Of a stretch of DNA of 64,000 bases, positions 1 to 64,000 are shown in pieces. The DNA is from Nannocystis bainbridge. GTDB lineage: Bacteria; Myxococcota_A; Polyangia; Nannocystales; Nannocystaceae. Where the stretch lies: contig NZ_JAQNDL010000003.1 of NCBI RefSeq assembly GCF_028368995.1, positions 768,001-832,000 on the forward strand. The letters run 5' to 3'. How positions within the stretch are numbered: the first letter of the stretch is position 1; every line of letters begins with the position of its first letter. The notes beneath the pieces are model-generated. The model was not told where the DNA came from. It was given only the letters and a program-made list of their open reading frames with translations, and ran no database searches. Made by a program: the position numbers and the translations under genes.

Positions 1-16
1 GGGCGGTCAGAACGCG

Positions 17-616
17 GTGAAAGACGCGAATCTGTCGACAGCCGATCGGTCCGCGCAGCTCACTGCCGTCTTTCAGGTGTTCCTGAACAGCCAGCGCTAC
101 ACGCCGAAGAAGAACCTCGACTCGATGCTCCGCAGCGATCCGACGTGCGTCGGCGTCGAAGATCATCCCCTGATCGGCCGCGACAAGCGCCGCCTGCACG
201 TCCTCCAGCGCGAGCTGCAGCGCGCCTGTCTCACGGCCACGCTGCTCAACCTACCCGTCGCTCGGCGCGCGGGCTTCATCTTGATCGATGTGCTGGGGTT
301 CAGTGAGGGCGAGGTCGCCAAGATCTTGGACACGACCCCTTCCGCCGTTCACACGGGGGTCGGGCGAGCGAGGCGGGAGCTCACTTCGTATCTCGAGCCG
401 CGCTGCGAGCACATGGACCCCGCCAATCCCTGCCATTGCGAGACGCGCCTCGGCATCGCCCTCGAGCGGGGCTTCATCACCTGGCCCGACCGCGATGATC
501 TCGACGGCGACGTCCCGCTCGTCAGCCGCACGATCTGCCCCGACGCCGAGCGGCTGTACGCCAGGCTGCCGGGGCCCCTGCCTTCGCCCCGCAGCCCGGA
601 GACGACATGTCGCTGA
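17..616 (+). CDS. ECF-type RNA polymerase sigma factor with Cys-rich C-terminal extension (5' end possibly outside window)
   Basis: Region-4-like LPVARRAGFILIDVLGFSEGEVAKILDTTPSAVHTGVGRARREL, then C-x8-C-x-C (RCEHMDPANPCHC); overlaps the kinase start. Confidence 0.7.
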   Translation: MKDANLSTADRSAQLTAVFQVFLNSQRYTPKKNLDSMLRSDPTCVGVEDHPLIGRDKRRLHVLQRELQRACLTATLLNLPVARRAGFILIDVLGFSEGEVAKILDTTPSAVHTGVGRARRELTSYLEPRCEHMDPANPCHCETRLGIALERGFITWPDRDDLDGDVPLVSRTICPDAERLYARLPGPLPSPRSPETTCR

Positions 617-2004
617 AGAGCCCGCAGCAGGAGGGCCTCGTGTTCGGCCGCTTCAAGCCGGTGCGCCAGCTCGGCATCGGCGCGATGGCGGTGGTGCACC
701 TGGCGCACGACGTGCTGGGGCACCGTGATGTCGCGCTGAAGCGGATGCATCGCGTCGTGCCCGTGATGGTCGAGCGGTTCAAGCGGGAGTACCGCGCGCT
801 CGCCGGCATTCGTCACCTCGGGGTGCCGGCGATCTTCGACATCGGCGAGTCGGAGTCCGGCGAACCCTACTTCACGATGGAGGTCGTCACGGGCGAGACG
901 CTCGAGCTCCACATTCGACGCGGGCCGGTCGAGCCGGTCCGCGCGCTCACGCTGGCGATCGAGCTCGGGCGCGTCTTGATGGCGGTTCACGCGGCCGGCG
1001 TGGTCCATCGTGACGTGAAGCCCAGCAACGTGATCATCGAGCCGGGCGATCGCGTTCGCCTGCTCGACTTCGGGATCTGCTGCCTCACCGAGGACTACTA
1101 CCGGCAGCCGCACCTGCGGGGCGTCACGGCCGAGGCCGAACGCTGGCAAACGCTCGACGTACGCGGCCTCGGCAACGAGCACTACGTCGACCCGCAGCTC
1201 GCCACGGTCGGGACCTCGCCGCAGAACGACGTGTTCTCGGTCTGTGTCATCCTCTACGAGTTGGTCACGGGCCGACCGCTGTTCGACTCGGACGCGCGGC
1301 GCTTCGGAGAGATCGACGAGGCCGAGTTTCGGCCGGCGCTCGCGCCGCTGGTGACCGAGCTGCGGCGCGGCGTTGCTGAGCCGCTGTCCCGCCATCGCAG
1401 CATGGCGGAGCTGGTAAAGGCCCTGGAGGTCGTGCGCGGGCGGATCGTCGGTCCGCTCGCCGAACAGACGCGGGCCGCCACGCCCGCACCGCCTGCACCG
1501 CCGCGCGCCTGGGTGGCATCGCTGTTGTGTCTCGCCCTGGGCGGCCTGGGCGGGGCTGCGATCGGGCGCTTGGCGTCGCCGAGCGAGCGCGAGCCCTCGC
1601 CCGTGGCCGTCGTGTCCTCTCAGCCGACGACCTCACCCGCGCTCGACATCTCGACGCCGCCACCGTCGCCGCTCCCTGCATCGGCTGCGCCATCCCCCGC
1701 GAACCGCGAATCTCCGCCACCGACGACGGCGATCGTCGAGCCGGCTCGCAAGCCCGCAGCGAAGCTCCCGGAGACCTTCGAGGGTCGCATACGTCATGCC
1801 GAGGCGCGCGCGCGCCGATGCCTGATGAAGGCGAACGCGAAGCCTCGTCCCCTCGATGTGACCATCGCCGCCGACAAACCGCCGAGTGTGTGGGGCGCGG
1901 CGTCCGAATCGCCCGAGGCGCGGTGCATCCGCGAAGCTCTCGCCCACTTCAAGCTGACGGTCGTCCAGGGCCAGCGGCAGCACACCTTCTTCGAGGAGAC
2001 CTGA
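607..2004 (+). CDS. Ser/Thr protein kinase with TM helix and Pro-rich C-terminal region
   Basis: GIGAMAVV loop, VALK, HRDVKPSN, DFG; TM WVASLLCLALGGLGGAAIG. Confidence 0.9.
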   Translation: MSLKSPQQEGLVFGRFKPVRQLGIGAMAVVHLAHDVLGHRDVALKRMHRVVPVMVERFKREYRALAGIRHLGVPAIFDIGESESGEPYFTMEVVTGETLELHIRRGPVEPVRALTLAIELGRVLMAVHAAGVVHRDVKPSNVIIEPGDRVRLLDFGICCLTEDYYRQPHLRGVTAEAERWQTLDVRGLGNEHYVDPQLATVGTSPQNDVFSVCVILYELVTGRPLFDSDARRFGEIDEAEFRPALAPLVTELRRGVAEPLSRHRSMAELVKALEVVRGRIVGPLAEQTRAATPAPPAPPRAWVASLLCLALGGLGGAAIGRLASPSEREPSPVAVVSSQPTTSPALDISTPPPSPLPASAAPSPANRESPPPTTAIVEPARKPAAKLPETFEGRIRHAEARARRCLMKANAKPRPLDVTIAADKPPSVWGAASESPEARCIREALAHFKLTVVQGQRQHTFFEET

Positions 2005-2006
2005 GC

Positions 2007-2822
2007 ATGCTCGTCCATCTTCTGCTCGCCGTAAGCCTGCTCGCACCACCGTCGAAGGGCTCACCGCCGTCCAAGGCGGCCGCCCAGAAGGCGTTCAACG
2101 ACGGCAATTGGCAAGCTGCGCTCGACCTGTACCTCGCGCTCGCCGAGGCCCCCGGCGTGCACCCGCCGAACGCCCTTGTCGGCGCGCATGACAGCCTCCG
2201 CGCGCTCCACGATGCAGCGCCGAGCGACGCGCACATCTGCCGCGCGCTGGCCCTCGCGCGTGAGGTCCTCCACCGCGACGACCTGTCCGACGACGAGCGG
2301 GCCTACTGGGCCGAGCTCGCGGCCGATGACGCGGCGAGAGCGGGTGCAGGGTGTGCCGGCGAGGGGTCGCCGAGCGAACCCATCGAGGTCGACGAAGCCC
2401 CCACCACAACGCCTGCGCAGGCACAGACACCCGAGGGACCAGTGTCGGCACTGGCGACGCGAGCCCCCGAGCCGCGACGCCCGACCGCCCGCGTCGTCAC
2501 CGGCTCTCTCCTCTCTATCGTCGGCGCGAGCCTCGTGGGCGGGACCATCGGCGTCCTCGTGCGGCGAGATCGTACGGACGAGAAGATCGCCGCGATCACG
2601 ACGACCTTGCTCGCCGAGAACCGAGGGCCGACCTCAGCCGAATCGGAAGTCGCCTCAGCAGCTCGTGCATCCTTTAAAGAGGATCGAACAACCGCGTGGG
2701 CGCTCGGGATCATCGGGAGTGTAAGCCTGCTTACAGGTTTGACGCTCGCGCTGATTCCGGCACGCCCATCATCATCTGCGCGACTCCGCGCCAACGCGGC
2801 AGGAATCGTGTATTCCTTCTAA
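2007..2822 (+). CDS. Exported helical (TPR-like) protein with two C-terminal TM segments
   Basis: ATG at 2007 just after the kinase stop; signal-like MLVHLLLAVSLLA; AQKAFNDGNWQAALDLY; two hydrophobic segments. Confidence 0.65.
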   Translation: MLVHLLLAVSLLAPPSKGSPPSKAAAQKAFNDGNWQAALDLYLALAEAPGVHPPNALVGAHDSLRALHDAAPSDAHICRALALAREVLHRDDLSDDERAYWAELAADDAARAGAGCAGEGSPSEPIEVDEAPTTTPAQAQTPEGPVSALATRAPEPRRPTARVVTGSLLSIVGASLVGGTIGVLVRRDRTDEKIAAITTTLLAENRGPTSAESEVASAARASFKEDRTTAWALGIIGSVSLLTGLTLALIPARPSSSARLRANAAGIVYSF

Positions 2823-2831
2823 GAGAAGAGG

Positions 2832-4511
2832 TTGTCCGTGAACTGTCGACCCCGTCTGGCCATTATTTTTGTCGCGCTCGCGCTCGTAGCATGCGCCCTG
2901 GAGCCGCCGTCGTACGCGGCCTACACCGCGGCGGTCGACCTCCTGACCGAAGAGACAGGTGGGAGTACTTCGACGACGACGATCGCGACCGACTCCACCG
3001 CGAGCATGACCTCCGGCCTCACGACTTCCGAGGCGCCTCCCGCGACGACCGAGATCGGCACCGAGAGCGGCAGCGACACAGGGACGACCAGCGGCGACGC
3101 TCAACCCCTCCCCCTCGATGTCGAGCTGTTCTTGAACCCGTCGTCGGTGAGTACCGTCGGCGAGGTGAAGATCGACGTGTGGACGTCGCGGCCGGTGGCG
3201 ACGATCGACATCTTCGACGGCGACAAGCCGATCGTGCTCGGAGCGGCCCCCAAGGCGCCGGTCACCATGCTCGAGGTGACTTCCGACCAGATCCCCGGTG
3301 ATGGCATTCGCAAGATCCGCGCCGTCGGCCACACCGAGGACGGCGTGAGCGACCAGGCGGAGAAGGACCTGCTCATCGACGTTGCGCCGGGAGGAACCGA
3401 CGTGTGGCCGCCCTACGTGCACGCCGGATCGATCAGCGGCTTCACCGGCGTGGTGCTGCTCGACAACCAGTCGATCGCGGCGTGCGGCTTCCTCGAGACG
3501 AAGGAGGGTCTCGTGGCGATCGTGGTCCAGCTCGACGGTGCGACAGGCAAGGTCGAGAAAGGACCGATCTCCCTCGGCAAGGTCGCGTTCGCGGCCGCAG
3601 GCAGCGGGCCGGCGATCGCCCGCGGGGACGACGGCGCCGTCTACGTGGCCTCGACGCGCGCGGGCTCGACGTGGGCCGTGTCCAAGGTGCGGACCGGCGA
3701 TCCGCTGCCGCTGGTGTGGACGGCGACGGGTGAGCTGAAGACCAAGGCCTTCGGCATCGAGTTCGCGGGCGACCGCGTGATCGTCGTCGGGGCCATCGAG
3801 ATCGCTCCCGGCACCCATGACCTCAAGGTCTGGTGGCTCGCGGCCCACGACGGCGAATTGCTCGACGAGAGGACCTTCGCCATGGCTGCGCAAGATGACA
3901 AGATCAACGCGTACGACGAACTCGCTCGCGCGGCGGCGATCGTCGACGGAGAACTGGTCGTGGTCGGCGAACGCGAGATCCAGGGGAAGTTCAACTGGCT
4001 CTACCGTCGCACGGTCGTGCTGCGTTTCTCTCTCGACAACGAGTTGCTCGACGAGTGGACCTCCCCCGGTGAACTGCTGGAGGAGGACGCTGGGATGGCC
4101 GTGACGCCGCTACGCGACGGAGGCTTCGCCGTCACGGGCTGGGGCCGAAACCTGAACACCATCCGCCAGGTGCAGACGCGGTGGTTCTCTCCCGTCGGTG
4201 AGGCTGGTCCGGTACGGACCGAGGCCACGCCAGGGAGCGACGCGATCGCCTACGCGATCGGCGAGGACCGCGAAGGCAAGCTCGTCCTCGCGGGCTCGCG
4301 CACCACGCCGGCGACGGACGCGGATGCGTGGATCTTCGCCATCCCGGGCCCGCTCGGTGCTCACACGTGGGATGTCATCCGCAGCGGGCCAGGCAAGGGG
4401 CCCGACGAGGCCGCGGACCTCGCCATCGGTCCGTGGGGCCACGTGTCCGTCGTCGGCGGCGAGTTCGCCGACCTGCAGCCACGAGCCTTTGCCATGCGCC
4501 TCTACCCCTGA
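2832..4511 (+). CDS. Lipoprotein with Thr-rich linker and probable beta-propeller
   Basis: Lipobox-like LALVAC; Ser/Thr linker; repeated blade-like motifs (AYAIGEDREGKLVLAG, AADLAIGPWGHVSVVG). Confidence 0.7.
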   Translation: MSVNCRPRLAIIFVALALVACALEPPSYAAYTAAVDLLTEETGGSTSTTTIATDSTASMTSGLTTSEAPPATTEIGTESGSDTGTTSGDAQPLPLDVELFLNPSSVSTVGEVKIDVWTSRPVATIDIFDGDKPIVLGAAPKAPVTMLEVTSDQIPGDGIRKIRAVGHTEDGVSDQAEKDLLIDVAPGGTDVWPPYVHAGSISGFTGVVLLDNQSIAACGFLETKEGLVAIVVQLDGATGKVEKGPISLGKVAFAAAGSGPAIARGDDGAVYVASTRAGSTWAVSKVRTGDPLPLVWTATGELKTKAFGIEFAGDRVIVVGAIEIAPGTHDLKVWWLAAHDGELLDERTFAMAAQDDKINAYDELARAAAIVDGELVVVGEREIQGKFNWLYRRTVVLRFSLDNELLDEWTSPGELLEEDAGMAVTPLRDGGFAVTGWGRNLNTIRQVQTRWFSPVGEAGPVRTEATPGSDAIAYAIGEDREGKLVLAGSRTTPATDADAWIFAIPGPLGAHTWDVIRSGPGKGPDEAADLAIGPWGHVSVVGGEFADLQPRAFAMRLYP

Positions 4512-4532
4512 CCGCTGTGCTCTCGCGGCTGG

Positions 4533-4560
4533 CGGGTCCTCTCTGCGACTCGAGGACCCG
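4533..4560. terminator. Inverted repeat between convergent genes, putative bidirectional terminator
   Basis: CGGGTCCTC-N10-GAGGACCCG perfect 9-bp stem; no U tract. Confidence 0.45.
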
Positions 4561-4570
4561 TGTGCACGAC

Positions 4571-5659
4571 TCACTGCGGGACGAACACGTCGCACTGGGT
4601 CTTGATCTTCGCCGCGGCCTCCGCGAAGTAGCCCGCGTAGCCCTGCTCGTTGCATATCGAGCCGAACACCGAGTGAGGCAGCAGCTCGGTCCAGTTCCGG
4701 AGTTCGTGGAAACCGGGGGGAATCCCCGCGTAGCCGCACAGTCCGTCCGGGTCGTCGATGTCGTTCGTGATGACGAGCAGCACCACCGCATCCGCGTCGC
4801 CCCCCTTGGCATCGACCAGCGCGTTTGCCCAGTCCTGCGCCGTGCCTTCACTGTTCTCGTCCGCCGTGTCCTGGACGACCACGACGACGAGCAGGGCATC
4901 ATCGCGGAGGAATCCCGCGTTGCAGCTACCCACGCTGTTGAGCTCGCTCGCCACGGCTTTCACCGTGACCTCGGCGACGTTGGCTGCGCCGTCGATGCCC
5001 ACCGAGGCGATGCAGGTGAACGCGTCTTCGAGTTCGGGCTGGCCGGACGTGATGTAGCGACGGCCGCTGGCGAGGTCGCACCGCTTGTTGCTCGCGTGCT
5101 CGCCGATCGGATACGTGACGCCCGCGCCGCGGATCTCGTCACATGGCTCGTGCTCGACCCCGCAGGGGTACTTGGGCACCTCGGGGCAGAAGTCCTCGCA
5201 GTTGGCGCAGAGGATGGGATGGCCCCACAGCGGGGACGTGTTCGCCGACAGGATGTGGTAGTCGAAGTCCGCGAACTCGCCCTCGAGCGTGCCGATGAAG
5301 CCCGGGAAGCTCGACTTCAACCAGCCCTGCGCGTCCTCCATCGTCCAGTCGGAGCTGATCGTGAACATGAAGTCGATCTTGCCCTTGCAGCCCGCCGGCG
5401 GCTTGTCGCCCCCGTCGGGCGGCACACCTCCGTCCGGGATGCCGCCCGCGGAGCTGTCGGAGTTGCCGGTCGAGCTCGCCGCAGCCGAGTCCTCACCCGA
5501 AGTGCTCGACCCGCCCGTCGTCGAGGTCGACGTGGTCTCGGCGCCGGTGGAAGTCGTCGCCGGCGGCGCCGTCGTGATGCTCGTGCTGAACCCCGAGTTC
5601 TGCCCGTCGCCGTTGTTGCAGGCGAAGACGGCGGCGGCAGCGAGCACGAGACGGCGCAT
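4571..5659 (-). CDS. Myxobacterial lipoprotein with vWA-like domain
   Basis: MRRLVLAAAAVFAC lipobox; Thr/Ser linker; CKGKIDFMFTISSDWTM and FLRDDALLVVVVVQD resemble the IDNSGSM/FLRDDA family. Confidence 0.7.
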   Translation of the reverse strand: MRRLVLAAAAVFACNNGDGQNSGFSTSITTAPPATTSTGAETTSTSTTGGSSTSGEDSAAASSTGNSDSSAGGIPDGGVPPDGGDKPPAGCKGKIDFMFTISSDWTMEDAQGWLKSSFPGFIGTLEGEFADFDYHILSANTSPLWGHPILCANCEDFCPEVPKYPCGVEHEPCDEIRGAGVTYPIGEHASNKRCDLASGRRYITSGQPELEDAFTCIASVGIDGAANVAEVTVKAVASELNSVGSCNAGFLRDDALLVVVVVQDTADENSEGTAQDWANALVDAKGGDADAVVLLVITNDIDDPDGLCGYAGIPPGFHELRNWTELLPHSVFGSICNEQGYAGYFAEAAAKIKTQCDVFVPQ

Positions 5660-5937
5660 GACCTCCGCAGCGTAGCGCGGCCAACGCGCGAAGTCGAGAG
5701 CGTGAGCGCGGGCGCAACTCCCTCCTGGGTGGGGTTGGCCGCTTCGCCGCCCGCAGCAGGGTGAAGTTGGCGTCGAGCGTGCGATTCGGGCCAGGATGCT
5801 CGCGGTCGCGCCGCATGGACCGGGCCTACCAATGGCCAACCACCCGGGGCGATTGCGACACCGGTGCAGGCCCCGCCTGCTTCCAGGATTGCTTGACCTG
5901 CTCCACCATGAGTGGCTTGGTCGATGGACCAACCGCG

Positions 5938-6459
5938 ATGCCCGGAACCTCAGAGCGAGACGATATCCTGGAACGCTGCGATCACGAGGCCGGTCACTTC
6001 GTAGTCGGAGTCGTGCTCGCGCAACGTCATGCAGACTTCAAGTTTATTCCCAGGTACGTGAGTGTGCTTTCTCGGGTTGGATCAGGGGGGCGTGTTGCGT
6101 TTATGTATGCAGAAGAACCACCGATTTTGCAGCACGCGTTGATGTGCTACGCCGGAGCCCATGCTCAGGTCCTCTGCGCACTGATGCGGCATCATTCGAA
6201 ATCGAATACCCGGCCGAGTCAGGCTGATGTCGAAGCGCAATTGAAGAGAGCTCTACCTCATGCCGGTGCGGATCTTGAACTGGCAGAAGCTCATAGCAAA
6301 TTCGAGACCCTCGACCAGGTGGACGGGTCAGTGAACTCGGGTTCGGGTCAGAGAAATCGTGGGAGCGATGGACATCATTGTTGTGCATGGCTCCTTCTGC
6401 GCCGGACTCGCAGCCGACGAGGCTGGGGATCGCTCTTGCTGCAGGCCGCGCCTCTCTGA
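5938..6459 (+). CDS. HExxH protein (M41/M50-like motif), probably truncated
   Basis: HEAGHFVVG then YAGAHAQ; visibly lower GC; C-terminus looks non-native. Confidence 0.45.
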   Translation: MPGTSERDDILERCDHEAGHFVVGVVLAQRHADFKFIPRYVSVLSRVGSGGRVAFMYAEEPPILQHALMCYAGAHAQVLCALMRHHSKSNTRPSQADVEAQLKRALPHAGADLELAEAHSKFETLDQVDGSVNSGSGQRNRGSDGHHCCAWLLLRRTRSRRGWGSLLLQAAPL

Positions 6460-6475
6460 CACACGGCCTCATGGT

Positions 6476-6853
6476 TCAGCGGTAGCGACGGAACTCGGCC
6501 ATCAGCCGCTCCAACAGGACCGGCTTGCGAAGAACCGCGTCAGCCCCCATCCCTGCCACCAAGTCCGCATCCCTGTCCACCGAGCCCGACATGATGATCA
6601 CCGGGATGGGGGCCATCGTCGGCTCTGATAGTTGCGCAGCCCGAAACTCCCATCCGCTCATGAGCGGCATCCTGAGATCCAGGAGAATGACCAGCGGTGC
6701 TCCAGCCCCCCCCGGCATCAAATCGGCGCGCAGTTGCGCGAGGGCCTCGATACCGTTCGCCGCCGTGGCGACCTTGAACCCTTGGAATTGCAAGAGCCGG
6801 CCAAGGAGCTCGCGCACGTCGGGATCGTCCTCCACGACCAAGATCCGCCGCAT
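6476..6853 (-). CDS. Single-domain response regulator (CheY-like receiver)
   Basis: ILVVEDD, LLDLRMPLMSG, IIMSG, LRKP. Confidence 0.9.
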   Translation of the reverse strand: MRRILVVEDDPDVRELLGRLLQFQGFKVATAANGIEALAQLRADLMPGGAGAPLVILLDLRMPLMSGWEFRAAQLSEPTMAPIPVIIMSGSVDRDADLVAGMGADAVLRKPVLLERLMAEFRRYR

Positions 6854-7219
6854 GGCCTGAGCATCGCAGGGCGTAGAACCTCGCGCAACATAGTACACAC
6901 GATGTTTGGCGAAGCGGCCTCAACAGAATCCGACGGCGAGTGTCGTGGTGCGCCCCACCGCGACCACGCCCGTTCGTTCGAGCGCGGGCGTCGCGCGCAT
7001 ACGTCCTCTGCTCGCCGCATGCCGCGACCGCTCGAGGCTGCGCGGCCAGAGGGCGGCGCGTCGCTCGGGAGCTGCGTGACCACGCACGCGGACGTATCGG
7101 AAATTCCCTGGCTGACGAGCAGGCCGAGCTCCCGACGCCGTTCGGCGGAGCGTCCGGCGAGCGTGTCACCCTCCCTCGTGGCCCTTCTCTTGCCCAGGCG
7201 CAAGTTCACTCGGGCGCGG

Positions 7220-8275
7220 TCAACAGATGCGTGGGAGCTGCTCCCCCGCGAGCAGGTCGAGCGTGTGGCTGCCGCCGAGGCCGGTCTTCAAGACCACCAC
7301 GCGCGGATGAGCTTCGACCACCTGGCCGATGCGCGCGGCGCCTGACCCGAGCGTCGCAAGCGCTCGCTCCACGGACGCTGCCGGGACCATCAGCGTCATT
7401 CGACCCTCACAGGCCACGTGGAGCGGATCGAGGCCGAGCAACTCGCACGCGCCGCGCACGGGCTCGCTGACGGGGATCGCCGGCTCGTCGAGGAGCACGC
7501 CGACATTCGCGTCCATGGCGATCTCGTTCAGCGCCGCGGCCAGCCCGCCGCGGGTGAGGTCGCGGAGACAGTGCAGCGTCACGCCCGCGGCGAGCAAGGC
7601 GGCCACGCAGCTCGCCAGCGCCGCGCAGTCGCTCTCGATCGGGGACGCGAACGCGAGCCCCTCGCGGACCGACAGCACCGCGATCCCGTGCCGCCCGAGA
7701 TCGCCGCTCACGAGCACCGCATCTCCGGGCTGCACGCGGTGAGGTCCGATGTCGACGCCCGGAGGGACGAGCCCGACCCCCGTGGTGGTGATGAACACGC
7801 CGTCCCCCTTGCCGCGATCGACGACCTTCGTATCCCCTGTCACGATCGCCACGCCCGCCTCGGTGGCGGCGTCACGCATCGATTCGACGATGCGCCGGAG
7901 CGCTGCGAGCGCGAGGCCCTCCTCGAGGATGAACGCCGCCGTGAGATGGAGGGGCCGGGCTCCCGCCATCGCCAGGTCGTTGACCGTGCCGAAGACCGCG
8001 AGGCGACCGATGTCGCCGCCCGGAAAGAAGAGAGGCTTGACCACGTAGCTATCGGTCGTCAGCGCGACCCGCCCTCGGGAAGTGACGTCGGGGACGACAT
8101 CGACGACAGCGCTGTCGTGACGCGCGAGCAGCGTCGGATTGGCGAAGGCCGGCAAGAACACGCCCTCGATGAGCTGGCGCATGCGTCGTCCGCCGCCGCC
8201 GTGGGCCAACTGCACCGTGGACGGCGGGTGCTGCGTCGGGCAGGCGGAGGCCAGCCTTTCCCGGTCAGACGACAT
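7220..8275 (-). CDS. hypE: Hydrogenase maturation carbamoyl dehydratase HypE
   Basis: [33 protein letters not shown]-terminal QLPRIC. Confidence 0.97.
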
Positions 8276-9368
8276 CGCGCGCGCTCCGAGGTCGGTACCG
8301 GAAGTAGGCCGCGCAGGCGCCCTCGGCCGACACCATGGTCGCACCTACCGGTGAATCCGGCGTGCAACGTGTGCCGAACGCCGGGCAGTCGGTGGGCCTC
8401 TTGCGGCCCTGAAGCACGAGCCCGCTGATGCACTCTGCCGGCTCCGCGGCGGCGCCAGCCGACATGCCGAACCGCAGCGTGGCGTCGAACGCGGCGAACG
8501 AGGGCCGAAGCGCCAGCCCGCTCGCCGGGAGCTCGCCCAGGCCGCGCCAGCGACGAGGCACGACCTCGAAGACTTCGTGCAACAGACGCCGCGCCGCCTC
8601 GTTCCCGCGCGGGCCGACCGCACGCTCGTACTGGTTGGTGACCACGGCGCGCCCCTCCTCGAGCTGGCGCAGGCACATGTGGATCCCCTGCAAGAGGTCG
8701 AGCGGCTCGAAGCCGGTCACGACGATCGGCACGCCGTAATCGCGGGCCAACCGCTCGTACTCGTCGGTACCCATGATCGTGCAGACGTGGCCCGCGGCGA
8801 GGAACCCGTCGACGCGCCGATCGGAGGCGCTCAGGATCGCTGCGAGCGCGGGGGGGACGAGGACGTGCGAGACCAGGAGCGAGAAATTTCGCACCCGATC
8901 GATCCGGGCCCGGTGCGCGGCCATGGCGTGCGCAGGCGCGGTCGTCTCGAACCCCACGGCCAGGAACACGACCTCTCGCGCGGGGTTTTGCCGCGCCAGC
9001 GCGAGGGCGTCCAGCGCGGAGTAGACCACCCGCACGTCGCCGCCCTTCGCCTTGACGGTGAACAAGTCGCCGTCGGAGCCCGGCACGCGCAGCATGTCAC
9101 CGTAGGAACAAAACGTCACCTCGGGCCGACCCGCCAGCGCCAGCGCCTGATCGAGGATCTCGCACGGAGTCACGCACACTGGACATCCCGGACCGTGCAG
9201 CAGCGAGACCTCGGGCGGCAGCAGCTCCTCGATTCCGAAGCGAACGATCGCGTGGGTCTGCCCACCGCACACCTCCATGATCGACCACGGGCGCGTTACG
9301 ACGCGCCGGATGGCAGCGATGAAACGTCGCGCCTCCGCGCCGCTCCTGTACTCGTCGACGTATTTCAC
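8265..9368 (-). CDS. hypD: Hydrogenase maturation protein HypD
   Basis: [32 protein letters not shown]. Confidence 0.97.
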
Positions 9369-9610
9369 GGGTGCGGCTCCTCGGGTAGGACCTCGCCGAG
9401 CGCGTCCAGGTACGCGAATACGCGTGCCGCAGCTGCTGCATCAATGAGGCCGATAGCGAACCCCGCGTGCACGATCACGAAGTCACCCTCGGCGGCTTCG
9501 GGGGCGTACACGAGGCTCACCTCCTTGACCACGCCGCCGAAGGAGACGCGCCCCATCCGCAGCTCGTCGCTGGCGATGCTCAACACTTCACCGGGTACTC
9601 CGAGACACAT
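9365..9610 (-). CDS. hypC: Hydrogenase chaperone HypC
   Basis: MCLGVPG N-terminus, VIVHAGFAI. Confidence 0.97.
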
Positions 9611-11854
9611 GACTTCGCTCCTGCCACCGATGCGTCACCACCCACGACTGTCCGAGCGACAGACCCCCATCGTTCGGCGGCGCCAGCGACGGGGAGTAAA
9701 CCGTGAATCCGGCCCTCTCGAGGCGCCTCCGCGTCGACGTGGCGAGGCGGAGGTTCTGGAAGCAGCCGCCCGCGAGCGCCACTGCGGGGATGGCTGCTCT
9801 ACGGGCGAGCTCAGCCGCCAGCCATGCCAGCGCTTCGTGGAAGCGAGCGCTCACGACCGCCACGGGCACGCCTCGGCGTCGATCCGCCACGACCTCCAGC
9901 ACCAAAGGCTCCCAGTCGACGACGATCGGCGCCGAGCCGCGCAACACAAGGGGGTAGGGCTCTGCGTCCTCGACGTCCTCTGCGACGTACTCGAGCTCCA
10001 TGGCCGCTTGGCCCTCAAAACTCGATTGCTCGCGCACGCCGGCGAGCGCAGCCACGACGTCAAACAGCCGGCCCACGCTGGTCGTGCGTGGCGCGTTGAG
10101 GCCGCGCTCCAGCATCGCATCGAGCACCGCGAGCTCGCACGGAGAAAACCAGGCGGCAGCGATGGCGGAGAAGCCCGCCTCGCCTATCGCATGAAGCGCG
10201 CCGGCGGCGGCGCGACGGCCGTCGCGGATCGCCGCGTCGCCGCCCGGCAGCCTGAACGAGCGCAGGTGCGCGAAGCGAAGCGCCCGCGCCCCATCACACA
10301 CGAGCGCCTCGCCGCCCCAGAGATCGCCGTCCTCCCCGTAGCCGCTCCCGTCCCACGCCAGGCCGAGCAACGGACCCTGGAGGCTGTGCTCGGCGGCACA
10401 AGCGGCCACGTGCGCGTGATGGTGCTGCACTCGCTCGAGCGGGACTTCGTGCTCCGCAGCGAGCACCTCGGCGAGGCGCGTGGAGGCGTAGTCGGGGTGC
10501 AGGTCGCAGGCGATGACCTCGAGGCGGCCGTGCAGGAAGCGGAGCAGGTCGCGGGCTGTGCGTCCGAGCAGCGCTCTCGCCGATTCGCAGTCGAGGTCGC
10601 CGAGGTGTTGGCTGACCACGACCTCGCGACCCACTGCGAGCGTGATCGTGGACTTGAGGTGGCCGCCGAGGCAAAGCACGGGGGGTCCGTCCTCCGTGCG
10701 AAGGAACGAGCGCGGCACGAAGCCTCGTGCCCGTCTCAGGATCTCGAGCCCGTTGGGCCCGATGCGGACGACCGAATCGTCGAGCGGGCGGGCGATCGGC
10801 CGGTCGTGTGCGAGGAACAGATCGGCGACCGCGCCGAGACGCTCGCGGGCCTCCGCGTCGTCGATGCAGATCGGCTCGCTCGAGAGGTTGCCGCTCGTAC
10901 ACACCAGCGGACCGCCGACGTCGGAGAGCAGCAGCCGGTGGAGCGGCGAAGCGGCGAGCATGGCGCCGACGCGAGGGTTGTTCGGGGCGACCTCGGCCGC
11001 GAGCGAGGAGAGCCTCGATCGCCGCACCAGCACGATCGGCGCCGCGGGCGACAGGAGCGCGTGGAGCTCGTCGTCCGCCACGTCGCAGTCGCGACGGAGC
11101 GTGGCGAGCGAGGGGAACATCACCGCGAACGGCTTCTCCTCGCGTCCTTTGCGACGTCGGAGCCGCGCCACCGCCGACGAGCTCGTCGCGTCCACGAGGA
11201 GCTGGTAACCGCCGACACCTTTCACTGCACACACCTGCCCATCGCGGAGGAACTGCACCGCGGCCGCCAGCGCGCCCTCCTCCGCCGCGCTCGTCCTGCC
11301 CATCGCGTCGAGCGCCGCGAGCCTGGGTCCGCATTGCGGGCAGGCGATCGGCTGCGCGTGGAACCGTCGATCCGAGGAATCCTCGTACTCTCGCGCGCAA
11401 TCGTCGCAGAGCGTGAACGAGCGCAGTGTCGTGCGCGTGCGGTCGTAGGGGAGGGCCTCGATCACCGACCACCGAGGTCCGCAAATCGTGCAATTGGTGA
11501 AGGGGTAGCGGTAGCGGCGCTCGCCGGGCGTGGCGATCTCGCGCGCACATTCGTCGCACGGAGCACTGTCAGGCGGCAACGCGACCCCGGAGGCGTCCCC
11601 CACCCGGCTGGCGAGGATCTGGAAGTCCGAGCTGCCGCGCAGTTCGACCTGTCGGCTGACGAGCGTGACGACGCGCGCGCCTGGGGGCGGTCGTCGCCTC
11701 AGGGCTTCACCTCGAGCTGCACGCCGTCGGCCTCGTTGCGGACCCACCCCGACAGCCCCATCTGCCCCGCCAGGCGACAGACGAACGGACGAAAACCTAC
11801 CGCTTGCAGGACGCCCCGCAGGGCGATCGAGAGCCGCTGAGCGCCGAGGTTCAT
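9588..11854 (-). pseudogene. hypF: Carbamoyltransferase HypF, frameshifted in the N-terminal acylphosphatase domain
   Basis: RGVLQAVGFRPFV..GWVRN stops at 11699; the remainder (zinc fingers, QHHHAH, PNDGGLSLGQ) is in another frame. Confidence 0.85.
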
Positions 11855-12192
11855 TCGACCTCGATGGATTCGACGCCGAGACCGGGCTCGCGGGCCAGCA
11901 CCGCCTCGGTGCTCTCGCACCGGGGGCACAGGAGCACGTGGTGCTCGGGTTCGTAGACGAGGTCACAGTCCCCGCAACGAGCCTCGATGCGCGAGACCGA
12001 GAGCACGAGCCGCGCGCCCTCGGCCAGCGTGCCGCGGGCGCAGGCCTCGAAGTGGAAGGCCACGCTGTCTGCCGACAGCGACTCTGTTTCGGCGACCCAC
12101 CCGCGGACGGCGCTCACATGTCTGGCGCCGGCCACACGGGCCTGCTCGATCGCGGCGGTCAAAATTTGCCTGGCGATGGATGACTCGTGCAT
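11851..12192 (-). CDS. hypA: Hydrogenase nickel incorporation protein HypA
   Basis: MHE N-terminus, CGDC and CPRC. Confidence 0.95.
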   Translation of the reverse strand: MHESSIARQILTAAIEQARVAGARHVSAVRGWVAETESLSADSVAFHFEACARGTLAEGARLVLSVSRIEARCGDCDLVYEPEHHVLLCPRCESTEAVLAREPGLGVESIEVE

Positions 12193-12662
12193 TCGTGCCC
12201 TCCGGACGTGTTCTCTCCCAGCATGGCCACCACGGCCCGCACCGCGGCTTCCACGGCTGCCGCCGCCGTCAGCGAGAGCTCCTCAGCGAGCCTCTCCGGC
12301 CGCTCGATCTCGAGGCCGACGATCTGGATCTCGGGCGCCACGGACTCCGGGTACAGGGCGCGCGCCAGCGCGACCGCGGCGGGAAGGTCGAGTCCGTGCG
12401 TCGAGATCGCCACCAGTTGCTGCGCGTCGAAGTCCTCCGGCGTAGCGACATGGAGGTGCCCCAATGCTCCGGAACCGAGGACGGCGTCGACCACGATCAC
12501 GCGATCAACGCCCGTGAGGCGCGCGATCAGCTCCGTGGTGCTGGCGACGAAGTCGACCTGAACGTCGTCGAGGTCCAGACTTCGCAGCCGCTCCGCCACC
12601 CGGATCCCCACCCCGTCGTCGCCCGCGAGGCGTTGCCCCACGCCGATCACCCGCGCGCTCAT
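12159..12662 (-). CDS. Hydrogenase maturation endopeptidase (HycI/HybD family)
   Basis: [22 protein letters not shown]. Confidence 0.92.
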
Positions 12663-13954
12663 GCCTCCACCTGCTCGATCCGCAGGGTAAGGAAGTGCGC
12701 CGCGCAGGAGATGCAGGGATCATGATTCCGGATCGCCTGCTCCGCCCGCGCGGTCGCGGCCTTGTGGGACAGCCCTGCTAACACCGGCGCCATCGCCCGC
12801 AGATCGTCTTCGATGCAGCGCTGATTCTGCGAGGTCGGCGGGACGATCTTCGCGTCCGTGATGAGACCGTCGTCACCGATTGAATAGCGGTGGTAAAGAA
12901 TGCCGCGCGGCGCCTCGGTGCACCCATGGCCCAGCCCGGGCGCACATGGGACGTCCTCCGAGGCCACCGTCGGAGGGTCGTACGAGCGCACGAGCCGCGC
13001 CGCCTCGTCAAACGCCTGGATCGTCTCCACAGCGCGCGCCAGGATGCTCTTGAAAGGATTCGTGCATGGCGGGACGAAGCCGACGTCCTCGGCCGCGGCT
13101 CGGGCTCGCGGCGACAGCCGGTCGAAGTTGAGGTTGAAGCGCGAGAGAGGGCCGCAGAGGTAGGCGCCGCGGCCGTTGCGCTGTGACTGCAGCGCGCTCG
13201 AGTGCTGGACGTGCTCTTCCGTGAAGTGGGCGTCGTACTCGTGCGCCGCGATGTCGAGGCCCGCGCTGGAGACGATGCGCCCCTCGTTCATGGGGTACTC
13301 GTCGGGATGACGAAGGGCGACGAATTCATACTCCCTGCGGAAATCGGGGTAGGAGAAGCCGGCTGTCCAGCGCAGGAGAGCCTCGGCAGCGTCGAGGCCC
13401 CACTCGAGCTCGGGGAGCAGCGCCAGCAACTCGGAGCGCGACGGGGCGCGGTAGAAGCCTCCGACCTTGATGTTGATCGGGTGGATCTCGCGGCCACCCA
13501 GCAGGGTCATGATCGCGTTCCCTGCTTTCTTCATCCGCAGTCCGCGCTTGACCTCGTCCGGGTGGGACTTCGCCATGGTGAGCGCGTCGGGAAAGCCGAG
13601 GAAATCGGGGGTGTGCAGCATCACCATGTGCAAGAGGTGGCTCTCGATCCACTCACCGCAGTAGAGCAGGCGCCGGAGGGCCCGCACCGCGGGCTCGACG
13701 CGCAGGCCGTGCGCGGCCTCGATCGCATGACAGGCGCTCATCTGGTATGCGACCGGGCAGATGCCGCAGATCCGGGACGTGATGTCGGGCGCTTCGAGCT
13801 GCGCGCGACCACGCAGGAGCGCCTCGAAGAAGCGCGGCGGCTCGAAGATCCGCAGCTGCACCTCTTCGGCCGTCTCGCCGCGGAGGCGGATGAAGAGCGC
13901 GCCCTCTCCCTCGACGCGGGCGAGATAATCGACCTTGATGGTCCTAGTCGCCAT
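12659..13954 (-). CDS. hydA: Group 3b [NiFe]-hydrogenase large (alpha) subunit
   Basis: ARVEGEG, L1 [11 protein letters not shown]2 DPCISCAAH plus cleavable tail. Confidence 0.95.
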
Positions 13955-14723
13955 GCGACAGCCCCTCCTGGCGGAACGGTCCGGCGTTGGCGTTGAAGGT
14001 GTGGAAATACCGACGCACGCCGCCTTCGCTCACGCCCATCTGCACGAAGCCGCGGGCCAGCGCGGCGGTGTTGGGCGCCTCGGCGGGGCCGTAGCAGCCG
14101 TAACAGCCGCGGATGTAGCTCGGGCAGAGGGCGCCGCAGCCGGCATGGGTCACCGGTCCCATGCAGGGGGTACCGTGGGCCACCATGACGCAGACGGTGC
14201 CGCGCATCTTGCACTCGACGCAGGTGCTGTGCGAGGCGATCGCGGGCCGACGGCCGTGGAGGTATGCGCTCAGCACCTCGAGCAGCTGCCGCTTGTCGAT
14301 CGGACAGCCTCGCAGTTCGAAGTCGACGGGCACGTGTTCGGCGATCGCGGTCGAGGTGGTGAGCGAGTCGATGTAGTCAGGCCGCGCGTACACCACGCGC
14401 AGCATCTCCGCGTGATCCCGGAAGTTGCGCAGCGCCTGGATCCCGCCGGCCGTGGCGCACGCGCCGATGGTCACGAGGGACCGCGAGACGGCCCGCACTC
14501 GCCGGATGCGCTCGGCGTCGTCGGCCGTCGTGATCGACCCCTCGACCAGCGATACTTCGTAGGGGCCGCCCACGTCCGCGCTGGTCGCCTCCCGGAAATA
14601 GGCGATCTGCAGCGCGTCGGCGATCGCCAGGAGCTCATCCTCGCAATCGAGGAGCGTGAGCTGGCAGCCGTCGCAGGAGGCGAACTTCCACACCGCCAGC
14701 TTGGGGCGTCGCTTCCTCGGCAT
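13944..14723 (-). CDS. hydD: Group 3b hydrogenase small (delta) subunit
   Basis: [31 protein letters not shown]. Confidence 0.93.
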
Positions 14724-14724
14724 T

Positions 14725-15567
14725 TCAGATCTCCCTCACGTAGAACAGGCGCTCGATGCGATCGAAGCGGTAGACGGGGCCGTCCTTGCACACGAACGTG
14801 GGGCCGTACTGACAATGGCCGCAGAAGCCGACGCCGCACTTCATGCTCCGCTCCATGGACACGTGGATCCGCTCGTGCGGCACGCCGCGGCGCTCGAGCT
14901 CACGGACCGCGAAGCGCATCATCACCTCGGGGCCGCAGAGCAGCGCGACCGTCGCCGCGGGGTCGAGCTCGACCTCGGCGATCAGCGCCGGCACCACCGC
15001 CACCGTGCCCCTGAACGATGTGTCGGCCCGATCGACGGTGACCTCCACGGTCACGTCGAACCGGCTGCGCCAGCGCTCCAGCTCCTTGCGGAAGATGAAG
15101 TCGGCCGGCGAGCGGAACCCGGCCAGCACGATCACTCGGCGATACAGGCTCCGGGCCGCGAGCGCGTGGAGGATCGCGGGGCGCAGCGGCGCGACGCCGA
15201 GGCCGCCCGCGACGAACAGCAAGTCCTGGTCGCGGGCCTCGGCCAGGGGCCACGCGCTGCCGAACGGGCCGCGGACGCCGATGGTATCGCCCTTGCGGAG
15301 GCCCTGCATGGCCCGCGTCACCGCGCCCACCGCCCGGATCGTGTGGACCAGCTCCTCGGGTCGGTTCGGGTCGCCGCTGATCGAGATCGGCACCTCGCCC
15401 GCGCCGAAGGCGTAGAGCATGTTGAATTGCCCGGGCGCGAACGAGAAGCCCGCGCCTGAGGGCGCCGCGAGGTGCCAGGTGAACACGTCGGGCAGCTCGC
15501 GGTCCACCCGGCTGATGCGGGCGAACGCCGGGACCATGGGGTCGAACAGCGGGATCGGCGTGGTCAT
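14725..15567 (-). CDS. hydG: Group 3b hydrogenase gamma subunit (FAD/NAD(P)-binding, 2Fe-2S)
   Basis: [36 protein letters not shown]. Confidence 0.93.
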
Positions 15568-16046
15568 GGCGAGGCCTTGTAGACGTCGAGCCGCTGGAGT
15601 CGCACGCGCTCGAGCCGATGGTAGGTCAGGGCGAGCAGACGCTTCATCAACACGTATCCGAGCTCGTGATCGGCCTCCATCTTGCGGTAGAGGCACGCCC
15701 CGTCGAGCGCGAGGGCCACGACCGGATCGAGCGCGCGCGCGTCGAGGTGCACGCGCGGCGGTAGTGAGGGATCGGCGCCGTCGAGCCTGGTCCACGAGAG
15801 GCCGAGCACATCGCCGGCGCCGACCGTTTCGACCCGTACCGCGCCGCGCCCGGGGACGTGGACCTCGAGAGAGGCACGACCGGCGCGCAGGAGGTAGAAC
15901 GTCCTGGCCTCTTCGCCCTCGCGGAGAAGGAACTGTCCGGGCTGGAAGCGCACGTTCTTCGTGCAACCGACCAAAACCGCGTGGTGCGCTCGACCCAGGC
16001 CGTCGAGGAACGGGTGGGCAGCGAGGAGCCGGGCCAGATCGTCCAT
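15564..16046 (-). CDS. Cyclic-nucleotide-binding domain protein in the hydrogenase operon
   Basis: [39 protein letters not shown]. Confidence 0.88.
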
Positions 16047-16056
16047 CGGGCTCCCG

Positions 16057-17196
16057 TCATGCGACCGGCACGTCCGCGCGGAGCGCCGCGGCTTCTTCGG
16101 TGATGTCGATCCCGACCGGGCACCAGGTGATGCAGCGGCCGCACCCGACGCAGCCCGAGGTTCCGTATTGATCGATCCAGCTGGCGAGCTTGTGGGTGAG
16201 CCATTGACGGTACCGCGCCCGCAGCGACGGCCGCACGCTGCCTCCGTGTACGTACGAGTGATCGAGCGTGAAGCAAGAGTCCCACCGGCGCTCCCGCGTC
16301 GCCGTCGCGCCAGCGAGATCCGTCGTATCGACCGTCGTGCTGCAGAAGCAAGTCGGGCACACGAGCGTGCAGTTGGTACAGCCGAGGCAGCGTTCGGCCA
16401 CCTGTGCCCATCTGGGGTGCTCCTGGTTGGCGTAGAAGAGCGACTTGATGTCGCGCGTGTCCATGTGCCGACCCATGTTCGCGGTCGCAGCGGCGGTGAC
16501 GGCGGACGCGGCCGCGTGGTCAGCCTCGCTCGCCGGCGCGTGCTCGACGCGAGCGAGGAGGTCGGCACCCGCCGCCGATCCGACCTCGACCACGAAGCGG
16601 TGCGGGCCGCCGCTCAGGAGCTCCGTCAGCGCGAGATCGAAGCCGCCGCTCGCCCGTGGCCCTGTGCCCATCGACGCGCAGAAGCAGGTGCCGCTCGGCT
16701 CTCCGCAATTGACAGCCACGACGAACACGCCGCGCCGACGCGACGCATAGTCGGCGTCGACATGATGTCCCCCGACGAACACCCGATCTTGAACCGCGAT
16801 CGCCTGCAGCTCGCACGAGCGAACGCCGATCAGCGCGAGCTTCCGGTCGATCGGGGGCTCGGGCGTCAACACCGGGCCGCCCGCGCCCCTCCGCAGCTGG
16901 AAGAGCCGGATCGAGGGCGGAAAGAACTCGCGCTTGTGGGACTGCGGACCGACCGCATAGCCGAACAGCGCCTGGTCGGCGCGACGGCGCAGCCGGTAAC
17001 GGCCGGGCGCTTGCTCGTCGCCGACGCCTACTGGAAGGTCCTCGATGCCGCGCAGCTGGTCGTGGACGATCGCGCCGTCACGGACGGTCGGCCCCACGAC
17101 GAGATAACCATCATCGCGCAGATGCTGAAGGAGAGACGCGAGTCCGTCACGAAGGAGCAGGACGCTCGCATTGATGTCGGGTCTCGGATGCACCAT
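16057..17196 (-). CDS. hydB: Group 3b hydrogenase beta subunit (4Fe-4S)
   Basis: [43 protein letters not shown]. Confidence 0.93.
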
Positions 17197-17775
17197 GCTC
17201 GCTCCGGCGCGGCCTGCGGCCGGCCATGGACCGATGAACGATGCGAGAATGCCGTCCCGCGTCGAGCAGGTCCGACGGCGATCGCACCGATTCGACGATT
17301 CGCCCGCCCACAAGCCAGGAGCCCGCGCGGGCGAACCACAGTCTGCCGCGGGACGCGCCACAGCGAAGTAACCCGTGGTGGCCCCAGTGCGGCTCGCGCC
17401 AGCGACCACCCGGACGACCGGCGCTCCACACTCTCGAACCCACGTCCGCCCGTTCTCACCGCTCTACGACGAGGTCGACCACTGCTCGACCCGCCTCCGC
17501 ATGGACGCTCGACGGCCCCACGGTGCTCCATACGCCGATGCCGGGGTTCAGCGCCGCGCTCGCCATCGACCTGGTGCCGGGCGCGATCGTCCTCGGTCTC
17601 CTGCACGTCTACCTCGGCTTGCGCGGGGCTCAGTCCGCCAACGTGAAGGTCCCGGCATGATTGGCCGCAGCGTCGCGGCAGTGTCCGGGGCATTGCGGCG
17701 CTGCAACGGCTCTGACATGGTGATCGTCGGGACGCGACCAGGCGTCCAACCCGACCGGCCCGGAGGTCACTCGAC

Positions 17776-18080
17776 ATGATCACGTTGGAGATGCGCGGCG
17801 CGTGGCGGGAGCTAGAACGCAAGCTCCGTCCGTTCGTCGCGCGCCGCGTCGCCGGGCCGACGCCGAAGATGTCCTCCAGGACATTTTCTTGCGCATGCAG
17901 AAGAGCTTGCCCCACCTCCGTGACGAGGATCGTTTCGGGCCGTGGGTGTACCAGGTCGCCCGGAGCGCCATCGTCGACCACCAGCGCGCGGCCCTGCGGC
18001 ACCCGCTGGCGTCTCTCGAAGCTGCCGACGAGCCCGCCGCGGACGACCCCTCCGCCCACCGATCCCCGTCCGAGCGCGTA
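17776..18080 (+). pseudogene. SigZ-like ECF sigma factor remnant
   Basis: WRELERKLRPFVARRV, frameshift, then DAEDVLQDIFLRMQKSL..FGPWVYQVARSAIVDHQR; region 4 missing. Confidence 0.75.
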
Positions 18081-18200
18081 GGGCCCGATGATTCCGCGGG
18101 GCGTGGAGTCGCGCCGGCGTTCGCCCTCGGACGCAAGACATCTGCGGACGCCGCCGACCTTCTCCTGGCCATTCCCGGCTGCTCGGGTTCGACGGAGACA

Positions 18201-19886
18201 TCACTGGCAGGCGCCGTCCCACTCGTGGGCGCCGATGCTGAGCGGCAGCGTGCGGGGCAGGCCGCGGAGGTCCGCCGGCGCGTAGGCGGTGATGTCGCGG
18301 CCGCCCTTCGTCACCGTGCAGGGGGACTGGGCGTCGAGGAGCAGGTCGTCTTCGGGGCCGACGAGGACGTCCGGCAGCTTGAGATTGGCCGAGGCGTTCG
18401 CGCCCAGGCCGTTCTCGAACTGCACCACCGTCGTCCACTGCCGGGAGGGGTTGGAGCCCCGCAGCACCTCGTCGCAGTTGAAGACGTTGTTGCGCGCGTG
18501 GCTCGGGACGGACGTGCCGCTCATGGACTGGATGCACGCGACCACGTCGTCGTGCTTGCCTTCGATCAGGTTGTTGTCGACGATCGGCTGGGCCGACTGA
18601 TCGAGGTAGAGCCCGCGCGCGGGGCCGCCGCCGTTGAGGTAGATGCTGTTGCCCAGCACCTTCGAGGCGCCGCCGCTGAGCTGGATGGCGAACGCGCCGC
18701 CTGGCACGTTGGACAGGTCGAGCACGTTGGCCACGAATGCGCCGTTCGAGGCCGAGGCGTGGATGGCTCGCGCGCCGCCGGTGGCCTTGGGGCTCTGGAA
18801 GCGGAAGCGGTTGGCGACGACGGTCGGGTGCCCGTCGACGACGCGGAGGCCGTAGGCCTGGATATCGGGGATGGCGACGATCGGCTCGAGGACGTTGTTG
18901 CTGATCGTCGCGTCCCCCCGGACGAAGACGGCCGCGCGATAGGTGCCGCGGGCGACGCCGACGTGAAAGCCGTCGATCACGGTGCCCGCCTGCACGCCGG
19001 TGGGGACCTCGATCGCCCGGTGGGGATCGGTCGCGGACGAGGAGAGCGTGACGAGCGAGGCGTCGACGATCTTGGTGACGTGTTGAGAGGGATCTCGCTC
19101 GCCCCAGTCAGCCCGGTAGCCGCCGTACAGCGAGATGCCGTCGACAATCACGATGTGGTCGCCGTTGGAGTAGTCGATCGTGTACTCGCCCTCGGCGACG
19201 CGGATCGTGTCGATGGTGCCGAGCTGCGCGGCCTGGTCGATGGCCCACTGGATGGTGCGCAGCGGCAGGTCTGCGGTGCCGGGATTGCTGTTCAGGCCGT
19301 CAGGGTGGACGTAGAGCACGTTCGCGTCGCCGCCGCCGTCGGTGGTGCTGCCGTCGCTGCTCGAGCCGCCGGTCGTTGTGCCGGTGGTGTCGGTGGTGCC
19401 GTCAGTGGTGGCGCCCGTGGTGGTGCCCGTGGTGTCGGTGGTGGTGTCGGTGGTGGCGCCCGTGGTGGTGCCCGTGGTGTCCGTGGTGGTGCCCGTGGTG
19501 TCGGTGGTGGCGCCCGTGGTGGTGCCCGTGGTGTCCGTGGTGGTGTCCGTGGTGGTCTCCGTGGTGGCGCCCGTGGTGTCGTCTACGCCCTCGGTGGTGG
19601 AATCGCCGGTGAGCGAATCATCGGTGGTTGGGTCGCCGGTGAGCGAGGTGCTGGTCGGCGTGGGGCCGGTCGACGTGCTGGGAGCCTCGGTGGTGGTCGT
19701 GCCGGGGTCGCCGGGGGTCGTCGCGTCCGAGGTCGAGCCGGTCGCGTCGTCGGTGGTCGCGGCGGTGGAGCTGGTCTCACCGGAGGCGGAGCTGTCTCCG
19801 CCGACGCCGCCGCACGCCGGGCCGATGCCCAGCGCGGTCACGATCAGGAAGGAGCGCCACTCATGAAAGTCAGCGAGTCGGTGCAT
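18201..19886 (-). CDS. Lipoprotein with Thr-rich stalk and DUF1565/pectin-lyase-like beta-helix
   Basis: GIGPAC lipobox-like; YVHPDGLNSNPGTADLPLRTIQWAI; repeated NN strands; SIGAHE end. Confidence 0.75.
   Translation of the reverse strand: MHRLADFHEWRSFLIVTALGIGPACGGVGGDSSASGETSSTAATTDDATGSTSDATTPGDPGTTTTEAPSTSTGPTPTSTSLTGDPTTDDSLTGDSTTEGVDDTTGATTETTTDTTTDTTGTTTGATTDTTGTTTDTTGTTTGATTDTTTDTTGTTTGATTDGTTDTTGTTTGGSSSDGSTTDGGGDANVLYVHPDGLNSNPGTADLPLRTIQWAIDQAAQLGTIDTIRVAEGEYTIDYSNGDHIVIVDGISLYGGYRADWGERDPSQHVTKIVDASLVTLSSSATDPHRAIEVPTGVQAGTVIDGFHVGVARGTYRAAVFVRGDATISNNVLEPIVAIPDIQAYGLRVVDGHPTVVANRFRFQSPKATGGARAIHASASNGAFVANVLDLSNVPGGAFAIQLSGGASKVLGNSIYLNGGGPARGLYLDQSAQPIVDNNLIEGKHDDVVACIQSMSGTSVPSHARNNVFNCDEVLRGSNPSRQWTTVVQFENGLGANASANLKLPDVLVGPEDDLLLDAQSPCTVTKGGRDITAYAPADLRGLPRTLPLSIGAHEWDGACQ
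19335..19585 (-). repeat. Intragenic degenerate tandem repeats encoding DTTGTTTGATT
   Basis: Repeated GTGGTGCCCGTGGTGTC and GTGGTGGCGCCC units. Confidence 0.9.
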
Positions 19887-20125
19887 GGGGCGCACGATGT
19901 CACGCGGACCCCGGCCCTGCACAGGGCGGGGTCGACGCGGGCATGTATCGTGAGTGCTCCCAAACATCGCGGCGACGGGAGTCGTGCCGGCGCTCTCGCG
20001 GAGCGGCGGCGAGATTGCGCGGTCTCATACTCGCATCCGCGCAATTATGACTCGCATGGATGCGAGATTCGACGCGCGGGCCGACGAAGACGTGCGGCGC
20101 CGCGCCTCGTGGTGTAACGGCGGTC

Positions 20126-21361
20126 CTACCGATCGGACAGCGTGCCGAGAAAGGCGACGATGTCGCGCTCCTCTGCGGTCGTGAGCCCGAGGTTGCCGAC
20201 CTTGGCGGTCTCGAGATTGTCCGCCACTTCAGGTGCCGGCCAGCACGTGCGCTTCTCCCCTGGATCCCCCGGCGCGCACGTCGGGAGGACGGCGCGCGTG
20301 TTGTAGAAATGGACCATCTCCTCGAGGCTCTTGAAATAGCCGTTGTGCCCGTAGGCCTTGACGAACGACCCGTAGGGCCGCTTGTCGACGTTGCGCAGGG
20401 TCGGGACCTTGTGTTTGCCGTTGTTCTCGGCCGCCAAGCTGGCGTATTCGGGCCGCGTGGCGAGGAAGCTGCCGAGCCCGAGATCGACGAACGCCGCGCC
20501 GAGCGGGTTGACGGCGGGCGGCTGGGTGTAGAACGGATTCTCCGGGTTCTTCGGCGCCCCGAGGTTCGCGTACGTGAAGTCGGTGAACAGCGGCGGCACA
20601 TTGCCGTCGCTCACGATCGCGTGGCAGGTGTCGCAGCCGGCCTTGCCGCGAAACAGGGCGAGGCCGCGGAGCTCCTGGTCGTCGAGCGCTGCCTCGCCTG
20701 CGAGGTACGCGTCGAACCGCGAGCTGAAGGCGCTCATCTCCCGCGATGCTTCGTAGCGCTCGATCGACCGCGCGATGGCGGCGAACGCCGCGTCGACGTC
20801 GTCGCAGATGCCCTGGCCCCAGACCTGGCGCAGCAGCAGCGAATAGCCCGAGTGCGGGCTGCATACTCGCTTCACCACCGCGGCCGCGTCCGGCAGGGCT
20901 TGTTCGAGCGGGTTGAGGAACGGGCCTTGCGCTTGGTCGGCTGCCGGGTTGCCGAGCTTCTCGCCGGTGGCGCGACCGTCCCAGAAGGCACCGCCGACGA
21001 ACTCGCCGTTCTTCTTGTCGCGGTGAAGGATCGGACTGAACGACGCGTACGCGCTGCTCGGTGGTTTGCGGGCGCCGAAGCGACCGGCCACCGATCCCTC
21101 GTAGACGGCACCGTGCATGTCGATGGCCTCGATCGGCCCAGTCCAGCCCACTTCCAGGCCATGGCAGTCACTGCAGTCCTGATTGCCGCGGGCGGACAAC
21201 CTCTCGTCGAAGAAGAGCAACTTTCCCAGTTGCTCCTTGGCGCTGAGCCCGGCCCCGGGCGCGCCGCGTCCGGTTCTGGGCGGATCGGCGAAGACGACCG
21301 TGCTGGCGGCGACGACCAGCACGCCCAATGCGACCGTCCCGGTGAGAGTTAGGCTTCTCAT
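20126..21361 (-). CDS. Di-haem cytochrome c peroxidase (CcP/MauG family)
   Basis: Signal peptide, LGKLLFFDERLS, CSDCH, FWDGRA, CDTCH, KVPTLRNV. Confidence 0.92.
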   Translation of the reverse strand: MRSLTLTGTVALGVLVVAASTVVFADPPRTGRGAPGAGLSAKEQLGKLLFFDERLSARGNQDCSDCHGLEVGWTGPIEAIDMHGAVYEGSVAGRFGARKPPSSAYASFSPILHRDKKNGEFVGGAFWDGRATGEKLGNPAADQAQGPFLNPLEQALPDAAAVVKRVCSPHSGYSLLLRQVWGQGICDDVDAAFAAIARSIERYEASREMSAFSSRFDAYLAGEAALDDQELRGLALFRGKAGCDTCHAIVSDGNVPPLFTDFTYANLGAPKNPENPFYTQPPAVNPLGAAFVDLGLGSFLATRPEYASLAAENNGKHKVPTLRNVDKRPYGSFVKAYGHNGYFKSLEEMVHFYNTRAVLPTCAPGDPGEKRTCWPAPEVADNLETAKVGNLGLTTAEERDIVAFLGTLSDR

Positions 21362-21626
21362 TCGAACATCCTTCGACGCCCACCGAGCGCACGGGGGTGC
21401 GACAGCTACCGGATGGGCTGCGTCCTCTCCGGGGTACCGCCCGGGCCCCGCATGTCAATCGAGGGACGTGCGAACGACGGGCGCCAGTGCGATGGGACAG
21501 GTCCAGCCGCGGACCTGCTCGCCAGGTCGACCGCGGCGCGGAAGAACCGTGCGCGGGGTCCGCCGCCGCGCGCGGGTGGGTGGGCGACGGTCACTTCGTC
21601 GCGAGCGGGGTGCGGAGGCGATGCCC

Positions 21627-22046
21627 TCATGCCGACTTTCGGGGGGCGCCGTCCTCGTGACGACCCTCGCGCTCGAGCCACGGATAGATGTTGGTATTCT
21701 CGACCTCGGCGTGCCTGCGCATGAGCTCCACGAGAAGCTCGATCGCGGGTGCACGGATCTCGTGCAGTTGGATCTGCAGCCCCAGACTCTCGAGCGCCTG
21801 GAGGATCTCGGCGTGTTGCGCCGAGAGCGTATCGACCATCTCACGACATTCGGGGCCCCGGCGGGCGAACTCTGGGAACACCTGCTCCTGCTCGAATCGA
21901 AAGTGGTTCTCGATGTCGCGGATGAACCCGGTCCACACGGCGTCGACTTCGCCCCAGGCCCCTGCATTGGCGAAGTTGCACAGGTCGTCGAACTCCTGAT
22001 CGAAGGCGACGTGGTCGTCATGAAGGCGGCGGGCGACGCCGGCCAT
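21627..22046 (-). CDS. Hemerythrin/HHE cation-binding domain protein
   Basis: DH..HFRFEQEQVFP..QH..HAEVENTNIYP. Confidence 0.8.
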   Translation of the reverse strand: MAGVARRLHDDHVAFDQEFDDLCNFANAGAWGEVDAVWTGFIRDIENHFRFEQEQVFPEFARRGPECREMVDTLSAQHAEILQALESLGLQIQLHEIRAPAIELLVELMRRHAEVENTNIYPWLEREGRHEDGAPRKSA

Positions 22047-22275
22047 GTCTCGAGAATTCGTCTTTTTCCGCATCCCGAGAGCTTCCCCCCCCGCGCCCCG
22101 GCGGCCAGCGAGAGTATTGCGCCCAGCCCGGGGACCGGGAATGGGCAGGCCCAGGCCGGACGACGACCGGGCCCATGCATCCATAGCGCCCGATGGCGCG
22201 TCTGGCGCCAGGAGTCGCGCGCGCCGCGAGGGCGGCTCGAATTGATGTGTCGCCCTGGGCGACGCGCACGAGGGC

Positions 22276-22464
22276 GTGCAACACCTTGAGCCTGAAATCC
22301 ACTTCCTCCTCGCCAGAGCTCTCCACGTCACAAAGGGCGACCGCACCCGCGTGCTCTCCGAGGCGCGCAGGGCCGCCGATGGCTTCGGCGCGGCCAGCGA
22401 GGGCAAGGCGAAGGAACTCGCAGAGGTCGAGGCGTTCCTGGCGAAGCACAAAGATGCCCGGTGA
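22276..22464 (+). pseudogene. Remnant C-terminus of a myxobacterial kinase-TPR protein
   Basis: FLLARAL..ELAEVEAFLAKH resembles the end of the 28000-31002 protein; no upstream domains. Confidence 0.45.
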
Positions 22465-22897
22465 CCAGGAGGCCGCGTCCCGAACGTCACGAGGCTCGGG
22501 GCCGCTGGGCGCGCGCCGTCTGGGGTATGCACCGGGAGGTGTGCCCAGCGACGCCACAGAGTTGGCACGCCAGAGGGCAAGGGGCGGCAGCGGACGCAGG
22601 CGTGCGAGCTCGCGCTGCGCTGGCTGCAGCACCATGGCCAGCTCGAGTCCGCCCAATATGTGCTGCGCGGGCTCTTGTATGCAGCCCCCCCGCCTGCCGT
22701 CCTCGACTACGCGCTGGTGTGGGTCACGCTGCACCGCGGGGACGAGCTGCGGTTCGTGGCCCTCCCGCTGCTGCGCCGCCCGGAACTCGACGACACCCGC
22801 TGGTGCGTGTGCGCCGACCTCGTGTGTCAGCGGGTGAACGAGGATCCCCGGTGGCGCTCCGACAAGGAGGAACATCTCTCCCGCGCTCCCGCATTTG

Positions 22898-24010
22898 TCA
22901 CACTCCGTCGCCCATCAGCGTGCGGCTCTCGGGTTTGCCGCCGTTCCAGTGGATCATCTGGAGGTACCAGCCCTCGTGGTATTGGTCCTCGTAGAGCACC
23001 TCGTCGAGGCCGTCGCCGTCGATGTCGACGAGGGCGAAGAAGGTGGCGGCGCCGAGGACGTCGGCGACGGCGAAGAACTCGACGGCGCCGTCGGTTCTGG
23101 TGAAGAGCACGCCCGAGACTTCGAAGTCATCCTCGCCGCTCTTCGCCATCGCGTGGACGAACGCGACGTGCGAGCGTCCGCCCGGGAAGCGGCCGGGGAA
23201 CAGCTTGACGTGCTTCTCGGCGATCATCGTCTTGCGCACGTGCGGGCGCAGGTCCTCGTCGAGCTTGGGCAAGAGCGCCTCCACGATGCGACCGAGGGCG
23301 CCGGGCGCGAGCGCGGCCGGGGCGAGCGGCTTGGGCGCGACCAGCTTCGCGGTCGTGGCCGCGTGGCCGCGGAGGGCGATCGCCCAGCCCTTCGCGCGCG
23401 GCTGCGCCGGCCCGAGATCGACCTTGAAGTGCAGTGAGGCCGAGCCGCCCGGGACGCTGGCGCCGAAGCCCGCGGCGCTCCGCTGCTCGGCGCCCGCGAG
23501 GGTCACCAGCGTCCAGGGCTCGCCGTGCGCGAAGCCGACGGGCAGGCCGGCGTCGCCGGGCGCGAAGGGCTCGATGAAGGGCGAGTCCTCCCTGTCGCCC
23601 AGCGCCGCCAGTCGCCGGTCGAGCGGGCCGGTGTCGATCCCCTCGAAGTTGATGATGTCGACCGCCCAGGTGCGAGTCTCGGGGTCGAGCGCAGCGGCGT
23701 ACACCCCGAGCGGCACGAGCGGGGTCGCGGGCAGCGGGTCCGGGGTGGCGACGTTCGCCGGCGGAGCGAGCGGGTCCGGGGTCGCGGGGGCCGTCGTCGC
23801 GGGCGCCGTGAGGTTCGCGGGCGGGTCCGGGGTCACAGGGGCGGCCGGCGCATTCGCAGCGGCGACGGCCGCAGGCGAGCTTTCGACCGGCGCGGCGGCG
23901 GGGTGCGGGGCCCCGGATGGGTCCGAGGAGGCGGTGCAGGCGGCCCCGATCAGCGCGGCGGTCAGGGGTAAAGTTGTCCACCGACGCATGACATCCCGCG
24001 GGGCGCTCAT
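22898..24010 (-). CDS. Hypothetical lipoprotein with Pro-rich linker and DxDGDGxDE motif
   Basis: LIGAAC lipobox; DIDGDGLDE near the C-terminus. Confidence 0.65.
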   Translation of the reverse strand: MSAPRDVMRRWTTLPLTAALIGAACTASSDPSGAPHPAAAPVESSPAAVAAANAPAAPVTPDPPANLTAPATTAPATPDPLAPPANVATPDPLPATPLVPLGVYAAALDPETRTWAVDIINFEGIDTGPLDRRLAALGDREDSPFIEPFAPGDAGLPVGFAHGEPWTLVTLAGAEQRSAAGFGASVPGGSASLHFKVDLGPAQPRAKGWAIALRGHAATTAKLVAPKPLAPAALAPGALGRIVEALLPKLDEDLRPHVRKTMIAEKHVKLFPGRFPGGRSHVAFVHAMAKSGEDDFEVSGVLFTRTDGAVEFFAVADVLGAATFFALVDIDGDGLDEVLYEDQYHEGWYLQMIHWNGGKPESRTLMGDGV

Positions 24011-24503
24011 GGACGTATCATCCGCCCGAAGCGCGAGCGGCGTCCACTGCCGGGTACGAGCGCAGGGGGCGAGGGCGCGCGAGGGCTGAACGTGATGACC
24101 CGGGCCCAGGCGTGTGCCGTGGGCGTTGGCGCGCTACCGCCGCTCCAGGCGCGCCCCCTCACCGACGATAGACGCGCCGTGAGGTCGAGCCGCCCGGCCC
24201 CACGCGAGAGCGCCGGGCGCTAGCGCGGCGACCTCGAACATCACCGGCGGCCACCCGTGCGAGAGCGGCCCGAGGGGGGCGATCACTTCGAGCACGTGCA
24301 CAGGTGCTTCATCCCGAGTTTCGTCGTCCCGTCGAACCGTCCGAGGCTCTCGTCGAGGTCGAACCCATGAGTCTTATGGCGAGCGGAGAACAAGCGGGCG
24401 ACCTGCCGGAGGCGCCCGAACAAGTCGGCAGCGGGCTCGCGGATGGACTCTCCCCGCTGGTGATGCGTGCCCGGGCGCTTGTATTCTTGTTGCCGCAGGC
24501 CCG

Positions 24504-24745
24504 GTCGGCAGCGACGAGGGCGCGCGCGTCAACACCATCTTCGTCTCGCTCCTGGCCATCTGCCAGCTCCAAGGCATCGAGCCCTGGGACTATCTGCGCG
24601 ACCTCTTCTGCCTGCTCCCCTCCTGGCCGATGAGCCGCGTCCTCGAGCTCGCCCCGGCGTTCTGGAAGCAGACTCTCCAGCAAGAGGACACTCAGCAGCG
24701 CCTCGCCGCCAACGTCTTCCGGGCGGTCGCGCTCGCCGAGCATGC
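24504..24745 (+). mobile_element. IS66-family transposase (TnpC) C-terminal remnant
   Basis: VGSDEGARVNTIFVSLLAICQLQGIEPWDYLRDLFCLLPSWPMSRVLELAP. Confidence 0.85.
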
Positions 24746-24784
24746 ACTGTGCTGTATCGCCCGTGGCCTTTCGGGCCAGGGGAT

Positions 24785-24895
24785 TCTGGGCCGACAGGGC
24801 CGGCTGGCTGAAAGTGCAGGCGCCGGGCCGCCCGCGTCACGTTGCGCTCGGCGAGCAGGGAGTCGAGCGCGACGAGCAAATTGAGGTCGAGGCCG
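24785..24895 (-). pseudogene. LysR-family HTH remnant
   Basis: LDLNLLVALDSLLAERNVTRAARRLH, then frameshifted SQPALSAQ. Confidence 0.8.
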
Positions 24896-25068
24896 AGGTC
24901 GCCGGGCTGGTGCGGAGGCTGTCGTGGTCGGCGCGCAGGGTCGCGGACCTGCTGCGCAAGCACGCGCAGGCGCTCAAACCCCGCATCGAACACCTAGCGA
25001 TATCCTCGGTGATCGCATCATCCTGGAATGCGAACACAGCGTTGAACCTGCTTACAACTGTCACAGGT

Positions 25069-25440
25069 TTAAGCCCCGGACAATTCGGGACCCGATGCAG
25101 GCCTTGCGCATCGTTGAAGCGCCATTGGAGGCGCTATCTCTGCCACAAAGTCCGCATCCGTGTCCACCGAGCCCGACATGATGATCACAGGGTTCGGAGC
25201 CAGTGCCGGATCCAACAGTTGCGCAGCCCGAAATTCCCATCCGCTCATTATCGGCATCCTGAGTTCCAGGAGAATGACAGACGGTGCTCCAGACCCCCCT
25301 GGCGCAAGATCGGCGCGAAGTTGCGCGAGGGCGTCGACACCGTTCGACGCCGTGACGACCTTGAACCCTTGGACTTGCAAAAGTAGTGCAAGCATCTCGC
25401 GTGCGTCGGGATCGTCCTCGACGACCAGAATCCGCTGCAT
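25069..25440 (-). pseudogene. Degenerate paralog of the 6476-6853 response regulator
   Basis: Near-identical N-terminal region; phospho-Asp replaced by Glu (LLELRMP); C-terminal KP segment replaced. Confidence 0.75.
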
Positions 25441-25805
25441 TGACTGAGCATCGCAGGGCGCGACTCCTCACGCAACAGGCCGACACAACGCTTGGACATG
25501 CGGCCTCAGCAGCGCTTGCCATCTATACAGCCACCGCGGCAACGACGAGGCGGAGAACGGGTCAGCGCGCAGTTCAGGCCGACGAGAGGACCACGACAGC
25601 GACGGCGGCGCGGCTCAGCTTCTGCCGCATCTCGCGGCAAGGGCCGAGGCGCCGGGCGCCGGCCGGCGAGAGATGAATCCGCATGCCGGCGCGCGTCTCC
25701 CGGCATGGGAGGCGCAAGCCGCGCTCTGTGTTTTTGTGCCATCAACCGCTTGCATGCTGAGGTGTGGCACGGTATTTATAGGGCACGCGGGTGCGTGCCT
25801 GCGTA

Positions 25806-25857
25806 GGGTGTGACGGGAGGGCCGTCACAGGTTCTGGAGTGGTCGGGCCGCCATTCC
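25806..25857 (+). ncRNA. Structured cis-regulatory RNA, nhaA-I (Li+-I riboswitch)-like, copy 1
   Basis: GGG-TGTGACGG/CCGTCACA stem-GG...TGGTCGGGCCGCCA; family assigned from recalled consensus. Confidence 0.6.
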
Positions 25858-26307
25858 GCAGATCGCAGGAGCGATCGCGGAAGACAACCCGATGCCACCG
25901 AACCTGCTGGACTTTGTGTCCGCACCGACCCTCATCAACACTGTCGTGGCTGGAGACGCGCTCTGCCCTCTCGTGAGACGGGCTCTTCGTGTTCGTCGTC
26001 GTCCGCCGTCGCGGGACCGACACGCCGTCGATGGTGACGTTGCACCTGTCGGCCGTGCTTGCGCGGGCAAAGCGGGCGCAGCCGCCGCTCCGCGGGCACT
26101 GCCTTTCCGTCGCGGGACCGCCGGTAACGTGCCCCTCGCCGCCGGTGTCTTCTTGTTTCACCTCGGACGAAGTCCTCCACGGTGAATGCGGTCGATCGGC
26201 TGACCATACGGACTCCGACGAGGAGACGCAGGCTTCCATAAGCGTCTCCGCGTGCCGGGATCCTGTCATTTACGTTTGTTCGCGGTTCGAACCCGGGAGC
26301 GCTCGCT

Positions 26308-26550
26308 ATGTCCATCTCCGAAATCGCCGACAACAAGTGGGAACTCGAAGCATCCAAGGCACCGATCGCAACCCCCGGCGGGGTGCTGCAGATCCTCGTC
26401 ATCACCTTCTTCGCGGGCTTGTTCGCGTGGATGGTGGTGTTCGCCTTCCAGGGCATCTTTGGCGCCAGGCGTGACAGCCTCGCAGATCAATACGGAAGGC
26501 TCACCGTGGACGGCAAGCCAGCACCCGCCGCTGCGCCCGCCTCCCAGTGA
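26308..26550 (+). CDS. Small membrane protein
   Basis: One hydrophobic segment VLQILVITFFAGLFAWMVVFAF; GGGAG upstream. Confidence 0.6.
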   Translation: MSISEIADNKWELEASKAPIATPGGVLQILVITFFAGLFAWMVVFAFQGIFGARRDSLADQYGRLTVDGKPAPAAAPASQ

Positions 26551-26679
26551 TCATGCGCGGCCCCGGCCTCGCGGAGGCAGGCTCGTGCGCGCCATGCGAC
26601 CCATCTCGCGCGAATCATCGCACGTGAAGCTCTTCGTCAGACCTGCTGCCAGCGCGAGATAGACTCACACACAATCCAA

Positions 26680-26770
26680 GGGTGCGCCGGCGTTCGGTTC
26701 GCTGGTGCAGGTTTTAGCTCACCCCGTCCACAGACGGTTGTGAGCGCTGAAATGGTCGGGCCGCCATTTC
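26680..26770 (+). ncRNA. Structured cis-regulatory RNA, nhaA-I-like, copy 2
   Basis: GGG-TGCGCCGGCG/CGCTGGTGCA stem-GG, inserted hairpin, TGGTCGGGCCGCCA; about 30 nt upstream of a GGAGG-led gene. Confidence 0.6.
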
Positions 26771-26803
26771 GCATGCCGCGCTCTGCGGCTGTGGAGGCGA
26801 ACC

Positions 26804-27130
26804 GTGCAACAAACAAATATCATCGAGGACGCGCCGGCTCCGGCTGGATGCGCGCTGCGACTGTTCTGGATGCTCATCGGCAACGCGATCGTGTACGCGT
26901 CGCTGGCCGTGATCGCAATGGAAGGGGCTGCTTTCCCCTCCCCACTCGACGGCGTCGTCTGGGTCACCGTCGTTCTCAGCATCATCGCGCGAAGGGTCGA
27001 CATCACACGATGGAGCGGCAAGACGGCCAGCGGCGAACCGGCCTCGCTGGTCCACTGGCGCCGCTTCTCGGCGACCCTGCTCGTCATGACCGCGGTGGCA
27101 TCGGCTCTCGCCCATTGGATCGGTAAGTGA
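26804..27130 (+). CDS. Small 3-TM membrane protein
   Basis: GGAGG RBS; three hydrophobic segments. Confidence 0.7.
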   Translation: MQQTNIIEDAPAPAGCALRLFWMLIGNAIVYASLAVIAMEGAAFPSPLDGVVWVTVVLSIIARRVDITRWSGKTASGEPASLVHWRRFSATLLVMTAVASALAHWIGK

Positions 27131-27252
27131 GGCTGTCCGCAGCCGGCCTCGCGCCCGCCTGTAAACAGCGGTAACAGCGCCAACTCCCCGCGGAGTCTTG
27201 CGCTTCGGCGACGCGCGGGTGCTGGGCGACACGGAGGTGGCAGCCGCACGGC

Positions 27253-27951
27253 TCACTCGCCGCTGGCGTCCGCCTCCGGAGGCCTGCCGCCCTCGTCATC
27301 GACGAGATCCTCGAGATCGTCGGCCGATCGCCCCTGGATCGACGCCAACCACTGGTCGAAATCGCCGAGAGTCGACGCCCTCAGCTCCGGTCTGGCCGCA
27401 AGCTCGGTGATGATCCCGCGCAGCATCTCGCGTCCGCGGCGGAGGCGGCTGCGGACGGTGCCCTCAGGGATCTCGAGCACCTGGGCGATCTCTCGGCTGA
27501 GCAGCCCCTCCCAATAGAAGAGCTCAAGCGCGGTCTGGAGGTCGAGCGGGAGCCGCCGGAGCGCGCGCAGGAGAAGCGCCTGCTCCTCGCTCTCGACGAC
27601 GATCTGGGTGACCGAGAGGTCGAGGTCGGCGACCCGCGAGGCGTGGAGCTCTTCGCCCTCGTCCTTCGGCGCCCAGCGCTCGCGGTACTTGAGCAGGACC
27701 TTCCTGGCGATCGCGAAGAGGAACGTGCGGAAGGAGGCGTCCTGGCGGAAGCGCTCCTTGGCGCTGACGCAACCGAGGAAGGTCTCCTGCACGAGATCGT
27801 CGGCGTCGCGCGGGACCTTGTTGCAGAAGAAGCGGTAGACCGACTCGAAGTGGCGCTCGAAGAGCACCTCGCCGGCGAGCGCGTCGCCTCCTCGCCAGGC
27901 GTCGAGGAGCTCGAGATCCGAGCGCGTCGTCGTCTTGGAAGTGTGAGACAA
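27253..27951 (-). CDS. ECF sigma factor (start approximate)
   Basis: SDLELLDAWRGGD, DADDLVQETF, FRTFLFAIAR, EIAQVLEIPEGTVRSRLRRGR. Confidence 0.92.
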   Translation of the reverse strand: MSHTSKTTTRSDLELLDAWRGGDALAGEVLFERHFESVYRFFCNKVPRDADDLVQETFLGCVSAKERFRQDASFRTFLFAIARKVLLKYRERWAPKDEGEELHASRVADLDLSVTQIVVESEEQALLLRALRRLPLDLQTALELFYWEGLLSREIAQVLEIPEGTVRSRLRRGREMLRGIITELAARPELRASTLGDFDQWLASIQGRSADDLEDLVDDEGGRPPEADASGE

Positions 27952-27999
27952 GGCGCGGATAATCGACGCCAGGCGGGGGAAACGCAACCGGAGCGGTCG

Positions 28000-30900
28000 A
28001 TGGAAGAGAGTCTGCGTTTGCGAGGAATCCGCCTCGACCACGGCGCGATCGAGATCCAGATGGCCCGGAGCCAGGCCCGCGCCCGCCTCTTCGGTCGCCC
28101 GGCCGAGCCGATTCGCCTCGGCCGCTTCGTCGTGCTCCGCCGCGTCGGCAGCGGCGGTATGGGCGTGGTCTACGAGGCGTACGACCCGCAGCTCGATCGC
28201 AAGGTCGCGCTCAAGCTCCTGCGCTCCGACGTCGGGGGGAGCGCCGTGCTCACGTCCCAGTTACGTCTCGACGAGCTCAGCGCCGAGGCCCGGGCGATGG
28301 CCCGCCTGTCCCATCCCAACGTCGTGACCGTCTTCGATGTCGGCGAGGTCGACGGTCGGGTCTACATCGCGATGGAGTACGTCGCGCCACCGACGCTGCG
28401 TGGCTGGCTCGAGGCGGAGCCACGGAGCGTCGCGGCGATCGTCGCGGTGATGCTCGAGGCGGGCGCCGGCCTCGCGGCGGCTCACCGCGCCGGGCTGGTC
28501 CACCGCGACTTCAAGCCGGAGAACGTAGTCGTCCCCAGCGGTGAGCCTGTGCGGGTGATGGATTTCGGCCTCGCCCGCCGCCTCGAGCCGCTGTTCGAAC
28601 GACTCGAGCGCTCCGGCATGAGCGCCCTGGCGACCCGCGAGGGGGTGCTGACGACCCAGCTCGCCGGCACCCCGCTCTACATGGCCCCCGAGCAGTTCCA
28701 TCCCGGGGCGATCGACGTCCGCGCCGATCAGTGGGCGTTCTGCGCGACGCTCTTCGAGGCGCTCCACGGGCGCCCGCCCTTCAGCCTCGGCGAGCGGCTG
28801 CTCGGCTCGGCTCGGCTCCGCCTGCCGACCGAGGCGCGCAGTGGGCCGATCCCCCCGCCGCTCAACGCAGTCCTGCGGCGCGGCCTCAGCTTCGATCCGG
28901 CGCAGCGCTTCGAGTCGATGGACGCGCTCCTCGAGTGCCTGCGACCATCGCGTCGACGGAGCCGCGCGCCGCTCTTGGGGCTCGCCGCGGCCGCGGTCAT
29001 CGCTGCGGTCACGGCCGGGCTCCTCGGCGCCCGGCCGCCCGTCGCCGACCCATGCCCTGCCCGTGAGGACAGGCTCCGCGCGGCCTGGAGCGAGGCCGAC
29101 GCCGCCCAGCTCCACGCCCGCTTCGCCGAGTCCGGCCTCGCCTACGCCGCGACGAGCGCGGAGCGGACCGCGGCCCTCTTCGACCGTTACGGCGAGGAGT
29201 GGATCGCCGCCGAACGTTTGGTCTGCCTCCTCGGCCGCAGCGGCGCCGAAGCGCGGGTGAGCGAGCGCGGCGCCTGCCTCGACGAGCGCCTCGAGGCCCT
29301 GGCGGTCACTCGCGACGAGCTCCTCGAGGGCGCAGCGGGGGATCTGCCGCTGACGGTCGAGCGGTCGGTGTCGCTGGCTACCCGACTGCCCCCGATCCGC
29401 GGCTGCGAGCAGGCGCAGCTCGTCCCGACCACCGATCCCCTCGACCGCCAGGCGCGGCGGCGGCTGTCTCGTCACGCGAGTCGAGCGCGCGCGCGCGTCC
29501 AGGCCCGCCGCCTCGACGCCGCCGAGGCGGCGCTCGTCGAGGCACGAGCCGACGGCGGCAGCGACCACCCCGAGAGCGAGGCCGTCCTCGCGCTGCTCGA
29601 GGCTGAGCTCGCGCTCCTGCGAGCGCAGCCCGAGCGGGCGCACGAGCGCCTCGATCGAGTGATCGAGGTCGCGGGTCGGGAACGCCTGGTCGACCTCGTC
29701 GCCGAGGCGGCCGTGATGCAGGCCGAGGTCGAGGCCGGCCTGCGGGTGAACGCCAGCGTCGCTCGCGACATCCTCCGCGTCGCCCGCGTGGCCCTGGCCG
29801 TCTCCGATCCCGGGCCTCAAGCGCGGGGCCGTCTCGAGCTGGTCCAGGCCCGCGTGGAGTACGACAGCAGCCACTTCGAGGCGGGGCGGCGGGCGACCGA
29901 GGCGGCGATCGAGGCGTTCACCGAGGCCGGCGCTCGCGGCCGTCTCAAGCTCAGCGAGGGACTGCAGATGCTGGCGATCCAGACCTTCGGCGCCGGCGAG
30001 TACGAGCAGGCCCGCGCCTTCGCAGAGCAGTCCGAGGGCTTGCAGCTCGAGCTCCTCGGCGCGTCCCACCCCGACCTCGCCAAGACGGCCCTGGTCCTCG
30101 GCGCCGTCGATCTCGTCGACGGCCGCGGCGAGCGGGCCGTCGCCCAATTCCGCCGCGCCGCCGCTCTCCAGGCCGAGAGCCTGGGTAGCGAACACCCGCA
30201 CGTCGCGCAGACCTTGATCAACCTCGGCAACGCCTACCTCGAGCTCGGCGAGCACGCGGCCGCCCTCGCGGAGTACGAGCGCGCCCTTGCGATCTTGCAG
30301 CCGGTGCTCGGGCGCGACGATCCCAGAGTCCTCGCTTGCCTCGCCAATATCGGCGGTAGCCACCGCGGCCTCGGCGAGGCGTCCCGGGCCGAGGCGGTCT
30401 TCCGCGAGGTCATCGTTCGCAGCCGCGGCCTCGGAGAGCCGGGTGCCGCGACTCTCTCCCTGGCGCTCGGCAACCTCGCCCGCGCGCTCCATGATCAAGG
30501 CCGCTTCGCCGAGGCCGAGGACACCTACGAAGAGGCGCTGGTCCTCCGCCGCTCGGTCTTCGGCGACGAGCACCCGAAGACCGCCGCGCTCTACGACGAT
30601 CTCGGCCGGTTCTACATCGACACCGGCCGCTACCGGGACGCGACGCCGCTGATCGAGCGCGGCAAGGCGATCCGGTCCGCCAGCTTCGGCGCCCACCACG
30701 TCGAGTACGCACGCAGCGAGGTGAGCCTTGGCCTCCTCGACCTCGCCCGGGGCCGCAGCGACGAGGCGATCGATCGCATCGACCGCGCCCTCGATCGGCT
30801 CGAGCGCGACGGCCGGGCCGAAGCCCGGGGCGACGCCCGCTTGAACCTCGCACGCGCCCTCAGCCAGCGCGGCCACCCCGGGGACCTCGAGCGCGCCCGC

Positions 30901-31002
30901 GCTCTGATCGCCCGCTGCCGCGAGGGCCCCGCGGGCGCGCCTTACGTCGCCGAGCTCGCGGCCTGGTGCGCCTCGCTAGGCGGCAGGGCCCCTTGCGACT
31001 GA
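28000..31002 (+). CDS. Ser/Thr protein kinase with TM and C-terminal TPR array
   Basis: GSGGMGVV, VALK, HRDFKPEN, DFG, GTPLYMAPE; LGxEHP TPR repeats. Confidence 0.95.
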   Translation: MEESLRLRGIRLDHGAIEIQMARSQARARLFGRPAEPIRLGRFVVLRRVGSGGMGVVYEAYDPQLDRKVALKLLRSDVGGSAVLTSQLRLDELSAEARAMARLSHPNVVTVFDVGEVDGRVYIAMEYVAPPTLRGWLEAEPRSVAAIVAVMLEAGAGLAAAHRAGLVHRDFKPENVVVPSGEPVRVMDFGLARRLEPLFERLERSGMSALATREGVLTTQLAGTPLYMAPEQFHPGAIDVRADQWAFCATLFEALHGRPPFSLGERLLGSARLRLPTEARSGPIPPPLNAVLRRGLSFDPAQRFESMDALLECLRPSRRRSRAPLLGLAAAAVIAAVTAGLLGARPPVADPCPAREDRLRAAWSEADAAQLHARFAESGLAYAATSAERTAALFDRYGEEWIAAERLVCLLGRSGAEARVSERGACLDERLEALAVTRDELLEGAAGDLPLTVERSVSLATRLPPIRGCEQAQLVPTTDPLDRQARRRLSRHASRARARVQARRLDAAEAALVEARADGGSDHPESEAVLALLEAELALLRAQPERAHERLDRVIEVAGRERLVDLVAEAAVMQAEVEAGLRVNASVARDILRVARVALAVSDPGPQARGRLELVQARVEYDSSHFEAGRRATEAAIEAFTEAGARGRLKLSEGLQMLAIQTFGAGEYEQARAFAEQSEGLQLELLGASHPDLAKTALVLGAVDLVDGRGERAVAQFRRAAALQAESLGSEHPHVAQTLINLGNAYLELGEHAAALAEYERALAILQPVLGRDDPRVLACLANIGGSHRGLGEASRAEAVFREVIVRSRGLGEPGAATLSLALGNLARALHDQGRFAEAEDTYEEALVLRRSVFGDEHPKTAALYDDLGRFYIDTGRYRDATPLIERGKAIRSASFGAHHVEYARSEVSLGLLDLARGRSDEAIDRIDRALDRLERDGRAEARGDARLNLARALSQRGHPGDLERARALIARCREGPAGAPYVAELAAWCASLGGRAPCD

Positions 31003-32150
31003 ACGCGGGCGACGAGCACGCGACCGAGCGGGCTGCTGCCGATCCGCGCCACCACGTGCTCGATCAGCGGCCGCGCCACAGGGCAGGCAAAGCGGTGCGG
31101 TGCCTCGGGGGGGGCGTCGACCCGCTCGCTCGGAACCGCCTCGCCGAGATGGAGGCGGCTGCAAGCCTGACTGAAAGGACAGCTCTCGCAGGCGCCCATA
31201 CGCTCGCTGCGGGCGGCGAGGGTGCGGGCGTAAGCCGGAGCGGCAAAGCTGGCGACCGCACCAGGCTCGAAGAAATTGCCGATCCGTCCGGCGGGCGTGT
31301 AGCTGTCGCCGTAGGTATAGGTCTCGCCGTCGGTGTCGACCACCAGCGCCCACTCGCCGCGGCTCGGATCGTAGGCGAGGCCGGGCTCGCCGCGAAGGTA
31401 CCTGAGCGCCGTCCACACGTACTGGTCGATCGGCTCGACCGTGATCCTCCGCGGAGACGCCATCACCCGCTCTGCGAGCCGCAGCATCGCCTCGCGGACC
31501 TGGTCTTGGCGCAAGCCGAGGCCGTGGCAGCGACCCGCGCCCGCGTCGAAATCGAGGATCGGCAGGAGGCGGAAGTCGACGCCCTGCGCGTACCAGAAGT
31601 CGAAGATCGCGTCGACACGCGCGAGGTTGCCGCGGTGGAGGACGCTGATCCCGCCGAAGGGCACCCCCGCCGCGCGCAGACGCTCGAAGTTGCGGAGCAC
31701 CGCCTCGTGGCGCTCGCGGCCGGTGATGTCGACCCGGGCGCCGCCGACGACGTCGTGAGAGACGCCGACACCGACGCGGGTCTCGCGGAGCATCGCCAGG
31801 CTCGCCTCCGACAGGCGGACAAGGTTGGTCTGGAGCTCGACCCGGGTGCGCAGCGGCTCTCCGGCGAAGATCTCGTCGCGGAGCTCGAGGAGCTCGCGGA
31901 CCAGCGCCGGCGGCAGGAGCAGCGGCTCGCCGCCGTGAAGCACGAGGTGGAGGACCCGGGGCTGCGCCGGCAGCGTCCGCGCGTAGTCGCGGATGTTGAG
32001 GAAGAGCTGGCGAAGCTGCGCCGGCTCCATCCGCGCGGGATCTCCGAGCTGGTCGTACTCAAAGCAGTACTCGCAGCGCAGGTTGCAGAGCTTGGACAGC
32101 TTGATCACCACGTGGAGATGGTGCGTGGATGGGGCACGGCGCGCGTTCAT
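30942..32150 (-). CDS. Radical SAM protein with SPASM-like C-terminus (anSME/peptide-maturase-like)
   Basis: CNLRCEYC, HGGEPLL, QTN, CESCPFSQAC...C. Confidence 0.9.
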   Translation of the reverse strand: MNARRAPSTHHLHVVIKLSKLCNLRCEYCFEYDQLGDPARMEPAQLRQLFLNIRDYARTLPAQPRVLHLVLHGGEPLLLPPALVRELLELRDEIFAGEPLRTRVELQTNLVRLSEASLAMLRETRVGVGVSHDVVGGARVDITGRERHEAVLRNFERLRAAGVPFGGISVLHRGNLARVDAIFDFWYAQGVDFRLLPILDFDAGAGRCHGLGLRQDQVREAMLRLAERVMASPRRITVEPIDQYVWTALRYLRGEPGLAYDPSRGEWALVVDTDGETYTYGDSYTPAGRIGNFFEPGAVASFAAPAYARTLAARSERMGACESCPFSQACSRLHLGEAVPSERVDAPPEAPHRFACPVARPLIEHVVARIGSSPLGRVLVARVQSQGALPPSEAHQAASSAT

Positions 32151-32171
32151 CCGTCTACTCCTGGACCGCCG

Positions 32172-32741
32172 CTAGCACTCCACCCACACACCGGGCTGCG
32201 GCTGGCACATCGACCAGACGCTCACCTCGCCGTTGCCGGACAACCCCTCGCCCCAGATGGAGCCGATCAGGCCGCCTGCCCCGATCTCGGCGATGATTCC
32301 GTCCGGGAACACGTAGAAGCCCTGCGGCGCCGGGAGCACCTCGCCCTCGCCGGAGACGAGGATGGTGATCTGGCGGTCGCGGAGGATGGTCGCGTCGTAG
32401 GCGCTGGAGAGCTCGAAGAGAGAGACGAACTTCTCGACTCCCTCGGGCAGCTTGACCTCGTGCTTCTTGAGGAAGTGGATGACCTCCTTCTCGTAGCCGG
32501 AATGGATCGTGGTCTTGCACTCGTTCGGCTCGCCGGCGTGGGCGGTGCTGACGATCGCCGAGCCGAGCGAGCTCAAGAGATGATCGGCGACACCCGGCAT
32601 CGAAGCGATGCAGAGGGCCGAGGCCGCGATGAACAGCACCTTGGGCCCCTGGGAGGGGCCATTCGTGGCGGTGCGAAGCGTCAGCGCGCTCGACTTCGGG
32701 TCAGAGGGATTGTTGAATCGGTAGGTCTCGTTGTTGTGCAT
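32172..32741 (-). CDS. Putative exported protein and candidate radical SAM substrate
   Basis: Hydrophobic segment ending STAHA; C-terminus WGEG..WSMCQPQPGVWVEC; 21 bp from the rSAM start. Confidence 0.65.
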   Translation of the reverse strand: MHNNETYRFNNPSDPKSSALTLRTATNGPSQGPKVLFIAASALCIASMPGVADHLLSSLGSAIVSTAHAGEPNECKTTIHSGYEKEVIHFLKKHEVKLPEGVEKFVSLFELSSAYDATILRDRQITILVSGEGEVLPAPQGFYVFPDGIIAEIGAGGLIGSIWGEGLSGNGEVSVWSMCQPQPGVWVEC

Positions 32742-33059
32742 GGCTTCGTCCGCGCCGAGGTCGGCTCGGCGCTCCGGTCGGGTAGTCCGGCAAAGGCCCG
32801 CCGTGATCACGGCCTCGACATTTTTTTCTGCGCGCGGATGGGACCTGTCGCCGACCGCTCCCGACGCACACGGACACCCGACCGCGGCCGCCTCGCGGTG
32901 GCGCTGCTCGGGGTCGGCAAATTCGACCGCGGGCGCCCGCCCTTGCACAGCGCCCGAACAAGAGCACGCAGCGCAGGTTCATGACGGCGGACAAACAGAG
33001 CGCCGCCGTCCTGCTCGTGGCGGCGCGTCCCCGCGAGCGTTCGCGCGGCGACGACCCAC

Positions 33060-33331
33060 CGCGAGGCCGATGTCCTGGTGCTCGACGAGCCGACCGCCGC
33101 GCTCGATATCGACGCCGAGGCTGAGCTGTTCGCGCGCGTGCGCGAGCTCGCCGCCGCCGCACGGTCCTCCTGATCTCGCACCGCTTCGCCAACGTGCGCA
33201 TCGCCGATCGAATCGTCGTGCTTGCGGCCAGTGGCGTCGTCGAGCAGGGCGATCACACCCGCCTGATGGCCGCCGACGGCGTCTACGCGGCGATGTTCTG
33301 CAAGCAGGCCCGCGGCTACGCGCCGGGCTGA
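33060..33331 (+). pseudogene. ABC transporter ATPase C-terminal remnant
   Basis: VLVLDEPTAALD, ISHRF..ADRIVVL, EQGDHTRLMAADGVYA, with frameshifts. Confidence 0.8.
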
Positions 33332-33434
33332 CGCTGCGTCGTCGGGCGGCATCGCGCGACGCGACGTGCATGTCCGCAGGCATAGAGGCGGGGCTCGCCG
33401 CATGCGTGACGGGCCGCGGGGGTAGGCTGGGGCT

Positions 33435-33884
33435 GTGCATCGCGCATACGCCACGTTTCGCCTGGCGGATGGCACCCAACGCTCGCTCGCTCCCGGCGAG
33501 CTGATCGGGAGGCTGTGGAGCGCCGGGCTGCAGATCGACGATCCGCGGGTGTCCGAGGGACACGCGATGCTAAGCCTGCGCGGCGGCGACTTGTGGCTTG
33601 GCGCTGCGACGGCGGCTCGCAGTCGGCGAGCGCAGCGTCGCCGAGGTGTGGCTCGAGCCGGGGCTGTGCATTGCCCTGGCGCAGGGGCTGGAGATCATGG
33701 TCGAGGCGGTCGAGCTGCCGGCGGAGGCGCTAGCCCCAGGGTTGCCACCACCGTGTTGCTCGGAATGTGCTCGCTGCAGGTACGCCCGCAGGTGCAGCTG
33801 TTCGCCCGTCACGAGCCCGACGCCCGTGCCGGATCTGGGACACCTGCGACGGCTGGCGCAGGGCCCAGGCATGCACCCTCGATG
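33435..33884 (+). pseudogene. FHA-domain protein remnant
   Basis: LIGRLWSAGLQIDDPRVSEGHA (GR..S..H), then frameshifts. Confidence 0.65.
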
Positions 33885-34019
33885 AGGTGGCCCCGAAGTA
33901 GTCGCGGACGGCGGCCTCCGCGAATAGACGCTTCCGACAGATCCGTGATCGTCGATCGTCGCGGTCTCCACGAACTGCTGTTGCGGCGTCGGATCGACCC
34001 CGCGCGGGCCAGCCGAGGT

Positions 34020-34352
34020 CTATCCGCTGAGGGGGAGCGGAGCGAACGGGGCGACCGACCGCCCCCCACCGTCCTTGGGCGGGTCGCTCCCCTCCGAGAG
34101 ATCTTCCGGGGCCTCCTTCGGGAAGCAGACCCCGCCGTAAGGCTCATTTTTGTACTTACAGTATTCACCCTTGAGACATTCCTCGTCCTTGAAGCACCCC
34201 GGAATTGGACCGAACCTCGCGCTCTCCTCGTCTCCGGGATCCGCCTGGACACCCACCGCTTGCTCGCTCTCAAATTCTTCGGACTCGCAGCCGGCACCGA
34301 CGAACCCCAAGAAGCACCCCAGCACCACCAGTTTTCTTGAAAAGCTATTCAT
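34020..34352 (-). CDS. Small Cys-rich lipoprotein
   Basis: FVGAGC lipobox; CFKDEECLKGEYC..GVC; lower GC. Confidence 0.65.
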   Translation of the reverse strand: MNSFSRKLVVLGCFLGFVGAGCESEEFESEQAVGVQADPGDEESARFGPIPGCFKDEECLKGEYCKYKNEPYGGVCFPKEAPEDLSEGSDPPKDGGGRSVAPFAPLPLSG

Positions 34353-34780
34353 TCTTTCATTGGCCCCAAAACATCCTATCAGATCTTTCTAAGAACAGCT
34401 CGCGTGTAAGGTGTGCCGGATCTGCGGTTCGTCGGCGCGCTCTTTTCGGCGTACCCTCCAGCGGCAGCGGCGGCGCGGGAGCAAAGGAGCGCCGTTGACG
34501 GACACCGCGGACATGGATGCTGGACTTCGGGATCTGTTGTTGGCGCCGACGTGGAGAGCATCGTCCCCGGGCGTTCGCTGAGGCCGCTCACTCGGGCCGA
34601 CCTACCGCCGCTCCTCGGAGTCATCGCACTAGGGTGGCGTCTGCGGGGCTGCTGAAGTCTCGGCCGATGCCCATTCTCCGCGAGCACCTCGCCGCGCGCC
34701 CAGCCCTAGGCGAGTCCGGCCACCGCGCCGCTCTCGGCCCGGCGACGTGACGAGCCCGACATGGTCGCACGGCTGGGCAC

Positions 34781-36895
34781 TCAGCGCCACGAACCAGGAG
34801 GGCCCCGCGCGCCCAGCGAGCCGAGGACCCAGGGGCCGGACGGCGTCGCCGGTGCCAAGCACAAGTCGAAGTTGCCGTGGGCCCAGTCGTGCTCGCTGCG
34901 GTCGTCGCCGTCATGCCCCGCGCCTGCCGGGATCTGGAACCAGTCCAGGCTCGGGCGAGTGGGCCAGAACCATCGCGGCCCCGTGAGGAAGCCGGCGGCC
35001 TCAAGGTTGGCAGGCGGCTCGCCGCCCCGGAACTGCACCCGGAGTCGCCGCCGGTCCTCCGCCTCGGCGAAGTCGGTCGACTCGTGCAACTCGAGCAGAG
35101 ACACCATGACCGGCTCGCGCAAGTCGAGAGCTCCGGTCAGCCCGATCGCTGGGGCAGCGCCGACACTCGCATCCACCTCACCTGGCCCGTCTGCGGGAGG
35201 ACGATCGCCCTCGTCACGGACGACCGGGGCGCTGGCCGCCCCCGCGGTGACGTCGACTCGCTCAGGTTCAGCGGGCCTTCCGATCCGCTCCTCGCGCGCC
35301 CGCTCTGCGGCAGGTTCGAGCGGCTGAGAAACACTTTGAGGGTGAAGATGGACGAGCTCGCGGAGAACAGTCCCCAGCCGCTTGCGAACCGCGATGACTT
35401 GGGCACGGTCGCTAGCGGGCGCGGCCTCCCAGGCCCTCAGGATGGCGGCCAGCGCCAACAGGGGAGCCAGCGGCGACGAAGCCAGCTGGGCGACGGTTGC
35501 GGCATCACCTTCAGACAGGGAAGCGGCGTTCTCTGCGGCCACCGCAGTCAAGGCTTCCGCCGAGGCCTTGTGATGAGCAGCGCTTACCTGCTCGAGTGTC
35601 CCCAAGGCCTCGACAACACCCGCGTCCTGATCTTGGTGCGGACTGCCGGCGGACGTCCCGCCTACCCATGGCGAGCTCGGCGTCTTCGAGTGTGCCGGTG
35701 GCGTCGCCTCGGCGTTTTCCGCCAAAACCTCGCCGGTGGCCGACGCGGGGAAGCGGAACGGGATCGGCGTCTCCTCGAGCAGCCGGCGATGGAGCGCGGT
35801 CGACGGATCGTTCAGGCCGACGAGGTGGATGTGCCAAATCCGTTCCCCTTCATCTCGGGTGACGAGGCAAGTCCCCGCCGCGCGCAGCAAGTTGAGCGTG
35901 TCCGCCAGCGCCTCGAGCGTGATCTCGAACGACGGGTCGTGTCGCTGGACCGCGCCGCGGAGCACGCCCGTCAGCCCGACGAGGTCGTCGGAGCCCTTGA
36001 GGCTGCACTGAAACAGAGCGCGCAGTAGCCGGGGGAGGTACTTCTTACCCTTGAGCCTCCTGGGCCTGCATGGCTCCTGGACGCGCCGGGTGCCCTGCTC
36101 GAACCGCCGGCGCACCGGCTCGGAGCGCAGCGCCATCGCCCGGTGCTCGAGGCCCTTGAAGCAGCGCCAGACCACGTCCGGGATCGAGGGTCCGCCCATC
36201 ACGTCAGTCGGCAGGCCGTGGACGATCCGCAGGTAGCGAGCCCGCGTGGCCGCCGAGACGCGCACGTGGTCGGGCACGGGTGACGGCTTCGAGCCGCTCG
36301 AGGCCGTCCTGACCCGCTGGAAGCTGCGCATGCGATCGACGAGCACTTCGCGGAGATCGAGCGGCGCCTTGATATCGAGGACGACCCGGCGCTGGCCCTC
36401 GACAAGAACGACCGCGACCTGCCGGCCGAGCGACACTAACAGGATCGTGTTGGACTCCTGCTCCGCCACGCCGACAAGGAAGCGTCCGTGCGTTGGCTTG
36501 AAGTACCGGCGCTGGTCGTCACCGAGACGAACCACGGGCGGCGGCAACTGGTGCGGATCGACGCTGTCACGGATCCGCGCCCAGGTCGCCTTCACATCCG
36601 CGAGCTCGCCGACCACCAGCGGCGTGACGAACTGACCGGCTTCTCCGACGTACGAGGCGTGCCAGTGCACCTCGTCGGACGGCGCCCCGCAGAAATGCAC
36701 TTCTCCTCCTGAAGGCCAGGCGAACCTGAAGCGCTGCACCTGGGTTTCCAGATGGTTCACAGAGGCAGCCGTCTCGTCGACCAAGATCGATAGCCGCTCG
36801 CCCGCAGAGTACGCCTCGTACTCCGCGAACGCCTGGTCGATCGCCCAGTCGTCAGACCCCCCTTCCGCTGCCCTCACGTCCCCTCGCACTGTCAC
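34781..36895 (-). CDS. Hypothetical 704-aa protein, divergent from the element operon
   Basis: Long ORF with natural composition; no motif recognised. Confidence 0.6.
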   Translation of the reverse strand: MTVRGDVRAAEGGSDDWAIDQAFAEYEAYSAGERLSILVDETAASVNHLETQVQRFRFAWPSGGEVHFCGAPSDEVHWHASYVGEAGQFVTPLVVGELADVKATWARIRDSVDPHQLPPPVVRLGDDQRRYFKPTHGRFLVGVAEQESNTILLVSLGRQVAVVLVEGQRRVVLDIKAPLDLREVLVDRMRSFQRVRTASSGSKPSPVPDHVRVSAATRARYLRIVHGLPTDVMGGPSIPDVVWRCFKGLEHRAMALRSEPVRRRFEQGTRRVQEPCRPRRLKGKKYLPRLLRALFQCSLKGSDDLVGLTGVLRGAVQRHDPSFEITLEALADTLNLLRAAGTCLVTRDEGERIWHIHLVGLNDPSTALHRRLLEETPIPFRFPASATGEVLAENAEATPPAHSKTPSSPWVGGTSAGSPHQDQDAGVVEALGTLEQVSAAHHKASAEALTAVAAENAASLSEGDAATVAQLASSPLAPLLALAAILRAWEAAPASDRAQVIAVRKRLGTVLRELVHLHPQSVSQPLEPAAERAREERIGRPAEPERVDVTAGAASAPVVRDEGDRPPADGPGEVDASVGAAPAIGLTGALDLREPVMVSLLELHESTDFAEAEDRRRLRVQFRGGEPPANLEAAGFLTGPRWFWPTRPSLDWFQIPAGAGHDGDDRSEHDWAHGNFDLCLAPATPSGPWVLGSLGARGPPGSWR

Positions 36896-36998
36896 GATAG
36901 CATGGCGTCAAGGCGTGGGCTGCTCGGGTGCCTCATGAGGTAGGAACCCAACGAAGATTTGCGAACTTGTTTGCTTGTACGAGGGGACAGACGGTGCC

Positions 36999-37120
36999 TG
37001 TCCCGATGCTCTCCCGACCCTCCGGGCGCTGCAGCACTCGTTATTTGCGGGATATTAGCGGCCCCTTAGGGGACCAGCTTCCCGCCGCATGCGTGCCAAC
37101 ATCGGGACAACATCGGGACA
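36999..37120. promoter_or_regulatory. CATCGGGACA motif, two tandem copies plus one inverted copy
   Basis: TGTCCCGATG 36999-37008; CATCGGGACA 37100-37109 and 37111-37120, in a divergent intergenic region. Confidence 0.55.
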
Positions 37121-37237
37121 ATTCGCGGCCAGCAGTCTCCAGCAATGCTCGTACTTGAACATTCGATTGCTCAAAATTTCTGGTTGCACGCGGTTCGATC
37201 ATCGGCTTGATTGGGTTCCCAGCGGAGGGTGAGGTCG

Positions 37238-37810
37238 ATGCGGCGCATGGTCGTCAGCACAGCGGGTGGTGATATCGTCACGGAGAAGGATGTCGCCGAG
37301 GCACAGCTCGTCGGGGCGCTGGTCGACTGCTACCGCGTGTTGCCCGACGCCGCCGTCTACCTCGACGGCCAGCTCGTGCCGGAGGAGGCTCGCCGGGCGG
37401 CACTTGCGGCTCTGTCTGAAGGGACAGCGCCTGCGGCGGACCGGATCGCTGCGCCGCCGCTCGAGCCGGACAAGTTGAAGGACTACGGCGAAGTTCTCGC
37501 GCAGCTCTTCGACGACCTGCGCAAGGGCTACGTCCAGTCGATGAACGACCTGCACGACGTCTTCCGCCGCTACCGCGAGATGTGCCTCGACAACGAGCGG
37601 CGGTTCGCGGACGAGGTGGCGCAGCAACGCGCGCTCACACACAAGAGCCTCGCCGACGTCGACCTGCTCCGGCGCAGCGTCACGACCACCCAGCTCCTGA
37701 ACGGCTTCGCGTCCGAGATGCGACCGCAGGCGCTCCACCAGGGCGGTCCGACGCTCACCGACTACGTCGCGGGGCTCGTGAGAGCCGTCGCCGGCGACAA
37801 GAAAAAATAG
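37238..37810 (+). CDS. Hypothetical helical protein
   Basis: GAGG RBS; coiled-coil-like central part. Confidence 0.7.
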   Translation: MRRMVVSTAGGDIVTEKDVAEAQLVGALVDCYRVLPDAAVYLDGQLVPEEARRAALAALSEGTAPAADRIAAPPLEPDKLKDYGEVLAQLFDDLRKGYVQSMNDLHDVFRRYREMCLDNERRFADEVAQQRALTHKSLADVDLLRRSVTTTQLLNGFASEMRPQALHQGGPTLTDYVAGLVRAVAGDKKK

Positions 37811-37828
37811 GGAGGAGAGGGAAGGAAG

Positions 37829-38275
37829 ATGGCTCAAAAGACATCATGGTCCGCAGGACAGGTGCTCGCCCAGGCCGAGGGCTCGATCGGCACGACGCTG
37901 AGGGTCGCAGTCGCCAACTATTACAAGGGACAGGACCTCGGGACCGCGCAGGCGCTCCGGATGGTCGAGACCGACACCGAGGCCGCCGAGCTGGTCACGG
38001 CGATCCGCCAGGGTCGCGTCCATGAGGTCCTGATGGTGGCCGCGAGCGCCGCCCTGGGCGCGATCGCCGGAGCCCTGTCGCAGAAGGCTGTCAGCAACGC
38101 GACCGTGGGCGGCGTGCCGCCTGTGACCGCTCTCGGCGCCCTGCCGACGGTCGCCGGCCTGGCTGCGCCGATCAGCCTGTCCGGTCGCTCCATGCTCGCG
38201 GCGGGCGGCCTGTCATACATCACCGGCGCGGTGATCTACAGCATGCTGGCTCCGACGACGGAGGTCGCGCCATGA
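37829..38275 (+). CDS. Membrane protein
   Basis: Gly/Ala-rich hydrophobic segments up to the C-terminus. Confidence 0.7.
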   Translation: MAQKTSWSAGQVLAQAEGSIGTTLRVAVANYYKGQDLGTAQALRMVETDTEAAELVTAIRQGRVHEVLMVAASAALGAIAGALSQKAVSNATVGGVPPVTALGALPTVAGLAAPISLSGRSMLAAGGLSYITGAVIYSMLAPTTEVAP

Positions 38276-38688
38276 AGGGCTCGGTCCTCGCCCGGTTACG
38301 CCGCGTCTCGACCAGCCCCGAAGGCCGCGCCCTTGTACATGCCGTCGATGACGCTGGCCTCGAGTACAAGATCGAGGTCCCGCTCGAGGCTGTCCGTGGG
38401 GTCAGCCCCGACCAGGGCCACGTCCTCGTGCTCTCGTGGTCGATCGAGCCGAGCACGCGAGCCGCCGAGCCAGCTGCGGCATCGATTCCGGCCGAACCCT
38501 CCTCGACCGCGACGACGCGCGTTTCCACCACGAGCGAGGTGGATCGGGCGTTCATGGCGTTGATGGGCCGTCCCCGCGGCTCGACATCCGCCGCCGAGTC
38601 CGATCCCGCCACATCTACCTCCGTCTCGACCGCTACGAATAGCACCTCCCAGGGGCTCGCCGAACTGCTCGGCCTGAAACACATTTGA
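38272..38688 (+). CDS. Hypothetical protein
   Basis: ATGA overlap; small beta N-domain, Ser/Thr-rich tail. Confidence 0.65.
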   Translation: MKGSVLARLRRVSTSPEGRALVHAVDDAGLEYKIEVPLEAVRGVSPDQGHVLVLSWSIEPSTRAAEPAAASIPAEPSSTATTRVSTTSEVDRAFMALMGRPRGSTSAAESDPATSTSVSTATNSTSQGLAELLGLKHI

Positions 38689-38777
38689 CCTGACCTGGAC
38701 CTCCAGACATTTAGCACCGCTCCTTCGCCCATTCGGGTGAGAGCCGAGAACACTCGTTTCAAAAATCAGGAGACACG

Positions 38778-39425
38778 ATGGACACGGATACGCAAGAGAA
38801 GATGGAATTCCTCGGCCGCGAGATCGCCCAGAACCTCGCACGCATGGGCAACCCGGCCGTGTTGCCGGCCGGGCAGACCGAGCCGCCGGCCTGCGGCCTC
38901 GGCGTGCCGACGAGCGGCTGCGACAATCTGCTGTATGCCCCGATCACGGTGGCTCGATTCCGCCGTGGTGGCCGCACGAACATCGACCAGGCTGTCGAGG
39001 GCAAAATCCCGCTCGCGCCCGGCTCGTCCGTCATGCTGTCGCAGGCAGCCTATCCGCCCTGGGCCACGGGCTGCTACATGCTGCGGTACCGACTCGCCAA
39101 CAACGGCAACAACCACGACGAGATCAAGATCGAGTGGTTCGTCGATTCCGAGCCGCTCGACGCGATCCAATACGGCAGCGAAATCTACAACACGGACAAC
39201 ACCGTGATCGGCCATGGCAAGCTCCCGATTCCCCTCGCCCTCGGCGAGCACTGCTGCATCGGCGGCAACAACCGCCTGCGGGTCCGGATCTCGCACACGG
39301 GCAACGCCAACCAGATCGAGAACATCCGCCTCCACGTCGAGCACGCCAACGCGGTCAAGTGCTGCAGCGCGTGCGCGTCCGGCCACGATTGTCAGAGCGG
39401 TTGTAAAAACTCCGCTGCGAAGTAG
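38778..39425 (+). CDS. Beta-rich protein with Cys-rich tail, candidate jelly-roll structural protein
   Basis: AGGAG RBS; alternating-strand segments; ends CCSACASGHDCQSGC. Confidence 0.6.
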   Translation: MDTDTQEKMEFLGREIAQNLARMGNPAVLPAGQTEPPACGLGVPTSGCDNLLYAPITVARFRRGGRTNIDQAVEGKIPLAPGSSVMLSQAAYPPWATGCYMLRYRLANNGNNHDEIKIEWFVDSEPLDAIQYGSEIYNTDNTVIGHGKLPIPLALGEHCCIGGNNRLRVRISHTGNANQIENIRLHVEHANAVKCCSACASGHDCQSGCKNSAAK

Positions 39426-39433
39426 GAGCTGCC

Positions 39434-40159
39434 GTGCACAAGATCAAGCTCATCATCCGCGGCGGCTTCGACGGCCAGACTCCCGTCACCCAGGCACCGA
39501 TCTTTCGTTTGGTCGAGGGCTGGAGCGAGGCGGAGCTGGAATCTCCGGCGGGCATTCTGCCTGCTGGCCTCTGGGGGCAGGTCCCCGCCGGGGACCCCTA
39601 CCTTCTCCACGCCTGCCTGCTGACCGTGAACCCGCTCGACCCGCAGACCATGATCGAGGTACGGACCGGTGCGCCGACGCATACCCGGGCGCAGTACACT
39701 CCGAGCGCCGACAACCTACGGCTCACGCTCGTTCGTCCCAGCGACGAAATCCGTGTGGTCACCTCACCCCAAGGGATCGTGAAGCTCGAGCTGCTGGTCG
39801 AGAGTATCGGTGGCGTCAACGAGCTCGGTTCCCGTCTCTACGAATGGTCGGACGCGGCGAATAAGGCGCGCGACACCGGCGTCCGCGTGGTCCGCTTCGC
39901 CGCGAACGGCGCCATCCCGGGATGGCTCGGCACGCTCCACGTCATCTACGACAGCGTCAACGCCGGCAACATCACCCTTCCCCCGCGAGTGATCGTGCCG
40001 CTCGACGCGGTTCTCACGGTGACGCGCAAGGGGCCCGGCATCCCCACGCTCCTCGCCGCCGCCGGCGACTCGTTCGCCGGTGGCGTGATCGGTCAGGCCA
40101 TCCAACGCAGCGGGTTCATCATGAACAACGGCGAGCAGTGGACCTGGGTCGCCGATTGA
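39434..40159 (+). CDS. Beta-rich protein, candidate structural protein
   Basis: AGGAG RBS; beta-strand pattern throughout; no signal peptide. Confidence 0.6.
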   Translation: MHKIKLIIRGGFDGQTPVTQAPIFRLVEGWSEAELESPAGILPAGLWGQVPAGDPYLLHACLLTVNPLDPQTMIEVRTGAPTHTRAQYTPSADNLRLTLVRPSDEIRVVTSPQGIVKLELLVESIGGVNELGSRLYEWSDAANKARDTGVRVVRFAANGAIPGWLGTLHVIYDSVNAGNITLPPRVIVPLDAVLTVTRKGPGIPTLLAAAGDSFAGGVIGQAIQRSGFIMNNGEQWTWVAD

Positions 40160-40208
40160 TTGTGTGCGCCCGCGCCGAGACCCTCTCCATTCATCAAGGA
40201 GCATCACC

Positions 40209-40949
40209 ATGGCCGTCATCGATAGACATCGCGTCGCCCGCCTCGTGGAGCTGTCTGCGGCCGAGCGCACCCTCAAGGGGCCCGAGCGACAACTGCGCGA
40301 GGAAGACGTCAAGCTGCTCATCAGGGCGGCCTATGATGACGCCATGGACGCGCCGCGTGCCGACTTCATGGCTCGCGTGCAGGGGGTGCCGACGAGCGCG
40401 TGGCCCTGGTCCGCGGTCCAGGTGATGGCGCCGCGCGGCGGAACTGGCGTCAGCCTTGGGGGCCTCGTCGGCGTGCCGAGACCCGCCCTGATCCCGGCGC
40501 TGCTCGTGCTGATCCGCGGCCAGGCGGACTCGGCGGATCTCGATCCAGGTAATCGGCTCCCCGAGCCGGGCTCGCCCGAGTTCGCTGAATGGGAGCCGCT
40601 GCAGAGGGCGCTCGATACCTGGGACACGCAGACGATCACGAAATCGATCGGCCCGCAGGGGTGGGTCAGCATGATTGGCAACACTTCGGGGCAGGCGCCG
40701 AGAGACACGGAAGACGGAGCGACCAGCGGGGCGCCCGCGGCGGGCACCTCACCCAACCCGCCCCCCAGCAGTGTGCCGGCGCCACAAACGCCCCCAACGC
40801 CGTCGGAGCTCACGTGGAAGCACCCCGCCGTGATCGCGGCTGGGGTTGCAGTCGCGGTCGCCACCGGCGCGGTCCTCTACTCACTCGCCCAGAGCCGGAG
40901 CCGCCGCGAGCTCGAAGACGTGCTCTCGCAACAGGAGGAGCAGCCGTGA
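40209..40949 (+). CDS. Tail-anchored membrane protein
   Basis: Pro-rich linker then AVIAAGVAVAVATGAVLYSLA-QSRSRR. Confidence 0.7.
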   Translation: MAVIDRHRVARLVELSAAERTLKGPERQLREEDVKLLIRAAYDDAMDAPRADFMARVQGVPTSAWPWSAVQVMAPRGGTGVSLGGLVGVPRPALIPALLVLIRGQADSADLDPGNRLPEPGSPEFAEWEPLQRALDTWDTQTITKSIGPQGWVSMIGNTSGQAPRDTEDGATSGAPAAGTSPNPPPSSVPAPQTPPTPSELTWKHPAVIAAGVAVAVATGAVLYSLAQSRSRRELEDVLSQQEEQP

Positions 40950-41815
40950 ACCGCGGGATCTGGATCACTCTGGGCACCGCGCTCGGCGTCGCCGGCGTCG
41001 GTGGAGCGCTCCTCCACAGCCGCCGCGCGAGCGCGGCGAGCCTACCCACTCCCGCGCCGGGTCCCGGCCCAGCTTCGGGCCCCGTGCCTGCGCCCGGCCC
41101 AGCACCGCACATCGAGCTGGCGCCGCTGCCCAGGGCCGCCGACGTCAACGGCGACCTCTCGACCAACTGGGGAGAGACGCCGGTCGACCTCCGGCCGCTC
41201 TTCGTGCTGATGGAAGAGATCGCAAGGATCCCGGGCTCGGCCCGCGTGTTCGCGGTGATCGCCTACCGCGAGTCTCGCTTCGTCACGACTGCCCACAATG
41301 GCAACGCAACCGACGAGCAGGACGAGCGCGACGGCTCGCGGCTCGCCTACGACAACAACAAGGCGAAGAACCCGCCGCTGCGCTACGGCGAGCATGCCGC
41401 AGAGTTCGGCAGTGGTGGTCTGTTCGGGGCGCTCGCGCCCTACTTCCTGTGGACCGGCGTGCCCGAGGTCCGCAGCAAGGCTCCGCTCCTGAACGCGCCG
41501 CCTGAGCTGGTCTTTCAGCCACGCGCGGCCGCCTTCGGCGCTGCCGTGTACATGCAGCGGATCCTGAGGAACTACCGCGTCGACGACATCGCCGACATCA
41601 AGGTGGGCTGGGCCAACCCCTCGCTGCTCGGCAGCGGGCGCGGTGGAACCAAATACCACGACGTCCGGGCCCGGTTCCTCACCGACGCAGTCTTCCTCGA
41701 CATCGATCTGACCGACGCGACGACGATCCCCCCGAAGCTCGACGCCTCGGCGTGGCCCGGCGTGCCCGCTGTGTTCGCCGGCCTCGCCGGCGCCCTGCCC
41801 AAGGATCTCGCATGA
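40946..41815 (+). CDS. Membrane-anchored lytic transglycosylase/lysozyme-like protein
   Basis: N-terminal TM, Pro linker, AVIAYRESRF (catalytic Glu), GGLFG in place of GLMQ. Confidence 0.6.
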   Translation: MNRGIWITLGTALGVAGVGGALLHSRRASAASLPTPAPGPGPASGPVPAPGPAPHIELAPLPRAADVNGDLSTNWGETPVDLRPLFVLMEEIARIPGSARVFAVIAYRESRFVTTAHNGNATDEQDERDGSRLAYDNNKAKNPPLRYGEHAAEFGSGGLFGALAPYFLWTGVPEVRSKAPLLNAPPELVFQPRAAAFGAAVYMQRILRNYRVDDIADIKVGWANPSLLGSGRGGTKYHDVRARFLTDAVFLDIDLTDATTIPPKLDASAWPGVPAVFAGLAGALPKDLA

Positions 41816-42825
41816 CCCCCGACCTCAGCTGCTACGGCGAACACATCCGCGGGCTCGCCGACCTCGTCGGCGATTTCGACCTGCGCTCGCCGATGGACGT
41901 GCATGCCTGGTACCGGGTGGAGTGGCAGGCGATCGCCGAGCTGCTCGGGTTCTCGCAGGAGCTGGAGGCGACGCTCGCCCCGCTCCGCGTCGTCCGCGAC
42001 CGCGTGACCGCGACCAACCAGGCTGGCATCGACGCCTTCGCACGCTGGCTCCGCGGGCAACGACCTGGTCTTTCTGACAGCCACGCTCGCACCCAGGATG
42101 CCGTGCTGACGCAACTCGTCGCCACCGGCGAGGAGCGGGGCGAGATGTGGCGTGTGGCGGTCGACCCGACGACCCTCGCCACCGGCGCGTGTTACGACGA
42201 CGGCGGCCAGCTCCGCCGCGCGTTCTACCCCGACACGGCGCCGGGGTACTTCGGAGACGGCTGGAACGGCCCGCCGCCGCGGGCGGAGAGCGCGTGCGGC
42301 TGGACCACGCCGCTCGTGCTGCACCTCGGCACCTTCCCGTGGGTATACAGCTCACGGATCGACGGGCCTGGCGTCGGCGCGCGCTGGGCCTCGAGCGCGA
42401 ACATGCCGGCCGTCGCTGGGATGCGGGCCATGGCGCGGCTGCTCGAGCCCGGCGGAAACCTCAGCCAGGACGCCCGCCAGGTCGCGGCGATCTTCGAGCA
42501 CTTCACCGCCCACACCGCGCCGCTCATCGCCCGCCTGCCCGTCTATCAGCCCGGCCGCGCCGTGGCCGGACAGCTCTACCGGCGCGCGGGCTTCCTGTAT
42601 GTCCATCAGGGCAGCCTGCACCTCGCCGGTCTGTCCGGCCCTCGCGGTCGCATCACCGCTCCGGCCTACAACTACTCTCTGCGCCGCTTCGCCTGCTTCT
42701 TCGCGGTGCGACGCGCGGCCTTGCGGGCCCTCGTGGCGCTGCCGTCCAACCTCCAGCGGATCGCCGAGAGCTCGGGCGACCCGTGCCTGCGACGACACGT
42801 CGAGGAGGTGGCTCGTGCCGGCTGA
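41812..42825 (+). CDS. Hypothetical protein
   Basis: ATGA overlap; no motif recognised. Confidence 0.7.
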   Translation: MTPDLSCYGEHIRGLADLVGDFDLRSPMDVHAWYRVEWQAIAELLGFSQELEATLAPLRVVRDRVTATNQAGIDAFARWLRGQRPGLSDSHARTQDAVLTQLVATGEERGEMWRVAVDPTTLATGACYDDGGQLRRAFYPDTAPGYFGDGWNGPPPRAESACGWTTPLVLHLGTFPWVYSSRIDGPGVGARWASSANMPAVAGMRAMARLLEPGGNLSQDARQVAAIFEHFTAHTAPLIARLPVYQPGRAVAGQLYRRAGFLYVHQGSLHLAGLSGPRGRITAPAYNYSLRRFACFFAVRRAALRALVALPSNLQRIAESSGDPCLRRHVEEVARAG

Positions 42826-42877
42826 ACGCTGTCCACGCCACTCGACGAGCGGAACCGCGCTGGTCTACCCTGCGCGT

Positions 42878-43243
42878 ATGAACGCTCGCGCCTTGATCGT
42901 CCCCGTCCTCCTTCTCCTTGTCGCCGACAGCGTCGGCTGCAAGGACGAGCCTACCGTCAACACGCCTGGTGAGTTCGGCGACCCATGCATCCCGGGCGAG
43001 AACGATGATACGCCCGATGGCTGCGTAGCTGGCATGGAGTGCTACGTGGGCTACTGCGAGGAAAAGTGCACTGAAGATATCGACTGCCAGGCAGTCGAAG
43101 GATGGAACCACGTCTGCGTGGCTGGGCTTTGTCACATCTCTTGCGATGGCGACACTGGTTGCCCCGAGACTCTTGGGGCCTCCCTGGTCTGTGGGGTCAT
43201 CGGTACTTCGCGTTGGTGTGAAGCTAAGGATGATGAATTATGA
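42878..43243 (+). CDS. Cys-rich lipoprotein
   Basis: VLLLLVADSVGC lipobox-like; many further Cys; lower GC. Confidence 0.7.
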   Translation: MNARALIVPVLLLLVADSVGCKDEPTVNTPGEFGDPCIPGENDDTPDGCVAGMECYVGYCEEKCTEDIDCQAVEGWNHVCVAGLCHISCDGDTGCPETLGASLVCGVIGTSRWCEAKDDEL

Positions 43244-45150
43244 AGTTCGATCCCAACAGCCGGCTTTTTGATCGAGTTCCTGATCTCTTCCAAAGCCCGT
43301 TTCCCGGCGCGGATGCCTACGCTGATAACGCATTTCAGGCTCTTCTGTCGAGGGCTATCGGGTCCGGACAGGGCCGAACGGTTGGTCAGGAACTTCTCAC
43401 ACAAGCAGGGGCCCAGGCGTGGAATCAGGCCACGCAGATGTTGTGGAAGTCCAAGGCGACACAGGCAGGCGATATTCTTGGCGACGTCTGGTCGAAAATT
43501 GCCTGGATTGATTCCAAGAAGGACTCCATTGCCGGCGTGTTGGCGGAGGTACCATTTCCGCTAACGACAGATCCGCAGCAACTTGTCAGCGCCATAGCTG
43601 GCGTGGCACTCGATCTAGCCCTCAACGCCGTAACCGCGGTGCCGGTGGTGGGGTGGATCGTGGGGATTGTGGTCGGCATCGGTCGCGCCTTGGCCCCTCT
43701 CTTCACGGGGCTCCTTAATGAGGACGACCAAGTTCTCGTCGAACGTCGTAATATGCTGCCTTGGCGTCGTTACAATGAGAAGATTGACCAATGGTGGGTC
43801 CAGAATTTTGTCAAGGTTGAAGCGGGAGGGTCCGACTGGACGCCGACGTTCTCACCACCCACCGAGGCGCACGCGTGGAGTCTCGCGGACGGCATTGATG
43901 AGGACGGTAACAAGATCGGGCAGGTGCTCGCGCCATTCTCGGGCAAGTCCGTTGCGTGGAACGGCGCCTACGGCTGCCTGCCCGGCACCTTTCGCGTCGC
44001 GGGGATCCTCCAGTATCGAGGCCGACCACAACCGCCGCACTCGGCGCTGCGCTTTTACAACGACGGCACGCTGATCCATCTCCACGGCGACTTCACGCAG
44101 ACGGGCGACTTTTACCCCTCGCTTCAGCAACTCGCCGGCACGTGCTGGCAGCAGGTCGCGGCCGGCGGCCCCGATAGCTACAAAGTCGACTGCGTCGCCC
44201 TCGAGAAGCTGTGGCGCGACTGGTTCACGGCGCTCTACACCTCGGTGATGGACCAGGGCCACGGAGACTGGCTCCTCGGCTACCTCGCGCGCGAGGTCCA
44301 CGGCGAGTGGCGGTTCGGCGCCAGCGCCTCCGGTGTCCTACGCCCCGAGGCCACGGACGGCACGACCGTTCCCCTTGTCACCCCAGGCACCTTCCAGAAT
44401 GGGGCGCTGGCGTCCCCGCGGTCGCGGACGACCTGCATGTATAGCGACCTCGTGCTCAAGGACAAACCGCGGACCCAGAGCGGATATCTGCCGCAAAAAT
44501 GGACGCGCGACGCCAAGACCAAAGAGTACGTTGCGCCGCAGATCTACGCCCAGACCGGCGGGCCCGGGATGGTCTGCGTCCCATGGCCGCCCGGCGAGCT
44601 GTTGCTCTCGAAGTACAAGCGGGCCGACGACATGATCGTCCTCCCCGCCGTTCGGGCGGTCGCCCAGCTCCAGCGGCGCCGGCTCTCACGCAGCCTCGAC
44701 TGCGCCTACGTCCGCCCCGACGCGGTCGGCGACAAGCCGGCCTACGCCGCCTTCCGCGACGCTTCGCTGAGGGCCCATTGCATCGAGATGCGCAAGCGCC
44801 TGCTTCAGCACCCGTCGCGGATGCTCGTCGAGTACGAGACGGCGCGCGAGGTCGACCCCGAGTACGCGAGCGCTCTCAAGGACGCCGGCGTGCCGACGAA
44901 CGCGATCCAGCGCGGGGCGGCCAAGCTCGGGCTGCGCGGCTCCGCCGGGGCCGAGGCGCTCGACCCGAAGACCCCGGCGCCCGATCGGCCTGTGCTACCG
45001 CAGGGCGGACTACCCTTTGACCCGGATCCCGAGCGGGACCGCGGCGGCCCCCGATGGCTCGGCCCCGCGGTACTCGGCGGCGCCGCACTCGCCACGACGA
45101 TCGCCGTCGCGGTCGGCGTCGCGCGAAGCAGAAGAACCAATGCACGATAG
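43240..45150 (+). CDS. 636-aa membrane protein with internal hydrophobic hairpin and C-terminal anchor
   Basis: AVTAVPVVGWIVGIVVGIG; ends AVLGGAALATTIAVAVGVA-RSRR. Confidence 0.75.
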   Translation: MKFDPNSRLFDRVPDLFQSPFPGADAYADNAFQALLSRAIGSGQGRTVGQELLTQAGAQAWNQATQMLWKSKATQAGDILGDVWSKIAWIDSKKDSIAGVLAEVPFPLTTDPQQLVSAIAGVALDLALNAVTAVPVVGWIVGIVVGIGRALAPLFTGLLNEDDQVLVERRNMLPWRRYNEKIDQWWVQNFVKVEAGGSDWTPTFSPPTEAHAWSLADGIDEDGNKIGQVLAPFSGKSVAWNGAYGCLPGTFRVAGILQYRGRPQPPHSALRFYNDGTLIHLHGDFTQTGDFYPSLQQLAGTCWQQVAAGGPDSYKVDCVALEKLWRDWFTALYTSVMDQGHGDWLLGYLAREVHGEWRFGASASGVLRPEATDGTTVPLVTPGTFQNGALASPRSRTTCMYSDLVLKDKPRTQSGYLPQKWTRDAKTKEYVAPQIYAQTGGPGMVCVPWPPGELLLSKYKRADDMIVLPAVRAVAQLQRRRLSRSLDCAYVRPDAVGDKPAYAAFRDASLRAHCIEMRKRLLQHPSRMLVEYETAREVDPEYASALKDAGVPTNAIQRGAAKLGLRGSAGAEALDPKTPAPDRPVLPQGGLPFDPDPERDRGGPRWLGPAVLGGAALATTIAVAVGVARSRRTNAR

Positions 45151-45161
45151 GGAGGTGGAAT

Positions 45162-46040
45162 GTGAAGTGGGGACTTCAGCATGTCAAGGTGACGCTCGAG
45201 GAGAGCGAATCAGGGGAGACCGTCGTCATCCAGCAGAGCTCGGATGGCCGCGTCACTTGTGAACGCGGAAAGCAGAGCAAATCCGAAAGCGCGGCAAACC
45301 ATGCACCGCGTGCTGCCAGGACCAAGACCGAGGCTTCCACGTCGGTCCCGGCGAAGCCGGTAGCGGAGAAGCGGCGCGAGGGGGAGGCACGCGCGGCCGA
45401 GGACAAACCGAAGGCCAGGGCCGCCGCAAAGAAGCCACGCGTCTCACAACCGGCAAGCCCGCCGAGCGGTGGCCGACGCACGTCGCTCGAGTGGATGCCG
45501 GTCAAAGATCACAAGTACGACGGCTTCGCCGCCCCGTCCGGCGCGGGGCATTTCAAGGCGCTGATTGCCGAGGGTACGCAGTGGGCGCTGTTCTTCGAGA
45601 TCAAGGGCATCGTGGTCAAACCCATCGCCTGCTTCGGCAAGGTCTCTGAAGCGAAGAAGCGCGCGCAGAAGCTCCACGATGCTGGCTGGCCCGAGTCCGA
45701 GTTCGGTCCTCTCACGGCGGGTCTGATCGCGCGCGCTTGCCCTGCGCCGGCGGGGAGGGCCGACGAGGGCACACAGCGAGGCGAAGAGCGGAAGGCCGCG
45801 CCAGAGACCGAGGAGAACCCGGCGCCCCCGAGGGTCGCGCCAAAGGCCAAGGAGAAGCCGGCCGTATCAAAGACCAAGGAGAAGCCGGCCGCGCAAGGGC
45901 CCGAGGAGAAGCCGGCCGCCCCGGAGCCCGAACCGAGGGGCCCGAGCAAGTCCGAAGCAGCCCAGGATCAGGAGCTGATGAGCGGCTTCACCAGCGAGAT
46001 CGAAAAGGCCCTCGACGAGGACGAGGACGAGGACGACTGA
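45162..46040 (+). CDS. Hypothetical protein with Lys/Ala/Pro-rich regions and acidic tail
   Basis: GGAGG RBS; repeated EKPA; ends DEDEDEDD. Confidence 0.65.
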   Translation: MKWGLQHVKVTLEESESGETVVIQQSSDGRVTCERGKQSKSESAANHAPRAARTKTEASTSVPAKPVAEKRREGEARAAEDKPKARAAAKKPRVSQPASPPSGGRRTSLEWMPVKDHKYDGFAAPSGAGHFKALIAEGTQWALFFEIKGIVVKPIACFGKVSEAKKRAQKLHDAGWPESEFGPLTAGLIARACPAPAGRADEGTQRGEERKAAPETEENPAPPRVAPKAKEKPAVSKTKEKPAAQGPEEKPAAPEPEPRGPSKSEAAQDQELMSGFTSEIEKALDEDEDEDD

Positions 46041-46041
46041 C

Positions 46042-46437
46042 ATGTCTCATCAGCCAGGATCCATCTACAAGATCGGCGGCCGACGCTACGTCGACAGCCA
46101 GGCCGTTTACAACCTCGCCGACGCCCACGAGGTCGTCGCGCAGCATGACGGCTGGCGCGTGATGCTCGGCGCGGGTGCGGTCCATTGCGCCCGCGTCGAG
46201 GACCGCCCCGAGCTCCCGCGTCAGCGCGGCGCCCTCTACGAGCTGTCCGCCGCGGGCGGCGCGAGCCTCAAGGCCCAGCGAGCCACGTGGCTCTCCCAGG
46301 GCCTCGTCCAGCCCGGCGGCACCTTCGACGCCTGGCCCGGCGACCCGCCGGCGAAACCCGGCTGCGGCGGCTGCGGCAAGACCTGCGGCTGCGGCCCCTG
46401 CCGCCTCGAGCACGACACTGGCGAAGAGCATTCGTAG
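46042..46437 (+). CDS. Hypothetical protein with Cys-rich tail
   Basis: GCGGCGKTCGCGPC. Confidence 0.7.
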   Translation: MSHQPGSIYKIGGRRYVDSQAVYNLADAHEVVAQHDGWRVMLGAGAVHCARVEDRPELPRQRGALYELSAAGGASLKAQRATWLSQGLVQPGGTFDAWPGDPPAKPGCGGCGKTCGCGPCRLEHDTGEEHS

Positions 46438-46446
46438 GAGAGACCT

Positions 46447-47088
46447 ATGAAGCCCGCCGAGCTCCTCAAGATCGTCTTGCCGCGCTGGCGCGCGAAGATG
46501 TCGCAGCAGTTCTCGCTGGCGACGCTCGATGGCTTTGTCCGTCGAAACCGTGCCACGCTCGAAGAACTCGTCGCGCGCGCGCTCGCAAGTCGCCAGGCCG
46601 CGCACGGTGCATTGCCGGAGACTCCCGAGGAGTTCGCCGCTTACGACCGGCTCGTCGCGCGTGAACGGCCCCAGGATGCCGAGTCGGACGAGGCCGTCCT
46701 GACGCGGTTGTTCGAGCGAATCGACGAGTTGTTCGCCGAGGGCTACCGGGAGCTCCTGGTGCTCCGCAACGTCGGGCTCGAGTTCGTCGATGCACGCGCC
46801 GAGGCCATCCTTCTGCGCAAGGCCGGCTGGGACTCCGTGCCGCTCCTTCTCGGCCGCCCCGCGCTCGCCTTCGTCATCGCCGGCGCTGTCATGGCGGTCC
46901 GTGACTCGATGGGCAGCCTCGCTATCCATCCGGACCAAAGAGGCAAGCTGAACCATCTCCACTTCGACCTCAACCGGGCCGAGCAGCGAGTCGTCGATCT
47001 ATACGAGGCCATCGACATCGGGAGCGACACCAAGGAGCGCCTGGGGCGCTTCGCGGAATCCCTCTGGAAGCTCGCACGCGCCGCCTGA
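46447..47088 (+). CDS. Stand-alone paralog of the N-terminal domain of the downstream helicase
   Basis: LPRWR.K, DGF..RNR, LVARERP.DAE and RAEAILLR.AGWD.VPLLL.RP occur in both. Confidence 0.8.
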   Translation: MKPAELLKIVLPRWRAKMSQQFSLATLDGFVRRNRATLEELVARALASRQAAHGALPETPEEFAAYDRLVARERPQDAESDEAVLTRLFERIDELFAEGYRELLVLRNVGLEFVDARAEAILLRKAGWDSVPLLLGRPALAFVIAGAVMAVRDSMGSLAIHPDQRGKLNHLHFDLNRAEQRVVDLYEAIDIGSDTKERLGRFAESLWKLARAA

Positions 47089-47125
47089 CTGCCGTCGATC
47101 GCCTCCCTCGCATACGGAGATCCTC

Positions 47126-50100
47126 ATGACCCCCGCTGCCATCCTCGACAAGCTTCTGCCCCGCTGGCGCACCAAGCTGTCGCCGAACTACTCGCCCGAG
47201 TACATCGACGGCTTCATTCAACGCAACCGCCCCATGCTCGAGGCCGTCGTCGCGCGCACGATGATGCTGCGCCGAATCAAGCGGGGCGACCCGCCCAAGA
47301 CAGTCGACGAGTTCGCGGTCTACGCGAAGCTCGTCGCGCGCGAGCGGCCGAAGGACGCGGAGCCCGACGCCGCCGTGGTCAAGCGCGTGCTGAAGCGCAT
47401 GGATAAGATGCTCGCCCGCAAGGGGGATCCGGCCGGCCAGGAAGCCGCGGGCGCATTCGGCGTCGAGTACGCCGAGCTTCGCGCCGAGGCGATTCTCCTG
47501 CGACGGGCCGGCTGGGATGCGGTCCCGCTGCTCCTACGCCGACCCTCGCTGGCGCTCTTCTCCGCCGGCTCGGTCGTCGTCGTTCGCGACGCCCAGAAGT
47601 CGCTGCACTTCTTCCCTGGCCTTGAGGATAGCGGGGAGAAGATCCGCGCCGATGTGGCGGAGGTGCAGAGGCGTGTCCTGCAGCTCCGTGACGGCATCGT
47701 CGACGCCGCCCGCTTCGATCGCTACGCCATGGCTCTGTGGACGCGCGCCCGCGCCGGTGGCACCTCGGCCACCCCCTCGCGCGAGATCGAGACCCCGCCC
47801 GACCTGCGCGACAAGTCGTGGCGCACCGAGGCCAACCTCCAGGCGATGCGCCTCGTGCTGTCCAAAGAGCCAGGCGAGCTCACCGCCGAGGACCTCCAGG
47901 CCCTCGCGCAATATTCGGGCTGGGGCGGCCTGTCGATCGACAGCGTCAAGAAGATGCTCCCGCCCGAGCTCGTCCCCGAGTCCTTCGGCCTGATCCACGA
48001 GTATTACACCCCCACGGCGATCACCGAGTCGATCGCCGAGGCCTTGTGCTCCCTGCTGCCCGAGCTTGCCGGCAACGACGGCATCGTCCGAGCACTGGAA
48101 CCCAGCGCGGGCGTCGGTCGCCTGATCCGCGCGTTCAGCCCGCGCCGCTGCCTCGCGCTCGAGGCCGGCGGCCAGATCAAGAAGATCGCCTGGACGGCCG
48201 TCGAGTTCTCCAAGGTCAGCTCAACGCTGCTCCGCGCGCTGCGCCCTGACGTCGACCTCTACCACCTGCCCTTCGAGCGCTGGGTCCGCGACGAGGGCCC
48301 CCGCTATCAGGGCACCTTCGGCCTCATCGTCTCCAACCCGCCCTACGGCGAGCGCGGCGCGATGGCCCGCGAGGACCCCGACGAGTTTTACAAGGAGAAG
48401 CGCGCCTTCGCATACTTCATGCGACGCGCGCTCGACCTCCTGGTCCCGGGTGGTGTCGGCGTGTTCCTGATCCCCGCCGGCTTCATGAGCGGCAACCTCA
48501 ATCGCAACCTGCGCGAGAAGCTGCTGCGCCGCCATCACCTGCTCGGAGCCTTCCGCCTGCCGAGTCACGATCGCAAGGGGCGCGAGACGGTGCCCGGTGC
48601 GTCGGTCGTGATGGACGTCGTCTTCTGGCGCAGCCGCGGCGGCGAGCTGACCGAGGTCGACCCTGCCGATGACTTCATCCTCGACGGCGACTACTTCAAA
48701 CATCACCCGGACCACGTCCTCGGAAAGGAGGACGGCTCATTTGCCGGGGACGACGAGGCCGGCATGGCGCGGAGCTGGCGCTACAAGGTCACAGGCGACT
48801 TCAAGGGTCTGCCTCCGATCGAGCCGCGGCCCGTCTGCACCGCCTGCGTGCTCACGTCGATCGTGCAGCGCGACGATGTCGGTACATTTCAAACGGTCGC
48901 GCGCGAGGACGATGGCATCCCCGCCGACGTCGACGAAGATTTGCGCCCGGCGCTCGAGCTCGGCCGCCGCGTCGGCCGCTACCTCGTCGCTGTCGGCGCC
49001 GACGAGGCCGACAGGGCCGCGCAGCTCTGGCCCGAGCTCCACACTGCGCTCCGCGACTTCTCCACGAGCTTCGGGAACCCCTGGCGCTCCAAGCCCCTGC
49101 GCGAGCTCGCCGAGGGCCGCCGCAAGCTCGCCACGGCCCAGCAGGTCCTCAACGCCTTCGAGAAGACCGGCAGCGTCGTCCCCGCGCTGCGGGAGGCGCC
49201 GGCGGTCGCGCCGAAGTTCTCCGGCCAGCCCGACGATGTCATCGCCCAGGCCGAGGGGCTCTTTCGCCAGCAGCGCGCCCTGACCGTCGCGCAGCTCATG
49301 AGCTTCCATCAGCGCCAGGGCGGCACGCTCTCGACCGAAGCCACCCTCGCGGCTCTCCTCGCTGCCGGCTGGAACCTCGACGGCGACGCATGGGATCAGC
49401 TCCTCCCGAGCGACGCCTACCTGACGGGCAACGATCTGTGGGAGCGCCACGACCGCGCCGTCGAGCGCGCCCGTCGCGGCGACGAGCAGGCCAAGGTGCA
49501 GGCTCGCCGGTTGCTCGAGGCGATCAAGCCCGCTGTCTTCGATGACCTCACCGACATCAGCCCCCAGCACGGCTACGTCCCGCTGGACCTCGTCGCCGGC
49601 TGGATCTCCGCGACGTTGAACGGCCGCTACGGCGCCATCGAGCTCGAACGCAAGGGCGGCTTCGTGCAGGTCCGCGGTCACGATTACACAGCCGAGAACC
49701 TGCCCCCGATGGCGCCGGAGACCCTCGCGTTCCTTGGCTACTACAATCACGACCCCGAGCTCTTCCGGCCGCCGCAGGAGAAGCGGGAGCGCGACGCTGG
49801 GCCTACGAGCCGCGAGGATCGGGCCGCCAAGAAGCAGAGCCTCGCCGAGCGACGGCTGGCCCTGGCGAAGAAGTGGGACGAGTCGTTCAGGGCGTGGGTC
49901 GCCGCCGACGAAGCCCGACGTGAGCAGCTCGTCCACGCCTACAACCGAATCGCGCGCGGCCGCGTCGTCCCGACGTTCTCGCCCGAGCCCCTCGACATCG
50001 TCCGCTGGGGCTCGCACGCGCCGAAGCTCAAGCCGCACCAGATCGCCGGCGCACGCCGCGTGCTCGCGCAGCGTGGCGGCCTCGTCGCCTTCGACGTCGG

Positions 50101-53100
50101 CGTCGGCAAGACCTACACGGCGCTGGCGATCATCGCCCGCGCGCGCCAGGAGGGCTGGGTCCGGCGCCCCGTGATCCTCGTGCCCGGCTCTCTCGTGTGG
50201 AAGTGGCACGACGACATCCTCTGCACGTTGCCCGACTACCGCGTCGTGGTGATCGGCTCGAAGCGCAAGCGGATCACGCGCGGCGTCCGAAAGGACGTCA
50301 TCACCTCCGAGACCGACACCCCGCAGGAGCGGGCGAAGAAGTGGATCGCGCTCCAGACCGGTCAGGCCGACGTCGCCGTGCTCAGCTACGACGCGCTCGC
50401 GCGCACCAAGATGAACGAGGACGCGGTGATGGCCTATGTCGAGCAGGTCGAGGCCGTCTCGCGCTCGATCGCCCTCCGCAAGCGGACGCTCGAGGAGAAG
50501 GCGAAGAACGCCAAGCAGCGCGACAAGCTGACCGAGCGCGAGCGGGCGTTGCTCGAGCATGGCGTGCGCGCGTGGGTCGAGGAGATCCTCGCGCTGCCCT
50601 CCGACTGGGAGTACGACCCGGGCGTCGCATGGGACGAGCTCGGCATCGACATGCTCGTGATCGACGAGGCCGCTGCGTTCAAGAACCTCTACAAGCCGCA
50701 GGCGCGCGAGGACGGGGTGCCGAAGTTTATGGGTGGCGGTGGCGAGGGCTCCGACCGCGCCTGGCAGGTCGACTTCCGCGCGGCCGCCGTGCGCCGCCAG
50801 ACCGGTGGCGCCGGCATCGTCCTGCTCACCGCGACGCCCGCGAAGAACAGCCCGCTCGAGTTCTACAACCTGATCCAGTTCATCGACCCCGCCGCCTTCA
50901 CCAGGTCCGGCATTCGCGACCCCGAGCAGTTCATCGATCGGTTCCTCAAGATCGAATACCGCGAGGTCCTCGACGCCGCCTTCGACGTCACGAAGAAGAG
51001 CGCCGTGACCGGGTTCAAGAACCTCGATGACCTCCGCACGATCATCTTCACCTACGGCGAGTTCCGCACCGCCGCCGAGGTCGGCCTCAAGCTGCCGCGC
51101 CCGCTCGTCGAGACCCTCACGATCACGATGGACGAGGAGCAGGAGGCGAAGTACGCCCGCTACGTCGCGCAGATCGAGCGGATCCTCGAGAACCCGAACC
51201 CTGAAGGGGGCGAGAGCTACGCGATCCTCGGCCTCCTCGCGCGCCTGTCGCTGATCGCTCTGCACGCGTCGCTCGAGGACGGCTACAGCTACAAGACCGC
51301 GCTCGAGGGCGGCACGGTCCAGAAGCGCGTGTATCAAGACGGCGAGCCCGTCGAGGTCACTGTCCGGCTCGGTCGCCCGACCTACGAGAGCCCGAAGCTG
51401 ACCGAATGCGCGAAGCGGGTCGCAGCGAGCCCGCACTGCGGCCACATCATCTTCTGCGAGCCCACGGCGGTTCATCAGTGGATGCGCGAGGTCCTGGTGA
51501 AGCACGGGATCCCGCGCGAACGGATCGCCATCCTCAACGCCGAGGAGACCGCCCCCGCCGACCGGATCCGGATCGCCCGCGAGTTCAACGGTCTGTCCTC
51601 GGAGCCCCCCGCGCCCGGCACGTGCGCGCGTCCCACCGACAGCGCCATCGCGCCGAAGTACGACGTCGTCATCGCCAACTCGGTCGCCTACGAGGGCATC
51701 GACCTGCAGGTCCGGACCTGCACCATCCACCACCTCGATCTGCCCTGGACCCCCGCCGACCTCGAGCAGCGCAACGGCCGAGCCGTGCGCCAGGGCAACA
51801 CGCTCGGCACCGTCCAGATCTTCTACTACTTCGCCGACGGCTCGACCGATGGTTACCGATTCTCGCTCATCGACGGCAAGGCCGGCTGGCTCGGGGAGCT
51901 GATCAAGTCGCAGGTCCGCGACACCAACAACCCCGCGGCGCAGCAGCAACTCACGCCCGAGGACATCCTCCTGATGATCTCGCGCAACAAGGAGAAGACG
52001 CGCGCGTTGCTCGAGGAGAAGCGGAAGCGCCAGGTCGAGGAGGCGCGCGCCAGGATCGCCAAGGAGGCCGCGCGCCTGCTCCGGCAGGCGGCAGGCCGCT
52101 TCCGCGACGCCCGCACGAGCGCCGACCCGGAGCGCGCCGCCCGTCTGCGCGACGAGGGTGAACAGCGCCTCGCCGACCTCGAGCAGGTCAGCCCGGACGC
52201 GTGGCCGTGGGCGCCGTGGATGTACGCCGTCCGCGACGCGGACATGATCATCCCCGAGAACGGTGGCGCCCCGGTCTACGAGGGTCTGCGCGTCGCCCGG
52301 CCCCGCGCCGGTGCGCCGGACCAGCTCGAATACCTCGAGTTCGGCCAGATCGTCAGCACCGACGAGGGCGACAAGATCGGCCTACGGGCCGCGGGCTCGC
52401 CGGGCTGGCAGCTCATCGCCTACACCGGCACGCTCAACGGAACGCCCATCGCCGCCCGCGAGCTCCCGCGCGATGGCGGCCCGCTGTGGCCCGACGACGA
52501 CGACGCGCGCACAGGCGCCGCGATCGAGAAGAAGATCGACGAGGTCTTTCGCTACGGCCGATTCGAGAGCCTGCGCTGGCGCGGCGCCAGCGACGTCTGG
52601 CTGGAGAAGTGGTGGCCGCGCTTCGAGACGCCAATCACGGAGGGCCTCGCGCGGTCGCACCAGCGTGAGCAGGTGCCCGTAGTCGACGCCGAGGGCCTGG
52701 CGATCGCTACGGGCGCGGAGCTTCGCGGCGCCTCGATCGTCCCGCCAACCCGCGCCGGCTGGCAGGGCTTCCTCGAGCTCGCCCCGTCGAGCGGCGAGAG
52801 TTTTACCAACCTGAAGGACATCGGCCTGGCCTGGTGGGGCCGCAAGGTCCCGCAGGACCTGCTCTCGAAGCAGCGCAACTTCCTGCGCCACTTGATCGCG
52901 CCACGCCTGCTGGACGATCCCGCGTACCGCAACGCCCGCGAGAACTCCGACGCCCAGAACGCGCGCATCGAAAACGACAAGGCGCTCGGCCGAGTGATGC
53001 TGGCCCTCTTCAACGAAGATCCCGAGAGCCACGGCGAGCTCTACCGCCGCTTCTCCGACGACGAGGCGTTCCGCCGCTCGCTCCACGAGCAAGCCTTCGC

Positions 53101-55354
53101 CGAGACCTACTCGACGAGCGGAAAACCACGGCAGGGCGCATCAGAGAGCGACGCGGCTGAGCCCGAGGACCGCGACCAGCGCATGGCCGACCTCCCGCCA
53201 GCGACGACCGACGAGACTCGCCCACGTGCGGGACAGGCTGCCGCCAAACAGCTCGCGCGCAGACTTCGGGCCTTGCTGAGCGGCGTCAAGATCGGGCGCT
53301 TCCGGTATCACACGCCGCATAGCGAGGCGAGCGGGGACGAAGTCGAGATTGACTTCGTAGGCGAGTCGCCGGACGCACCGATTCTCACTCTGCGCGCGGC
53401 GCCCCGGCAGGGCAGCGAGATCGATCTCCGGGGCGAGCTCGCCGACGAAGACGGCGAGCTCGTCGCCAGCTTCGGCTGGATCGCCATCGAGCTCCGGGAC
53501 CTTATCGCCATGAAAGAGACCTCGTTCGCGCACTGGTTCGGTATGCCCGTCGTCGCCGAGCCGAGGCTGTCGCCCGTGATGCGCGAGGCCCTCGCTGCGC
53601 TCCGCGCGGAGGAAGAAGCGAAGCCCTATGACATGTACTTCTGGCCAGGTGTCCATGATGCGACCCGGGACAGCCTGATCGCCCGTGGACTGGTAGAAGC
53701 CCTGGAGAACAAGAAGGGCGGAGCCCCCCACTTCAGGACGACCGCGGCGGGCCGGGCCAAGCTGGCCGAAATCGGAAGCCCAGTGGCAGCAACTGCCAGC
53801 GCGCCGCCCGTGAGCGACCCCGGCCAGCCCTACGAAGAGGCCCGCGGCGCGATCAAGGCGCTGGGCTTGCCGATCAAGAAGTACGCGTACTACGTCACCC
53901 AGGCCGAGACCGCGGTCGCCAGCGGCAAGAGCTACCTGCCCATCGTCGAGCGGGCGCGCAAGACTGCCGAGAAGCTCAAAGGCGACAGCGGCGACGGCAA
54001 GCCGAGGAGCCGCGTGGTTCCGCAAACCACAGGCTCCCGCCAACGGCTCGTCGACGTCGTGCTCGACACCTTCAACGCCTCGCCGCGCTGGCGCCTCGCC
54101 CAGCTACGCACGCGCCCCAACGGCCACGTGCTCGTCGTCTACCCCGAGGGCCGCGACCCGGACGGGGCGGTGGCCGCGATCGACATCGTCATGGAGGAGG
54201 TCGACGACGTCCGCTGGCTCGACGGAGGGGTCCCACGAGCCGACCAGGACACGATCATGGAGCGCCTCGACCGTGCTCTGTGGGCCGCCTTCGAAGTGCG
54301 CGAGGAGGAGGAACGAACGAGCCAAGCCGACAAGGAGGGAGCCGACAAGGAGGGAGCCGAAACTCCCTCGCCCATCCAGGGACTCATCGAAATGATGGAG
54401 CGGCGCAGCAAGTCCCTCGGGGCACGTTCAGACATCAGCCTCGACCTCGCGCGCGGCGACGGCTACGGGCAAATCGCGGAGGCCCTGCGCGACCTCGCCG
54501 AACCGTCTGGTCCCGCCGTCGACGAACTCGAGCGCTGGCTCGAGTCGGCGCAGCTCATGGACGCGGCCCTTGTGCTGCGTCGCCGCCAGGACGCGCCGCC
54601 CCGGGAACTTCTCGCCAATCTGTGGACCGAGGTTCTATCCGCGCTCCCGCTTGATGAGATCGAGGTGGCGGAGTCCGGCGAAATGCTTGTGCCCGAGGGT
54701 GCGCTGTTCGGTGAGATCCGCAAGGAGTTCGTCCTCGAGCGAGTAGAGGACAACGGGCGCGTGTCGTTGCGGCGGATCAGTGTCTTCATGACCCCTGACA
54801 TGGAGGGCTCTCCAGCCGAGCGCACCGAGCGCGCACGCCGCAAGGCGTTTGAGCCGGAGGCAGAGCGCGCCGAGGACGAGCGTGTGTTCTGGATCGAGGA
54901 CTTCAAGGGCCGTGTGAACGAAGGATCCCGCGTGCATCGACGGTTGCGTGACGCAAAGTTCTTCGTCGATCTCTACAGAAGGATCGGCGACTTCCACGAC
55001 AACCTTCTTCGAGCACCGAAGACCCTCCAGGATGTCCGCATGCTGCTCTACTGGACGGCGGCCATGCTCGACGCCCCATTGTGCCAGGGAGACGTCAAGG
55101 CGCGGGCAATCATCGCTTTCGAGCAGGCCAAGGCGTATTACGACACCGCCCGCAGCCGGCTGATTGAGGGCAGCACCGCCGATGCCGTCCGCCGCCTGCA
55201 CGAGGCCATGCGGCGGATCAGCGCCGCGGCGGCCGAGATAGCAAAGAGTTGCGGCGAGGGGCAGATCGACATCGCCGTCACGCCGCCGCACCTGCCGGTG
55301 CGACCCGAGGACAAGGCCGCGATCGAGGGCGGCGAGGTGGAGGTGAGACCATGA
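47126..55354 (+). CDS. DarB-like N6-adenine methyltransferase plus SNF2/SF2 helicase fusion (2742 aa)
   Basis: YSGWGG, EYYTP, LEPSAGVG, NPPY; GVGKT, DEAA, TATP..NSPLE, HLDLPWTPADLEQRNGRAVRQGN. Confidence 0.9.
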   Translation: MTPAAILDKLLPRWRTKLSPNYSPEYIDGFIQRNRPMLEAVVARTMMLRRIKRGDPPKTVDEFAVYAKLVARERPKDAEPDAAVVKRVLKRMDKMLARKGDPAGQEAAGAFGVEYAELRAEAILLRRAGWDAVPLLLRRPSLALFSAGSVVVVRDAQKSLHFFPGLEDSGEKIRADVAEVQRRVLQLRDGIVDAARFDRYAMALWTRARAGGTSATPSREIETPPDLRDKSWRTEANLQAMRLVLSKEPGELTAEDLQALAQYSGWGGLSIDSVKKMLPPELVPESFGLIHEYYTPTAITESIAEALCSLLPELAGNDGIVRALEPSAGVGRLIRAFSPRRCLALEAGGQIKKIAWTAVEFSKVSSTLLRALRPDVDLYHLPFERWVRDEGPRYQGTFGLIVSNPPYGERGAMAREDPDEFYKEKRAFAYFMRRALDLLVPGGVGVFLIPAGFMSGNLNRNLREKLLRRHHLLGAFRLPSHDRKGRETVPGASVVMDVVFWRSRGGELTEVDPADDFILDGDYFKHHPDHVLGKEDGSFAGDDEAGMARSWRYKVTGDFKGLPPIEPRPVCTACVLTSIVQRDDVGTFQTVAREDDGIPADVDEDLRPALELGRRVGRYLVAVGADEADRAAQLWPELHTALRDFSTSFGNPWRSKPLRELAEGRRKLATAQQVLNAFEKTGSVVPALREAPAVAPKFSGQPDDVIAQAEGLFRQQRALTVAQLMSFHQRQGGTLSTEATLAALLAAGWNLDGDAWDQLLPSDAYLTGNDLWERHDRAVERARRGDEQAKVQARRLLEAIKPAVFDDLTDISPQHGYVPLDLVAGWISATLNGRYGAIELERKGGFVQVRGHDYTAENLPPMAPETLAFLGYYNHDPELFRPPQEKRERDAGPTSREDRAAKKQSLAERRLALAKKWDESFRAWVAADEARREQLVHAYNRIARGRVVPTFSPEPLDIVRWGSHAPKLKPHQIAGARRVLAQRGGLVAFDVGVGKTYTALAIIARARQEGWVRRPVILVPGSLVWKWHDDILCTLPDYRVVVIGSKRKRITRGVRKDVITSETDTPQERAKKWIALQTGQADVAVLSYDALARTKMNEDAVMAYVEQVEAVSRSIALRKRTLEEKAKNAKQRDKLTERERALLEHGVRAWVEEILALPSDWEYDPGVAWDELGIDMLVIDEAAAFKNLYKPQAREDGVPKFMGGGGEGSDRAWQVDFRAAAVRRQTGGAGIVLLTATPAKNSPLEFYNLIQFIDPAAFTRSGIRDPEQFIDRFLKIEYREVLDAAFDVTKKSAVTGFKNLDDLRTIIFTYGEFRTAAEVGLKLPRPLVETLTITMDEEQEAKYARYVAQIERILENPNPEGGESYAILGLLARLSLIALHASLEDGYSYKTALEGGTVQKRVYQDGEPVEVTVRLGRPTYESPKLTECAKRVAASPHCGHIIFCEPTAVHQWMREVLVKHGIPRERIAILNAEETAPADRIRIAREFNGLSSEPPAPGTCARPTDSAIAPKYDVVIANSVAYEGIDLQVRTCTIHHLDLPWTPADLEQRNGRAVRQGNTLGTVQIFYYFADGSTDGYRFSLIDGKAGWLGELIKSQVRDTNNPAAQQQLTPEDILLMISRNKEKTRALLEEKRKRQVEEARARIAKEAARLLRQAAGRFRDARTSADPERAARLRDEGEQRLADLEQVSPDAWPWAPWMYAVRDADMIIPENGGAPVYEGLRVARPRAGAPDQLEYLEFGQIVSTDEGDKIGLRAAGSPGWQLIAYTGTLNGTPIAARELPRDGGPLWPDDDDARTGAAIEKKIDEVFRYGRFESLRWRGASDVWLEKWWPRFETPITEGLARSHQREQVPVVDAEGLAIATGAELRGASIVPPTRAGWQGFLELAPSSGESFTNLKDIGLAWWGRKVPQDLLSKQRNFLRHLIAPRLLDDPAYRNARENSDAQNARIENDKALGRVMLALFNEDPESHGELYRRFSDDEAFRRSLHEQAFAETYSTSGKPRQGASESDAAEPEDRDQRMADLPPATTDETRPRAGQAAAKQLARRLRALLSGVKIGRFRYHTPHSEASGDEVEIDFVGESPDAPILTLRAAPRQGSEIDLRGELADEDGELVASFGWIAIELRDLIAMKETSFAHWFGMPVVAEPRLSPVMREALAALRAEEEAKPYDMYFWPGVHDATRDSLIARGLVEALENKKGGAPHFRTTAAGRAKLAEIGSPVAATASAPPVSDPGQPYEEARGAIKALGLPIKKYAYYVTQAETAVASGKSYLPIVERARKTAEKLKGDSGDGKPRSRVVPQTTGSRQRLVDVVLDTFNASPRWRLAQLRTRPNGHVLVVYPEGRDPDGAVAAIDIVMEEVDDVRWLDGGVPRADQDTIMERLDRALWAAFEVREEEERTSQADKEGADKEGAETPSPIQGLIEMMERRSKSLGARSDISLDLARGDGYGQIAEALRDLAEPSGPAVDELERWLESAQLMDAALVLRRRQDAPPRELLANLWTEVLSALPLDEIEVAESGEMLVPEGALFGEIRKEFVLERVEDNGRVSLRRISVFMTPDMEGSPAERTERARRKAFEPEAERAEDERVFWIEDFKGRVNEGSRVHRRLRDAKFFVDLYRRIGDFHDNLLRAPKTLQDVRMLLYWTAAMLDAPLCQGDVKARAIIAFEQAKAYYDTARSRLIEGSTADAVRRLHEAMRRISAAAAEIAKSCGEGQIDIAVTPPHLPVRPEDKAAIEGGEVEVRP

Positions 55355-55545
55355 CCGAACAACAGTTCATGCAGCGGACGCAGGAGCGGATCGAGCAGCT
55401 CCGCGACGAGCAACGGCGCCTCCATGAGCGGCTGGCGACGGACCTGAGGCAGATGCAGGGCCTGAGGATGGGCCTCGGCGTCCTCGCGGGTACCCTCGCG
55501 CTGGGCCTCGGCCTGAGCGTCGGCTACCAGATCGGGAGGCGATGA
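55351..55545 (+). CDS. Small coiled-coil tail-anchored protein
   Basis: Heptad N-terminus, GLGVLAGTLALGLGLSVGY, RR. Confidence 0.7.
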   Translation: MTEQQFMQRTQERIEQLRDEQRRLHERLATDLRQMQGLRMGLGVLAGTLALGLGLSVGYQIGRR

Positions 55546-55546
55546 G

Positions 55547-55753
55547 ATGGCCGAAGCACTCACCAAGTCGCAGTCGGAGGTCGACAACGTGCTGTTCGAC
55601 GCTACCGAACACCAGCGAACGTTTGCCCTCAATTACGGCGACGCCGTCGATAAGCTCAGGCGCAAGCTCGTTCACGAGGTCACGATCGCCACGACGGTGG
55701 GACTCGTGCTCGGGGGTCTCGTCGGCACGATTGTCGGCATGAGGAGGCGCTGA
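55547..55753 (+). CDS. Small tail-anchored protein
   Basis: VGLVLGGLVGTIVG-MRRR. Confidence 0.7.
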   Translation: MAEALTKSQSEVDNVLFDATEHQRTFALNYGDAVDKLRRKLVHEVTIATTVGLVLGGLVGTIVGMRRR

Positions 55754-55755
55754 CC

Positions 55756-56649
55756 ATGGCTCGCTCATCCGAGTGGGAGAAGCTGGAGATGGCGCAGGGC
55801 GACCCGAAACCCACATGGCCGCTGCCGACGGTGACACCGAAGTTTGCGACCTGGAGCGTCGGCGGCGGCAGGCCCTACGGCTGCGAGACCGACAAGTGCG
55901 AGCGATGGCACGCAGGCGTCGATCTCACCGGCGCACCGGATGGCGCGCTGATCCTCGCGCCCGAGGACGCGCTGGTCGTCGGCATCGATCGCGGCTGGAG
56001 CGAGGGCTCCAAGGCGGCGTTCCTGCGCACCAGCTCGGGCCTGTTCGTGGTGCTCGGGGGCTTCAAGGCCGGCTCGCACAAGGAATACGGCATCACGACC
56101 GGCCAGCAGGTGCGCAAGGGCGACAAGCTCGGGCGCGTGCTCGGCTCCTACGGGATGATTCACCTCGAAACGTACATCTCCGAGACGCGCACCGCGAACT
56201 CCGTGTGGTGGAGGACCGAACCCCCGCCGGACGGTTTGATGAACCCGACCAACTACGTCGAGCGGATGGTCGGCGACAAGGTCTCCCTGCTCCAGACGCA
56301 GCAGCGACTCGAGGCGCTCAAGACCCTCGGCTACTACAAGGGCGACCTCAGCGCGACGTGGGGGGCGACCTCCACGGAGGCGCTACGCGCCGCCCAGGCG
56401 GCTCTCGGGATTGGGGTCGACGGCAAGTGGGGACCCGAGACGGAGGATGCGATCCAGCGCGCCCTGGCCACGATCCAGGGCTGCTCCGCCGATGAGTGCA
56501 GCCCCTCGAGCGGCAGCGCGGTCACAGATGGGGCGAGCTCGGATCCTCTGAGAGCCGTCAGCCGGGTCGGCTGGTGGATCATCGGCGGCGCGACCGTCGC
56601 CGGCGTCGCCATCGGTCTTGCGGTAGCAATGCGAGCCCGCGAGGAGTAG
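55756..56649 (+). CDS. M23-family peptidase with peptidoglycan-binding domain and C-terminal anchor
   Basis: HAGVDL, VRKGDKLG, MIHLE; LGIGVDGKWGPET; C-terminal TM. Confidence 0.85.
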   Translation: MARSSEWEKLEMAQGDPKPTWPLPTVTPKFATWSVGGGRPYGCETDKCERWHAGVDLTGAPDGALILAPEDALVVGIDRGWSEGSKAAFLRTSSGLFVVLGGFKAGSHKEYGITTGQQVRKGDKLGRVLGSYGMIHLETYISETRTANSVWWRTEPPPDGLMNPTNYVERMVGDKVSLLQTQQRLEALKTLGYYKGDLSATWGATSTEALRAAQAALGIGVDGKWGPETEDAIQRALATIQGCSADECSPSSGSAVTDGASSDPLRAVSRVGWWIIGGATVAGVAIGLAVAMRAREE

Positions 56650-56680
56650 CGGGTACCTCTCGTAAGGATGGAGGATAAAC

Positions 56681-57034
56681 ATGAATGACCAACGTCGCAT
56701 GCCGACTCTCGCGACAGAACTGTCGGTGTTCTCGTGCCATCAATCCGAGCTCATCGCTGGCGTCTTGAGCAAGCACCCGAACCTCGCTTCACTCCTGGTA
56801 CGGATCGCGGAGCAGGTTTCGCGCGTTTTCAGGAGCGAGACGGTCAAGCAGCTTCGACTGCGCCCCAGCTCGGGGCCATACCCTGCCGAGGATGTCGGTC
56901 TCGTGGTGGATATCGTCGTTACCGCAGATGAGTCAGATGCCCGCGCATCGCTCGGCCGATTCGACGAAGAGTGGTGGTTCGAGGCGTCGGGGCGGTGTCC
57001 CGTCGAGATCGTCATCGACATCCGCCGGGAATGA
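56681..57034 (+). CDS. Hypothetical protein
   Basis: GGAGG RBS; RFDEEWW; somewhat lower GC. Confidence 0.6.
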   Translation: MNDQRRMPTLATELSVFSCHQSELIAGVLSKHPNLASLLVRIAEQVSRVFRSETVKQLRLRPSSGPYPAEDVGLVVDIVVTADESDARASLGRFDEEWWFEASGRCPVEIVIDIRRE

Positions 57035-57043
57035 GAGTGTGCC

Positions 57044-57721
57044 ATGAATCGTGCGTTCCTCGTCACCGCTCTCGTCACCGGCTCGGCACTGGTCGGCGCA
57101 GGCTATCTCCTGCGCAGCAGACCGCATGGGCGAGCGTTGCCTTCGAGCATCATTCCAATCGTCACGCCGGTGATCGACGTAAGGGTGGCGGAGCACGTGC
57201 TCGGGGTGATGGAGCGTCTCCCGGGAGACGAAGTCACGCTGCTCCTTCACACCGCCGGCGGGTGCGTGACGTCGTGCGTGATGATCGCCAATGCATTGCG
57301 AGAATTCGAGCGCTCGACGGCGATCGTCCCCTACATGGCGCTCTCGGGTGGCACGCTGATCGCCCTCAACGCACAGCAGCTCGAGATGGGCCGCGGGGCG
57401 TCGCTCTCGGCGGTCGACCCCATCGTCAGCGGACAACGGGCCCGACACCTGCCTGACGAAGAACCGCCGAGCGGAATCGCCGCGATCGCCCGTGAGTACG
57501 AGGTCGCCATGGCCCGGTACGTCCGCGAGACCCTGGCCGCGCGGCTGCCAGAAATGGGTGAGTCAGCGGTCAAGCGCGCGATGGACGTGTTCATGGGAGA
57601 GCACGCGCCGCACGAATGGCCGATCCGCCGGCAAGAGGTCGAGGCGCTCGGTCTTACTGTCGGCCCGGCGGCGCGTTCCTGGGCTGAAATGGTCGATGTG
57701 TATCGAAAGAGGTGGTGGTGA
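57044..57721 (+). CDS. Membrane-anchored ClpP-like serine protease (SDH_sah/S49 type)
   Basis: N-terminal TM; LLHTAGG, VPYMALSGGTLIAL, AVDP, HEWPI. Confidence 0.85.
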   Translation: MNRAFLVTALVTGSALVGAGYLLRSRPHGRALPSSIIPIVTPVIDVRVAEHVLGVMERLPGDEVTLLLHTAGGCVTSCVMIANALREFERSTAIVPYMALSGGTLIALNAQQLEMGRGASLSAVDPIVSGQRARHLPDEEPPSGIAAIAREYEVAMARYVRETLAARLPEMGESAVKRAMDVFMGEHAPHEWPIRRQEVEALGLTVGPAARSWAEMVDVYRKRWW

Positions 57722-57933
57722 TGTCGGAAATGAGCGAGCAGACCGTAGCGAAGGTGACCTGCGAGGCGCCAGGCGAGGAGCAGCCTCGCGTCGAGGTCCT
57801 GAGCGAAGCACTCTGCACCGCGTCCGAGCTGCGCCAGGCGGTCATCGCCGGCGCGATCACCTCGGGGATCTTCTGCACGATCGTGGGCATGGGTATCGGC
57901 TACTTGCTCGCCCCGCGCAGGGGGAGGGATTAG
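57721..57933 (+). CDS. Small tail-anchored protein
   Basis: AVIAGAITSGIFCTIVGMGIGYLL-APRRGR. Confidence 0.65.
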   Translation: MSEMSEQTVAKVTCEAPGEEQPRVEVLSEALCTASELRQAVIAGAITSGIFCTIVGMGIGYLLAPRRGRD

Positions 57934-57935
57934 CG

Positions 57936-58229
57936 ATGCAGTTCTCGATGCTCAACCTGCTGGCGGGCCGCCGGCACCAGCTCGGCGCCCTGGTATTGAT
58001 GCGCGGCGAGACCTTCATCGAGACGATCGAAGAGGGCGGCATGGCCGTGTTCCTCGTGCTGCGCGGTACGGCGACGGTCTCGCGCCAGCGCGCGGGAGCC
58101 CAGGCCGGTCTGCACCTGACGCCGCGCCTCGGTGAACCCGTGTGGCTGACGAGCCCGGGGACCTACTGCGTGGTCGCCAAGGATCAGGTCGTCGGCGTGC
58201 GGATGCTGAAGACGGGAGGTGGATCTTGA
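57936..58229 (+). CDS. Small beta-rich (cupin-like) protein
   Basis: VFLVLRGTATV strand pattern. Confidence 0.5.
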   Translation: MQFSMLNLLAGRRHQLGALVLMRGETFIETIEEGGMAVFLVLRGTATVSRQRAGAQAGLHLTPRLGEPVWLTSPGTYCVVAKDQVVGVRMLKTGGGS

Positions 58230-58819
58230 GCTTCGGCGGGCTCGAGATGGAGACCGCGCCGGAGACGGCGAGCTTCCGGCACTACCGCCGCCGGATGTGG
58301 CAGGCGATCCGCACACGGTTCGAGGAGGCGGTGGTCGGAGCGCGAATGCTGGGCCTCGACGACGACGAGGCGTGCAAGGTCGCCGCGCGATCTATCCGGG
58401 GGGACATCCGTGCCTTCATGTCGGAGCTCTTGACGCTCGCCCCGGTGCCGGCGCTCCTCGAGTTCCTCCCCGCTGGCCGGGACTGGGGTACGGCCGGTGA
58501 GCGGCTGTTTCAGCAAAGCGACGCGGTCACGGCGCTGATTGATAGCGCGTACCCGCGACCGACCTGGACCGAGCTCGGCTCCTTGAGCCCGCAAGCTGCC
58601 GAGGACGACGCGCAGTGGTCGGCCTGGGCGACATCGTGGGCCGCGACGCTCGGTGCCACCGACTCCGCGGCCGAGAAGGCGCTGGCCCCTGAACCGGCCA
58701 CTTCGACGATGTCCGATGCGAAGGAGCCCTGGTCGCTGCGGAGGTGGGCCCCATGGCTCGCCAGCGCGGCGGCGGTGATCAGTGCCACCACGATCGTGGT
58801 GGCGACGACGAGGAAATAG
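58226..58819 (+). CDS. Tail-anchored protein
   Basis: Ends RRWAPWLASAAAVISATTIVVATTRK. Confidence 0.65.
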   Translation: MSFGGLEMETAPETASFRHYRRRMWQAIRTRFEEAVVGARMLGLDDDEACKVAARSIRGDIRAFMSELLTLAPVPALLEFLPAGRDWGTAGERLFQQSDAVTALIDSAYPRPTWTELGSLSPQAAEDDAQWSAWATSWAATLGATDSAAEKALAPEPATSTMSDAKEPWSLRRWAPWLASAAAVISATTIVVATTRK

Positions 58820-58893
58820 GGCCCGAGGACCGAGCGCAGGGCTTCGGCCATCGGAGTGCGTGGGAGACGGGCAAGGGAGGCAGGAGGACAGCC

Positions 58894-64000: not shown

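Follow-up and report, generated by a model that had tools for sequence, protein, structure and literature searches.

A radical SAM enzyme encoded beside an export-type protein with a conserved Trp tail in Nannocystis bainbridge: a candidate protein-sized cross-linking system

Most of what is known of radical SAM cross-linking concerns short peptides, which dedicated machinery excises and secretes. What does such an enzyme modify, and how, when the gene directly ahead of its own encodes a protein of 189 residues with an export-type N-terminus? The question is raised by a locus of Nannocystis bainbridge, whose genus is that of a predatory soil bacterium, within the 64,000-nucleotide stretch of contig NZ_JAQNDL010000003.1 that was analyzed here (positions 768,001 to 832,000; the window). 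An earlier note had described a 189-aa ORF with a hydrophobic segment ending in A-H-A and a C-terminal Trp/Cys tail, 21 bp ahead of a radical SAM gene, and the ORF list and the sequence confirmed each of these points. The reading that we favor, at a probability of about 0.5, is that the enzyme would close a triceptide-like C-C ring from an aromatic residue to a side chain, and not a Trp-Cys link.

The two-gene cassette and its upstream protein

The features of the cassette are as follows.

32172..32741, minus: gene of the upstream protein, the candidate substrate (precursor), 189 aa plus stop (ORF list, GC3 profile, 19 homologues)
32640..32741, minus: conserved charged N-terminal region, residues 1-34 (alignments A1 and A2)
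32535..32639, minus: hydrophobic export-type segment, residues 35-69 (hydropathy; A-x-A conservation)
32175..32516, minus: predicted mature domain, residues 76-189 (AlphaFold2 model with alignment A5)
32175..32258, minus: C-terminal Trp tail, residues 162-189, candidate modification site (sequence; homologue conservation)
32255-32253, 32216-32214, and 32210-32208, minus: W163, W176, and M178 of the Trp tail (sequence)
32207-32205, 32186-32184, and 32177-32175, minus: C179, W186, and C189 of the Trp tail (sequence)
32151..32171, minus: intergenic spacer of 21 nt with a Shine-Dalgarno-like AGGAG at 32162-32158 (sequence)
30942..32150, minus: radical SAM enzyme gene, 402 aa plus stop (PF04055, NCBIfam sub-threshold matches, ORF list)
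32064..32087, minus: CxxxCxxC motif (C22, C26, C29), present in 54 of 55 family members
31923..31937, minus: H-G-G-E-P motif, residues 72-76 (55-sequence family alignment)
31083..31190, minus: four conserved C-terminal Cys, C321-x2-C324-x5-C330 ... C356 (55 of 55 sequences)

The gene of the upstream protein comes first and the radical SAM gene second, the stop codon of the former (32172-32174) being followed after the spacer by the enzyme ATG at 32150, with the AGGAG sitting 7 nt ahead of it. At its 3' end the enzyme gene shares 61 nt with the end of a convergent kinase ORF (27643..31002, plus strand), and the genes flanking the cassette encode a Ser/Thr kinase with TPR repeats and an ECF sigma factor. 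GC3 is 0.88 to 0.96 over both genes and drops to 0.78 to 0.70 immediately upstream of 32741; a promoter and terminator scan gave nothing above chance, and a search of sequencing runs listed no RNA run holding the sequence, the best share of words being 0.16. The locus is best explained as a self-contained two-gene operon in which the enzyme gene is translationally well placed. The upstream gene is single-copy, with one match in its own 11-Mb genome.

The minus-strand frame of the upstream gene covers 32172..32948 in the table-11 ORF list, and the in-frame ATG at 32741 gives the 189-aa protein. We found 19 homologues, 17 of them full-length (58 to 78% identity), and 18 sequences reach the C-terminus. 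Because the same Met starts every one of the 17 full-length homologues, the 189-aa start is favored over a 258-aa GTG start. Preceded by basic residues, the hydrophobic core (residues 35-46) lies in the segment with the strongest 12-residue hydropathy of the ORF (2.71) and is followed by an amphipathic stretch ending in T-A-H-A, with A-H-A at residues 67-69. All 17 aligned sequences retain the A-x-A site, and A69 does not vary even among distant relatives. With 34 residues ahead of the core and 18 between the core and A-x-A, the export signal is atypical; cleavage by signal peptidase is possible after residue 47 or after residue 69, and residues 1-34 may serve as a signal-peptide n-region, an enzyme recognition sequence, or both. 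The protein probably leaves the cytoplasm.

Six tail residues, W163, W176, M178, C179, W186, and C189, are invariant in all 17 full-length homologues, and W-[S/A]-M-C and W-x-x-C are both present in the 18 sequences that reach the C-terminus, so that the tail picked out by the earlier note is no product of chance. The three tail Trp are the only Trp of the 189-aa protein, all within the last 28 residues, and the only Trp after the T-A-x-A site in 15 of 18 homologues; W176 is the sole Trp retained in a wider 9-sequence alignment. The most conserved site of the subfamily is W176-x-Met, not W-x-Glu/Gln. At position X3 of the W163 triplet, Glu or Gln is found in 12 of 18 homologues, and at that of W186 Glu or Gln (9/18), Asp or Asn (8/18), or Pro (1/18). 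The residues following C179 are Q/R-P/T/V/A-x-P/G.

The mature 114-residue domain (residues 76-189, alignment A5) is predicted to adopt a compact alpha/beta fold, the AlphaFold2 model reaching a mean pLDDT of 89.0 and a pTM of 0.82 on an alignment of only 22 rows. This model puts W176 and W186 in a beta-hairpin of the folded domain, not in a free tail, and the enzyme would therefore need to act before folding. A Foldseek search of the PDB gave no match for the model at E≤0.001, and in a VIA-align comparison with 48,161 chains the best Z was 3.1 and 20 chains reached Z≥2; the lack of a solved look-alike does not prove that the predicted fold is new. Prediction of the full-length protein was poor (pLDDT 45.6), and its fold matches, which involve the N-terminal helices only (Z<4), are meaningless. 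Neither Pfam nor NCBIfam returned anything for the protein, none of the 17 homologues has any Pfam family at E≤5, and the ESM Atlas yielded no usable feature match and structure matches of TM≤0.36. An assignment of the central domain to PF18998 (InlB B-repeat / Flg_new_2) was rejected, there being no Pfam match; the sole link to that family is a weak match between the A2 profile and multi-repeat proteins, with a summed E of 1.9e-7 for 12 repeats.

An uncurated clade of radical SAM enzymes

The CxxxCxxC motif of radical SAM enzymes is the site of the SAM-cleaving [4Fe-4S] cluster. The window's enzyme belongs to the radical SAM superfamily (PF04055, 57.5 bits against a cut-off of 29.5, residues 18-184), with no RRE-type N-terminal extension before the radical SAM core. 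In the H-G-G-E-P motif G73, G74, and E75 are invariant, and H72 and P76 are kept in at least 90% of 55 family sequences. R194 is nearly invariant and might, as a guess, read an acidic X3; the specificity residue of HtkB/HaaB is D214/H204 (PMC11499958).

The enzyme passes no curated NCBIfam cut-off. Its best match is DynA (NF041298, 94.1 bits against 450), followed by the anaerobic sulfatase maturase (TIGR03942, 78.4 against 349.45); other matches include AmcB (68.7; cut-off 425), YhhB (67.9; 445), FxsB (67.1; 370), GrrM/OscB (56.6; 310), QhpD (TIGR03906, 37.8; 453), PapB (34.5), and XyeB (32.9; 450). DynA is the best NCBIfam match for 55 of 55 clade members, none of which comes near the cut-offs of the triceptide synthases; the nearest curated families of all 55 are DynA, sulfatase maturase, AmcB, DarW, and YhhB. 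The best explanation places the enzyme in an uncurated clade whose relatives are the cyclophane-forming maturases DynA, DarE/DarW, AmcB, YhhB, FxsB, and GrrM/OscB and, in addition, the anaerobic sulfatase maturase. The clade comprises at least 117 protein clusters from myxobacteria, cyanobacteria, actinobacteria, and proteobacteria. A family HMM gave at least 285 bits for the own-type and 10 metagenome loci and at most 173 bits for all other radical SAM loci. In one source a fragment of the family carries the label “sulfatase maturation enzyme AslB.”

Among solved structures, a sulfatase maturase (4K36) comes nearest at 133 bits, and next is the triceptide synthase ChlB at 101 bits. In the alignment with 4K36, the four C-terminal Cys of the enzyme fall on C317, C320, C326, and C348, which we take to be cysteines of auxiliary cluster II, and the positions of C330 (4K36 numbering) and the upstream Cys residues, presumably those of auxiliary cluster I, are non-Cys. 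All four Cys aligned with auxiliary cluster I are absent from 55 of 55 clade members, and these sequences hold no further conserved C-terminal Cys column. We read the four conserved C-terminal Cys as a single candidate auxiliary Fe−S cluster site. The earlier note had called the enzyme an HGGEP-type radical SAM/SPASM protein; the first half of this label stands, while at the C-terminus the SPASM domain is incomplete, since only 4 of the usual 7 Cys are present. The SPASM pattern (an upstream C...G....C pair, Cx2Cx5Cx3C, and a final C) does not occur in the enzyme, and PF13186 was not reported for it at E≤0.01. PF13186 is precomputed for some cyanobacterial clade members.

Pairing with upstream proteins and the candidate chemistry

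In every case with readable context the enzyme is paired with a small protein. The same neighbor lies upstream in L001/L085 and L002, and a homologous one precedes the 39%-identical enzyme at L004; three further protein pairs are linked circumstantially, by contigs of matching length, among them P0140 with the 46%-identical enzyme P0030. We compared 15 neighbor proteins, the window's own and those of L004-L013, L086, L087, L088, and L091. Apart from the L004 homologue, the 14 others are unrelated to the window's protein, and several of the 15 are related to one another. An N-terminal hydrophobic segment of Sec or Tat type is found in 10 of the 15, the window's own included, and 3 carry a twin-arginine motif of the [S/T]-R-R-x-F-L type; D-R-R-T-V-L occurs in a distant precursor relative, P0139. 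In a maximum-likelihood tree the enzyme clades match the neighbor classes, with support of 100/100 for the own type with L085 and L004, 100/100 for L010-L012, and 87/94 for four loci with “T-F-T-E-x-Q-P.” The neighbor is very probably the substrate of the enzyme, and in this respect the proposal of an unusually large, export-type substrate has gained from the comparison. No conserved partner gene, such as a protease or a transporter, was found at 13 family loci. The genes there vary between loci: two have ABC-2 transporters and one a caspase-like protein, and kinases are among the rest.

We think it likely that the modified site lies in the Trp tail. In the last 60 residues of the 15 neighbors, Glu or Gln stands at +2 of 31 of 81 aromatics, against 9.7 ± 2.7 in shuffled sequences, a count reached by 0 of 20,000 shuffles; at other offsets, 4 to 15 of 79 to 84 aromatics have Glu or Gln. 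The motif was chosen after the sequences had been inspected, and because several neighbors are mutually related the shuffle test overstates their independence. W-x-E/Q accounts for 14 of the 22 Trp triplets, and the aromatic residue is exchanged with the spacing kept (W-H-E/W-P-E in L007 and F-H-E/F-T-D in L086; W-A-E in L005 and Y-V-Q in L009). This enrichment, together with the 10 of 15 neighbors that have no Cys after the hydrophobic segment, argues for a triceptide-like ring over a Trp-Cys link. The Trp cyclophane option of the earlier note thereby gains comparative support, the nearest curated relatives being mostly cyclophane-forming, all far below cut-off. Three-residue aromatic-X-X rings are established chemistry of such enzymes (PMC11499958 and PMC11002830, as excerpted).

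By analogy, the substrate would be a pre-protein consisting of a charged N-terminus, an export-type hydrophobic segment, and a compact domain of ~115 residues with its Trp in the last 28. In the cytoplasm the enzyme would reductively cleave SAM, and the 5'-deoxyadenosyl radical would take a side-chain hydrogen, most likely from the C-beta two positions after Trp, at W176-x-M178, at W186-x-E/D/N/Q188, or perhaps at W163-G-x165. Attack of the carbon radical on the indole ring, one-electron oxidation, and deprotonation would give a three-residue cyclophane, each ring lowering the mass by 2 Da. The three invariant Trp would probably be cross-linked before export, and the stapled protein would then be exported (by a Sec-type route here and a Tat-type route in several relatives) and its signal removed. 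C179 and C189 would most likely form an extracytoplasmic disulfide outside the radical reaction, and the end product would be a small, rigidified extracytoplasmic protein.

Among the alternatives, a different and possibly new radical chemistry at the same site of the same substrate survives best, although we regard it as unlikely. It might be a C-O-C ether (as with DarE), a C-N link (dynobactin), epimerization, or beta-hydroxylation or desaturation after Trp. In SuiB, auxiliary cluster I was proposed to oxidize the cross-linked radical intermediate (PMC10114670, as excerpted); without this cluster, ring closure would need another electron acceptor, or the chemistry differs, and its loss in 55 of 55 clade members might accompany a reaction that is redox-neutral or differs in some other way. 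The best curated matches, DynA and DarW/DarE, form not just C-C but also C-N and C-O links (according to the part of PMC10288494 consulted), and Glu, Gln, and Met lie outside the X3 set of characterized triceptides (Arg, Asn, Asp, Ser, Ala, and Lys in the excerpts of PMC11499958, PMC12912966, and PMC11002830). However, the strict i/i+2 aromatic-E/Q spacing is the signature of three-residue rings, and no specific alternative has positive support. AmcB is named a cyclophane former, not a SPASM protein, by NCBIfam, which hints that full SPASM clusters are perhaps not obligatory.

A cross-link that depends on Cys is doubtful. C179, C189, or both would be joined to a nearby side chain, either through a thioether of the NxxcB or QhpD kind to Trp, Met, or the acidic or amide residue 188, or as a Trp-Cys link within W-x-x-C. 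The invariance of W-x-M-C and W-x-x-C in the subfamily favors such a link, as does the recurrence of W-C-M-C in the distant relatives P0139 and P0140, and 11 of 17 full-length homologues have three Cys, an odd number, in the mature protein, so that one Cys may stand outside a disulfide. The thioether-forming PapB and QhpD are among the weaker sub-threshold matches, and QhpD, which modifies a protein-sized substrate that is later exported, provides a precedent. They score below the cyclophane families, however, and the Cys-free neighbors imply that the common chemistry of the clade cannot need Cys; moreover, the homologous neighbor at L004 has C-C-W-K-D-W in place of W-x-x-C, with Cys before Trp, and in P0142 Cys is 5 to 6 residues away from Trp. 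A Trp-Cys cross-link at W-x-x-C, the other option of the earlier note, is thus disfavored as the family chemistry. That note had also looked to the ORFs upstream of related enzymes for a C-terminal W/W-x-x-C; the motif is kept in 18 of 18 own-type sequences, but other clade neighbors differ.

It is very improbable that the adjacency is incidental or regulatory and that the enzyme acts elsewhere, for example as a sulfatase-maturase-like activator, beside an unrelated secreted or membrane protein: sulfatase maturase is the second-best curated match and the closest solved structure, and the AslB label points the same way, but the score is far under the cut-off, the neighbor has no C/S-x-P/A-x-R site (on these two grounds the sulfatase-maturase reading was rejected), the same aromatic spacing occurs in small upstream proteins of unrelated lineages with enzyme clades tracking their type, and the spacer is just 21 nt.

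A more far-reaching reading is offered tentatively and is rather unlikely as a whole. It would make the clade a distinct maturase branch that has lost auxiliary cluster I and installs an undescribed cross-link as a permanent staple in Sec/Tat-exported folded proteins, not in excised peptides, with the Nannocystis protein the first of a new fold whose C-terminal hairpin is locked before export. Such a link might, for example, run from Trp to a side-chain carbon of Met, Glu, or Gln, or be non-oxidative.

Comparison with known systems

Stapled-peptide chemistry would probably extend to a protein-sized substrate here. Were the favored reading true, the same enzyme type would be paired with protein-sized substrates that use general export routes, in a new enzyme clade and on a new substrate motif, aromatic-x-Glu/Gln/Met. 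Its minimal cluster complement would inform what auxiliary clusters are for, and genome mining would have to consider signal-peptide proteins, not just short ORFs, beside orphan radical SAM genes. The system is compact and easily testable in E. coli.

As in the triceptide systems (XncB, OscB/GrrM, MscB/FxsB, YhhB, HaaB, HtkB, ChlB, MicB), the enzyme is encoded directly after its proposed substrate, which has conserved aromatic-X-X triplets near the C-terminus (three invariant Trp triplets here), and triceptide synthases are among its nearest curated families and, with ChlB, its second-nearest solved structure. The enzyme differs in passing none of their curated models and in belonging to a clade with one auxiliary-cluster Cys set, not two. 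Its X3 residues also differ (Glu, Gln, or Met), as does the proposed substrate, a 189-aa pre-protein with an export-type N-terminus, a predicted folded 114-residue domain, and no conserved protease at 13 loci, whereas in characterized triceptides the product is a short peptide excised by proteases (PMC12912966, as excerpted).

DynA, DarE, and DarW likewise act on Trp motifs with i/i+2 spacing, though on short peptides, and the score against DynA is far below cut-off. DynA and sulfatase maturase resemble the enzyme in having no N-terminal extension before the radical SAM core, whereas alignment offsets show that the N-terminal extension of DarE, ~60 residues long, is absent here. The sulfatase maturase 4K36 has the same Cx2Cx5C...C cysteines and, as proposed for the enzyme here, acts on a protein-sized substrate before export, but the upstream protein has no sulfatase motif, and the Cys aligned with auxiliary cluster I are missing from the enzyme.

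In the cytoplasm, the radical SAM/SPASM enzyme QhpD introduces cross-links into a small protein subunit that then works in the periplasm; this subunit, QhpC of quinohemoprotein amine dehydrogenase, carries a Cys-Trp-derived cofactor. The proposed cross-linking of a protein-sized substrate in the cytoplasm before extracytoplasmic function is similar, but the score is low (37.8 against 453 bits) and the clade substrates mostly have no Cys; no dehydrogenase, protease, or flavoprotein genes were found near the cassette. NxxcB makes a beta-thioether in N-x-x-C motifs. The residue-x-x-Cys spacing is alike, but no Asn is at the first position here, and the lack of Cys across the clade speaks against a common chemistry. 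NxxcB is named as a known family in the excerpt of PMC11851443.

A full-text literature search gave no paper that deals with a radical SAM RiPP of Nannocystis and, in the literature searched, no description of a cyclophane synthase with a signal-peptide substrate; the clade may figure as an uncharacterized network cluster in the 2022 triceptide landscape paper or in the supplements of PMC11499958 and PMC10288494. The bufferins, modified by a multinuclear iron oxidase (MNIO) and not by a radical SAM enzyme, and on Cys and not on Trp, share the long precursor, the general export signal, the predicted small-protein fold, and the minimal cassette (PMC11626156, as excerpted). According to their authors, Sec-signal precursors are rare among bacterial RiPPs (same excerpt).

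A minus-strand gene pair and its radical SAM clade

The gene pair, present as a single copy in the host genome (11.05 Mb, ~69% GC), encodes a putative protein substrate with a Trp-rich tail and a radical SAM enzyme. The 189-aa ORF that the earlier note had placed ahead of the radical SAM gene was confirmed to the base.

Features of the gene pair
32948 to 32172, minus strand: open frame containing the substrate gene in the ORF list, beginning with GTG
32741 to 32172, minus strand: substrate, 189 aa from an in-frame ATG, stop codon at 32174-32172
32150..30942, minus strand: radical SAM enzyme, 402 aa, separated from the substrate stop by 21 nt

The Met equivalent to 32741 is the start in all 17 full-length substrate homologues, and GC at the third codon position is 0.88 to 0.96 across both genes and 0.78 to 0.70 just upstream of 32741. 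An AGGAG lies inside the 21-nt spacer, 7 nt ahead of the radical SAM ATG.

Pfam recognizes only PF04055 in the enzyme, and the 46 families matched in NCBIfam release 20 all score far below their cut-offs.

Highest NCBIfam scores of the enzyme, with family cut-offs (bits)
DynA: 94.1, cut-off 450
Sulfatase maturase: 78.4, cut-off 349
DarW: 71.5, cut-off 650
AmcB: 68.7, cut-off 425
YhhB: 67.9, cut-off 445
FxsB: 67.1, cut-off 370
DarE: 63.4, cut-off 650
GrrM/OscB: 56.6, cut-off 310

A protein search in which 8,000 candidates were scored gave at least 117 clusters of enzyme relatives at E ≤ 1e-10. Among the matches listed, nine full-length clusters are 69 to 89% identical to the enzyme and the remainder, from cyanobacteria (Rivularia, Cyanobacterium stanieri), Myxococcales, Solirubrobacterales, and Ruegeria, are 28 to 46% identical. 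DynA is the best NCBIfam match for all 55 aligned members (best E-value 1.4e-46, none near the cut-off). Judged by these sequence comparisons, the enzyme is a member of an uncurated clade, of which no description was found in the literature and which may figure as an uncharacterised network cluster in supplements.

The only conserved Cys columns in the 55-sequence alignment are C22/C26/C29 (54 of 55) and C321/C324/C330/C356 (55 of 55). In a profile alignment with the sulfatase maturase structure 4K36, the latter four fall on C317, C320, C326, and C348, and the positions of 4K36 C330 and of the cysteines upstream are occupied by other residues in the clade. The 2013 structure paper reportedly assigns C317/C320/C326/C348 to auxiliary cluster II and C255/C261/C276/C330 to cluster I. 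By this assignment the whole clade, with no Cys at the presumed cluster I ligands, appears to have lost auxiliary cluster I, which is unusual; the Cys pattern would provide for two 4Fe-4S clusters instead of three. A review (PMC10114670) describes a proposal that in SuiB the cross-linked radical is oxidised by cluster I.

A metagenome scan for the enzyme yielded 330 relatives, with 80 loci kept; 10 of these (L004 to L013) score 285 to 501 bits with the clade HMM and all other loci at most 173 bits. Loci L085 to L088 and L091 were added through genome searches. At each of these loci the enzyme gene is directly preceded by an ORF of 100 to 230 aa in the same orientation, and no further gene is conserved around the pair in the 13 family loci compared. 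These upstream neighbours are of several unrelated types.

Neighbour types by locus
Window's type: L001/L085, L002; domain-level homologue at L004
Ending in aromatic-x-E/Q-S/T-T-aromatic-x-E/Q-I/V-Q-P: L005, L009, L087, L091
Twin-arginine type ending in W-A/S/T-E-I/V: L010, L011; L012, without a clear N-terminus
Repeat type: L007 (G-G-G-x-x-W-H-E-M-W-P-E), L086 (G-G-x-D-F-H-E-D-F-T-D)
Six-fold Tyr-x-Gln repeat: L088
Three others: L006, L008, L013

The L088 neighbour (genome G072, 2717-3109, minus strand) is the most repetitive substrate found, ending in six consecutive Tyr-x-Gln triplets and then Cys-rich residues.

Patterns were counted in 15 proteins, the window's own and 14 neighbours, with L001/L085 and L002/L089 left out as near-copies. 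A hydrophobic N-terminal segment is present in 10 of them and an S/T-R-R-x-F-L-type motif in 3. The earlier note had proposed checking whether upstream ORFs conserve a C-terminal W or WxxC; 10 of the 15 proteins have no Cys after the hydrophobic segment. Within the last 60 aa, Glu or Gln stands at +2 of an aromatic residue in 31 of 81 cases, against 9.7 ± 2.7 in composition-preserving shuffles (0 of 20,000 reach 31) and 4 to 15 of 79 to 84 at the other offsets from -3 to +4, for a motif that was chosen after viewing the sequences and in a set whose related neighbours are not independent.

In a maximum-likelihood tree of 16 enzymes and 2 outgroups, the enzymes group by neighbour type: the window's enzyme with L085 and L004 (support 100/100), L010 to L012 (100/100), the four Q-P-type loci (87/94), and L007 with L086 and L008 (89/92). 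At the sequence level the tree shows a stable pairing of enzyme and neighbour, which is not proof of co-evolution because kin share labels.

The substrate family and its predicted fold

Searched by word index, 5.8 billion protein clusters gave 262 candidates, of which 19 are substrate homologues at E ≤ 0.01, all 147 to 199 aa long and one named as from Nannocystis exedens. The family is small, since exhaustive profile searching of 1.84 billion representatives turned up just 11 relatives at E ≤ 0.001. All 17 full-length members, which are 58 to 78% identical to the window's protein, share W163, W176, M178, C179, W186, C189, and C75. W-S/A-M-C and W-x-x-C are present in all 18 of the 19 aligned sequences that reach the tail (residues 162 to 189), and in 15 of these 18 the three tail Trp residues are the sole Trp after the T-A-x-A site.

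More distant relatives are the proteins P0139, with a twin-arginine-type N-terminus (D-R-R-T-V-L), P0140, and P0142, a protein of two to three repeats (hhalign probability 91%). They have in common a hydrophobic N-terminus, an A-x-A site, a P-A-P-x-G-x-Y core, and one Trp. A nine-sequence alignment that includes the L004 neighbour leaves only M1, A69, P137, A138, G141, Y143, and W176 invariant; as the sole invariant Trp, W176 is the leading candidate for modification. The Cys at +3 of W176 is not shared by all relatives (C-C-W-K-D-W in L004; W-I-L-E or W-E-L-V in P0142). The central P-A-P-x-G-x-Y-x-F-P-D segment of the family has a weak match to the repeats in large surface proteins of the "divergent InlB B-repeat" kind (P0141, P0143), and may be very remotely related to that repeat.

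Hydrophobicity in the ORF peaks at residues 35 to 46 (mean hydropathy 2.71), which are preceded by basic residues and followed by an amphipathic stretch ending in a conserved T-A-H-A. By the -3/-1 rule the N-terminus resembles a signal peptide, and the substrate is likely exported. The signal-like region is long, with 34 residues before the core and 18 between the core and A-x-A; cleavage after residue 47 is possible as an alternative to cleavage after residue 69.

Modelled at full length, the substrate gave a poor prediction (pLDDT 45.6). Residues 76 to 189 modelled alone from a shallow, 22-row alignment reached a mean pLDDT of 89.0 and a pTM of 0.82, with two helices and eight strands and with W176 and W186 in the last two strands. 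From this model the substrate looks like a small folded protein and not a disordered peptide. The predicted fold is possibly undescribed so far: Foldseek found no PDB match to it at E ≤ 0.001, and an exhaustive VIA-align search gave a best Z of 3.1.

Possible chemistry on the Trp tail

In triceptides, radical SAM enzymes bond an aromatic ring to the C-beta of residue i+2 (PMC11499958), and the consulted parts of PMC11002830 and PMC12912966 describe the same bond. A fixed side chain two positions after an aromatic residue (i/i+2) is the hallmark of this class. We give a probability of roughly 0.5 to a ring closing at Trp-x-X triplets in the substrate tail, where W176-x-M is the most conserved triplet and W186-x-E/D/N/Q the best fit to the clade pattern. 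In the window's protein the candidate triplets read W163-G-E, W176-S-M, and W186-V-E. This reading is favoured because the nearest curated relatives of the enzyme are largely cyclophane formers, because aromatics interchange at fixed spacing in related neighbours, and because most substrates lack Cys. Of the two products suggested in the earlier note, a Trp cyclophane or a Trp-Cys crosslink, the same points favour the former and not the latter. Our confidence is held at this level because the clade appears to lack cluster I, because Met, Glu, and Gln are absent at the third triplet position from the triceptides in the consulted parts of PMC11499958, PMC11002830, and PMC12912966, and because the predicted fold buries the tail motifs in a hairpin.

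The strongest alternative, though an unlikely one, is that this tail site undergoes some other radical reaction. A Cys-dependent thioether in the tail is somewhat less probable still, since most clade substrates lack Cys. Incidental adjacency of the enzyme and the upstream protein is very improbable. If ring closure does occur, it would take place in the cytoplasm and be followed by export, after which two invariant Cys would more likely be joined as a disulfide.

The cassette would work like triceptide systems, but its enzyme lies outside the characterised families, and the short excised precursor and full SPASM domain of those systems contrast with its substrate and enzyme. In the QhpD/QhpC and sulfatase maturase systems a protein-sized substrate is modified before its export, as proposed here. 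Bufferins have a general export signal, as the cassette's substrate probably does, and differ in enzyme class; in PMC11626156 their authors call such a signal rare among bacterial RiPPs.

Distribution and genomic setting

The clade is patchily distributed. Of 72 further genomes from the order or family, 6 have a match at E ≤ 1e-40, and one of these (G053) scores 144 bits, below the clade range. Within the genus, 1 genome out of 10 others carries a clade member, and in a phylum sample of 400 genomes, with only 4 candidates scored per genome, 1 has a match at E ≤ 1e-70. Nannocystaceae genomes carry members of four enzyme sub-clades with differing neighbour types, and these are therefore accessory cassettes.

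The closest named relatives at the locus are Nannocystis pusilla Na p29 and an uncultured Nannocystis. In N. pusilla (L002, 3400-5193), the substrate and radical SAM genes are each split over two to three frames, P0138 being such a fragment; the splitting reflects either decay of this copy or indel errors in the assembly.

Other features of the window
12659-14723, minus strand: NiFe hydrogenase large and small subunit genes (PF00374, PF01058)
20126-21361, minus strand: di-haem cytochrome c peroxidase, MauG/CCP family
27253-31002, convergent to the cassette: Ser/Thr protein kinase with a long TPR region; an ECF-type sigma factor gene lies beyond, minus strand
33050-33331, plus strand: C-terminal remnant of an ABC-transporter ATPase
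34020-34352, minus strand: 110-aa lipoprotein-like Cys-rich ORF; weak Dickkopf_N match (E 0.0011, below cut-off)
34781-36895, minus strand: 704-aa ORF without a Pfam or NCBIfam match
47126-55354, plus strand: single 2,742-aa ORF with an Eco57I-type methylase domain and SNF2/ResIII helicase domains

The kinase and sigma factor genes are syntenic in N. pusilla. In L001/L085 they are not, and a histidine kinase gene is located downstream of the cassette there. Coding signal is weak across 32760-34000. The ABC remnant is spread over two frames, one with a Walker-B-like LVLDEPT and the other with the last ~60 residues and a stop at 33331; it lacks the N-terminal part, whose position would overlap the cassette, and the cassette may have replaced or disrupted the transporter gene. 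MauG makes a Trp-Trp quinone cofactor; the peroxidase gene is 10 kb away from the cassette, to which no connection was found. The 2,742-aa ORF appears to encode a giant enzyme of the restriction or defence type.

Follow-up and report, generated by a model that had tools for sequence, protein, structure and literature searches.

The giant DarB-like protein encoded in the stretch of Nannocystis bainbridge DNA analysed here (64,000 nt; hereafter the window) contains a module of five helices, at amino acids (aa) 1918-1996 (nt 52877..53113, forward strand), whose genuine homology to the far C-terminal end of one family of type I restriction R subunits (HsdR) is well supported by sequence and profile alignments. 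The best explanation, put forward tentatively, is that an HsdR tail was captured as a swappable cassette of the DarB-like protein, where it would serve as a docking-site decoy against HsdR.

The open reading frame, taken from the ORF listing and its translation, lies at 47126..55354 on the forward strand and encodes 2742 aa (P0002) with a GC3 of 0.89. Pfam placed an N6-adenine DNA methyltransferase (MTase) catalytic region at aa 393-473 (48302..48544, forward strand; Eco57I PF07669, E 2.3e-10), together with an N6_Mtase match (E 0.0025) under the family cut-off. An SNF2-type SF2 motor was placed at 50024..51796 of the same strand, with its N-lobe at aa 967-1096 and Helicase_C at aa 1510-1557 (SNF2-rel_dom, E 5e-15; ResIII, E 1.4e-6; Helicase_C, E 2.4e-6). 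PHROG matches were phrog_11801 (E 6.8e-168) and phrog_10089, 'DarB-like antirestriction' (E 5.9e-70). Judged by this architecture, with the N6-adenine MTase upstream of the SNF2 helicase in one giant mobile-element protein, the product is DarB-like, and the name given to it in the original prediction is confirmed by both the phrog_10089 match and the MTase-SNF2 dyad. Pfam found no HSDR_N, PF18766 or T1R_D3-like domain in the protein, which is hence not classed as a type I R subunit, and TIGR00348 (HsdR) gave no match at E≤10. The ArdA and Ocr Pfam families were likewise not found, at E≤1 with the whole protein or at E≤10 with the segment; the protein also matched no Pfam family of the ArdB/KlcA or lambda Ral inhibitors, and no LPD family was reported by Pfam. 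The accessible text of Iyer et al. 2017 (PMC5512222) describes an LPD36 domain N-terminal to the MTase of DarB-like proteins. As a separate observation, relatives of the protein carry a PF28555 annotation in a remote index.

Downstream of the motor, the remaining part of the conserved core of the family occupies 51797..52876 (forward strand) and ends at aa 1917 (...LLSKQR), as delimited by BLASTP against 48 homologues. The module is followed by an acidic linker, modelled with low confidence, and a second swappable cassette (aa 1997-2230; 53114..53815, forward strand; AF2 and BLASTP) with the pattern 'RPRAG...RYH.P...APRQG.EIDL.GEL', which in P0158, P0159, P0164, P0171, P0176 and P0199 stands directly after the core. 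The C-terminal region (aa 2231-2742; 53816..55351, forward strand) has 26-53% identity by BLASTP with many family members, and in many homologues the HSPs start at about aa 2202-2237. Beyond aa 2000 the AF2 pLDDT is about 46-53, and neither aa 1997-2230 nor aa 2231-2742 had a match in Pfam or PHROG.

The peptide from which the resemblance to HsdR was first noticed, IAPRLLDD...AFAETY, was found exactly at aa 1924-1995 (nt 52895-53110). It had been placed after the helicase domain, and this was borne out, the distance from Helicase_C being about 370 aa. The range originally assigned to the segment, 52870-53112, does span the peptide but starts out of frame, the codons beginning at 52871. A phmmer search with aa 1895-2005 against 1.84 billion representatives matched 573 proteins at E≤1e-3, 79 of them at E≤1e-10. 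Comparison of the segment alone with 5.8 billion sequences, a check suggested in the original prediction, recovered three full-length 1009-aa HsdR proteins with HSDR_N, SWI2_SNF2 and T1R_D3-like domains (E 3e-12 to 8e-12). The resemblance claimed there to the extreme HsdR C-terminus also held in BLASTP, in which the module aligned with HsdR residues 926/936-1000 of 1009 at 57% identity over 69 aa and 52% over 79 aa (E 9e-22 and 4e-21). By local hhalign the module of the DarB-like family and the HsdR tail matched over 74 columns (Prob 99.6%, E 5.7e-23), and the similarity to HsdR ends sharply at both edges of the module. In some BLAST results the alignment extended upstream as far as aa ~1807, but homology to HsdR reaching into the family core was rejected by hhalign, in which aa 1780-1917 matched the HsdR pre-tail region (Prob 0.1%, E 0.29) no better than two cross-controls did.

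Matches to the module were found by tblastn in 30 of 72,556 plasmid records. Twenty-two fell under CDSs annotated as type I R subunits within hsdM-hsdS-hsdR operons, three were under 'hypothetical protein' and five under no listed feature. Examples of tail-bearing HsdRs are WP_027888418.1 (Meiothermus taiwanensis plasmid), WP_032676776.1 (Klebsiella/Enterobacter plasmids) and P0153-P0155. The module has in common with the HsdR tail its five helices and the motif A-Y-x-N-A ... S-D-x-Q-N-A-R-I-E-x-D-K-A-L ... L-[FY]-[KR]-x-F-x-D-[ND]-x-x-F-[RK] ... T-Y, and differs from it in being internal to a methylase-SNF2 protein that lacks the HSDR_N nuclease. No family or model was matched by the segment at E≤10 in local copies of Pfam and NCBIfam, the ESM Atlas gave no usable match, and a sequence search of the PDB returned no solved structure other than annexin at the level of noise (E 0.47).

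The module is present in 8 of the 49 members of the Nannocystis-type DarB-like family. In the BLASTP comparison with 48 homologues, collinear homology ended at aa 1910-1918 in 35 that lack both the module and a straight-through alignment. The module follows immediately on the conserved core, in a cassette-shuffled region where other cassettes take its place in other family members; the variable tails of 18 members contained no known Pfam domain. This phyletic pattern agrees with the idea of a captured domain raised in the original prediction, and capture from HsdR, rather than common descent, is well supported by the distribution and position of the module, on which, and not on a rooted tree, the argument is built. 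The absence of profile similarity to HsdR upstream of the module points the same way, as does a module tree in which the 11 Nannocystis-type modules form one clade (support 0.925). A midpoint-rooted FastTree of 171 module sequences did not unite the mobile-element forms in a single clade. A direction of transfer drawn from this tree was rejected, as the tree cannot be rooted.

Two columns of the module alignment (A1), N42 and E55, are invariant, and both residues are present in the window copy. This copy also keeps most of the near-invariant set (A-Y-x-N-A, S-D, N-A-x-I-E-H-D-x-A-L, F...T-Y and the W of RRWL), the exceptions being H56, replaced by N; K80, replaced by R; and the W, replaced by S. 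The lost His is the nearly invariant one of 'IEHD'. The Trp of 'RRWL' occurs in 143 of 153 HsdR-type sequences but in only 1 of 18 mobile-element forms. An AF2 model of aa 1600-2020 (mean pLDDT 90.6, pTM 0.77) places the helices of the module at model residues 315-330, 333-341, 344-365, 367-379 and 381-395, with block pLDDT values of 82-96; relative to the AF2 model of the six-helix HsdR tail bundle, the first helix is missing and the last five are present. The module is modelled as packed beside the last domain of the core and as adjoining the preceding domain with no low-confidence linker, which may leave part of its docking surface buried. Foldseek returned nothing at E≤1e-3 for this model.

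Within HsdR, the tail is arranged differently in its AF2 model. In the last 270 aa of a myxobacterial HsdR (pTM 0.48), a helical domain at residues ~21-120 (block pLDDT 84-97) is followed by a low-confidence linker at 121-170 (46-54) and by the tail bundle at 171-270 (81-97). The model is suggestive of a docking domain on a tether, the small bundle of helices being attached through a flexible stretch of ~45 residues. Fold searches with this model gave nothing by Foldseek at E≤1e-3 and a top Z of 6.5 by VIA-align wide, which for bundles of helices is noise. VIA-align also matched 3evy_B, an HsdR fragment from Bacteroides fragilis, over the helical domain only (Z 5.6). The tail is followed by about 139 aa more in the HsdR of another Nannocystis genome (G435), and by a Swt1-like HEPN region, under the Pfam cut-off, in the P0144 HsdR, so that some HsdRs do not end with it.

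A 2018 JBC paper reportedly shows that EcoR124I HsdR needs a distinct domain at its very C-terminus for assembly and DNA binding. A docking role for the tail is suggested by analogy with the C-terminal regions of EcoR124I and EcoKI, which have no detectable sequence similarity to it. The EcoR124I C-terminal region (PDB 2W00, 7BTQ and others) matches neither the module nor the tail in sequence or fold, and HsdRs of the tail family match EcoR124I HsdR over residues 141-445 only. [quoted passage not shown] The tail belongs to one conserved, widespread and widely transferred type I family, in which HsdM carries a C-terminal extension of ~290 aa. This extension was present in all 55 tail-bearing hsdR loci that had the hsdM core in view and absent from all three tail-less type I loci of relatives, a co-occurrence that may reflect mere family membership.

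A complex of HsdM (782 aa) with the module, a prediction also proposed at the outset, scored 0.50 (runs of 0.50, 0.51 and 0.46), compared with 0.17 for the best of three controls; the runs agreed in at least 96% of contacts, and the partner pLDDT was at least 80. In calibration, 58 of 80 solved complexes had passed the mark, as had 2 of 110 mismatched pairs; these counts hold only roughly here because our own alignments were used. The passes at scores of 0.60 or lower comprised only 7 of the 80 solved complexes and both of the mismatches, and passes of this kind are, by the calibration of the tool, 'more often wrong than right unless the guess was likely beforehand'. The proposed complex was thus recovered as a weak pass, which hints faintly that the module may bind HsdM.

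Copies of the module were also found outside the Nannocystis-type family. Among 74 IMG/VR loci, four have a divergent copy that is not part of an HsdR but of polyvalent proteins in viral contigs, next to an Eco57I MTase and SNF2 (L105), MutS_I (L108) or LPD25 (L111); the fourth protein (L110) has no Pfam match and closely resembles L105 around the module. The module proteins of L108 and L111 have no methylase or helicase in the same frame. P0097, a fragment of another DarB-like lineage, also carries the module. Among 50,697 phage records, tblastn gave a single match, which is an hsdR gene, and found no module in P1 DarB or the other records. A sample of 400 other genomes of the phylum included 16 with the tail, in none of them in a DarB-sized frame.

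The DarB-like gene is carried by an integrase-bearing mobile element of ~27.7 kb (35631..63278), defined by blastn against a second, diverged copy in the same genome (G000:C2:1905000-1945000), with collinear blocks of 82-92% identity from 35631 to 63278. A tyrosine integrase lies at the right end (62192..63313, forward strand; Pfam Phage_integrase, E 2.4e-16; PHROG phrog_1, E 1.8e-42). PHROG and Pfam recognised no phage structural genes in the element, nor packaging or transfer genes, the exceptions being an S49/SDH-type protease and an M23 plus PG-binding protein; the 636-aa and 704-aa proteins of the element had no tblastn match in phages, and no tRNA was found in the window. The lysogen genome (90.5% complete) contains no HsdR (TIGR00348) and no HsdM of the tail family. 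One of 10 other genomes of the genus (G435) has a tail-family HsdR, which is 88.5-89% identical to the reference tail-bearing HsdR and lies in an hsdM-hsdS-hsdR operon whose hsdM has an in-frame stop.

The capture from HsdR is well supported, and the decoy mechanism is plausible by analogy. HsdR would use its tail as a docking piece to stay attached to the methyltransferase core, HsdM2-HsdS. In a newly entered cell with a type I system of the tail family, the copy of the tail brought in by the element would occupy the docking site, so that HsdR would be blocked from joining the cutting complex R2M2S1 and the core methylase would stay free. This would be mimicry of a subunit, as opposed to the DNA mimicry of Ocr or ArdA. 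Binding of the module to HsdM or M2S, and inhibition of restriction, are what we infer from these comparisons. In favour of a decoy are the tethered look of the HsdR tail, the selection that maintains the module, its recurrence in other polyvalent proteins, the target family found in the genus, the joint occurrence of tail and HsdM extension and, weakly, the complex score. The missing first helix, the W to S and H to N replacements, the lack of a linker, the lack of a target in the lysogen, its occurrence in only one of the 10 other genomes of the genus and the 41 of 49 family members without the module all count against a decoy. A broader form of the proposal, possible but held with some doubt, is that mobile elements use subunit mimicry generally: a copy of the docking tail would sit on HsdM2-HsdS, exclude HsdR and leave, or even promote, a pure methylase that protects the incoming DNA. 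Such mimicry would have arisen or spread in at least two unrelated polyvalent lineages (the high-GC myxobacterial DarB-like proteins and those of ~46-52% GC with LPD25, MutS-I or MTase-SNF2), and loss of the HsdR-specific Trp would be its mark.

The job of the tail in HsdR could instead be unrelated to methylase docking (contact with DNA or between R subunits, self-association, or being recognised by a regulator or protease), with the captured copy doing the same job or soaking up the partner. Uninformative fold searches, the domains that follow the tail in G435 and P0144 and the weakness of the HsdM-module score all leave room for such a role, which we nevertheless regard as unlikely: the HsdM extension accompanies the tail in 55 of 55 tail-bearing loci and in none of three tail-less ones, the three controls scored well below the complex, and a generic accessory of the motor would not be limited to eight family members or found without a motor.

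The module might also dock the whole DarB-like enzyme on the host M2S core at recognition sites, blocking of HsdR being a side effect. That would bring the methylase and translocase of the element to the starting points of restriction, or would stimulate the host to methylate the incoming DNA. The evidence for binding, namely co-occurrence with the HsdM extension and the complex score, serves this reading as well as the decoy, and the direct fusion of the module to the MTase-SNF2 core and the action of DarB in cis on injected DNA (accessible text of PMC5512222) suit it. It is nonetheless a rather improbable account, with two viral module proteins having no methylase or helicase in frame and most family members having no module.

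It is very unlikely that the DarB-like protein is a fused M-plus-motor enzyme whose module binds its own gamma-class MTase domain as the HsdR tail would bind HsdM; the modelled packing beside the last core domain would fit, but the MTase is an Eco57I/N6_Mtase core only, without the ~290-aa extension, and 41 of 49 homologues function without the module. That the module is a functionless leftover of recombination, as its place in a cassette-shuffling region might suggest, is barely credible given that it is under purifying selection (dN/dS 0.19 over 83 codons between two paralogues of the source genome), has been retained, with 64-96% identity, by seven further full-length homologues from several Nannocystis genomes and metagenomes, is modelled with a confident fold and recurs in unrelated polyvalent proteins.

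How DarB-type giants defeat type I restriction has been unclear since P1 DarB was described, and for this the module offers a concrete, family-specific hypothesis, competition for the HsdR docking site. It would also provide a first candidate function for the conserved, unannotated HsdR tail and for the ~290-aa extension of its partner HsdM. If the hypothesis is true, searching polyvalent proteins for fragments of defence subunits would be a general route to counter-defence domains and subunit interfaces. The protein inhibitors known to act on type I enzymes are either mimics of DNA or small proteins of unrelated fold. The accessible text of PMC5512222 names no HsdR-derived domain, and no HsdR-derived anti-restriction domain was found in the literature searched, including the accessible parts of PMC5512222, PMC12707154 and bioRxiv 10.1101/2023.04.06.535777, although the supplementary domain lists of PMC5512222 might hold the module under an 'LPD' name.

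As far as the accessible text of PMC5512222 (Iyer et al. 2017) goes, DarB protects P1 DNA against type I restriction, and P1 DarB and DarB-like proteins share with the protein described here the order of N6-adenine MTase and then SNF2 helicase in a giant mobile-element protein. Variable extra domains are a feature that it shares with polyvalent proteins generally. P1 DarB differs in that no module was detected in it, and the Nannocystis element has no recognisable phage structural genes. Ocr, ArdA, ArdB/KlcA and lambda Ral likewise act against type I systems and arrive with mobile DNA, and ArdA is found in polyvalent proteins too, as one of their domains (accessible text of PMC5512222). Ocr and ArdA, however, are DNA mimics and the others have unrelated folds, whereas the module would mimic the docking piece of a subunit and would act on one type I family only.

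The window, at 68.6% G+C, encodes a DarB-like protein of 2742 aa (47126-55354, plus strand, by ORF listing and translation). Pfam places an Eco57I/N6-adenine methyltransferase region at aa 393-473, a SNF2/ResIII N-lobe at aa 967-1096 and Helicase_C at aa 1510-1557, and against PHROGs the whole protein matched phrog_11801 ('DNA methyltransferase', E 6.8e-168) and phrog_10089 ('DarB-like antirestriction', E 5.9e-70). The peptide that the original prediction had likened to HsdR C-termini was found as an exact match at aa 1924-1995 (nt 52895-53110); the range proposed for it, 52870-53112, encloses the peptide, but 52870 gives the wrong frame, the in-frame codons beginning at 52871.

The likeness itself was confirmed by phmmer, BLASTP, hhalign and plasmid annotations. 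A phmmer search of 1.84 billion cluster representatives with aa 1895-2005 gave 573 matches at E<=1e-3, of which 79 reached E<=1e-10. In 109 of the 154 matches examined, largely short metagenomic fragments, the match ended no more than 15 residues from the protein C-terminus, and Pfam scanning detected HsdR domains (T1R_D3-like, HSDR_N or SWI2_SNF2) in 6 of 30 longer matches. When the search was limited to longer proteins, three full-length 1009-aa HSDR_N + SWI2_SNF2 + T1R_D3-like proteins were recovered (E 3e-12 to 8e-12), and cluster mates of one carry the source name 'type I restriction enzyme R subunit'; BLASTP identity of the segment to 1009-aa HsdR proteins was 57% over 69 aa (residues 936-1000) and 52% over 79 aa (residues 926-1000). 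Thirty annotated plasmid records matched, at a type I R-subunit CDS (22), a 'hypothetical protein' (3) or a site with no listed feature (5); in the Meiothermus and Klebsiella records the matching gene is the last of an hsd operon and the match spans its final ~80-90 codons. The one match among 50,697 phage records was the end of a 1023-aa ORF downstream of ORFs of 611 and 466 aa. The segment is securely identified as an HsdR tail domain. The tail had no model in the Pfam or NCBIfam copies searched and no sequence match among solved structures, and the similarity of tail-family HsdR to EcoR124I HsdR is restricted to residues 141-445. Joins of the tail to OEP, M16 peptidase, NADAR, GATase or carbamoyl-phosphate synthase (database proteins P0074, P0079, P0111, P0119, P0137 and others) look like assembly or gene-calling chimeras rather than real architectures.

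By hhalign, the DarB-family module aligned with the HsdR tail over 74 columns (Prob 99.6%, E 5.7e-23), whereas aa 1780-1917 did not match the HsdR region preceding the tail (Prob 0.1%, E 0.29, two cross-controls scoring at least as well); the homologous unit is therefore aa ~1918-1996, a sharply bounded cassette to which the HsdR-like similarity is securely confined. Some BLAST alignments reached upstream to aa ~1807, which the hhalign probability of 0.1% identifies as drift.

The module recurs, securely, in other polyvalent proteins. Scanning IMG/VR with the module alignment yielded 74 loci, in 64 of which the module is the end of an ORF matching the HsdR body; in six the ORF matches just the final ~170-290 residues of HsdR (four of these being cut by a contig end), and in four the protein has no HsdR elsewhere. 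Among these four, L105 encodes a protein of 2648 aa in which the module (aa 780-863) precedes an Eco57I MTase and SNF2 helicase, and L110 is alike; L108 has a MutS_I domain followed by the module, and in L111 the module immediately precedes LPD25, a polyvalent-protein domain. All four have 46-52% G+C and divergent modules, 31-35% identical to that of the window. In the protein searches the module was also found in P0097, a fragment from a different DarB-like lineage (phrog_10089, E 8.2e-89), and it is all that P0072 (1526 aa) and P0057 (549 aa) share. Excerpts of the polyvalent-protein paper (PMC5512222) set out the methylase-helicase dyad along with numerous 'LPD' domains, none of those described there being HsdR-derived.

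The most economical reading is that the module interferes with the type I family of its origin, which fits the known role of DarB against type I restriction (PMC5512222) and the long-held view, as it appears in an excerpt of PMC5248579, that the HsdR C-terminal region touches the methylase. The module would compete with HsdR for its docking site on the HsdM2-HsdS core, a mechanism that we prefer, tentatively. An AF2 model of the C-terminal 270 residues of HsdR from a myxobacterium (L027), built on an 80-row alignment (mean pLDDT 82.9, pTM 0.48), has a confident helical domain at model residues ~21-120, a low-confidence stretch at 121-170 (block pLDDT 46-54) and a confident six-helix bundle at 171-270 (block pLDDT 81-97). 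The tail accordingly appears in the model as a self-standing domain connected by a long, flexible tether; no fold search with this model gave a match above helical-bundle noise.

Tail-family hsdR genes lie in genuine operons alongside hsdS and an hsdM whose product, of ~780 aa, comprises HsdM_N, N6_Mtase and ~290 additional C-terminal residues. This HsdM is strongly conserved (74-100% identity among the best 120 homologues listed, which represent several phyla where the source organism is named). At 76 tail-bearing hsdR loci, hsdM with core and extension was found in 55, the extension only in 6 and a core lacking the extension in none, the other 15 having no hsdM in the fetched flank; three tail-less type I loci in relatives had an HsdM-like frame running ~84 residues past the core, with the extension unmatched. 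This co-occurrence could reflect contact between tail and extension, or co-inheritance in one family alone.

Several of these operons have other genes nearby. Between hsdS and hsdR, L007 (Meiothermus taiwanensis plasmid NZ_CP021131.1, 53056-56664) carries DUF4433 + macro domain and AAA ATPase + DUF4276 pairs, which resemble DarTG and PARIS-type pairs, and L026:11086-12600 (genome G390) encodes a macro-domain protein of 504 aa. In the Meiothermus and Klebsiella records there is a DUF262 gene upstream. In the annotation table of Klebsiella pneumoniae plasmid NZ_LR890193.1 (L008), IS elements and mcr-10.1 are a few kb from hsdMSR, and hsdMSR operons of this kind are carried on IncF plasmids. Some metagenomic HsdR fragments extend past the tail: P0144 into a Swt1-like HEPN region (at an E of 5.2e-5, which misses the Pfam cut-off), P0064 and P0123 into an unannotated ~135-aa region.

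The complex prediction with HsdM paired the L027 protein (782 aa, 41-row alignment) with query module residues 22-108 (76-row alignment). The pair scored 0.50 (runs 0.50, 0.51 and 0.46) against 0.17 for the best of three controls, which gives weak support; contact agreement between runs was at least 96%, partner pLDDT at least 80, and the output gave no interface. In calibration 58 of 80 solved complexes passed the tool's mark, as did 2 of 110 mismatched pairs, with 7 of the 80 complexes and both of these mismatches at 0.60 or under; these counts hold only roughly, because our own alignments were used. The predicted binding is a weak point of the interference reading. A tethering variant is one rival to the docking-site competition.

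A different partner for the tail is a second rival. The lysogen's assembly is 11.05 Mb and 90.5% complete, and in it the module is confined to its two DarB-like genes; no TIGR00348 HsdR was found there, and N6-MTase cores were distant only. The tail was present in 16 of 400 other sampled genomes of the phylum, in open frames of 997-1082 aa in 11 and of 110-635 aa in 5, several on short contigs, and none of the 16 had a DarB-sized frame with the tail. One of 72 other genomes of the bacterial family, the same-genus G435, encodes an HsdR that shares 89% identity with the reference tail-bearing HsdR over residues 1-1000, in an hsdM-hsdS-hsdR operon (L037, G435:C2:7714000-7733000; hsd genes at 11364-13847 and 6629-10048, minus strand). 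Its hsdM frame of 827 codons is interrupted by one in-frame stop, at codon 370, and its HsdR extends ~139 aa beyond the tail, with the extra domain also present in fragment P0010. Two other same-genus genomes have module-bearing DarB-like frames. Scarcity of the target in the host genus is a further weak point of interference.

Within the DarB-like family the module is maintained, securely, in a minority. Searching with aa 1560-2742 gave 48 homologues, 1646-3647 aa long, whose sources are Nannocystis species and metagenomes. In 35, those having neither the module nor a straight-through alignment across the region, collinear homology stops at aa 1910-1918 of the window protein, in many picking up again at ~2020 or ~2230. 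The module directly follows the core end (...LLSKQR) in 8 of 49 members (the window protein and its paralogue plus six further homologues); in the remainder the core is followed by an acidic linker and other recurring cassettes, or by the protein end. No Pfam family was found in any of 18 variable tails scanned; a remote index lists PF28555.1 for nearly all family members (P0003, P0157-P0204). The post-core region (window 53114-55351 and homologues P0157-P0204) consists of shuffled small cassettes, none with a Pfam family, such as 'RPRAG..RYH.P..APRQG.EIDL.GEL', 'EEVDRRV.DNL..AA..DAL.MGG', 'ALGLP..K..Y...' and the Cys/His motif 'CERCGH...ECPAG', each of them a further candidate counter-defence unit. 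The 11 Nannocystis-type DarB-like modules formed one clade (support 0.925) in a FastTree of 167 module sequences, from which matches covering <60 model positions were left out. A confident AF2 model of aa 1600-2020 (pLDDT 90.6, pTM 0.77) has the module running on from the preceding domain as five helices, with a low-confidence stretch after it. The five match helices 2-6 of the HsdR bundle, whose first helix has no equivalent here. A third rival is an intramolecular role of the module.

That the module is a relic is the last rival. An element of ~27.7 kb, bearing an integrase, occurs twice in the genome (window 35631-63278 and G000:C2:~1905241-1930521, loci L029/L030) at 82-92% nucleotide identity; window ~46644-47071 and ~57888-59731 lack a good counterpart in the second copy, and Pfam and PHROG searches matched almost no genes of the element. 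Just outside it, window 27643-32150 holds a 1119-aa Ser/Thr-kinase-like ORF (phrog_2361, E 6.7e-48) and, on the opposite strand, a radical-SAM protein (phrog_1802, E 2.6e-26). Between the two DarB-like genes, dN/dS was 0.09 for the core (aa 1-1917), 0.19 for the module (aa 1918-2000; 83 codons, 6 replacements) and 0.28-0.29 for downstream regions. Near-invariant HsdR-tail positions are mostly retained, with N replacing H of 'IEHD' in the window copy. At the Trp position of 'RRWL', 143 of 153 HsdR-type sequences have W, some of the 153 being fragments whose architecture is not established; among 18 mobile-element forms, which represent about five independent lineages, one has W, 11 have S and 6 have R. 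Absence of the first helix and this Trp is likewise a weak point of the interference reading.

In the text returned by full-text literature searches, no anti-restriction domain was described as a fragment of a restriction subunit. The inhibitors of type I enzymes known so far either mimic DNA or have unrelated folds, and beside these the window protein can be placed as an anti-restriction polyvalent protein with a concrete, putative mechanism.
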